Source: Patescibacteria group bacterium (GTDB lineage: Bacteria; Patescibacteriota; Patescibacteriia; UBA9934; GWF2-40-263). From it: DNA of 35,077 bases. The notes under the pieces were generated by a model. That model was given only the letters and a program-made list of their open reading frames with translations, was not told the origin of the DNA and searched no databases. Positions 1 through 35,077 of the stretch are shown here, one piece after another (positions within the stretch are counted from its first letter, which is position 1; each line of letters starts with the position of its first letter). Location of the stretch: positions 1 to 35,077 of the forward strand of contig SCSL01000008.1 in the NCBI GenBank assembly GCA_004298405.1, in the 5' to 3' direction. The translations under genes and the position numbers were made by a program.

Positions 1-331
1 GATCATCTGAAAGAGGACGCTGGGTATAGATCTCGTATAGAACAAAGAGTTCGTATTTACTCAATGGAACGCTTGTTTCTTTTTTTCTTGAGAGAGATTC
101 CAACAATGTTAGTTCTTGAGTTTCAATGGCTCTTTTTTCCCATTGATACATCTCAATGCGTAACTTCATCATCTCTTGGTCTAGCGCTTGTTTCTTTTGT
201 TGTGCGCGTTGCTTGTCCGTTTCATCACCAGAAGTTAATGCTTTCTCAAAAGAAACATCAAAATCCTGTTTTAATGAACGGATACGTTCTAGGGAAACCC
301 TTGCCTCTTGGCAGAGATGGTTGTTGGGCAT
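1..331 (-). CDS. hypothetical protein, N-terminal 110 codons (CDS runs off the left edge)
   Basis: Absent from the supplied track because it has no stop inside the window. Reverse-complement reading from ATG at 331..329 stays open to position 1 (MPNNHLCQEARVSLERIRSLKQDFDVSFEKALTSGDETDKQRAQQKKQALDQEMMKLRIEMYQWEKRAIE...). The composition is charged and helical. The two plus-strand track ORFs here (64..333, 156..434) translate to implausible sequence. Confidence 0.4.
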   Translation of the reverse strand, partial: MPNNHLCQEARVSLERIRSLKQDFDVSFEKALTSGDETDKQRAQQKKQALDQEMMKLRIEMYQWEKRAIETQELTLLESLSRKKETSVPLSKYELFVLYEIYTQRPLSDD

Positions 332-398
332 AGTCATTCAAAAGCTAGAGAACCAGCGTGAAAATAATAACAGGAACTTGGGGTGTAGGCCATTTACC

Positions 399-1493
399 TC
401 AGGTTTTTTCATGGTCCCTCACACGGGGGTTTAAAGTTGCAAACCAGGTACTCAAGGGAACCAAAAGAACAAGGGCGCAGGTTCCGGCTAAGGTGCGGAC
501 AACTTCCTCGGCGACGATTTCGTTTTGTAAAAACTCTTGATAGCCACCGAATTGATTCATGAACAGAAGGAAAGCAGGAAGAGCCGCGCCCGCATACACC
601 AAAATGAGTGTATTTACGGCCGAGGCAATATGGTGCCGACCGATACGCATAGCCTTTGTAAAAAGCTCTTTTCGAGTGGTGTGAGGATTTGCAAGAAGCA
701 ACTCTGACACAATTTCTGATTGCGTGATAGCGATATCGTCAAGCACGCCTACCGCACCAAGAATCAATCCTGCCGCAAGAATTCCCACAGGGATCTGCAC
801 AGGATCAAGCTCCCAAAAGAGTAGAGCTCCCTCCTCTGACGCTAGACCGGACAGTCGTGCCACGTTCAAAAAAACGTCTGTGAACACAAGAACGAGCCCA
901 AGTCCTCCCAGCGTGCTGAGGTACGCAAAAAATGTTTGTCGCTTGAATCCATGGGACAGATGCATGTTTACCCCCAAAATGATCGCCGAGGCTACAACCG
1001 TTGCAAGAACGGGATCATTCCCCGCAAGAATGGCAGGAAACAATCCACCAATCAGAATGACAATCGTAATACCAAGACCCAGAAGGGAGAGAAGTCCTCG
1101 AAGCAAGCCAATCGCCAGAGTGATAAGGACGAAAAATCCGATGATCCACCACACGCCTGTCTGTCGTTTTACATCGTCAAGGTACACCTCGATCCCGTCT
1201 TCAACCTCGATCATGCGAAGATAGACTTTATCCCCTGTCTTGAGTTCAAAACCAACTCCCGAGACAAACGAGTCGGCTGTCTCGACAAGGAATTCTTCTC
1301 CGTACGGAGTCTGAGCTTTGAAGATATACTGACGTACACCGCCCTCGAGATCCTCTACGGAGAGTATTTCTATGATGGTCGCTTCGGCCTCACGAGCGGT
1401 GAAACCCTCTTGACCTAACACCGGTGCCGGCATGACAACACAAAAAAAGAAAAAAAGAACGAAAGCAAATTTTTTGTTTGTCTTAGTCACCAT
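399..1493 (-). CDS. YibE/F family multi-pass membrane protein
   Basis: N-terminal signal/TM plus a soluble domain, then a polytopic region with family-typical strings (GLASEEGALLF, GAVGVLDDIAITQSEIV, NPHTTRKELFTKAMRIGRHHIASAVNTLILVYAGAALP). The ATG at 1493 overlaps the mrdA stop by 11 nt. Confidence 0.75.
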   Translation of the reverse strand: MVTKTNKKFAFVLFFFFCVVMPAPVLGQEGFTAREAEATIIEILSVEDLEGGVRQYIFKAQTPYGEEFLVETADSFVSGVGFELKTGDKVYLRMIEVEDGIEVYLDDVKRQTGVWWIIGFFVLITLAIGLLRGLLSLLGLGITIVILIGGLFPAILAGNDPVLATVVASAIILGVNMHLSHGFKRQTFFAYLSTLGGLGLVLVFTDVFLNVARLSGLASEEGALLFWELDPVQIPVGILAAGLILGAVGVLDDIAITQSEIVSELLLANPHTTRKELFTKAMRIGRHHIASAVNTLILVYAGAALPAFLLFMNQFGGYQEFLQNEIVAEEVVRTLAGTCALVLLVPLSTWFATLNPRVRDHEKT

Positions 1494-3438
1494 AAGTAAA
1501 CCACCAATCTAAAATTTGCCGAGCGAGTGGAACTGCCGCGTCGTTGCTCTCTCCTCCTTCCTCAATAAGAACAACAAGGGTGATCGTAGGATTTTCATAG
1601 GGACCAAATCCGGTAAACCAGGAGTGGTAGGGTTCATCGCCTGGCGTTTGTGCTGTCCCCGTTTTCCCTGCGACTGCCTCAGAAAGAGTGCTCATCGATC
1701 TTGCGCTTCCTTCCGTTACGGTTTGTCTCATCCCCTGTCGCACGAGAGACATGGCGAAGGCGTCTAGATCTTTGATACGGACAGGTGGAACATGCGCAAG
1801 AAGATCGGCGCCAAATCCATCTGCTTGCTCGACCATGTACGGGGTTATCTTTGATCCACCGTTTGCGACAACGGCTGTTGCAACGGCCATCTGCAAAGGA
1901 GTTGTAAGAAAATCCCCTTGTCCAATCGCAAGATGGTAGGTATCTCCAACATACCACCTCTCCCCTTTTACGTCCTGCTTCCATTCCTTTGATGGAAGAA
2001 ATCCATCCGCTTCATTTGGAAGGTCAATCCCCGTTGTGGATCCAAAGCCAAACCTACCCGCATAGTCCGTAATACGTTCTACACCCAGACCCGTCACCGC
2101 ATCAAATCCGCCTCCAACGATGTAGAAATACGTATTCACCGACTGAGCGAGCGCTTTGCGAACATCCGTCACTCCATGCCCGCCTGCTTTCCAGTCTGGA
2201 AAAAACCATTGCCCAATGCGTAGTCCACCTGTGGAGACAAAGGAGGTATGCTCCCCCACAATTCCCTCCGCCAGCGCCGCGTAGGCGATCACTGGTTTTA
2301 ATGTAGATCCTGAAGGAAATTCCCCTGAGATGGCTCGAAAAAACAATGGTTGATCCTCGTTCTCAACCAAACGCGTGTACCGATCCTGAGAAATTCCATC
2401 CGTAAATTCATTCGCGTCGTAGCTTGGCAGACTCACAAGAGCGCGGACCGCTCCTGTTTGAGGGTCTAATGCCACGACTGATCCTCGAGAAGCTCCAACC
2501 CGTTCAAACGTCGCCTGCATCTGCGTCTCGATAAATTTTTGAAACTCAACATTGAGACTTAACGTCACATTGGATCCCAGAACAGAATCCTCTTTTGAGA
2601 GGATCGATAATTTTTCGCCGAGGGCGTCAACTTCGTACACAAGCCTGCCAGGAACACCTCTGAGAAGCTCCTCATAGGTACGTTCCAGTCCTGTCTTTCC
2701 AATGGAATCAATGGGACGATACCCTTCCCCTTTATGCGCTTCGAAATCCGCTTCACTCAGCGCCCCGGTGTATCCCAAGACATGCGAAAGTGAGGGGGCG
2801 GAGGAATCATAGATACGCTTCGTTCGAGTTGTCAGGGAAAAGCCTGGCAAATCAGAAACTTCAATCGCTAAACGGATGGCGGATTCATAGGGAAGATTGT
2901 CCACAATGGGAATCGGATCAAACGGATGGGTGCTGTACTGGGACAAAAGGAGATCAAGATCCGTTGGCTGTACTCCGATAAGATTTGCGACTCGACCAAA
3001 CAAGGCATGACGTTGTTCTTCTTCTGGAAGATCGGCTAGGGTCATCGTGAGCACAAACGCTGGTTCATTCCACGCCAGAGGAATGCCTGTGGAATCATAG
3101 ATGCGTCCGCGAGCTGGAAGGAGGAGATCGGTCCGCTCCTTATTCTCACTTGATAGTGTGGAATAATGTTGGCCTTGAACAATTTGAACATGAGCTGACC
3201 GTCCAAAAAAAACGGCGACAACCACGATCATCAATCCCCATCCTAACCGAATACGTCGATGATTGATGGAGGTGGACAACGGAACCGGACCTCGATTTTG
3301 ACGTGCATCTTGATGGGATGGAAGAGACAAAAAGTGTTCAAGATCGGAGTCAGAAGAATCTCCCGTAATCATACCATACCTGCCGTCTTGTTGGAGACGG
3401 AAGAGTGTATCGGAAGATGATCGTTTACGTCCGAACAT
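1483..3438 (-). CDS. mrdA: penicillin-binding protein 2 (elongasome transpeptidase)
   Basis: SxxK (GSTLKP), SxN (SVN) and KTG (KTGTA) motifs occur in order. It has one N-terminal TM helix and lies directly downstream of mreBCD. The track start is TTG at 3453; I prefer ATG at 3438 (MFGRKRSS...), 1 nt after the mreD TAA. Confidence 0.85.
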   Translation of the reverse strand: MFGRKRSSSDTLFRLQQDGRYGMITGDSSDSDLEHFLSLPSHQDARQNRGPVPLSTSINHRRIRLGWGLMIVVVAVFFGRSAHVQIVQGQHYSTLSSENKERTDLLLPARGRIYDSTGIPLAWNEPAFVLTMTLADLPEEEQRHALFGRVANLIGVQPTDLDLLLSQYSTHPFDPIPIVDNLPYESAIRLAIEVSDLPGFSLTTRTKRIYDSSAPSLSHVLGYTGALSEADFEAHKGEGYRPIDSIGKTGLERTYEELLRGVPGRLVYEVDALGEKLSILSKEDSVLGSNVTLSLNVEFQKFIETQMQATFERVGASRGSVVALDPQTGAVRALVSLPSYDANEFTDGISQDRYTRLVENEDQPLFFRAISGEFPSGSTLKPVIAYAALAEGIVGEHTSFVSTGGLRIGQWFFPDWKAGGHGVTDVRKALAQSVNTYFYIVGGGFDAVTGLGVERITDYAGRFGFGSTTGIDLPNEADGFLPSKEWKQDVKGERWYVGDTYHLAIGQGDFLTTPLQMAVATAVVANGGSKITPYMVEQADGFGADLLAHVPPVRIKDLDAFAMSLVRQGMRQTVTEGSARSMSTLSEAVAGKTGTAQTPGDEPYHSWFTGFGPYENPTITLVVLIEEGGESNDAAVPLARQILDWWFTYGD

Positions 3439-3439
3439 A

Positions 3440-3958
3440 TTAGATCCTATCAAGGAAAAGTTGTTTCACCCACACCTGGATACGACGCAACGGAGGGAAA
3501 ACGAACAGAAGCAGCAAACAGGCAAAAAACACGGCCCACAAATTTACAGTCAAAACAGACCTCCACAAAAAGGGGGCTGAGGTGAACACATGCGAAAGAG
3601 CTCGTATCGATACTTCTGATACCGTCAGCACGGTCAGACACAGGATCGAGGTTGCCGCCATGCCATAGAAAGATCGATTCGTAAACACATGGGCAACCAA
3701 GAGCATCATAGTTCCTGTGAGCAAGGTGTAAGAAAAAACTTCAAGGGGGGCATGGGAAATCGAAAGCACATCAAGAACAATTCCGTAGCAGACAAGCCAC
3801 CACCAAGATGACGTTTGATTTTGATATTGGTACAGATAGATCGTGACAACCAGAACAAACGGGATACGATCAAATGGATACGGCAGGGCATGAATGAAAC
3901 TTACCTGAATGGTGAACAGGAGGAGTAAAAAGACAATATGAAGCAGAATTCGAATCAT
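3440..3958 (-). CDS. mreD: rod shape-determining protein MreD
   Basis: 172-aa, entirely hydrophobic multi-TM protein. Its ATG overlaps the mreC stop (ATGA at 3955-3958), and it occupies the canonical position between mreC and mrdA. The call rests mainly on context. Confidence 0.6.
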   Translation of the reverse strand: MIRILLHIVFLLLLFTIQVSFIHALPYPFDRIPFVLVVTIYLYQYQNQTSSWWWLVCYGIVLDVLSISHAPLEVFSYTLLTGTMMLLVAHVFTNRSFYGMAATSILCLTVLTVSEVSIRALSHVFTSAPFLWRSVLTVNLWAVFFACLLLLFVFPPLRRIQVWVKQLFLDRI

Positions 3959-4764
3959 GGTTGAGAGTCAGGGGACGTAAGCACAAGGACAAGAGAGAGC
4001 CGACGAATGTCGGTAAGGGGTTCAACAATCGCCTGTTGAAACGGTGATCCTGTTTCCTGCTGAACGGTGTTGACGACACCCACAAGCAGACCACTTGGAA
4101 TCAGGGACTCAAGACCTGAGGTAACAACCAGGTCATTCTCTCCAATGGTCTCATCCGTTGGGATGAACTCAATTTTCAGCAAGTCTCCAACGGAGCCAGT
4201 GGCAACGCCGATCGTTCGACTTTCGTTCAACAGACTCACCGCAATGGAATGTGTGGGATCTGTGATGGCACTCACCGTTGCTGAATGCGCTCCCAATTCG
4301 ACGATTTTCCCGACAAATATTCCCTCCCCGGAAACAACCGCTGACCCAAGTTGTACTCCCTCTGACGACCCGACATCGATAATGAATCGATTCATCGAAT
4401 GAGAAATACTTTTTGCCAGGACACGCGCGGAAACATACGGAGTCCCAGAACGTTCAACAAACGAAAGTTCTTTCTTGAGAAGTTCATTTTCTTCCCGCAA
4501 CTCTTCGAACGCCTGAGCATCAATGGCAAGTTGTCGACGGTCATCGTAAAGATCCTCAAGCGCTTCCGCAGAAATGGTTTTACTCTCTTGCCACCAAAAT
4601 ACATTGTCTGAAATCCAGGATCCAAGGGCAGAAAGAGGCGCGGCAATGGGCCGCATGACCATCGTTAACAGACCTTGAAAAGAAAAAAAGAGAGCGACAA
4701 GAATCATGCCAAACAGAGTGATCCACCGACGAAAGCGCTTCCTTCCTGTGGCGCTTGGTTTCAT
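3955..4764 (-). CDS. mreC: rod shape-determining protein MreC
   Basis: N-terminal TM, a coiled-coil segment (FEELREENELLKKEL) and a C-terminal beta domain with LVVTSGLESLIPSGLLVGVV. The track start at 4863 lies inside mreB; I prefer ATG at 4764 (MKPSATGRKRF...). Confidence 0.8.
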   Translation of the reverse strand: MKPSATGRKRFRRWITLFGMILVALFFSFQGLLTMVMRPIAAPLSALGSWISDNVFWWQESKTISAEALEDLYDDRRQLAIDAQAFEELREENELLKKELSFVERSGTPYVSARVLAKSISHSMNRFIIDVGSSEGVQLGSAVVSGEGIFVGKIVELGAHSATVSAITDPTHSIAVSLLNESRTIGVATGSVGDLLKIEFIPTDETIGENDLVVTSGLESLIPSGLLVGVVNTVQQETGSPFQQAIVEPLTDIRRLSLVLVLTSPDSQP

Positions 4765-4771
4765 AGGTAGT

Positions 4772-5824
4772 TTAGATAATGCTTCCCTCCGTCGCAGACG
4801 GAAGTGAAATATCCTTAAGCAATTGTGGATCCTCCAGAAGCAATCCCGCCCCCCGTACCACACAGGTCAACGGATCATCAGCAACACGAACCGGAATGGC
4901 CGCCTGCCGTGAGATGAGTGTATCCATGCCGCGCAACAAGGCCCCCCCTCCCGTCAGGACGATCCCACGCTCGTAAATATCAGCAACCAATTCCGGGGGG
5001 GTTGTTTCAATGGTTGCTTTAATATTTTCAACAATCGTTCGAACAGAGCGCTGAATAGCCTCACGCACTTGTGAGTCATTGATAATGATCTCTCTTGGAA
5101 GTCCGGTAAGCAGGTCTCGCCCACGCATCTCGATCTCCAATGGTTCCTCGGGTTCAATCGCTGTTCCAATCCGCATCTTCAACCGCTCAGCAATTCGTTC
5201 ACCTAAAAGAAGATTGAACGTATCTCGCGCGTATTGAATAATATTTTTGTTCATCTCCTCTCCGGCAATATCCAAAGACTTCCACGTGACCACGCCGGCA
5301 AGTGAAAGAACGGCAATTTCTGTTGTTCCACCACCAATATCAACAACCATCATTCCAACAGATTCGGAAAGAGGAAGACGCGCTCCAAGAGCCGCTAAGA
5401 GTGGATTCTCAACGAGATGAACCTTCCTAGCTCCAGCAGAAAGTGCCGCGTCCTCGATGGCTTTACGCTCGACTTCCGTTGTCTCAAGAGGAACGCCTAT
5501 CACCACACTGGGCCTGGGAACAATAGTGAAGGATTCATCGTGAACCTTGTCGATGAAAAATTTAAGCATTTTCTCTGTCACTTCAAAGTCTGAAATGACG
5601 CCTTTAGAAAGAGGTTTGGTAATCTGAATGTGTGGAGGGGTCTTCCCAAGCATGTCTTTGGCATCTTTTCCCACAGAAAGAATTTGATCCGTACGCAAAT
5701 TCACTGCCACGATAGATGGCTCATTTATCACAATACCTCCGTCTCGGGAGTAGACGAGCGTGTTGGATGTTCCAAGGTCAATACCCAGGTCTTTTGAAAA
5801 TCTTCCCAAGAGCTTGTTGAACAT
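4772..5824 (-). CDS. mreB: actin-like rod shape-determining protein MreB
   Basis: Phosphate-1 motif GIDLGTSNTLVY, then VVDIGGGTTEIAV and GIVLTGGGALLRG; 350 aa full length. Confidence 0.95.
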   Translation of the reverse strand: MFNKLLGRFSKDLGIDLGTSNTLVYSRDGGIVINEPSIVAVNLRTDQILSVGKDAKDMLGKTPPHIQITKPLSKGVISDFEVTEKMLKFFIDKVHDESFTIVPRPSVVIGVPLETTEVERKAIEDAALSAGARKVHLVENPLLAALGARLPLSESVGMMVVDIGGGTTEIAVLSLAGVVTWKSLDIAGEEMNKNIIQYARDTFNLLLGERIAERLKMRIGTAIEPEEPLEIEMRGRDLLTGLPREIIINDSQVREAIQRSVRTIVENIKATIETTPPELVADIYERGIVLTGGGALLRGMDTLISRQAAIPVRVADDPLTCVVRGAGLLLEDPQLLKDISLPSATEGSII

Positions 5825-5902
5825 ACAAAAAAGAGGCTTTGAAACCTCATTCTAGCAGGGCATGCATAGGTGAGCAAGGTTGTTCTTGGACAGTTTTAGT
5901 GT

Positions 5903-6280
5903 TCAGGAGTGACGTGACGAAAGAAACGCCAATTCGACAAAAGCGAAGATGACAACCACAAGAAGCATCGTCCACCACCGGAACCATCCTTGAGAAAAAA
6001 GGATCAAAGAACTCGTAAAAAGGAGGGTCAAAAGAATTCCCTGACGAAACGAACGCAACGCCATCCGTGATGGGAGCTCTGTGCGGGAATGCCAGAGACG
6101 CACTAATAGGCCAAGCAGGGAAATCGTTCCAAACAACGCCATGAGAAACGTCAGATAAAAAAGCAGAAAACCAAGAATTCCCGATCGGGTCGGATCAACT
6201 CCGTTCAGCACCACCGCCCACGCAATCCAGGCGATGACGGTGGCCAGCGTCATCAAGATGAGATAGCTACGAAAACTCAT
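5903..6280 (-). CDS. hypothetical small membrane protein (about 4 TM)
   Basis: Hydrophobic ORF. The track start is TTG at 6322; I prefer ATG at 6280 (MSFRSYLILMTL...). I recognise no family. Confidence 0.4.
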   Translation of the reverse strand: MSFRSYLILMTLATVIAWIAWAVVLNGVDPTRSGILGFLLFYLTFLMALFGTISLLGLLVRLWHSRTELPSRMALRSFRQGILLTLLFTSSLILFSQGWFRWWTMLLVVVIFAFVELAFLSSRHS

Positions 6281-6596
6281 ATCGAGAAGGTTCCTTGGAA
6301 ATAACCGTTTGAATCCGATCAATCGGGATGGAAGGAAACTCTTGACGAAGTTTCGTAAGAAGCTCTTGTTCCATCCCTCCTAGGCCATGTCGTGCGGCGG
6401 CGCTCTTCACGCGCAATCGAAGGACGCCACTCTTAAATGAGATCGCGACAATTTCGAAAGCTTGCATTCCAGGAAGATATCCTGGAATCATCCGATTTGC
6501 GGACTCAACAACCATGGCGGCATGAATAGATCGTCGAACCCCAGGACGGTTGAACGCGGAACCTGAGAGGAGATCTCGCATCGAAGATAGACCCAT
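6267..6596 (-). CDS. DUF721 (DciA-like) family protein
   Basis: 109 aa. The core ISFKSGVLRLRVKSAAARHGLGGMEQELLTKLRQEFP resembles the DUF721 pattern (...G.L.v.v.s.aw..el......ll..l). Recognised by eye only. Confidence 0.45.
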   Translation of the reverse strand: MGLSSMRDLLSGSAFNRPGVRRSIHAAMVVESANRMIPGYLPGMQAFEIVAISFKSGVLRLRVKSAAARHGLGGMEQELLTKLRQEFPSIPIDRIQTVISKEPSRYEFS

Positions 6597-6664
6597 AGCA
6601 AAAACATTATACCAAATATCACAGAGAACTCTTCGGTCGAGGGTCGAATGCTCGCTCCAAAAAT

Positions 6665-6709
6665 CATAACCACCCCTAGCCCCTCCTTAAAAAGGAGGGG
6701 AACCGGAAT
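6665..6709. repeat. hairpin repeat family 2, short copy (CATAACCACCCCTAGCCCC-TCCTTAAAAAGGAGGGG-AACCGGAAT)
   Basis: Contains the perfect palindrome CCCCTCCTT-AAAA-AGGAGGGG. Its flanks match the copy at 20198-20277. It lies between the helicase stop and the DUF721-like start. Confidence 0.8.
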
Positions 6710-6711
6710 CT

Positions 6712-9648
6712 CTACTGTCTGAATTCACAGATGTCGGCAAAGTCACAAAACTGACAATGGAATCCTGGGGTCGGAGTAAATGTTGAAGTGCGGATTGTTT
6801 GGACGCGTTCAACAATTGACTCTTGAAGGTCCAGAAGCTGATCATCCGTTCCCAGGAACGACACCTGACTGTTGTCGCTTAGATAGTAATACGTCAACCG
6901 TTTTGGGATCAGCCCAAGCACGTCACGTGCGGCCAACTGGTAGAGCAATAATTGTTCCTTGCCCTCCTTGGTGAGTTCGGTTTTCGGAGAACCTGTTTTG
7001 TAATCGATGATCTCAATCCCCTCTTCAAACCGATCAATACGATCAATACGACCCTTCACCACAATATCTCCAAACTTCATCGTGAACCCCTGTTCGATCG
7101 CCAAGGGGTCAGGTCTCAACTCGTCTAGTTTTTGATAAAAACCTTTTAATGAGTCAAGTCCCTCTTTGCGATACTCCTCTCGTTGTCGATCATTGATGAA
7201 CCAATCGTCCTGCCAGCAGGCGTGATACGCCTCCTCTAACTCCTTCCACGAAACCGGAACTTCTTGCTCAGCGGACGCGGGGATCGTACCAAACAGTGAC
7301 GACTGTTGTGACCCGTTCCGTTCGAGCCACAAGGTGAAAAACCTTTGAAGCGTGTTGTGCATCGTTTTTCCGTAGGAGAACGTCCACTTCCCCATCACAG
7401 GAACCTTCAGCACGTGCGCAAATTTATACTGCCATGGGCATGTTTTGAAGGCCGCAAGCTGTGTGAATGAAAACTGCTTTGGGATCGGAAACGTCGTACG
7501 GTCTTCTGCGGGAGGTTGTCCTTGTTCTTCGTCGAATAATTCCAGTGTCTCTCGCGCGATGTTTGGTGACTCATATCCAAGCTCGTGCAAAAACCTCGAG
7601 AGCTTACGCGCGCGGGTGCCACCATAATTTTCCGCCGAAGTGAAATAGAGTCCTTGCTTGGCTCGCGTCATGGCCACATAGAACAGTCTCCGCTCCTCTT
7701 CCAAATGCGCATCTTTATCGTTCGCCGGGCTTGAACCAAGTCCCTCGGGAAGCGGAATCGCATCATTTTTTTGGTTTGTCGGAAATCGTTGTGCAATAAG
7801 ATTCACAACAAACACATGTTTGAACTCAAGTCCCTTGGCCGCATGCACCGTCATGATCCGAACCATATCAGGACCCGCCTCCAGATCAATAGACAAAGAT
7901 CCTTCTTCACCGGCATCCCGTTCATGTGCAAACTCCTCAAGAAAATGGTGAAGGACAGGATGATCACTGCGCCGCTCAAATGACTTCAACCGCTGATAGA
8001 ATTGCTGGAGATAACTAAAGCTGTCGAGTTTTTTCTGCTCAGAAAGCGTGTTGAGGTATTCAAGGTAACCAGATTGTTTCGCCACGATCACAAACATCTC
8101 CCCCACGGGTCGTGTTCGAGCTGATCGCTGGAACTCGGTGAGCTGTTCAAGGATCCGATGGATCGTCTGCTGATCCTCGGCAGGGATCTGCGAAATTGAC
8201 CCCGCTTGTTCGCACGCTTCAAAGAGAGACTTCCCTTTGCGTTGGGCCCACTGATTCAACTCCAGAATGCTCCTCTCACTCACCCCGACGATCTTGCTCG
8301 TAAGCAAGCGATAAAAACTGGGGCTATCAAATGGATGATCGATCACGCGCAGATAGGCCATGAGGTCGAGCACGGCGGGTTTGGTATAGAGCCCAGAGAG
8401 CGCCAAAAATTGGTACGGAATTTTGTGTCGCTCAAGCGCAACAGCAAAATCCATTCCCGCCGCGTTGGAACGCACAAGGATGGCAAAATCGCTCCAGTCC
8501 GTATCCGCTTGCGCTTTGAGCTCGACGATACGTTCCACCACACGTGCCACTTCCTCCGTGGCCGTAAGCGCATGGATATGCTCGATCTGTGCCGTTGATT
8601 CATTGACGGCTGAAAGTTTTTTTGAAAGTTGACGTTCAACCGCCGCTTCCAGTCGGTTGGGATTGTTGTGCTGAATGAACGCGTGCGCACGATCAAGAAT
8701 TTCTTGCGCTGAACGATAATTCTTTGTGAGCACCACACGTTTGGCATCGGCAAAGTCATGTTCAAAGCGCAAAATATTGGCAAGCGATGCCCCGCGAAAT
8801 TTATAAATCGATTGATCATCGTCCCCCACGACCGTGAGGTTACGCCTGGGTTCTGCCAGAAGCTTTACAATTTCATACTGCGCATCGTTGGTGTCTTGAA
8901 ATTCATCCACGAGAACAAATTTGTACCGCGCACGGATCTGGTCGCGCACCGCTGGTCGAGTTCTCAGCAGTTTAAGTGTGTAAAGCATCAAGTCTCCAAA
9001 GTCGAGGGCGTCATTCTCCAGAAGGATGTGTTGATACGTGGCATACGCACGAGCGAGTTCTTGAAGTCTGTTCATCTCGCTGGTGACAGAGGCATCCGCT
9101 TGTGCGGAATCGAAATCCGCGCGCTTCTCTTCAGCGAATGTTGCATACGCATCAGGATCGATGCCGACGTCCTTCGCTCGCGAAAAATGCGTAAGCAAAG
9201 AACGAATATACTTCGTTGGATTGCCTAGCGGGCGATAATAGTCTAATTCAAAACGATCAAAATTTTGACGAGCCAACAGCCACGCGTCGAGCTCGGTCAT
9301 CAATCGAAAATCTCGAGAGAGCCCAAGCTCAGCCCCATACTGCCGGAGTAATTTTTCTGCGAAAGAATGAAATGTCGAAATTTGCAGATCGACATATCCG
9401 TACGGTAACAATCGATCGACGCGCTCCTCCATTTCTCCTGAGGCCTTATCGGTAAACGTAAGCGCTAAAATCTCCTCAGGTTTGGCATGACCCTGATCAA
9501 TGAGCCAGGCAATACGATGTGTGACAACGGTCGTTTTTCCTGTTCCCGCACCAGCGACAATCATCAAAGGTCCCTCCACGTGGGTCACGGCCTCACGTTG
9601 CTCATTATTCAATTTACTCAGCAAATCTTCACTCATAGACGTGCTCAT
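6712..9648 (-). CDS. UvrD/PcrA-family helicase fused to a C-terminal PD-(D/E)xK (Cas4/AddB-like, 4-Cys) nuclease
   Basis: Walker A AGAGTGKT, motif II VLVDEFQDT, then TVHAAKGLEF and YVAMTRAK. The C-terminal ~250 aa contain CPWQYKF ... GRIDRIDR ... IEIIDYKTG ... LLLYQLA ... CQFCDFADIC. The track start at 9711 is an upstream extension. I prefer ATG at 9648 or 9636 (MSTSMSEDLLSKLNNEQ...). Confidence 0.85.
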   Translation of the reverse strand: MSTSMSEDLLSKLNNEQREAVTHVEGPLMIVAGAGTGKTTVVTHRIAWLIDQGHAKPEEILALTFTDKASGEMEERVDRLLPYGYVDLQISTFHSFAEKLLRQYGAELGLSRDFRLMTELDAWLLARQNFDRFELDYYRPLGNPTKYIRSLLTHFSRAKDVGIDPDAYATFAEEKRADFDSAQADASVTSEMNRLQELARAYATYQHILLENDALDFGDLMLYTLKLLRTRPAVRDQIRARYKFVLVDEFQDTNDAQYEIVKLLAEPRRNLTVVGDDDQSIYKFRGASLANILRFEHDFADAKRVVLTKNYRSAQEILDRAHAFIQHNNPNRLEAAVERQLSKKLSAVNESTAQIEHIHALTATEEVARVVERIVELKAQADTDWSDFAILVRSNAAGMDFAVALERHKIPYQFLALSGLYTKPAVLDLMAYLRVIDHPFDSPSFYRLLTSKIVGVSERSILELNQWAQRKGKSLFEACEQAGSISQIPAEDQQTIHRILEQLTEFQRSARTRPVGEMFVIVAKQSGYLEYLNTLSEQKKLDSFSYLQQFYQRLKSFERRSDHPVLHHFLEEFAHERDAGEEGSLSIDLEAGPDMVRIMTVHAAKGLEFKHVFVVNLIAQRFPTNQKNDAIPLPEGLGSSPANDKDAHLEEERRLFYVAMTRAKQGLYFTSAENYGGTRARKLSRFLHELGYESPNIARETLELFDEEQGQPPAEDRTTFPIPKQFSFTQLAAFKTCPWQYKFAHVLKVPVMGKWTFSYGKTMHNTLQRFFTLWLERNGSQQSSLFGTIPASAEQEVPVSWKELEEAYHACWQDDWFINDRQREEYRKEGLDSLKGFYQKLDELRPDPLAIEQGFTMKFGDIVVKGRIDRIDRFEEGIEIIDYKTGSPKTELTKEGKEQLLLYQLAARDVLGLIPKRLTYYYLSDNSQVSFLGTDDQLLDLQESIVERVQTIRTSTFTPTPGFHCQFCDFADICEFRQ

Positions 9649-9674
9649 AATAGCACAAATATCTCGAATAAGGG

Positions 9675-9703
9675 TTGACATTTTAGCAAAATTGAGATAA
9701 AGA
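9675..9703 (+). promoter_or_regulatory. candidate sigma70-type promoter of the vWA-FHA cassette (TTGACA - 17 nt - TAAAGA)
   Basis: Perfect -35 box, 17-nt spacer and weak -10, about 30 nt upstream of ATG 9733, in the divergent spacer shared with the helicase gene. Confidence 0.3.
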
Positions 9704-9732
9704 ATGTGCACCGTTTAACAGGTGGAGGTCAC

Positions 9733-11022
9733 ATGAGCGGCATCGTTCTTTTCCCCGATGCACTACTGAAAGTGGCGATCCGGCTTGGCAGGACGCATGT
9801 CCTTGCTGCCGCCCCGACACGAGTCCAGATCCTAGTGGAAACGCGTCCCAGTGCGGCTTCAAAACAGATGACCGCGGCAACGGATCTGCGGTTCGTGGTC
9901 GATGTCTCCGGCTCGATGGCAGGTTCCACCAGGCCAGGTGAAGCCTCCAAGCTTGAAGTCGTCAAGAGGGCGATTCTCGGGCTCCTTGAGTCCTTGAATA
10001 CTCGCGACCACGTGCTTTTGTCCGTGTTCAGCACCCAAGGGAAACTCATCGTTCCCCTGACGCGGCTGGTCAATGACTCTGCGAAAAAGCGGATCTACGA
10101 TGCCGTGCAGGAACTCCAACCGGATGCAAGCACGAACATTTCCGCTGGACTCGAGCTCGCCCTGACTCCCGCGGTCGCGACGGACGTGCTCCCCCGCGTC
10201 ATTCTCTTCACGGACGGACAGTCATCCGATCCGACCACGGATCACCCACGACTCGACCAACTGGCGGATCTGGCGCGCACCCAGCTCATTCCGCTTTCGA
10301 TCTACGGGACAGGATCAGACTACAACTGGAGCCTGCTCCTGCAGACCGCCGCCCGAGCCGGCGGCGGGAGTTTCCTCAAGCATGTCATGGATGTCCAAAC
10401 GCTCGAGGGACACATGATCGCGGAACTGGCATTCCTGCGCGGTACGGCGATCGATCGATTCCAAATCGAAGGTCGCGTTGCCAGCGCAGACATCGCGCTC
10501 GTTGGCGCAACCGCACTGATGCCGCAGATCAGGAACCTGGAGCTGAGGAATCGTAACTCGTTCATCGATCTGACAGGAGCCGTCGATCTCCATCGCGGAG
10601 CTCAGTACCTCCTGGAGGTCGAGGTCCCCAGGCCCGTTCCAGGCGAGACAGAACTTCTTCACCTGAGGTTCCGCGGTCGGAACCGAACGACGGGACAGCG
10701 CTTCGAGCACACCGCGCATGTGCCCGTCACGTTCGTCAGCCAGGCTTCACAGCAGTCTCCCGTGGACGAGCAGGTGCGCAAGGTGTTGATCCTCCTCGCC
10801 GCGGCCAAGCAGGCTGAGGCAGGAGTCTACGATCGCGCCGCCAACCTGTACCGACGCGGTGGAGACGGGGCAACCGCAACGGTGATGGAAGGTCTCCACG
10901 CGGCCTCGCAACGACCTGGGGCTGATGCGGTCGACCTGGGGCGTGAAGCCACGACGCATGCCTACGGAGCAGCCACCGAGTTCTTCACCCAGGTACACAA
11001 ATATCAAAAAGGGGGGTCGTGA
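9733..11022 (+). CDS. von Willebrand factor A (vWA) domain protein
   Basis: MIDAS DxSxS (VVDVSGSMAG) followed by RVILFTDGQSSD. I recognise nothing in the C-terminal half. ATG 9733 is preceded by GGTGGAGG (9721-9728); the track start at 9706 is an extension. Confidence 0.8.
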   Translation: MSGIVLFPDALLKVAIRLGRTHVLAAAPTRVQILVETRPSAASKQMTAATDLRFVVDVSGSMAGSTRPGEASKLEVVKRAILGLLESLNTRDHVLLSVFSTQGKLIVPLTRLVNDSAKKRIYDAVQELQPDASTNISAGLELALTPAVATDVLPRVILFTDGQSSDPTTDHPRLDQLADLARTQLIPLSIYGTGSDYNWSLLLQTAARAGGGSFLKHVMDVQTLEGHMIAELAFLRGTAIDRFQIEGRVASADIALVGATALMPQIRNLELRNRNSFIDLTGAVDLHRGAQYLLEVEVPRPVPGETELLHLRFRGRNRTTGQRFEHTAHVPVTFVSQASQQSPVDEQVRKVLILLAAAKQAEAGVYDRAANLYRRGGDGATATVMEGLHAASQRPGADAVDLGREATTHAYGAATEFFTQVHKYQKGGS

Positions 11023-11597
11023 TGCCCACCTGCAAGAAGTGCTCTGGATCTTACGTTCATGGACAGATCATCTGTCCTAACTGTGCAGAGGATCTCGACG
11101 AACCGTTGGCTCTCGAAAGCCCGCCGGCACAGCTCTTGCCCGTCGCTGGCGTGTATGAGGGAGTCGTTCACATCGGTCGCACGATCACTCTGAACGTCAT
11201 CGAAATCGACGACCGTACGTTCCCAGAAGGAAGATACTTCGCGATCATCCCCGTCCAGAGGCTCCAGGTGCCAGTGCGTATTGGACGCATGGATCTGAGC
11301 CAATTTCCCCACATCCTCCCCGAGTTTAATTTAGGAGGACTGCTGGCGAACCTGCAACCTGGTTTGCGACCGGTCGTGTCACGTTTGCACGCAACACTTC
11401 AACTCGAACGGGAGGCTCCCGTCGTCAAACCTCTCGTCGACCATAGCGCCGCGACGTGGGTACGACATACAGGAAGCGACCGGTTCTCGCCGATCCCGCC
11501 CAACACACTCCGGCGGCTGGAAGACCGGGACTGCATTGTCCTGGGTCACCCAAAGGGTCGACACGTGACCTTGCGTGTCGTCTTCAGCCATCCGTGA
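11022..11597 (+). CDS. zinc-ribbon + FHA domain protein
   Basis: N-terminal CKKC-x10-CPNC ribbon. FHA signatures are VRIGR ... VSRLHATLQLE ... TWV ... DCIVLG. The ATG overlaps the vWA stop (TGATG) and is preceded by a G-rich SD (AAGGGGGG). Confidence 0.7.
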   Translation: MPTCKKCSGSYVHGQIICPNCAEDLDEPLALESPPAQLLPVAGVYEGVVHIGRTITLNVIEIDDRTFPEGRYFAIIPVQRLQVPVRIGRMDLSQFPHILPEFNLGGLLANLQPGLRPVVSRLHATLQLEREAPVVKPLVDHSAATWVRHTGSDRFSPIPPNTLRRLEDRDCIVLGHPKGRHVTLRVVFSHP

Positions 11598-11613
11598 GAC
11601 TCAGCCCACTCTT

Positions 11614-11662
11614 CCCACCATAGCCTCGAGATTCTCGAAAGGCGGGTGGGATTTTCATTTTC
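11614..11662 (+). terminator. rho-independent terminator candidate after the FHA gene
   Basis: CCCACC ... GGTGGG stem with an internal sub-hairpin, followed by ATTTTCATTTTC. Confidence 0.5.
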
Positions 11663-11704
11663 TTCAACCAGGTCGGTGGCTTAGCCACCGACACATAAGC
11701 AAAA

Positions 11705-11729
11705 CTCGGCTTTACGCCGAGCTTTTTTT
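11705..11729. terminator. bidirectional rho-independent terminator shared by convergent operons
   Basis: The CTCGGC-TTTAC-GCCGAG hairpin is followed by TTTTTTT on the plus strand. On the minus strand it is preceded by the matching A-run and followed by TTTTGCTT. It starts right at the TAA of the minus-strand large-subunit gene. Confidence 0.65.
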
Positions 11730-13281
11730 ACATGTCTGTTCCTGAGTAACTGAGGTTGAGCGACTTGTTACAGAGGGGAAAGTCCGGGACGATGTTTCCT
11801 GGCCCAAGCTCGCCAAAAAGAGCCCAGTTACAGAACGACGGATCTCGTGGCATACAGCGTTCGATTTTTCCATCCTTAAGGTGCACCACCGTGAGAACCT
11901 CGCCACGCCAGGACTCCACAGCCCCAATCCCTACTCCATCTTTGAGGTCTATTGGCGTGGTCACATCCGTCTCTGGATAGAGATCCAGTGCAGCTAACAG
12001 AACATCGAGCGACACAGCAAGCTCATCCACACGACATCGATAGCGGGCATACACATCTCCTTGAGTCGCGCAGACGAACTTCCAGGGAAGTTCTGCGTAG
12101 ATTGCATACGGATGAACTAAACGAACGTCTCGCATCACGCCTGAGGCACGCGCAGGAAGTCCGACGGCTCCGTAGGCGACGGCGGCTTCATGCGTAAGAA
12201 CGCCGCTTGTTTCTAATCGTTCTCGTAATCCATCAGATTGCATCGCCATGGCTACCAAGTCCTGAATTTCTTTGACGGCCTCTGTGGCTACAGCTTTGAC
12301 ATGTGCGCACTCGTCCATTGTCCAGTTACGAGTAACGCCTCCGGGAACAATGGCGCCACGCCAGAATCGGTTGCCCAAAAGCGACTGTGACAGTCGCACG
12401 AGACGCTCCTTCACACGGAACCCATTTGCCGCCATGAGCGTATAGCCGGTTCCCATGCCCGCGATGTTAGCGAGGTCATGGATGTGCATGGTGAGACGTT
12501 CCAACTCACAGAAGGCAACACGCAGAGCCTGCGCCCGCTCTGGAACTTTTGTGCCAGAAATTTTTTCCACAGCCTGACAAAAGGCGAGTGCGTGGGATGC
12601 GGCCATATCGCCAGACAAACGTTCGATAAATGGAAGTGCTTCCTCTGGCGTCTTTCCCTCAAGAAGTTTCTCCACGCCTTTATGCGTAAAAAACAGCTTT
12701 CCCTCGAGCGTAATGATTCGCTCTCCCGCGACATTGAATCGAAAATGTCCTGGTTCGATAATACCGGCGTGAATCGGACCAACAGGAATCTCGTAAATCC
12801 CCTCCCCCTCAACATGATGCATGGGGTACGGAATTTGGGCGTGGTCGAGTTTTGTGTCCCAGGCAAAATCTTTTCTCAGCGGATGCGTTCCTTCCGGAAT
12901 ATTTTCGTGGTGAACCAGCCGGCGTGGATCTGGATGACCCTCTGGGGTGATCCCAAACATATCCTGAAGATATCGCTCGTACCAATGCGCCGCCATCACC
13001 GATGCCGTAAGGGATGGATATTGTGCGTTGGATTCTTCAACCGATGTAGAAATGACCAACCAGCGAGATTCTTCATCCAAAGATAAAACCGCATGAACAC
13101 CAAATGTGTTCTCTTGCACCCGGTCATCTGTGGCATAGACCAACGACACAGGAAGTCCGGCTTCCTTGCTCAATTTCTCAACCAAAGGAGCAAATGCAGA
13201 GGCCTCAACCTGACAGCGTACTTCATCGACGTGAACGGAAACGCGAGGAGGAAGCAAAGGTTGGATCTGTTCGTATGTCAT
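11728..13281 (-). CDS. group-4 [NiFe]-hydrogenase-like large subunit (fused NuoC-NuoD, HycE/HyfG-like) lacking all four NiFe cysteines
   Basis: NuoC-like N-terminus (WYERYLQDMFGITPEGHPDPRRL, HPLRKDF). NuoD/HycE-like core (EIPVGPIHAGIIEPGHFRF, THKGVEKL, PRDPSFCNW). The ligand positions read ERLSGDMAASH and NLSYSGTDM. ATG 13281 forms an ATGA overlap with the upstream stop; the track start at 13344 is an extension. Confidence 0.85.
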   Translation of the reverse strand: MTYEQIQPLLPPRVSVHVDEVRCQVEASAFAPLVEKLSKEAGLPVSLVYATDDRVQENTFGVHAVLSLDEESRWLVISTSVEESNAQYPSLTASVMAAHWYERYLQDMFGITPEGHPDPRRLVHHENIPEGTHPLRKDFAWDTKLDHAQIPYPMHHVEGEGIYEIPVGPIHAGIIEPGHFRFNVAGERIITLEGKLFFTHKGVEKLLEGKTPEEALPFIERLSGDMAASHALAFCQAVEKISGTKVPERAQALRVAFCELERLTMHIHDLANIAGMGTGYTLMAANGFRVKERLVRLSQSLLGNRFWRGAIVPGGVTRNWTMDECAHVKAVATEAVKEIQDLVAMAMQSDGLRERLETSGVLTHEAAVAYGAVGLPARASGVMRDVRLVHPYAIYAELPWKFVCATQGDVYARYRCRVDELAVSLDVLLAALDLYPETDVTTPIDLKDGVGIGAVESWRGEVLTVVHLKDGKIERCMPRDPSFCNWALFGELGPGNIVPDFPLCNKSLNLSYSGTDM

Positions 13282-14756
13282 AGAGATAAAATGGTGGCGC
13301 TGATCTGAGTGAGAAACGGCCAGCCCTGTCCTGAGAGCATCCAAATACCAAACACAAACCCAACGACAAGCTGAACGCTCATAACCGTGTGTGTGAGATT
13401 CCAGGTTTCCACGGGGACATCTTGCTTCTCCTCTGGCGTCACGGGGAAGAACAAGAGTTCAAATAAGTGTCGCATCAGGCCAAGCCCTGCCATCGTAATT
13501 CCCAAGAGCGCGATTCCGGTGAGAAGCGGGTGCACCGACATTCCCTCGCCAACCAACACATACTCGCTCAAGAAAAGTCCTGAGGGAGGAACCGCAATGA
13601 GGAAGAGAGCAGCAAACAGAAAGAGGATTCCTGTGCGCGGAGCGCGTTTCATCACATCATGGACAAGATGAAATTTTGTAGATTCGAATCGTTGAAGAAG
13701 CTCGCCTGCGCCAAAAAAGAGTGTTGATTTTGCCAGAGCATGTCCGATCATGTGCACGGTAAAGGCAATCATGCCAAGAGGTCCAAGACCGATCAGAAAC
13801 GCCATGATCCCCATGTGCTCAACACTGTGATAGGCAAGCATGCGTTTGTAATTGCGCTGGATCAGAAGAATAAACGCTGGGAGTAAAATGGAAAAGACAC
13901 CAAAGATCAGGAAGAACTGATTTGTCCATGTATTTGATTCAAGCGTCTGGTCAACAACTCCCTTAAACCTCAACAAGGTAAAGAATGCCACATTGAGCAA
14001 GATACCTGAAAGCATGGCGGAAACAGGGGCGGGAGTTTTGCTATGCGCATCCGGGAGCCAGGTATGCATGGGGACCAGTCCAATTTTGGTTCCAAAACCA
14101 ATGAACAAGAAGACGAACGCCCACATGACAATGCCTGGATCCATCAATGGCGCAACCTCAGACAGCAGATTGAGACGAAATGCTTCCGCCTCTTGTAAAC
14201 CCGCGTTCAGACCTGCGTACCCCATCACGAGGATTCCAAATAGTCCAAGCGCAATACCCGTCGAGCAGATAACAATGTATTTCCACGCAGCCTCCATGGA
14301 AGACTTCTTTCCGTAAAAGGAGACGAGAAGTGTTGTTGAGAGGGTCGTCATCTCGAGTGCCACCCAGAGCAGTCCTGCGTTGTTCGCAAAAATCGCCACA
14401 AGCATGGAGAGAACAAAAATAGGAATACTTCCCATGTACAAACGCACATGGCGGATGGACAAAATTCCCTTGCGCGTCTCAACATCCAAGTAATAATAAC
14501 TCACGACCATTGCGCAGGCGTATAGCCACGCCACCAACAATCCCATGAGGGAGGAGAATCGACTGACAGTCCACCAGGATGTCCCCCACCCTGGAGCTAT
14601 TCCAAGGAGAACCGGTCCGAAAAACCAACCCAATGAGAAGAGGGTGGCTAGAGACGTGATGAGACCAACCCATCGCCGTGCGCGACCGTCCATGCGTGGA
14701 AGCAAACAGATAAGCGAGGACAGGAGCAGAATTCCAAATGGAAGAAGTAATGACAT
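13278..14756 (-). CDS. HyfF/NuoM-N-like antiporter-type membrane subunit
   Basis: 492 aa, about 14 TM. Contains LEMTTLS (TM5 Glu) and FGTKIGLVPMHTWLPDAH (TM7 Lys motif), both typical of Mrp/NuoLMN-type subunits. Confidence 0.8.
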   Translation of the reverse strand: MSLLLPFGILLLSSLICLLPRMDGRARRWVGLITSLATLFSLGWFFGPVLLGIAPGWGTSWWTVSRFSSLMGLLVAWLYACAMVVSYYYLDVETRKGILSIRHVRLYMGSIPIFVLSMLVAIFANNAGLLWVALEMTTLSTTLLVSFYGKKSSMEAAWKYIVICSTGIALGLFGILVMGYAGLNAGLQEAEAFRLNLLSEVAPLMDPGIVMWAFVFLFIGFGTKIGLVPMHTWLPDAHSKTPAPVSAMLSGILLNVAFFTLLRFKGVVDQTLESNTWTNQFFLIFGVFSILLPAFILLIQRNYKRMLAYHSVEHMGIMAFLIGLGPLGMIAFTVHMIGHALAKSTLFFGAGELLQRFESTKFHLVHDVMKRAPRTGILFLFAALFLIAVPPSGLFLSEYVLVGEGMSVHPLLTGIALLGITMAGLGLMRHLFELLFFPVTPEEKQDVPVETWNLTHTVMSVQLVVGFVFGIWMLSGQGWPFLTQISATILSL

Positions 14757-14758
14757 AC

Positions 14759-15424
14759 TTAGTCAGTCAGCTTACTCAAGTGAGATGTATCATGCGTTCC
14801 AAACAGTTCTTGAACGCGGTGGCTCAAGGTCGCCATCAAAATGGCGCCAATCAACACCGCGGAGTACACACCAAATTCAATCGCCACAGGAATCCCTCCC
14901 AAGGCACTCAAAGAAAATGCGGCGATCCCATTTTCCAGCACGAGGAAACCGATTAATTGCGACAAGAGATCACGTCGCAAGATCATCATGACCATCCCCA
15001 CGAGAATGACCCCCACGGAAATGGGAAGGAGTTCAACCAGTTGACTTGTTCCCTCTCCCACAATGAGGAGGGGGGAACGAAATGCCAGGAAGATGCCGAA
15101 GGCAAAAACGAGTCCGCCAATGAACCAACTTGCCGAAGGTCGCAACGAGGAAGAGAGACGCAACGAGGCTCCTGAACGTTCGGCCATTCGTCGAATCACA
15201 AAGGGAACCAACAGGGCTTTGACGGCTACGACCGCGACGGCGACGGGGATGAGATGAATGGCCTGTTTCTCGTACGCCAGAGCCAGGGCAAGGCCGCCCA
15301 GAGCCACGGAAGAAAACGCATACGACCGCAGAAGGCTGGGCAACCGCATAAGCGTGAAAGACGCGAGGGTTCCGGCAACGAACAATCCCAGCATGAACAT
15401 CGAAAAAAGTGAGAGGGTGGTCAT
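14759..15424 (-). CDS. HyfE-like small membrane subunit
   Basis: 221-aa polytopic protein of HyfE size, positioned between the HyfC-like and HyfF-like genes. ATGA overlap at 15421-15424. Confidence 0.6.
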   Translation of the reverse strand: MTTLSLFSMFMLGLFVAGTLASFTLMRLPSLLRSYAFSSVALGGLALALAYEKQAIHLIPVAVAVVAVKALLVPFVIRRMAERSGASLRLSSSLRPSASWFIGGLVFAFGIFLAFRSPLLIVGEGTSQLVELLPISVGVILVGMVMMILRRDLLSQLIGFLVLENGIAAFSLSALGGIPVAIEFGVYSAVLIGAILMATLSHRVQELFGTHDTSHLSKLTD

Positions 15425-16344
15425 ACAACAAGAATGAGAATCAATCCAGACAAGGCAAGAAAGAACGCAATGCTCATGTACTCCTGCATACGGAAGAAGC
15501 GCATTTTTGCCATCGAGGACTCAAGCAGAGCTAACACAAACGAACCGACACAAACACTCACAAGAACGCCCAACACCCCAAGGCCGATCGTCGGCGCATC
15601 CAAATACATTTCTGGTTTTATCCAAACGAGATTCCCTAAGACCAACAGAAACACCGTGAGCTTGATCGAGGAAGCATATTCAAGCATGGCAAGATACGGA
15701 CCGGAATATTCCAAAACCATCGCCTCGTGCACCATGGTGAGTTCAAGATGTGTCGCTGGATTATCAACAGGATAACGAGCATTCTCGGCAAGGGTGATCA
15801 AGATCAACGCAGAAAAACTCAGAAGCAATGCGGGATGGGTCAACGCCGTCATCCCTTGGCCGAATAGGCTCTGGACAGAAGCACTTCCTGCAACGGTCGC
15901 AAAGGCGGCAAAGGTCGTCAGCACGGCTGGTTCAATAAGCGCAGCAAGGGTCATCTCACGACTCGCCCCCATGCCTCCAAACGCCGTAGCCGCATCAAGT
16001 CCACCAAACACAAGAAACACGGAACTGAGTGCCAACACCCCCGCAAGGACAAAGAGATCAACGTGGGCAATACCGCCATCGGAAAATACGAGCGGGAGAG
16101 AAAGAGCGAGGAACACCGCAACACCCAGAACCATGAACGGAACGAAACGAAACATCCAAGACCGGCTTGCAGAGATCACATGTTCTTTCTTGAGAGTGGT
16201 CAGGAGCGCAAAATACATAAGCAAAGGCGAAGCTCCCTGTCTTCCCTGCAGTCGCGCCTTGAACCATCGGATCAATCCCGTGACGAACGGGGCAATCAAG
16301 AGAACAAGAATAACCTGGATGATGAGCATGAGAATCGTGATCAT
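15421..16344 (-). CDS. HyfC/HycD/NuoH-like membrane subunit
   Basis: The N-terminus MITILMLIIQVILVLLIAPFVTGLIRWFKARLQGRQG is typical of the NuoH/HycD family; about 8 TM. ATG 16344 forms an ATGA overlap with the HyfB-like stop; the track start at 16527 is an extension. Confidence 0.8.
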   Translation of the reverse strand: MITILMLIIQVILVLLIAPFVTGLIRWFKARLQGRQGASPLLMYFALLTTLKKEHVISASRSWMFRFVPFMVLGVAVFLALSLPLVFSDGGIAHVDLFVLAGVLALSSVFLVFGGLDAATAFGGMGASREMTLAALIEPAVLTTFAAFATVAGSASVQSLFGQGMTALTHPALLLSFSALILITLAENARYPVDNPATHLELTMVHEAMVLEYSGPYLAMLEYASSIKLTVFLLVLGNLVWIKPEMYLDAPTIGLGVLGVLVSVCVGSFVLALLESSMAKMRFFRMQEYMSIAFFLALSGLILILVV

Positions 16345-18314
16345 AGAGCAATCCAAAGGGTAAGGATGAGGGTCACAAAAATCAGCAAGAGATAAAAGCG
16401 GACATTCCCACTTTGGATTCTCTTCACGTGCTGGGCTGTCCCCAAAAGAAATCGTCCGGCAGGAATATATCCGTAGTCCATCCAGATCGAACGAAGATTG
16501 AGCGTCGACGTATGGGAAACAATCCACGGGTTGGTTGCGGCAACCGGCCGAGTTTCAATCTGCTTCTTGGTTCGTAAAATCAGTCGAAAGAAAAATCGAA
16601 TGGGCGCGGAGAACGCGGTGGCGGTGTACTCCATACTGGCGTTGATGGGTTGTCCGCAATCCCAACCGTGATATTCCCGTTCATGTTCCACACGACTGAC
16701 CAATCGTCGACCAACCCAAACAAGAAACACACACCCGATAAGCAACCAAAGAATGAGTGAGGGTTGGATCGTCGCGCTTCCAACGGCGAGTTCTACTGGC
16801 GAGGCGGTTAAGGAGACTCCTCCAATGAGCGTCAGAACCGTCGGTGCATAGATTCCCAAAACAAGAACCGCGACCGCGCAAACACCAATGGAAAGCAATT
16901 CTCCGGAGGCTGGAAGTTCATGAACTTCCTTGCCTCGAGGTTCAGCCAGCATCGAAAGAGCAAACAGCTTCACCATGGCAAAAATCGCCAATCCTCCAAC
17001 GAGCGCAAGAAGCGCGAATGTGAAGATCAGAACCGCGCTCACCAACGGACTTGTCGTGGAGAAACTCTGTAAGAGTCCCTGAAAAAATATCCACTCCCCA
17101 AAGAACGGACCAAATGGTGGCAAGGAGGCGGCTGCAAGTGCCAGCACACAGAAGGAGATAGAAAGTCCTGGAAGTCGCTTGGCAAGTCCCCCCATCATTT
17201 CAATATTGCGTGTGTGGACAGCTCGCACGACAACCCCAGAAACAAGAAAGAGACCGGTCTTGAAAAGCGCGTGCGCAATGGTGAAGAAAACCGCGGCAAC
17301 GATCGCTGTTTGATACAACCCATCCAATCCCCTGTCCGCCGCAAAAAACGCCATGCCGATCATCGCAAAAATGAGTCCGATATTTTCAATACTGCTAAAC
17401 GCGAGCGTTCGCTTGAAGTCGCGATCGACAACGGCGTACAAAACGCCATACAAAGCCGTCAACAGTCCCACGCCAAGCACAACAAGGGATGCACCCGTGC
17501 CAATGGGAGGAAGAATAAACAATAGGACTCGAAGGAATCCGTAGATCGCCACTTTCAACATGACCCCGGACATGAAGGCAGAGATGTGGCTCGGCGCCGC
17601 GGGGTGCGCTTCCGGAAGCCACACGTGAAAAGGCGCAATGCCGGCTTTAGAACCAAAGCCAAAAAAGAAAAGCCCAAAACAAGTCCAGAGCAACCAGGAA
17701 GGCGCGATCCAGGCCATGGAGGCCAGTGTGGAAAAATCAATAAACAACGAACCCTGCGACAAGAGGAGAAACGCCGCCAGGAGAGCCGCGGCTCCTAGAT
17801 GTGTCATAACCAAGTACAGAAGCGCGGCGCGAATAGCGCTTTGTGATCGATCACTCAGTACGAGAAAAAACGAGGCAATGGACATCACTTCCCATCCCGT
17901 CATGAACGCGAGTGTACTATGCGACAGAATGACGATCTGCATCCCAAGCACAAACGCTGCGACAAGCGCATTCAAACTCGGCACATGATACGTTTCTTGG
18001 TAGGAACGCACATAGGGGCGGGCGTAGATGGCACACAGGATGCTCACAAACGAAATGAGCGAAAAGAAAATTGCTCCAAAGAGATCCAACTGGAACACCG
18101 GGGAAAATTCTGCAAACTCGACAAGGATCTGTAATCCTCTTTCAGGAGCGAGAAAAATTTTGAAACTCGCGCTCAGTCCCAGGATACCTGAAACGACAAG
18201 CAGGATCTGCGAAAGTTTGTGAAATACCAGAGCGCGTCCACCCAAGGCAATGACGCCTGAGAGCACAGTGAACAGTAAACTTGCAAACAAAATATTTTCA
18301 CTTAGCCACAACAT
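16341..18314 (-). CDS. HyfB/NuoL/MrpA-like antiporter-type membrane subunit
   Basis: 657 aa, matching HyfB in size. Contains GWEVMSIASFFLV and FGSKAGIAPFHVWLPEAHPAAPSHISAFMSG. Confidence 0.85.
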   Translation of the reverse strand: MLWLSENILFASLLFTVLSGVIALGGRALVFHKLSQILLVVSGILGLSASFKIFLAPERGLQILVEFAEFSPVFQLDLFGAIFFSLISFVSILCAIYARPYVRSYQETYHVPSLNALVAAFVLGMQIVILSHSTLAFMTGWEVMSIASFFLVLSDRSQSAIRAALLYLVMTHLGAAALLAAFLLLSQGSLFIDFSTLASMAWIAPSWLLWTCFGLFFFGFGSKAGIAPFHVWLPEAHPAAPSHISAFMSGVMLKVAIYGFLRVLLFILPPIGTGASLVVLGVGLLTALYGVLYAVVDRDFKRTLAFSSIENIGLIFAMIGMAFFAADRGLDGLYQTAIVAAVFFTIAHALFKTGLFLVSGVVVRAVHTRNIEMMGGLAKRLPGLSISFCVLALAAASLPPFGPFFGEWIFFQGLLQSFSTTSPLVSAVLIFTFALLALVGGLAIFAMVKLFALSMLAEPRGKEVHELPASGELLSIGVCAVAVLVLGIYAPTVLTLIGGVSLTASPVELAVGSATIQPSLILWLLIGCVFLVWVGRRLVSRVEHEREYHGWDCGQPINASMEYTATAFSAPIRFFFRLILRTKKQIETRPVAATNPWIVSHTSTLNLRSIWMDYGYIPAGRFLLGTAQHVKRIQSGNVRFYLLLIFVTLILTLWIAL

Positions 18315-18317
18315 AGA

Positions 18318-18848
18318 TTACGAATGTTTCTTAAGCGCCCCAGTGAGCGCTTCCAACATCTGAGTCGGCGAGGGTGGATCACCGGGAATTTTTAGGTGAA
18401 CGGGGATGACATTCTCAACCGCGCCAACCACCGCATACGAATCTTTCCAGATTCCTCCGGTGCAGGCCCCATCCCCTACCGCCACGACGATGCACGGTTG
18501 CGGTGCCGCCTCATACGTCGTTCGCACAGCGGTTTCCAAATTTCGTGTCACAGGTCCCGTGACGAACAACATATCCGCATGACGAGGCGAGGCAACAAAA
18601 GACAGCCCGAAACGCTCAATATCATAGTACGCATTTCCAAGGGCTGTTAATTCAATCTCTTCCGCGTTCGTTGAACCACCATCGACAGCTCGAATACGCA
18701 GTGATCGACCTGCATACAGAGAATCAATGATCTCTTTTAACTCCTTTCCTGCTGATTCCAGAGTTTCATCTGATGCAGAAAATGAAGACATTTTTTCTGT
18801 GACCCGAGGTCCAAGAAACAGGGTTCGTAAAAGCTTGAGAATATACAT
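18318..18848 (-). CDS. NuoB/HycG/HyfI-like small subunit lacking the [4Fe-4S] cysteine ligands
   Basis: Family core YYDIERFGLSFVASPRHADMLFVTGPVTRN and VIPVHLKIPGDPP. The cysteine motif positions read VDGGSTNAEEIE, GDGACTGG and PGDPP. ATG 18791 (MSSFSAS...) is an alternative start. Confidence 0.8.
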   Translation of the reverse strand: MYILKLLRTLFLGPRVTEKMSSFSASDETLESAGKELKEIIDSLYAGRSLRIRAVDGGSTNAEEIELTALGNAYYDIERFGLSFVASPRHADMLFVTGPVTRNLETAVRTTYEAAPQPCIVVAVGDGACTGGIWKDSYAVVGAVENVIPVHLKIPGDPPSPTQMLEALTGALKKHS

Positions 18849-18866
18849 AGATTGTAAAGCGCCAAG

Positions 18867-18895
18867 ATTATAGACCCGGAATCAAAACATTTCAA
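18867..18895 (-). promoter_or_regulatory. sigma70-type promoter of the Hyf/Ehr-like operon (TTGAAA - 17 nt - TATAAT)
   Basis: Reverse complement of 18890-18895 is TTGAAA and of 18867-18872 is TATAAT, with an exact 17-nt spacer. It lies about 20 nt upstream of ATG 18848 and immediately downstream of a terminator. Confidence 0.55.
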
Positions 18896-18926
18896 TGGTC
18901 ATAAATGTGGATAATTCTGGGCATTT

Positions 18927-18958
18927 AAAACCCACCCTTCGACATGGCTCAGGGTGGG
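18927..18958 (-). terminator. rho-independent terminator of the 18977..19612 gene
   Basis: On the minus strand, CCCACCCT-(12 nt loop)-AGGGTGGG is followed by TTTT, 19 nt after the stop codon. Confidence 0.6.
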
Positions 18959-18976
18959 CAGGTTGCGTTGTTGCGT

Positions 18977-19612
18977 TCAAACGCGACTAGGCGAGGGCGG
19001 AAAAACGGTCTCCACGCCCAGGGTCTGAAGCGGATCAATGGTGAATCGACGACCCCAGAGATCACGTCCCTTGTCCCTCCAGAACTGAATCCAGTGGTTT
19101 CGGGAAATGAAATAGGTTCGCTTGCGCCCGTCCGGGTAGTCGATGTGAACACGACACACCACCTTGTTGGTGGGGTCGATCTCCTTGATTCGAGACTTGG
19201 AGGACATTTGAAAGATGATCTGATCCAGGATCGTGAGACCGAGGTTTGCAGCCTTTCCACACGGGAGGTGTATCTCAGCGGAAATCACGTGGATCCCCTT
19301 GAGCATCACCGCTTCAGCGATCTGGATGAGGAGGAACCTATCGATTCCCATGTCAGGATAGAGTGGCGAACCATGGGCAATCGCCATACAACCCCCATGA
19401 CAGGTAAGAAGGTGGATCCTTGGCGTGACTCCAGCTTCGATGGCGACCCGACGGTCATGCTCGATGCGATCAAGCATTTGGTCGCCGTCCGGACAGCGGA
19501 TGACGATGACGCCACGCCCCAAATCGAGGCTGTGGCCATTCATGTCCTCCAGTACTCCCTCTTGGCGGAGAAAGTTCACGACTTCTCGGTCGAATTCCGA
19601 CAGGACTGTCAC
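18977..19612 (-). CDS. hypothetical cytoplasmic Cys/His-rich protein
   Basis: Open frame with motifs IRCPDGD, LLTCHGGCMAIAHG and HLPCGK. GTG 19612 is preceded by GGAGG (19617-19621). The track start (GTG 19765) lies inside atpC and runs through AT-rich, promoter-like sequence. I recognise no family. Confidence 0.5.
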   Translation of the reverse strand: MTVLSEFDREVVNFLRQEGVLEDMNGHSLDLGRGVIVIRCPDGDQMLDRIEHDRRVAIEAGVTPRIHLLTCHGGCMAIAHGSPLYPDMGIDRFLLIQIAEAVMLKGIHVISAEIHLPCGKAANLGLTILDQIIFQMSSKSRIKEIDPTNKVVCRVHIDYPDGRKRTYFISRNHWIQFWRDKGRDLWGRRFTIDPLQTLGVETVFPPSPSRV

Positions 19613-19657
19613 AAAACCTCCATCGTGGAAGATTGTTTCTGGAATCGACGAGGCAAA

Positions 19658-19686
19658 AGGATAGCACGGAAGAGAAAAACCTTCAA
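19658..19686 (-). promoter_or_regulatory. candidate promoter of the 18977..19612 gene (TTGAAG - 17 nt - TATCCT)
   Basis: Reverse complement of 19681-19686 is TTGAAG and of 19658-19663 is TATCCT, with a 17-nt spacer, in the AT-rich stretch downstream of atpC. Confidence 0.35.
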
Positions 19687-19745
19687 GATTGTTTATAAAA
19701 AAACAGAGGATAACTCGGTCTTCCTTTGGACTTTTAAACAAAAAG

Positions 19746-20183
19746 CTATGTTCGACCGACGTCACGATACTTTTTTCGTTTCATGGCCACTCGGTGGCGT
19801 GCGAGCTCTCGCTCCAGGATCGCGGCCGCGTCGGCAAAAGCGACATCGTCGACATGACGTTTCTCCTCAAGAAGTTGTCGTGCGCGCTCACGTGCCTCTT
19901 CAATTTTTTCCAGTTCGAGTTCCTCGGCACGCTCCGCTGTATCAGCGAGAACAACAAGTTTATTTCCTGGTCGTACTTCAAGAAATCCTGTGGATGCCAC
20001 CAGATACTCAACCGCTCCATCTTTACGCAACGTGAGTTCGCCTGCACGCAGGTTCGCAACAAGCGGAATGTGATCTGGAAGCACCGTCACCTCTCCCATA
20101 TCTGTCATCACAGAAACCGAATCCACCTCGTCCTCATAGACGATTCTTTCTGGTGTGACGATGCTTAAATGTAGCTTCTTCAT
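19746..20183 (-). CDS. atpC: F1 ATP synthase epsilon subunit
   Basis: N-terminal beta-sandwich pattern (LHLSIVTPERIVYEDEVDSVSV...GEVTVLPDHIPLV) plus a C-terminal helical hairpin; last gene of the atp operon. Confidence 0.85.
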   Translation of the reverse strand: MKKLHLSIVTPERIVYEDEVDSVSVMTDMGEVTVLPDHIPLVANLRAGELTLRKDGAVEYLVASTGFLEVRPGNKLVVLADTAERAEELELEKIEEARERARQLLEEKRHVDDVAFADAAAILERELARHRVAMKRKKYRDVGRT

Positions 20184-20197
20184 ACTTCAGACAAACG

Positions 20198-20277
20198 CAT
20201 AACCACCCCTAGCCCCCGTAAAGGGGCGTGGCCCCCACGGGGCTTTACGCCCTCCTTAAAAAGGAGGGGGACAGGAT
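20198..20277. repeat. hairpin repeat family 2, long copy with a ~34-nt nested hairpin insertion
   Basis: Same ends as 6665-6709 (CATAACCACCCCTAGCCCC ... CTCCTTAAAAAGGAGGGGGACAGGAT). An extra AGGGGCGT-[GCCCC-CAC-GGGGC]-TTT-ACGCCCCT module is inserted. It fills the atpD-atpC spacer. Confidence 0.8.
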
Positions 20278-22586
<2,309 letters not shown>

Positions 22587-22610
22587 ACGAGACTTCTTCT
22601 TTCGATACTC

Positions 22611-22682
22611 CTTCTTAGGGGCTTCAGCCCCGTCACGTCGTTCGCGAACGCCGTGACCCGTCCGGACGCCGCTAAAGCGGCT
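22611..22682. repeat. hairpin repeat family 1 (units A and B with an extra internal hairpin)
   Basis: CTTCTTAGGGGCTTCAGCCCC, then GTCACGTCGTTCGCGAACGCCGTGAC, then CCGTCCGGACGCCGCTAAAGCGGCT. Three consecutive stem-loops in the atpA-atpG spacer. Confidence 0.8.
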
Positions 22683-22702
22683 AAGAAAAGTAAGAAGGAT
22701 AA

Positions 22703-24208
22703 TTAGGTGGAAAAGGTGGAGTTGAAATCTTCGATCAACTTTTTCAATCCTGCTTCAATTTCGTCGGTGATGGCCTTTTCGCTCTTCAACAAACTCATCA
22801 CTTCGGCTCCTGACGAAAGCAGATATTGTTGGAACCCTTCTTCCCAATCGACAATCTTCTCAACCGGAATCTGATCAAGCAACCCATTGATCGCCGCAAA
22901 CAAAACGGCAACCTGTGCTTCAAACGGCAGTGGTCGATACTGAGGTTGTTTCAAAAGTTCCGTAAGACGTCGTCCGCGCTCGATCTGTTGTCGTGTCCCC
23001 GCGTCGAGATCTGTTGCAAACTGAGCAAACGCTTCAAGTTCGCGGAACTGTGCCAGCTCAAGCCGCAACTTCCCTGCCACTTTCTTCATGGCCTTGGTCT
23101 GTGCGGTAGATCCCACACGAGACACCGAGAGTCCCACGTTCAGGGCTGGACGAATACCGCGATAGAACAAATCTGTTTCCAGATAAATCTGTCCGTCTGT
23201 GATGGAAATGACGTTGGTTGGAATGTACGCAGACACATCGCCGGCCTGGGTCTCGATAATGGGAAGCGCGGTGAGTGATCCCCCCCCGTTCTCTTCGTTA
23301 AGCCGTGCGGCACGCTCGAGCAGACGTGAATGCAAATAGAACACGTCTCCAGGATACGCCTCGCGTCCTGGTGGCCGACGAAGAAGAAGAGAAATCTCGC
23401 GATACGCCCACGCCTGTTTTGAAAGGTCGTCGTAAATAACCAGCGCATCTTCACCCTTCGCCATGAAGTATTCCCCGATCGTGCAACCGGTAAATGGGGC
23501 AATGTAGGAAAGCGCGGCTGGATCTGATGCGCCAGCGACGACCACGGTCGTGTACTCCATCGCTCCTGTTTCTTCGAGTCGTGCGACAATTTTTGCAATC
23601 TTTGATTCTTTCTGTCCGATCGCCACGTAAATGCATTTCACGTTCTGACCTTTTTGATTGATAATCGTGTCCACGGCGATCGCAGTCTTCCCGGTTTGAC
23701 GGTCACCGATGATGAGTTCGCGTTGACCGCGACCAATGGGAATCATCGAATCAACCGCTTTGATACCGGTCTGAAGCGGGACGCCTACACCCTTGCGTGT
23801 CATGACGCCTGGAGCGATTTTCTCGATTGGATAAAAATTTTTCGCGCTGAGTTTACCTTTTCCATCCACGGGATTTCCGAGTGGATCAATTACACGACCA
23901 AGCACCTCATCTGAAATCGGCACGGACAAAATACGTCCTGTGGTCTTCACGGTATCTCCTTCTTTGATCTTAGAAGCCTCTCCTAAAATAACGGCTCCAA
24001 CTCCATCTTCCTCCAGGTTCAATGCCACCCCAAAGACTCCGCCAGGAAACTCAAGCATCTCGGAAGCTTTAGCTCCGGAAAGCCCGCTCATGCGTGCCGT
24101 TCCGTCCCACACCGACATGACCGTCCCGACTTCTTCTTGTTTGGCTTCGATGTGGAAGTTTTCAAGTGCGCCCTTAAGCGCGTCAATGATTTCCGTTTTT
24201 GTCGTCAT
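22703..24208 (-). CDS. atpA: F1 ATP synthase alpha subunit
   Basis: Walker A GDRQTGKT; 501 aa with typical alpha motifs throughout. Confidence 0.97.
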
Positions 24209-24211
24209 ACA

Positions 24212-24598
24212 TTATGCGTTTCTAAGTGCCTGATTCAGATCGCTCAGATGTCCCTCAATGGAACCGTCAATAATTGTCTCGTCCATGCGGAGTTTTGCTC
24301 CGCCGATGATTTCCGGCCGTACCATCTCTTGTATTTCTGCCCCGGGGGCGAGGGCTTCAAGTTTCTTGCGCAAGGCCGCTGTGAGCGGATGAGCCGTTTC
24401 GATTTTTACCGTTGCCGCGCCATAGACCTCTTGCCAAACAGGTTCAATCGCTTCAATTACGCCCTTCACTCGATGAATCTCGTTGCGCTGTGCCAGCAGG
24501 GTAATCAGTTCTGCCGCCGCCGCTTCGACTTGGGGTCTTGTTGCCTCCTCAAGAGACGTGACAAACGCTCGAGCAAGTTGTTTCTCGTTACGTTTCAT
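24212..24598 (-). CDS. atpH: F1 ATP synthase delta (OSCP) subunit, short form
   Basis: C-terminal OSCP pattern IIGGAKLRMDETIIDGSIEGHLSDL, positioned between atpF and atpA. Only 128 aa even at the longest possible frame. Confidence 0.75.
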   Translation of the reverse strand: MKRNEKQLARAFVTSLEEATRPQVEAAAAELITLLAQRNEIHRVKGVIEAIEPVWQEVYGAATVKIETAHPLTAALRKKLEALAPGAEIQEMVRPEIIGGAKLRMDETIIDGSIEGHLSDLNQALRNA

Positions 24599-25160
24599 AT
24601 GACGTGCTCATCTTGTCCACGACGCCTTCCGCAAGCTTTGTCGCTTTTTTTTCATCAACGCCTTCCGTCAAAATTTTTCTTGCGGCTTCAACGGCAATCG
24701 CGGCGATTTCTTCACGCGCCTCGCGGATCATCTGTTCTTTTTGTGCCTCCAGTTGTCCTTTCCCTTGCGCGACAACTCCTTTCACCTCTTCTTTTGCTTT
24801 GCCGAGCAATTCCTTCTTTCGATCTTCCGCCACCACTCGAGCCTCGTCCAGAATTTTTGCGGCTTCGGATTTTGCGGTCGCGATGACCTTCTTCTGCTCT
24901 GTCTCCAGTTCACACACACGCTTCTCCACATCATCCGCATGCTTGACACTGCGTTCAATTTTCTCCTGTCGCTCCTCCAAAATTTTCACGATCGGCTTGT
25001 ACGCCCATTTCCAGAGCACAAAAAGCACGACCGCAAAGTTGAGAAGTTGCGCAAGGAAAATCTTCAGATTAATTCCAAGCGTTCCAAGACCACCGCTGAC
25101 CTCGGTGGCTTCGACAACCTGTTGAGCCACCTCTGCTGTTTGTTGAATTTCAGTAGACAT
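24588..25160 (-). CDS. atpF: Fo ATP synthase b subunit
   Basis: One N-terminal TM (LLNFAVVLFVLWKWAYKPI) followed by a long charged helix. I prefer ATG 25160; the track start (GTG 25232) abuts the atpE stop and runs through a tandem repeat. Confidence 0.75.
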   Translation of the reverse strand: MSTEIQQTAEVAQQVVEATEVSGGLGTLGINLKIFLAQLLNFAVVLFVLWKWAYKPIVKILEERQEKIERSVKHADDVEKRVCELETEQKKVIATAKSEAAKILDEARVVAEDRKKELLGKAKEEVKGVVAQGKGQLEAQKEQMIREAREEIAAIAVEAARKILTEGVDEKKATKLAEGVVDKMSTSYET

Positions 25161-25170
25161 AAAGTAAGAA

Positions 25171-25198
25171 GGGAATGTGGAATGGGGAATGTGGAATT
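25171..25198. repeat. 14-nt tandem duplication (GGGAATGTGGAATG x2) in the atpE-atpF spacer
   Basis: Direct reading: gggaatgtggaatg gggaatgtggaatt, 27 of 28 positions identical. Confidence 0.85.
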
Positions 25199-25232
25199 TG
25201 GAGTATTTAATTTCCCATTCCTGATTCTCCAC

Positions 25233-25451
25233 TTACAGAGTGAAGGAAACCACGAGAGAGTAAATCGCAATAGCCTCGGCAAACGCCATTCCAAGAAGCA
25301 TCGGAACGAAAATCTTTCCCGCTGCCTCTGGATTACGACCGATGGCTTCCATGGCCTTCATACCGACAAGTCCGATACCAATAGCAGGTCCAAGACCGCC
25401 GATCGCGATCGTGATTCCCTTTGTGAAGATGGCAATTGTTTCTGCATCCAT
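25233..25451 (-). CDS. atpE: Fo ATP synthase c subunit
   Basis: 72-aa two-helix hairpin with loop GRNPE and the ion-binding carboxylate in MAFAEAIAIYSLV. Confidence 0.9.
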   Translation of the reverse strand: MDAETIAIFTKGITIAIGGLGPAIGIGLVGMKAMEAIGRNPEAAGKIFVPMLLGMAFAEAIAIYSLVVSFTL

Positions 25452-25489
25452 AGGTAAATGATTAGTTGTTAATTGAGTTATGAATAAAG

Positions 25490-26314
25490 CTAAGCATGGG
25501 CTGGTTCATGCGCGTCTTCTTCCTGCCCATGATCTTGCGTCGCCACCGTCAGATACGCAAGGGTCAGCATCGCAAACACGGTTGCTTGAATCGCTCCGAC
25601 CAAAACTTCCAGAAACATGAACGGGATCGGTAAGAAGTAGGCAAGGATCCCAAGCATCACCGTCAAGAGAACTTCTCCCGCAAAAATGTTTCCAAACAAT
25701 CGCAGAGACAGCGAGAGAACTTTCGCCATTTCCGAGACGATCTCCAACAATCCGACAGCAAATTCGATCAAGGCAATCAATATGGCCATAGGACCTTTTT
25801 TCAGCGATCGAAAAATTCCCCGGATGTTTACGAACTTGCTGACATGGGAGACGGGACCAAGGGTAAGCAAGCCAATGATGTGTGATGAAACGACCGCAAA
25901 CAGGGCAATAGCCAGAGTAAGATTGAGATCACTCGCCGCAGGTCGCAAAAGCGGGATGAGTTCCATCTCCCCCTCGTGTAAACCCCACACCCCAATCGAT
26001 CCCGTTCCAGGTAACAGTCCAAGCCAGTTGGAAAACAAGATAAACAAAAAGATCGTTCCCACGATCGGAAGAAACTGTTTTGCACGCTTGGCGTCCCCTG
26101 TCACCTTCTGGGTTTCTGTGAGCATGAATTCGATTGTCCCTTCGATGAGGTTATGCACGCCTTTTGGGACGAGTCCCTTGCGTCGACTCGCCACAAACGC
26201 GACAACAAGGAAAAAAAATACGGCAATCCAGCCGTTGATCATCGCATTGGTAATTGGAAAACTTCCGATATGGAAAAGGGGTTCGGCCGCAGCTGGTGGG
26301 ATGAGCAGTTCCAT
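25490..26314 (-). CDS. atpB: Fo ATP synthase a subunit
   Basis: Polytopic. Contains the conserved LSLRLFGNIFAGE (stator Arg) and a C-terminal TM pair. Confidence 0.9.
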   Translation of the reverse strand: MELLIPPAAAEPLFHIGSFPITNAMINGWIAVFFFLVVAFVASRRKGLVPKGVHNLIEGTIEFMLTETQKVTGDAKRAKQFLPIVGTIFLFILFSNWLGLLPGTGSIGVWGLHEGEMELIPLLRPAASDLNLTLAIALFAVVSSHIIGLLTLGPVSHVSKFVNIRGIFRSLKKGPMAILIALIEFAVGLLEIVSEMAKVLSLSLRLFGNIFAGEVLLTVMLGILAYFLPIPFMFLEVLVGAIQATVFAMLTLAYLTVATQDHGQEEDAHEPAHA

Positions 26315-26317
26315 ACA

Positions 26318-26560
26318 TTACTTTTCTTCGTTCATCAGGCGCTCGTAGGCATCCTTATACATTTTTGCTTTTCGAACAACGCTGTACGCACTCAGAACAA
26401 ACGCGATCACGAGCAAGAGGATCAGATAGCGGGGTTGGGTTCCATAACGACCGTCGAGCCACTTGCCCAAAAGAGCGGCAAGAACGGCTGGTACCGCAAT
26501 CGTACCGCTGAAGTCAGCAAAAATGCGTCCGGCAAGCCTGTAATACTTCGCGTCACTCAT
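26318..26560 (-). CDS. AtpZ/AtpI-like small membrane protein
   Basis: Two-TM protein with LGKWLDGRYGTQP between the helices; first gene of the atp operon. I prefer ATG 26560 because the track start (TTG 26605) coincides with the predicted -35 box. Confidence 0.5.
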   Translation of the reverse strand: MSDAKYYRLAGRIFADFSGTIAVPAVLAALLGKWLDGRYGTQPRYLILLLVIAFVLSAYSVVRKAKMYKDAYERLMNEEK

Positions 26561-26576
26561 AAACAAAGGCGCCGAC

Positions 26577-26605
26577 AGTATACCGGAAATAGTGATCAGG
26601 GTCAA
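26577..26605 (-). promoter_or_regulatory. sigma70-type promoter of the atp operon (TTGACC - 17 nt - TATACT)
   Basis: Reverse complement of 26600-26605 is TTGACC and of 26577-26582 is TATACT, with a 17-nt spacer. It sits just downstream of the island terminator and about 17 nt upstream of ATG 26560. Confidence 0.55.
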
Positions 26606-26630
26606 CCACAGTTCAGAAAAATTGTCCCCA

Positions 26631-26662
26631 GAAATAAAATGACGCGAGTTGCGTCTCGCGTC
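26631..26662 (-). terminator. rho-independent terminator of the 452-aa island gene
   Basis: On the minus strand, GACGCGAG-ACGCAA-CTCGCGTC is followed by ATTTTATTTCT. Confidence 0.6.
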
Positions 26663-26722
26663 GATGGGGTAGCCGCACCTTGCCTGCCGGCACCTGTCTA
26701 CCGACAGATAGAGGCAGGGGCT

Positions 26723-28081
26723 TCAGCCTGCACCGTAGACTCCGGTTATGTAATTCGCTTGGAACCAGTCCTTCTCCTTCTCATCGACCTTGCGCCTAAG
26801 CGCGTCGATCAACGAGACGAGAAGCTGTGCGGCCGGGTACTCCATGTAGGCGGTAGGCATGGCACGAACCACCGCCCGAAGCCGAGTTTCCAGTTGAAGG
26901 AGTTGGTCCCCAGCCGAGATGTCTCCGGCTCGTAACTTCTTGAACAGCTCGAGCACTACATCTCGTTCCCTGAGATAAGGCACCGAGCCAAGGATCATCT
27001 GAGCCTGTACGCTGACGCGCGTTCCTGGATCAGGAGTTGGCTCGGGAGGAGGTGGGGGTGGTTCTGCCTCAGCACGTTCAGCCGCTTTGCGAGCAAGCCG
27101 TGCCGCTTCGTCAGCCAACCGTTTCCTCTCGTCCGCTTTCTCCTTCCGCTTGAGCTTGCGCTCTTCTGCTTCTTCACCGAGGCGACGCTTTTCGTCCGCC
27201 AGTCGGAGGTCGGCATGTCGCTTCCTCTCGTCAGCCGCCTCATCGAGCTGACGTTTTTCATCGGCTAGTCGAAGATCTGCGAGACGCTGAACTTCGGCTG
27301 CTGCGGCCTCGTCTGCGATTCGACGCTTTCGCGCCTCCTCTTCCATGCGCTGACGCCGAGCGCACTCTGCCGCGTCTTGATCGAAGCGACGCTGCCTTTC
27401 AGCGGCCTCGTCATCCAGACGCTTTTTCCTCTGAGCAGGGGTTTCATTGACTTTGGTTGCAGTCTCCTCACGGAGAAGTTCTGCCTTGGTTCGAGTTCCA
27501 TCCTCGATCTCTGAGAAGCTACGGACAGGCCTTACGACCTGAGTCGATACCTGTGTCACCGGGGCGACAGCTTGACCCTGGTCTTGATCTCCTGCTTGTG
27601 GTTCTGCCGGCTTCCTGGAATCCCGACCTCGCTCATCGTGCCCAGGACGGATGTTACTGCTGGAACCTCTCTCGATCACGCCGCCCAGAGATGGTTGGCC
27701 AGCAGGCTCATTGCCCGATGCGCGCAGGGCGCTGGCCTTCAAAGGAGAAGATGGTGGCGCTTGAGCGGGGGCTGAGGGGGCAGGTGTTCCATCTGAGGAC
27801 GGAACCGCTGAAGGCGGTTGACCGGTCGCATTGTCATTCATGGGATCGATGCTTTTTGCGTGCCGAGTCCATCGTGGAACGCGTGGATCCCCCTGGTTCC
27901 CTGCCACGAACGTGTCGGGATCAATCAGGTACTCATTCACACGCGCCTGCACACCAGGCTCGAGCGTGATGCTGGGATCAACTTCGTCGATCCCCTCGAT
28001 CGCCTTTTCGGCTTCGTCGAGATCAACTCCCGTGGGAACCTGTTGCGAAAACAGAGCTTCCCAGGCTGATTTTTGATCCAT
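26723..28081 (-). CDS. hypothetical protein: small N- and C-terminal globular regions flanking a Pro/Ser/Ala-rich linker and an Arg/Glu/Ala/Lys-rich coiled coil
   Basis: 452-aa ORF in a GC-rich block, with GGAGG 5 nt upstream of the ATG. It has an internal repeat (ADLRLADEKR twice) and a PPPPPPEPTPDP tract. No TM or signal peptide, and no family I recognise. The opposite-strand ORFs here are GC-driven shadows. Confidence 0.6.
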   Translation of the reverse strand: MDQKSAWEALFSQQVPTGVDLDEAEKAIEGIDEVDPSITLEPGVQARVNEYLIDPDTFVAGNQGDPRVPRWTRHAKSIDPMNDNATGQPPSAVPSSDGTPAPSAPAQAPPSSPLKASALRASGNEPAGQPSLGGVIERGSSSNIRPGHDERGRDSRKPAEPQAGDQDQGQAVAPVTQVSTQVVRPVRSFSEIEDGTRTKAELLREETATKVNETPAQRKKRLDDEAAERQRRFDQDAAECARRQRMEEEARKRRIADEAAAAEVQRLADLRLADEKRQLDEAADERKRHADLRLADEKRRLGEEAEERKLKRKEKADERKRLADEAARLARKAAERAEAEPPPPPPEPTPDPGTRVSVQAQMILGSVPYLRERDVVLELFKKLRAGDISAGDQLLQLETRLRAVVRAMPTAYMEYPAAQLLVSLIDALRRKVDEKEKDWFQANYITGVYGAG

Positions 28082-28115
28082 GGTTTCCTCCTAGGTTGCT
28101 ATCTCGCAACAGAAA

Positions 28116-28144
28116 AAGCTAACAGTTTTGGCTTGTAATGTCAA
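28116..28144 (-). promoter_or_regulatory. candidate promoter of the 452-aa gene (TTGACA - 17 nt - TAGCTT)
   Basis: Reverse complement of 28139-28144 is TTGACA and of 28116-28121 is TAGCTT, with a 17-nt spacer. Its -35 region is a near copy of the one at 28214-28230. Confidence 0.45.
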
Positions 28145-28214
28145 CCGACTTTGACTCATTTTTTCTTCTATTTCGTTAAAAGTGTCATCGATCAACACCA
28201 TTTGCTTTAAATCG

Positions 28215-28243
28215 TTGACATCTCAAGCCCTTACTGCTAATCT
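28215..28243 (+). promoter_or_regulatory. candidate promoter of the 536-aa gene (TTGACA - 17 nt - TAATCT)
   Basis: TTGACA at 28215-28220, a 17-nt spacer and TAATCT at 28238-28243. The ~80-nt leader holds two 6-bp hairpins (AACGAC-CA-GTCGTT and ACCGAT-GCC-ATCGGT). Confidence 0.45.
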
Positions 28244-28331
28244 CGCTCCCTGGCGTTTTTGAAACGACCAGTCGTTCCTCAAACCTATGCACACCGATGC
28301 CATCGGTCCCTGCATGTACTAGGGAGATACC

Positions 28332-29942
28332 ATGTCCGAGACCAATCCCGGTACGAGGGCTCTCGCCCTCCCGGAGAAGCTTCCCGCGCTCGTCCGCATC
28401 ATCGACAACGTCCTCAACTTCGGGGCCATGATGCTACCGGACAGACAGGGCGGCAAGAAGATGAGTCTCGCGGCACGGCGAGCCATGATCGATGATCACC
28501 TGGTCATGTCGCCCACCGCGCCCGGTGTGCCTTTCGTGGCGCATGTCCGCTTCGGTGGAGAAAACAAGCTGGTTGGCACCACCATCCGTCAGAAGTTCAG
28601 CAACGGAGAGCCCAGGTTCTTGGATGGCAAGCCGCTGATGGAGTTCTGCGGCGACTTCGACCTAGTCATCAGGGGACGGGCTGAGCTGCCCGACCCCAGA
28701 GATCCGTGCAAGCGCGTGATCCGCGAGGTCTCACCAGCCATCATCTGCGATGGACAAGGGAGCATGGTGCCCTACGTCGGAGTCACCGATGATGGGCAAC
28801 GCTTTCTCAGCGGTCCGCCGATGGCCTGTCTGTTCATCCGCGACTTCGATCGCGGAAACGAACAGGGGAACTCAAGGATCCGCGCCCTTCCGCTAGGACT
28901 GGGCAAGAAGGAGAACATCCTCCACTACAACGACATCATCGATCGCCTCGCGGCCCAGGGATCGACCAAGGACTGGGAAAAGATCCCTCCGATCCCAAAC
29001 TCCTTGGGTCGAGCTGTGCAGTGGTACCAGGACGTCCCGCCCGGACACCCGATCAACAAGGGTCTGCTTCCCGTCTGGCGAAAGACCGACGAGCGAGAAT
29101 GCTCCCACGACGTAGCGGATTACTGGATCGTGATGCGACTGGGCGGGAAGGTTGCCACCCTGGCGAGGTCGAGCCAGCCCGTCTTCGTCCAAGGTGATGA
29201 GGTGCCCGAGCAGGTGTTCCGAATTGTGGAACGCTGGAACTCGGTCGAATTCACGTTCTGGGGTCTGCCCGGACAGATGGGCGACATCCAGCTCCATGAG
29301 TTCGATCAGACCAGCGTCAGCTTCGACTGGCTTACCATCTTCGGGGCCAGCATGCTGTCAGCCAACCCCAACACGGGCACCAGCCTCGTGAGAACGGCTC
29401 TCAGAGACCCGCCCCTGACGCAGATGACCGCCTTTGGTCTCCTGCCTCCTGGTGGGAGTCGAGACCTGGCCGTCAGCACGATCCGGGGACTCGCAGGGCA
29501 GATCATCGAGCAGGTTCGCTCGATGATGACGGAAGCCCTCCAGCGGCTGGTCCTGCACCTGACCTCCTGTGGGGTTTCACTGCAAGACGAGCTGGGCGAG
29601 AACGCGACCCCGGAGGGTCTCGCCTCGGCGCTGGAAAATCCCGCTCCTCCCAGCGACAGCCGTCTGGTGACGGCGTTGCTCACGAGCAATGTCGCGAAGG
29701 AGTTGGGAATCAACGACATCTGGAGTCCCACGAGCTGGCTTCAGATCACTTCCTATCGGAACAGCCTGCTCGTGATCGCCAAGCAGGCTGGCGTGAAGCC
29801 TGCGGCTCCGTCGTCCCCTACCCAGGAAGCGGCGAAGGAAGCCAATCCTCCGGCCGAAACCAAGAGCCAGGAGGAGGAGCCGCCAAAGCGCAAGGGCGGC
29901 GTCAAGTCCCGCAAGCCCCCCCAGGCGCAGAACAGCGCCTGA
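28332..29942 (+). CDS. hypothetical protein (orphan) with a Pro/Lys/Arg-rich C-terminal tail
   Basis: 536-aa ORF in a GC-rich block, with GGGAG 5 nt upstream of the ATG. No TM or signal peptide, and no catalytic motif or family I recognise. The C-terminus reads EEEPPKRKGGVKSRKPPQAQNSA. Confidence 0.6.
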   Translation: MSETNPGTRALALPEKLPALVRIIDNVLNFGAMMLPDRQGGKKMSLAARRAMIDDHLVMSPTAPGVPFVAHVRFGGENKLVGTTIRQKFSNGEPRFLDGKPLMEFCGDFDLVIRGRAELPDPRDPCKRVIREVSPAIICDGQGSMVPYVGVTDDGQRFLSGPPMACLFIRDFDRGNEQGNSRIRALPLGLGKKENILHYNDIIDRLAAQGSTKDWEKIPPIPNSLGRAVQWYQDVPPGHPINKGLLPVWRKTDERECSHDVADYWIVMRLGGKVATLARSSQPVFVQGDEVPEQVFRIVERWNSVEFTFWGLPGQMGDIQLHEFDQTSVSFDWLTIFGASMLSANPNTGTSLVRTALRDPPLTQMTAFGLLPPGGSRDLAVSTIRGLAGQIIEQVRSMMTEALQRLVLHLTSCGVSLQDELGENATPEGLASALENPAPPSDSRLVTALLTSNVAKELGINDIWSPTSWLQITSYRNSLLVIAKQAGVKPAAPSSPTQEAAKEANPPAETKSQEEEPPKRKGGVKSRKPPQAQNSA

Positions 29943-29955
29943 CGCTGAAACACGT

Positions 29956-30006
29956 CCGCTCGAAGCATGACCACTTGCGTGGTGAATGCTCTCGAGCGGT
30001 TTTTAT
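29956..30006 (+). terminator. rho-independent terminator of the 536-aa island gene
   Basis: Long imperfect stem CCGCTCGAAGCAT ... ATGCTCTCGAGCGG with inner CCAC-TTGC-GTGG, followed by TTTTTATTT. Confidence 0.6.
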
Positions 30007-30019
30007 TTACCTATTCATA

Positions 30020-30064
30020 GCCGCTTCAGCGGCGTCCGAACGGGGCTAAAGCCCCTGAGAAGAG
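30020..30064. repeat. hairpin repeat family 1 (units B and A adjacent)
   Basis: AGCCGCTTCAGCGGCGTCCGAA followed by CGGGGCTAAAGCCCCTGAGAAGAG. The tatD stop codon (30046-30048) is in the loop of unit A. Confidence 0.8.
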
Positions 30065-30924
30065 TCCATGCCTTCTAACCCAAAAACCGTTTTTGTATTC
30101 TTTACTGTCTGTTCTGCAACTTCCTCACACGTCACCCCTTTCAACTCCGCCAGTTTCCTGGCGACGTATTCGACACGCCACGGCTCATTACGCTTGCCGC
30201 GATCCGGAGCCGGCGCGAGATAGGGCGCGTCCGTTTCAACAAGCAGTCGCTCAAGTGGTAAAGCGCTGGCGACTTCCTGCAAGTTTTTTGCAAATGTCAG
30301 GATCCCACTAAACGAAATGTAAAATCCAAGATCGATGAACGCCTGTGCCTCGTCGAGCGTCCCCGTAAAACAGTGGATCACTCCCCGTCGTGACAATTTT
30401 CCTGCCTCAATCGCTTCGCGAATCATCACTGCCTGTTGCGCATAGGCATCGCGACAGTGAATCACGACCGGCTTATCGAGTTCTGTCGCAAGATCGAATT
30501 GAGCCTGGACGGTCTGAACCTGTCGACGAATGACTTCATCGCGATCGACGCCCTCGGGGATCCGATAAAAGTCCAGACCAAACTCTCCGATACCGAGACA
30601 CTTCGGATGCCTTGCAAGCTCACGATAATAATCCATATCGAATTGCTCCGCACGTGTCTTGATCTTGGGCGTTGCTTGATGTTCAGGCGCAAGCTCATCG
30701 TTATCCCAAAATTCTTGTTCGACTGTGTGATTTGGATGAAGGCCGACGGTTGCCCACATACCTTCGTAGCGCTCAGCGACTTCAAGACCAAACGCAGATG
30801 TATCTTTTTGCGTTCCTACCGTAACCATAAAGACCCCGCGATCCAGGGTCCTCTTTATCACTTCATCCATGTCCTCTTTGTAGGCATGAAAGTGGACGTG
30901 ACAATGCGAATCGATTAGATGCAT
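30046..30924 (-). CDS. tatD: TatD-family metal-dependent hydrolase (DNase)
   Basis: N-terminal LIDSHCHVHF, HPN, VVIHCRDA, GVIHCFTG and the ETDAPYL motif series of the TatD/YcfH family. Confidence 0.9.
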   Translation of the reverse strand: MHLIDSHCHVHFHAYKEDMDEVIKRTLDRGVFMVTVGTQKDTSAFGLEVAERYEGMWATVGLHPNHTVEQEFWDNDELAPEHQATPKIKTRAEQFDMDYYRELARHPKCLGIGEFGLDFYRIPEGVDRDEVIRRQVQTVQAQFDLATELDKPVVIHCRDAYAQQAVMIREAIEAGKLSRRGVIHCFTGTLDEAQAFIDLGFYISFSGILTFAKNLQEVASALPLERLLVETDAPYLAPAPDRGKRNEPWRVEYVARKLAELKGVTCEEVAEQTVKNTKTVFGLEGMDSSQGL

Positions 30925-30926
30925 AG

Positions 30927-31442
30927 CTATGACGTCGCAGAATCAACAGCCTGACGTGCGGCTTCGGGAAAAAATACTTGCAACGCGCTCATGGTTGCAA
31001 TCAGGAAATCCGCAACAAAGGAGGTCTCGAGCATAGTTCGAAGTGTGTCATCAGGCAGAACTTGCATCGCGTAAAAAAGCACGACGCCGACAACGATGAT
31101 CCCTTCAACAAAACCAAACAGCCCGCCGAGAAGTTTGTCGAATGATCTGGCAAACGGAATCCAGGCAAGCACGTCAAATACTTTTTCAAAAAACCAAAAC
31201 ACCAGTTCGACCAGCCGTGTGATCAAAAAGAAAATGAGGATGAAAATAACGATTCTCGCGAAGGTGCCTCCACCAAACAAAAACCCAAACGTGTCAAATG
31301 CTGGGTCGACAAAGCGAGAGGCAAAAAAGATACCAATGATCGTTCCAATGAGAGAACCAAGCGTATGAACCAAGCCGAACATGAATCCAAAAAAGATAAA
31401 TGCCCCGACGATCACGATAAGAACGATGTCAATAAAACCCAT
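30927..31442 (-). CDS. cvpA: CvpA-family membrane protein
   Basis: 171 aa, about 4 TM. The N-terminus IDIVLIVIVGAFIFFGFMFGLV and overall layout are typical of the colicin V production protein family. Confidence 0.65.
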   Translation of the reverse strand: MGFIDIVLIVIVGAFIFFGFMFGLVHTLGSLIGTIIGIFFASRFVDPAFDTFGFLFGGGTFARIVIFILIFFLITRLVELVFWFFEKVFDVLAWIPFARSFDKLLGGLFGFVEGIIVVGVVLFYAMQVLPDDTLRTMLETSFVADFLIATMSALQVFFPEAARQAVDSATS

Positions 31443-31445
31443 AGG

Positions 31446-31509
31446 AACGCCGCTAAAGCGGCTTTGAATTCTTCATTCTTCAAATTCTTCTTCTCAGGGG
31501 CTTTAGCCC
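31446..31509. repeat. hairpin repeat family 1 (unit B - 23 nt spacer - unit A)
   Basis: AACGCCGCTAAAGCGGCT, a 23-nt spacer, then CTTCTTCTCAGGGGCTTTAGCCC. The metG stop (31503-31505) is in the loop of unit A, and unit B ends 6 nt from the cvpA ATG. Confidence 0.8.
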
Positions 31510-32957
31510 TGTTGAGCGTCTCTACGTGGAAACATCCCTTCTCCCATGAGAATAACTTTACCATAGCGATGAAGGATTTCCTCGCTCGTCTGTGGAAGAA
31601 CCGGCGCGAGCGCTGTGGCGATCCAACGAATCTGCGAAGCGATGGTGGAAAGAACTTGCTTCGCCGCTGGTGGATCTTGCTTCACCAGCTTGAAAGGCTC
31701 TTTCTTGTCGACTTCCTCGTTGGCCTCGTCCACGACCGCAAAAATTTCATCGAGATACGCTTTGTAATCATACTGAACCATGCGTTCGTCAAGAACATTT
31801 TGTCGAGCCGACCAGTCGATCTGTACGTCGTCAAGTTTTCCCTCGAAATATTTTACGCTCATCGCCGCGACGCGACTCACGAGATTTCCTAAGCGGTTGG
31901 CAAGCTCGGCGTAGCGCTCCTCCATACGTTCGTGCGAAAAATCACCATCCCCGTGGGAAGGAATCTCTCGCAAAAAATAATAGCGCACCGCATCCACGCC
32001 GTACTCATCCACCAGCGCCTTTGGGTGAACCGTATTCCCAAGCGACTTACTCATTTTTTCTCCTTCCACAGTGATGTACCCATGGACGAACAGCTCGGTT
32101 GGTAACGGAAGACCAGCCGACATCAGCATCGCCGGCCAATACACGGCATGAAAACGAAGAATCCCTTTTCCGATCAGATGGATCCGTTGAGGATTCTCTT
32201 CCCAAAATGTTTTGTAGAGATCTGTTTCATCCGCATACCCAATTCCTGTGATGTAATTTGAGAGAGCATCAAACCACACGTACATCACCTGACTCTCGTC
32301 TCCAGGCACGGGTACACCCCAATGTTGTGCACGCTCTTGCGATCGGGAGATAGAAAAATCTTCCAGACCTTGTCGGATAAAACTCAAAATCTCATTTTTT
32401 CGTGTTGTGGGAACAATACGAAGCGTGTCATGTTCGATGAGTTCCTCTAGGTGCGACTGATAATGTGAAAGTCGGAAAAAATAATTCTCTTCTTCGATTT
32501 CCTCGAGTGGCTTCTTGTGTTCTGGACACACGCCCCCTTCTATTTCCTTCTCTGTATAGAATTGTTCACACCCCACACAGTAGAGACCTTTGTAGGTTTT
32601 TGTGTAGATGTCCTCGGGTTTGCAAGCCTCCCAAAGTTTTTGCGCGCCTCGAATATGTTTTTCTTCCCGCGTACGGATGAATCCGTCAAAGGAAAGATTC
32701 AACAGTTCCCAAAGCGAACGAAATTCTTGCGCATGCGATGTCACAAAATCAGCGACCTCTTCCCCTGCCTCCTGGGCGGCTCGAACATTTTTCAAACTAT
32801 TTTCGTCTGTCCCAGCCAACCCGAATACCTGTTCCTTCCCCAGTTTATTGCGCTCATGCCGAAGTCTCGCGTCGGCCTGAATAAGCTCCATCGCAAATCC
32901 AATGTGCGGAGAAGCGTTCACATACGGAATAGCGGTCGTGAGATAAAAACGATTCAT
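31503..32957 (-). CDS. metG: methionyl-tRNA synthetase (short form, no C-terminal tRNA-binding domain)
   Basis: HIGH-type motif (NASPHIGF), KMSKS (GEKMSKSLGN) and a Zn knuckle (CVGCEQ ... CPEHKKP). Confidence 0.95.
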   Translation of the reverse strand: MNRFYLTTAIPYVNASPHIGFAMELIQADARLRHERNKLGKEQVFGLAGTDENSLKNVRAAQEAGEEVADFVTSHAQEFRSLWELLNLSFDGFIRTREEKHIRGAQKLWEACKPEDIYTKTYKGLYCVGCEQFYTEKEIEGGVCPEHKKPLEEIEEENYFFRLSHYQSHLEELIEHDTLRIVPTTRKNEILSFIRQGLEDFSISRSQERAQHWGVPVPGDESQVMYVWFDALSNYITGIGYADETDLYKTFWEENPQRIHLIGKGILRFHAVYWPAMLMSAGLPLPTELFVHGYITVEGEKMSKSLGNTVHPKALVDEYGVDAVRYYFLREIPSHGDGDFSHERMEERYAELANRLGNLVSRVAAMSVKYFEGKLDDVQIDWSARQNVLDERMVQYDYKAYLDEIFAVVDEANEEVDKKEPFKLVKQDPPAAKQVLSTIASQIRWIATALAPVLPQTSEEILHRYGKVILMGEGMFPRRDAQQG

Positions 32958-32960
32958 ACG

Positions 32961-33026
32961 ACGGGGCTAAAGCCCCTGAGAAGAAAATTCGGTAGAAATA
33001 AATTTCACAGCCGCTTTAGCGGCGTT
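32961..33026. repeat. hairpin repeat family 1 (unit A - 23 nt spacer - unit B), inverted copy of 31446-31509
   Basis: ACGGGGCTAAAGCCCCTGAGAAGAA, a 23-nt spacer, then AGCCGCTTTAGCGGCGTT. The rsmI stop (33016-33018) is in the loop of unit B, and unit A ends 5 nt from the metG ATG. Confidence 0.8.
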
Positions 33027-33717
33027 TCTCTAGCACAATCACAAATTCACCTTTGATACTAGTTGATTCAAGCGCAACTGTCACTTCGGTAGCTGTCCCA
33101 CGATAAATCGTCTCGTGAAGTTTGGTAAGCTCACGACACACGACCAGCCGACGCTGTGGCGTGCGAGTGTTGATCTCCTCGAGCGTCTTGAATATGCGAT
33201 GCGTGCTCTCATAGATGACAACGGTTAATTCAATCAATGCGAGCCGATCAAAGTACGATTGTCTCCCTTTTTTGTTTGGAGGAAATCCGAGAAAGACAAA
33301 CTCATCTGTTGGAAATCCGCAAATAGACAAAGCCGCAATCACGGCCGAGGGACCTGGAATAGGGGTCACGATTTTTCTCAGGTGAGAAATAGTGTGTCCG
33401 CTTCCTTCAGATCGTTTCAGAATCGTCGCGATGAGTTTTCCCCCTGGATCACTCATGCCTGGCGTTCCCGCATCCGTCACAAGGGCCAGATCACGTCCCT
33501 GTTCGAGGAGATCAAGAATCTTCTTGGTTTTGTCGTCGCCGGAATGTTGGTGATAGGATATGGTCGGGGTTTTGATCCCGTAGTGGGACAAGAGTTTCCC
33601 GGTCACGCGCGTGTCCTCACACAGAATCGTATCAACAGACGCGAGCGTGGTTTTCGCCCGCTCACTCAGATCACTCAAATTTCCAATCGGTGTGGCAACA
33701 ACAAAGAGCGTGGCCAT
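33016..33717 (-). CDS. rsmI: 16S rRNA (cytidine1402-2'-O)-methyltransferase RsmI
   Basis: N-terminus LFVVATPIGNLSDLSERAKTTLASVDTILCEDTR, then the VTDAGTPGMSDPG and PGPSA motifs of the tetrapyrrole-methylase-fold RsmI family. Confidence 0.9.
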   Translation of the reverse strand: MATLFVVATPIGNLSDLSERAKTTLASVDTILCEDTRVTGKLLSHYGIKTPTISYHQHSGDDKTKKILDLLEQGRDLALVTDAGTPGMSDPGGKLIATILKRSEGSGHTISHLRKIVTPIPGPSAVIAALSICGFPTDEFVFLGFPPNKKGRQSYFDRLALIELTVVIYESTHRIFKTLEEINTRTPQRRLVVCRELTKLHETIYRGTATEVTVALESTSIKGEFVIVLEKRR

Positions 33718-33719
33718 AG

Positions 33720-34457
33720 TTATTCTTTTTTCAAATGGTCGAACGCGCGTAAGACTTCAAGTGGAACGGCGAAAATAATCGTGTTAGATGCGTCGGACGA
33801 CACATCATTAATGGTATTGAGGGTGCGCAAATGGAGAGCTCCGCTTGAACTCGAAAGAATGTTTGCTGCCTCCGCGAGATTCTTTGAGGCCTCTACTTCT
33901 CCCATCGAATTGATCACGACCGCACGACGCTCACGCTCAGCCTCGGCTTGCTTGGCCATGGTGCGTTTCATTTCCTCTGGAAGCGTGATGTCTTTAAGTT
34001 CCACATTGTCGACCTGAATCCCCCAAGGGTCTGTCAACACATCGACGATGTCCTTAATCTTCTTTGAAGCCTCCTCTCGTTGACTTAATAACTGATCGAG
34101 ATCCATCTCTCCCACGACGTTGCGCATCGTGGTCTGGGCAAGCTGACTTACCGCGTAGTAAAAATTCTCGACCTCGATGAACGACTTGGCAGCATCTTTC
34201 ACTTTATAGTAGATGACCGCATTGATGCGCGCAGAGATGTTATCGCGAGTGATAGCCTCTTGATCTGGAACATCGACCGCCTTCACACGAACATCCACCT
34301 TTCGCATGGTTTGAAACGGCCAGAACAAAAGTTTGAGACCAGGACCCATCGTGTGCGTATATTTTCCAAGCAGGAAAACCACACCGCGTTGGTACTCAAA
34401 AATGACACGAATGGTTGTAAGCACGTAGACAATGACGAGCGTGATGAGAAACTCCAT
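33720..34457 (-). CDS. SPFH/band-7 (stomatin-like) protein
   Basis: N-terminal TM, then VIFEYQRGVVFLLGKY, DVPDQEAITRDNISARINAVIYYKV and the coiled-coil AKQAEAERERRA. Confidence 0.85.
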   Translation of the reverse strand: MEFLITLVIVYVLTTIRVIFEYQRGVVFLLGKYTHTMGPGLKLLFWPFQTMRKVDVRVKAVDVPDQEAITRDNISARINAVIYYKVKDAAKSFIEVENFYYAVSQLAQTTMRNVVGEMDLDQLLSQREEASKKIKDIVDVLTDPWGIQVDNVELKDITLPEEMKRTMAKQAEAERERRAVVINSMGEVEASKNLAEAANILSSSSGALHLRTLNTINDVSSDASNTIIFAVPLEVLRAFDHLKKE

Positions 34458-34460
34458 ACG

Positions 34461-35077
34461 TTATTCATTAGGTGAATAAATTTGCGTCTGTGGATACATA
34501 GCCGCCCAAGCGAACCAGAAGGAAGGGACAAGAACATCATCCTCTTCAACGAGCGATTGAATCGTATCAAATTCCTCAAGGCTGTCCACGGGAAAAGCAA
34601 CAGCTGTCCCTTGACGCTCTACCCCAAAGACGAGTGTCTTCGGGGCAAGCCGCGCATCTTCCTGATCAAGAGGAAACCAAATCGCCGCGGACCCGTAGGA
34701 GTCCTCATACGGATCCTGCGTATAATCACGTTCAGCGCCTATTTCGCGAGAAAGAACTTGCCCAGAGGGATACGTCGTCTTATACATCGCCCATGTCATC
34801 ACCCGCAATGGATACCGCACGAGTTTTGTTCCCGCCCGTGTTCCTTCAATCGCCTCTCCACGCAATTGGCTCCACAGCGATTCTGTTGTGCGATCGTACA
34901 AGAGTGTATTGCTGTTCCAAATCTTTCCAGAGACGCCAAATGTGTCTGTTCGTTCGTAGACGGCACTCGTATAGGTGAGCGGATCAAACGTCACGAGGAG
35001 ATCACGTCCGTTCATTGTGTCGTTGACGACCTCATGCCAAACGAGAATCTGGAGCGGATAAAATCGAGAGCGATTCC
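34461..35077 (-). CDS. DUF3179 domain protein (5' end beyond the right edge)
   Basis: Typical strings FGVSGKIWNSNTLLYDRTTESLWSQL and DYTQDPYEDSY. The frame stays open upstream of the track ATG (35015) to the window end (...NRSRFYPLQILVWHEVVNDTMNGRD...), which matches the family N-terminal region, so the true start is outside the window. Confidence 0.75.
   Translation of the reverse strand, partial: NRSRFYPLQILVWHEVVNDTMNGRDLLVTFDPLTYTSAVYERTDTFGVSGKIWNSNTLLYDRTTESLWSQLRGEAIEGTRAGTKLVRYPLRVMTWAMYKTTYPSGQVLSREIGAERDYTQDPYEDSYGSAAIWFPLDQEDARLAPKTLVFGVERQGTAVAFPVDSLEEFDTIQSLVEEDDVLVPSFWFAWAAMYPQTQIYSPNE

Follow-up and report, generated by a model that had tools for sequence, protein, structure and literature searches.

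The six-gene operon and its surroundings

The window analysed comprised 35,077 nucleotides of contig SCSL01000008.1 from Candidatus Uhrbacteria, a groundwater bacterium with a tiny genome. Six close-packed minus-strand genes at 11728-18848 encoded relatives of complex I and membrane hydrogenases. The first (18318..18848) specified a NuoB/HycG/MbhJ-like small subunit of 176 aa (PF01058, E 4e-24) that matched the solved structures of MbhJ (6cfw_J, E 1e-25) and HycG (7z0s_G, E 8e-25). It was followed by a 657-aa HyfB/NuoL-like antiporter-like subunit (16341..18314; PF00361, E 7e-50), for which the best NCBIfam model was NF005086 (hydrogenase 4 subunit B, HyfB; E 2e-137), a 307-aa HyfC/HycD/NuoH-like subunit (15421..16344; PF00146, E 1e-25; HycD 7z0s_D, E 5e-27), a 221-aa HyfE-like subunit (14759..15424; NF008556 (HyfE), E 1e-14) with a NuoK/MrpC-like C-terminal half (MrpC 7d3u_C, E 0.009), and a 492-aa HyfF/NuoM-N-like antiporter-like subunit (13278..14756; PF00361, E 2e-47; HyfF models, E 2e-96). 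The last gene (11728..13281) encoded a fused NuoC-NuoD/HycE-like large subunit of 517 aa with PF00329, PF00346 and the PF00374 N-terminus, which aligned to HycE (7z0s_E, E 2e-64) across residues 23-516 and to MbhL with an E of 2e-39. ATGA overlaps were read at 16341-16344, 15421-15424 and 13278-13281, and the remaining two junctions were gaps of 3 nt and 2 nt. A sigma-70-like promoter on the same strand (18867..18895; TTGAAA-17 nt-TATAAT), predicted by consensus match only (11/12 positions), lay 19 nt upstream of the small-subunit ATG (18848). Immediately after the large-subunit stop stood a minus-strand terminator-like hairpin with a 10-bp stem and a T run (11701..11725), which was bidirectional and was faced by a convergent gene at 11019-11597.

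The membrane arm retained its charged channel residues. Both PF00361 subunits kept the TM5 Glu, TM7 Lys and TM12 Glu, and the HyfB-like subunit also kept the TM8 Lys. When the HyfF-like subunit was aligned with E. coli NuoM, equivalents of E144, K234 and E407 were present and the K265 equivalent was Asn, a residue shared with the remaining Ehr clusters in the comparison (those of Methanoperedens and others); this position was Ile in Selenomonas [NiFe] clusters. The NuoH-like subunit retained the E...P(V/F)D...E.L...EYSG motif (compared with HycD 7z0s_D), and the NuoK-like part of the HyfE-like subunit retained its membrane Glu (LVLENG). HyfC and HyfE were fused in nine related loci.

Directly upstream, Pfam identified an F1Fo ATP synthase operon, atpB-E-F-H-A-G-D-C (minus strand, 19746..26314). 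The sequence of its c-subunit lacked the Na+-binding Gln/Ser/Thr motif known from I. tartaricus, and we infer that the ATPase of this fermentative host is of the H+ type. Between atpC and the six-gene operon lay a minus-strand gene of the orf262 family (18977..19612), with a called product of 211 aa and the conserved Cys/His/Asp motifs RCPDGDQ, HGGC and IHxPCGKA. Fold and family searches with orf262 gave no match; all 18 homologs were annotated as 'hypothetical', and every source-named one came from Uhrbacteria. The family filled the same slot in L001, L002, L003, L008 and L019. In metagenome loci L085-L088 a member adjoined a carbonic anhydrase (CA)-like gene, with atpB on the other side in L087 and L088. 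It is possible that the orf262 product is an accessory protein of the complex.

Cofactor ligands and relation to known complexes

All four [NiFe] and all four proximal [4Fe-4S] Cys columns held non-ligand residues. In the large subunit, aligned with HycE (7z0s_E) and MbhL (6cfw_L), RVCGICGFAH was replaced by RLSGDMAASH (Cys to S223 and M226) and DPCYSCTD by NLSYSGTD (Cys to S511 and G514); the quinone Tyr of complex I was also missing, with Gly224 aligned there. In the alignment of the small subunit to 6cfw_J and 7z0s_G, GSCNGCD of MbhJ/HycG corresponded to GSTNAEE (T60 and E63 in the Cys columns), GACxxxGG to GDGACTGG (G127 in the Cys column and C129 two residues out of register) and PGCPP to PGDPP (D157 in the third-motif Cys column). 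E63, D126, G127 and D157 of this former Fe-S pocket were invariant and class-specific. C129 was mostly conserved, being Ile or Ala in L018, L034 and L038, and was missing in more distant Fe-S-less relatives. No ORF in the 35-kb window carried the ferredoxin motif CxxCxxCxxxCP, and no hyp, hycI, fdhF, hyfA, nuoI or mrp gene was detected by Pfam among the other ORFs of the window, which is the visible part of the genome; a redox partner protein may therefore have its gene outside these 35 kb.

A sequence-only reading had described a six-gene Hyf/Ehr-like operon without NiFe cysteines in its large subunit, with at most one, out-of-register Cys in place of the proximal cluster ligands, with intact antiporter-like channel residues, and with no NuoI/HycF/HyfH, HyfA, FdhF, Hyp or maturation-protease gene in the window. 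The ORFs, junctions and family assignments, the ligand-column alignments, the charged TM residues and the motif and Pfam scans bore out each of these points. Judged from the alignments, the complex cannot make or use H2, and we infer that it would itself be incapable of any oxidation or reduction.

By sequence, the complex is a member of the known Ehr (Ech/energy-converting hydrogenase-related) family, originally defined from the ehr cluster GSU0739-45 of Geobacter sulfurreducens. As in the Geobacter type, NuoL-, NuoH-, HyfE- and NuoM/N-like membrane proteins are combined with large and small hydrogenase-like subunits (PMC7894505), and the large subunit has no NiFe cysteines. Hydrogenase activity is considered unlikely for Ehr and its function is given as unknown (PMC12342949, PMC10284858; for function also PMC10432482). 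Here, in addition, the small subunit lacked the four Fe-S cysteines, the small-subunit gene came first and an atp operon adjoined. The other Ehr types compared (loci of Methanoperedens, Elusimicrobia and Omnitrophota, and Margulisbacteria from the supplement of PMC6349859) kept the Fe-S ligands, and some also had a ferredoxin-like gene or had NuoB fused to NuoI. Jaffe 2020 reported a monophyletic CPR group within the Ehr subclade of group 4 large subunits, without metal-binding cysteines, and judged it unable to interact with H2 (PMC7304191). These are almost certainly the same proteins as in the window. The main text of PMC7304191 does not mention small-subunit Fe-S ligands, ATP synthase, carbonic anhydrase, complex I or Acidobacteriota members. 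The novelty is thus smaller than first claimed, since the Ehr subunit set (PMC7894505) and the NiFe-Cys-less CPR clade (PMC7304191) were already published; we found no literature report of the Fe-S ligand loss, of the fixed post-atp placement in CPR or of the CsoSCA-type border gene seen in 10 CPR loci.

Among solved structures, the best matches for the HycE-, HycD- and HycG-like subunits were in E. coli FHL (7Z0S), and subunits B, C, E and F were of the Hyf (hydrogenase-4) type; unlike these enzymes, the window had no NiFe site, Fe-S cluster, HycF/HyfH, HyfA, FdhF, HycI or Hyp. MBH and MBS of Pyrococcus furiosus (6CFW, 6U8Y) have a homologous peripheral module on a NuoH-like anchor and an antiporter-like subunit, but also three Fe-S clusters, a ferredoxin-like subunit and a full Mrp-type Na+ module, none of which was present here. 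MBS shows that such a peripheral module can lose Ni and change its chemistry.

Conservation and distribution

The cofactor-less state and the gene order S-B-C-E-F-G were shared by 43 related loci, which belonged to Patescibacteria/CPR or Acidobacteriota; none of these loci had an ORF with the CxxCxxCxxxCP motif within 10 kb. Ligand loss in both the small and large subunits was common to all class-1 loci, and class 1 was monophyletic in a neighbour-joining tree. When the 150 nearest representatives of small-subunit clusters at 50% identity were inspected, about 20-25 likewise lacked the cysteines, some of them Chloroflexota. Synteny with atp was seen in 22 loci including the window and held in every CPR locus with enough flank, with 11-39 nt between atpC and the small-subunit gene in five loci. 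The Acidobacteriota clusters showed no such linkage to atp genes, and coupling to the ATPase may accordingly be confined to CPR.

Values of dN/dS were about 0.05-0.09 overall, with 0.05-0.08 for all six genes in the comparison with L001, indicating strong purifying selection. Mean identity within CPR was highest for the NuoB-like (76%) and NuoCD-like (66%) subunits, compared with 51-60% for the membrane subunits. Because the state recurs in 43 loci, dN/dS is low and conservation is highest in the two peripheral subunits, the cluster is not decaying. Of the sequence-only reading, the Hyf/Ehr-like character, the missing ligands and the intact arm thus stood, and conservation of the Cys-less state and, in CPR, of the atp synteny was found in relatives. 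Its suggestion of a vestigial cap had to be abandoned in view of this conservation and of the invariant residues in the former Fe-S pocket. Neither the carbonic-anhydrase association nor the conserved gene separating atpC from the operon had been noticed in that reading.

Possible functions of the complex

We give slightly better than even odds (a probability of about 0.55) to a redox-independent, gradient-coupled ion translocator that would work with the ATPase. The closest analogy is the Mrp antiporter, likewise redox-independent and likewise with two PF00361 subunits and a NuoK-like subunit. Mrp, however, lacks NuoH, NuoB, NuoC and NuoD homologs and needs MrpB/E/F/G; the complex is therefore not a member of the Mrp family. 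A Mrp-like antiporter remains plausible by analogy. The absence here of MrpB/E/F/G, which form the proposed Na+ path, counts against such a function, as does the strongest constraint on the peripheral head, which it leaves unexplained.

In DAB (DabA/DabB) and in cyanobacterial NDH-1MS (CupA), a PF00361 subunit forms a pair with a cytoplasmic protein derived from a beta-CA, and DAB is powered by a cation gradient, not by redox chemistry. By analogy, the complex may be coupled to CO2/bicarbonate chemistry. Of the 32 CPR-type loci, 10, drawn from both deep CPR subclades, had a CsoSCA-like CA gene at the cluster border: before the small subunit in L004, L009, L021, L027 and L038, after the large subunit in L007, L011, L017 and L024, and upstream of the small subunit on the opposite strand in L034. 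Its Zn site, C-x-D-x-R ... H ... C, was invariant, and its profile aligned with CsoSCA 2fgy (E 2e-15) with the ligands in register. A reciprocal search with this CA gave 80 metagenome loci, in which antiporter-like PF00361 genes were the most frequent neighbours (14 loci) and mostly stood immediately upstream of the CA gene, on its strand. These loci included the Ehr-like clusters L128 (C-E-F-G-S-CA) and L145 (B-CA-B-C-E-F) as well as L092, which carried DabA (PF10070, E 1e-247), four PF00361 genes and SulP. The complex could then power, from the membrane, an inorganic-carbon machine resembling DAB or NDH-1MS, in which a cytoplasmic beta-type CA would dock on an antiporter-like subunit. By means of the ATPase-made proton gradient the complex would draw off the proton, so that CO2 hydration (or the handling of bicarbonate and pH) would become vectorial; in the lineage of the window, the part of the CA would fall to the orf262 product or to a CA whose gene lies elsewhere. 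We regard this as unlikely. The 35-kb window held no family-A CA, DabA or CupA gene, and orf262 showed no detectable relationship to carbonic anhydrases (hhalign probability 0.1; best Foldseek E 0.04, TM <=0.3). No CA adjoined the Acidobacteriota clusters. The same CA also followed atpC at four loci without any Ehr (L081, L084, L106 and L122) and could therefore be associated primarily with the ATPase. Moreover, DAB lacks the NuoH/NuoB/NuoCD head that is complete here and is given no role despite its conservation, and a fermentative CPR cell has no evident need to accumulate bicarbonate.

The strongest constraint, on the peripheral arm, would fit a redox enzyme of unconventional ligation or one with an external partner, which we nevertheless hold to be very improbable. 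Either the pocket of E63, D126, C129 and D157 would bind a different metal centre, or the head would be the docking site of an Fe-S protein or flavoprotein with its gene elsewhere, and this protein would act on a substrate within what was the NiFe/quinone cavity. Asp-ligated Fe-S clusters occur in other proteins, and the pocket does hold invariant carboxylates and a mostly conserved Cys; yet C129 is not invariant, and no [4Fe-4S] site made of one Cys and carboxylates is known. In eight of 12 Acidobacteriota loci the cluster was followed, on its own strand, by a gene for Co/Ni uptake of the CbiM/NikM type; this gene came directly after the one for the large subunit in L040 and at a distance of about 300 nt in L029. 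Pairing with formate dehydrogenase has been proposed for other Ehr complexes (PMC6349859). Against a redox role stand the lack of ferredoxin-like ORFs at the 43 loci and of the quinone Tyr. CPR bacteria are also generally not known to have quinones or electron-transport chains.

A non-functional relic, that is, a former hydrogenase operon shedding its cofactors before deletion, would agree with the loss of both ligand sets and with the genome reduction under way in CPR but is effectively refuted by the low dN/dS, by replacement residues that are themselves invariant at the ligand positions, and by intact ORFs in the window and about 40 related genomes of two phyla, the sole copies fragmented by frameshifts (L032 and L057) coming from one MAG assembly series with record names beginning MFD.

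In the gradient-coupled translocator that we favour, the proton gradient built by the ATPase would drive ions through the HyfB/HyfF/HyfC-HyfE path, by Mrp-like H+/cation exchange or by proton removal. The NuoB/NuoCD-like head would serve as a conformational gate or ligand-binding element instead of an electron wire, the former cluster pocket having become an acidic site (E63/D126/D157). Where sister genomes encode a CsoSCA-type carbonic anhydrase next to the cluster, the output of the complex is probably coupled to this enzyme. Because every residue that would hold a metal centre has been lost, the complex probably moves ions without moving electrons.

The six-gene operon and its cofactor ligand columns

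The subunit families of the six open reading frames on the minus strand were assigned with Pfam and NCBIfam. They comprise a NuoB/HycG-like small subunit (18848-18318, 176 aa, PF01058), a HyfB-like subunit (18314-16341, 657 aa, PF00361; NF005086, E 2e-137), a NuoH/HycD-like (HyfC-like) subunit (16344-15421, 307 aa, PF00146), a HyfE-like subunit (15424-14759, 221 aa, NF008556), a HyfF-like subunit (14756-13278, 492 aa, PF00361) and a fused NuoC-NuoD/HycE-like large subunit (13281-11728, 517 aa, PF00329 and PF00346 with the N-terminus of PF00374). The sequence shows ATGA overlaps at three of the junctions, with gaps of 3 and 2 nt at the remaining two. Upstream of the first gene stands a strong sigma-70-like promoter (TTGAAA-17-TATAAT, 18895-18867), and a terminator with a 10-bp stem (11725-11701) follows the last. 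Given these overlaps and short gaps and the flanking promoter and terminator, the six genes form a compact transcription unit. The sequence-only reading, which had proposed a tightly coupled operon with these six subunit identities, was borne out on both points.

The ligand columns were inspected in phmmer alignments to solved structures. The small subunit matched P. furiosus MbhJ (6cfw_J, E 1e-25) and E. coli HycG (7z0s_G, E 8e-25). Where these two proteins carry the cluster motif GSCNGC(D/E), the window protein has GSTNAEE; GDGACTGG stands against G(A)C...GG, with G127 in the Cys column and a Cys two residues later, and PGDPP is found in place of PGCPP. The large subunit aligned end to end with HycE (7z0s_E, E 2e-64), and also with MbhL, showing RLSGDMAASH versus RVCGICGFAH and, at the C-terminus, NLSYSGTD versus DPCYSCTD. 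Thus no Cys was present at any NiFe or Fe-S column, as had been read from the sequence: all four NiFe cysteines and the proximal [4Fe-4S] ligands are replaced, and the lone Cys of the small subunit is out of register. The Tyr of the complex I RLDY quinone motif (plant NuoD) has Gly224 as its counterpart in the large subunit.

A CxxCxxCxxxCP ferredoxin motif occurred in no ORF of the window. Genes of the 2x[4Fe-4S] HycF/HyfH-like type or for Hyp/HycI maturation were absent from the window, in agreement with the earlier claim that NuoI/HycF/HyfH-like and maturation genes are missing there, and also from within 10 kb of any of the 43 related loci that lack the same ligands (class 1, described below). 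By family searches, the other window genes encode YibE/F, PBP2, MreBCD, a UvrD-PD(D/E)XK helicase-nuclease, a VWA protein, the atp operon, TatD, CvpA, MetRS, a methylase, a Band 7 protein, a DUF3179 protein and three proteins without a family; tRNA and Rfam searches of the window gave no matches. An AlphaFold model of the small subunit reached a pLDDT of 57 with a shallow alignment of 42 sequences (73-89% identity), and no conclusion was drawn from it.

The G+C content was 0.56-0.60 at 9000-12000 and 26000-30000, compared to about 0.50 elsewhere in the window. The first stretch holds a VWA and FHA-like/zinc-ribbon gene pair (9706-11597, plus strand) and the second two large family-less ORFs (26723-28081, minus strand; 28332-29942, plus strand). 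Both may be acquired islands.

Related loci and comparison with known complexes

A scan in which each GTDB species was represented by a single genome recovered 80 related loci (given L numbers), which gene order and ligand columns split cleanly into classes. With the small subunit written as S, the HyfB-, HyfC-, HyfE- and HyfF-like subunits as B, C, E and F and the large subunit as G, class 1 (L001-L040, L057, L075 and L076), from CPR and Acidobacteriota, has the order S-B-C-E-F-G, has lost both the NiFe and the Fe-S cysteines and has no ferredoxin-like gene within 10 kb. Its Cys-less state recurs in all 43 loci, with the signatures GS(T/S)N(A/G)EE, GDGAC(T/D)GG and PGDPP in the small subunit and SGD... 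and LSYSG in the large subunit. Class 2 (L041-L051 and L077; Methanoperedens, plus one Methanolobus MAG, L051) is arranged B-C-E-F-G-(ferredoxin-like)-S and has lost the NiFe cysteines while keeping the Fe-S cysteines and a ferredoxin-like gene. Class 3 (L052-L061, L063 and L065-L074; Selenomonas and Anaerovibrio), with the order B-C-E-F-G-S, keeps both sets, with no ferredoxin-like gene adjacent. In class 4 (L062 and L064; Omnitrophota and Elusimicrobia), seen as the G-S end of a cluster, the NiFe cysteines are lost, the Fe-S cysteines are kept and no ferredoxin-like gene was found. Class 5 (L078-L080; Methanosarcinales), again B-C-E-F-G-S, has lost both sets (GSDNSPE, GDDACDGG and PGNPP), and no ferredoxin-like gene was found there either.

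A rough neighbour-joining tree of large subunits recovered class 1 as monophyletic, the Acidobacteriota falling within the CPR branches, and placed the window protein as sister to other NiFe-less clusters, apart from true hydrogenases. Since the Methanosarcinales group clustered with other Ehr (energy-converting-hydrogenase-related) types, its Fe-S loss was apparently separate from that in CPR and Acidobacteriota. The nearest small-subunit homologs (74-99% identity) came from Candidatus Uhrbacteria and other Parcubacteria/Patescibacteria and are annotated as 'formate hydrogenlyase' or 'Ni,Fe-hydrogenase III small subunit'; the best genome locus, L001, belongs to a groundwater MAG of Uhrbacteria, whose large subunit is 84% identical. 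In an exhaustive HMMER search of 1.8 billion cluster representatives, about 20-25 of the 150 nearest to the small subunit, some of them from Chloroflexota, are without the cysteines (patterns such as SEGD, NEGD, DAAD and DVDS).

The cluster is split into many short ORFs in L032 and L057, two Acidobacteriota MAGs with record names starting in MFD. The titles 'uncultured Gammaproteobacteria' (L007, L019, L021 and L036), 'Bdellovibrionales' (L075) and 'Saccharibacteria' (L034) conflict with gene content and are probably wrong, because the atp-Ehr synteny and tree position of these loci are of Parcubacteria type.

The window complex shares with Ehr complexes a large subunit homologous to that of group 4 [NiFe]-hydrogenases and to NuoD, the absence of the N- and C-terminal Ni-Fe CxxC motifs, and a single cluster with small, NuoH-like, HyfE-like and antiporter-like subunits. 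It lacks the four NiFe and four proximal [4Fe-4S] cysteines of group 4 [NiFe]-hydrogenases (Hyf/FHL-2), and the N2 ligands in NuoB, the NuoI subunit and the quinone Tyr in NuoD of respiratory complex I. Two PF00361 proteins (MrpA/MrpD-like) and a MrpC/NuoK-like half of HyfE, the latter a weak match, are shared with Mrp, but none of the six operon genes matches the MrpB, MrpE, MrpF or MrpG families. The beta-carbonic-anhydrase-derived partner of DAB and NDH-1MS systems (DabA, CupA or CsoSCA-like) is not in the window, while a CsoSCA-like gene is present in 10 sister loci. By the definitions tested, the complex is therefore an Ehr and not a group 4 hydrogenase, complex I, Mrp or DAB system.

Ehr complexes are an established group that still lacks an assigned function (PMC6349859, PMC12342949, PMC10284858, PMC10432482); the Geobacter Ehr cluster has the same kinds of subunit (PMC7894505), and other described Ehr include NuoB-NuoI fusions (supplement of PMC6349859). 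Jaffe et al. 2020 described a monophyletic CPR Ehr clade without NiFe cysteines, and the main text of that paper mentions neither small-subunit ligands nor ATP synthase nor carbonic anhydrase (PMC7304191). No earlier report of Fe-S-less small subunits was found in a search that had the founding Ehr papers (Coppi 2005, Marreiros 2013) outside its range, and nothing relevant was found on CPR with CsoSCA or DabA, or on Uhrbacteria with hydrogenase and ATP synthase. On the available evidence, a fully cofactor-less Ehr clade common to CPR and Acidobacteriota, and linked to atp in CPR, appears to be new.

ATP synthase genes and the carbonic anhydrase family

Synteny with the atp genes was kept among the CPR relatives. 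Among CPR loci whose upstream sequence is long enough to judge (22 including the window), all have the cluster immediately after atp...G-D-C and on its strand; in five loci atpC is separated from the small-subunit gene by only 11-39 nt, which suggests one transcript. This linkage is absent in the Acidobacteriota clusters. In the c-subunit of the window ATP synthase (25233-25451, minus strand, 72 aa, ...GIGLVG...AFAEAIAIY...), Leu, Ala and Ile occupy the positions of the Gln, Ser and Thr that form the signature of Na+-binding c-subunits. The absence of this signature suggests that the window ATPase is a proton-coupled (H+) enzyme. The ATPase of fermentative CPR cells is thought to run as a proton pump.

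Where the gap between atpC and the small-subunit gene is long, it holds one of two genes. The first encodes a carbonic anhydrase (CA) family protein of about 350 aa with an invariant C-x-D-x-R ... H ... C motif, which matches carboxysomal CsoSCA (PF20686, 32.6 bits; 2fgy, E 2e-15, with the Zn ligands aligned). It occupies the gap in L004, L009, L021, L027 and L038, follows the large subunit in L007, L011, L017 and L024, and in L034 stands upstream of the small subunit, on the opposite strand. The CA-family profile gave no match over the window, and the tie of this family to the window itself is indirect.

A reciprocal metagenome scan with a 4-sequence CA alignment as query gave a further 80 loci, in which the commonest neighbour family was the antiporter-like PF00361 (14 of 80, mostly directly upstream on the same strand). 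One such locus (L128:1-7020) is an Ehr-like C-E-F-G-S-CA cluster with a NiFe-less large subunit; since its small subunit keeps the Fe-S cysteines, association with the CA extends beyond the cofactor-less clade. Another (L145:1334-9665) is an Ehr/Hyf-like B-CA-B-C-E-F cluster with the CA inside, and a third (L092:515-13431) reads PF00361, DabA (PF10070, E 1e-247), three more PF00361 genes, CA, a small ORF and a SulP transporter. The CA gene also follows atpC without any Ehr in L081, L084, L106 and L122, and stands beside orf262-family genes, the second kind of gap gene, in L085-L088. From these neighbours, both antiporter-like modules and the CPR ATPase are recurrent partners of the family. L090, L093, L094, L098, L099 and L131 are also of the L092 type, in which a DAB-type inorganic-carbon cluster of unusual size carries a second, different CA.

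The second gap gene, orf262 (18977-19612, minus strand, 211 aa), could be assigned to no family and has its own terminator-like hairpin. In the window, L001-L003, L008 and L019 it is the gene that separates atpC from the operon. Its RCPDGDQ, HGGC and IHxPCGKA motifs (Cys/His/Asp) are invariant or near-invariant, and its dN/dS is about 0.3. Of its 18 homologs, several are named Uhrbacteria and none is named from another taxon; Pfam, PDB profile and Foldseek searches gave no match. The CxDxD and HxPCG motifs raised the possibility of a divergent beta-carbonic anhydrase, which was not borne out: hhalign against the CA family gave a probability of 0.1, the PDB profile search was empty, and Foldseek with a model of pLDDT 75 gave nothing better than E 0.04 and TM 0.3.

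The 999-aa, AddA-like UvrD-helicase/PD-(D/E)XK nuclease fusion (6712-9711, minus strand) belongs to a conserved Uhrbacteria order, atp - (CA or orf262) - (Ehr) - UvrD - MreBCD - PBP2, which was also seen in the Ehr-less L106 and L122. In the CPR loci L010, L012, L015, L016, L017, L018, L024 and L075, a DUF4349 (PF14257) gene on the same strand follows the large subunit at a distance of 1-2 kb. The Acidobacteriota gene context showed no functional partner (peptidase M19, methyltransferase, PIG-L, GT4 and BNR-repeat proteins). The one exception is a CbiM/NikM-type Co/Ni uptake gene (PF01891 and PDGLE), found downstream on the same strand in eight of 12 Acidobacteriota loci. It follows the large-subunit gene immediately in L040 and after about 300 nt in L029, and comes after a PIG-L deacetylase and a GT4 glycosyltransferase in L020, L025, L026, L030, L031 and L057. 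Its place beside a hydrogenase relative devoid of metal sites is odd and may be lineage synteny only.

Membrane arm, conserved head and probable function

Membrane residues were assessed by alignment to E. coli NuoM and by comparison across all 80 loci of the first scan. The TM5 Glu, TM7 Lys and TM12 Glu are present in both antiporter-like subunits, upholding the intact channel signatures noted in the sequence-only reading, and the TM8 Lys is present in HyfB. The HyfF TM8 position is Asn in the window and in the other Ehr clusters compared, and Ile in the cofactor-bearing Selenomonas [NiFe] clusters, so the change is not clade-specific; a lesion was rejected, as the Lys is missing from every cluster compared. 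The NuoH-like subunit retains the HycD motif E...PxD...E.L...EYSG. The C-terminal half of HyfE resembles MrpC/NuoK and carries a membrane Glu (7d3u_C, MrpC; weak, E 0.009). HyfC and HyfE form a single ORF of about 560 aa in nine loci (L007, L010, L011, L012, L015, L016, L017, L018 and L075; about 6300-8460 in each), indicating that they are neighbours in the complex.

Compared with L001, the dN/dS values of the six genes were 0.077, 0.074, 0.067, 0.051, 0.078 and 0.067 (approximate, with dS 1.3-2.3), and that of atpD was 0.018. Within class 1, mean identities to the window in 23 CPR loci and in Acidobacteriota, respectively, were 76% and 69% for the small subunit, 66% and 60% for the large subunit, 60% and 52% for HyfC, and 51-52% and 40-44% for HyfB, HyfE and HyfF. 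Constraint is thus strongest in the cofactor-less head. E63, G127 and D157, each in the place of a former Cys, and the neighbouring D126 are invariant in class 1 and differ in cofactor-bearing relatives; C129 is usual yet not invariant. By sequence conservation, the former cluster pocket is now a conserved acidic site.

With no Ni-Fe or Fe-S ligand, no ferredoxin-like subunit and no quinone Tyr, the complex has no electron path. Selection acts on all residues of the ion path and on the entire head, and we therefore favour, at a probability of roughly 0.55, a redox-independent ion translocator driven by a gradient. In CPR the ATPase, acting as a proton pump, would be its partner, and the NuoB/NuoCD head would serve as a conformational or ligand-binding gate.

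The most specific alternative, an energy-coupled carbonic anhydrase system like DAB or NDH-1MS, would fit the CsoSCA-like genes of sister loci and the DabA-containing clusters; with no such partner in the window, we consider it considerably less probable. Unconventional redox chemistry is improbable, since all cofactor ligands are lost while the six subunits stay under strong selection and the head is best conserved. Such purifying selection, also seen in the peripheral genes, leaves hardly any room for a decaying relic operon.

The gradient-driven translocator and the carbonic anhydrase association can be joined in a single, tentative reading. The proton gradient of the adjacent ATPase would drive conformational work in the NuoB/NuoCD head of an electron-free complex-I-type machine, the former Fe-S pocket would be an acidic ion or proton site, and the output would be vectorial CO2/bicarbonate conversion through the associated CsoSCA-type CA. 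If true, this would be the first natural complex-I-type coupling machine wholly without electrons, in effect a giant DAB-like system with an entire hydrogenase as its scaffold.

For twenty years the Ehr complexes have stood as an unexplained branch of the complex I and membrane hydrogenase superfamily, and the present clade offers a natural test of communication between head and membrane arm in complex-I-like machines. Its fixed place behind the atp genes in CPR, and its recurrent pairing with a CA family otherwise found beside antiporter-like and DabA genes, bear on how reduced fermentative cells manage their membrane potential. Together with the conserved cofactor-less head, they provide concrete hypotheses that are testable by complementation.
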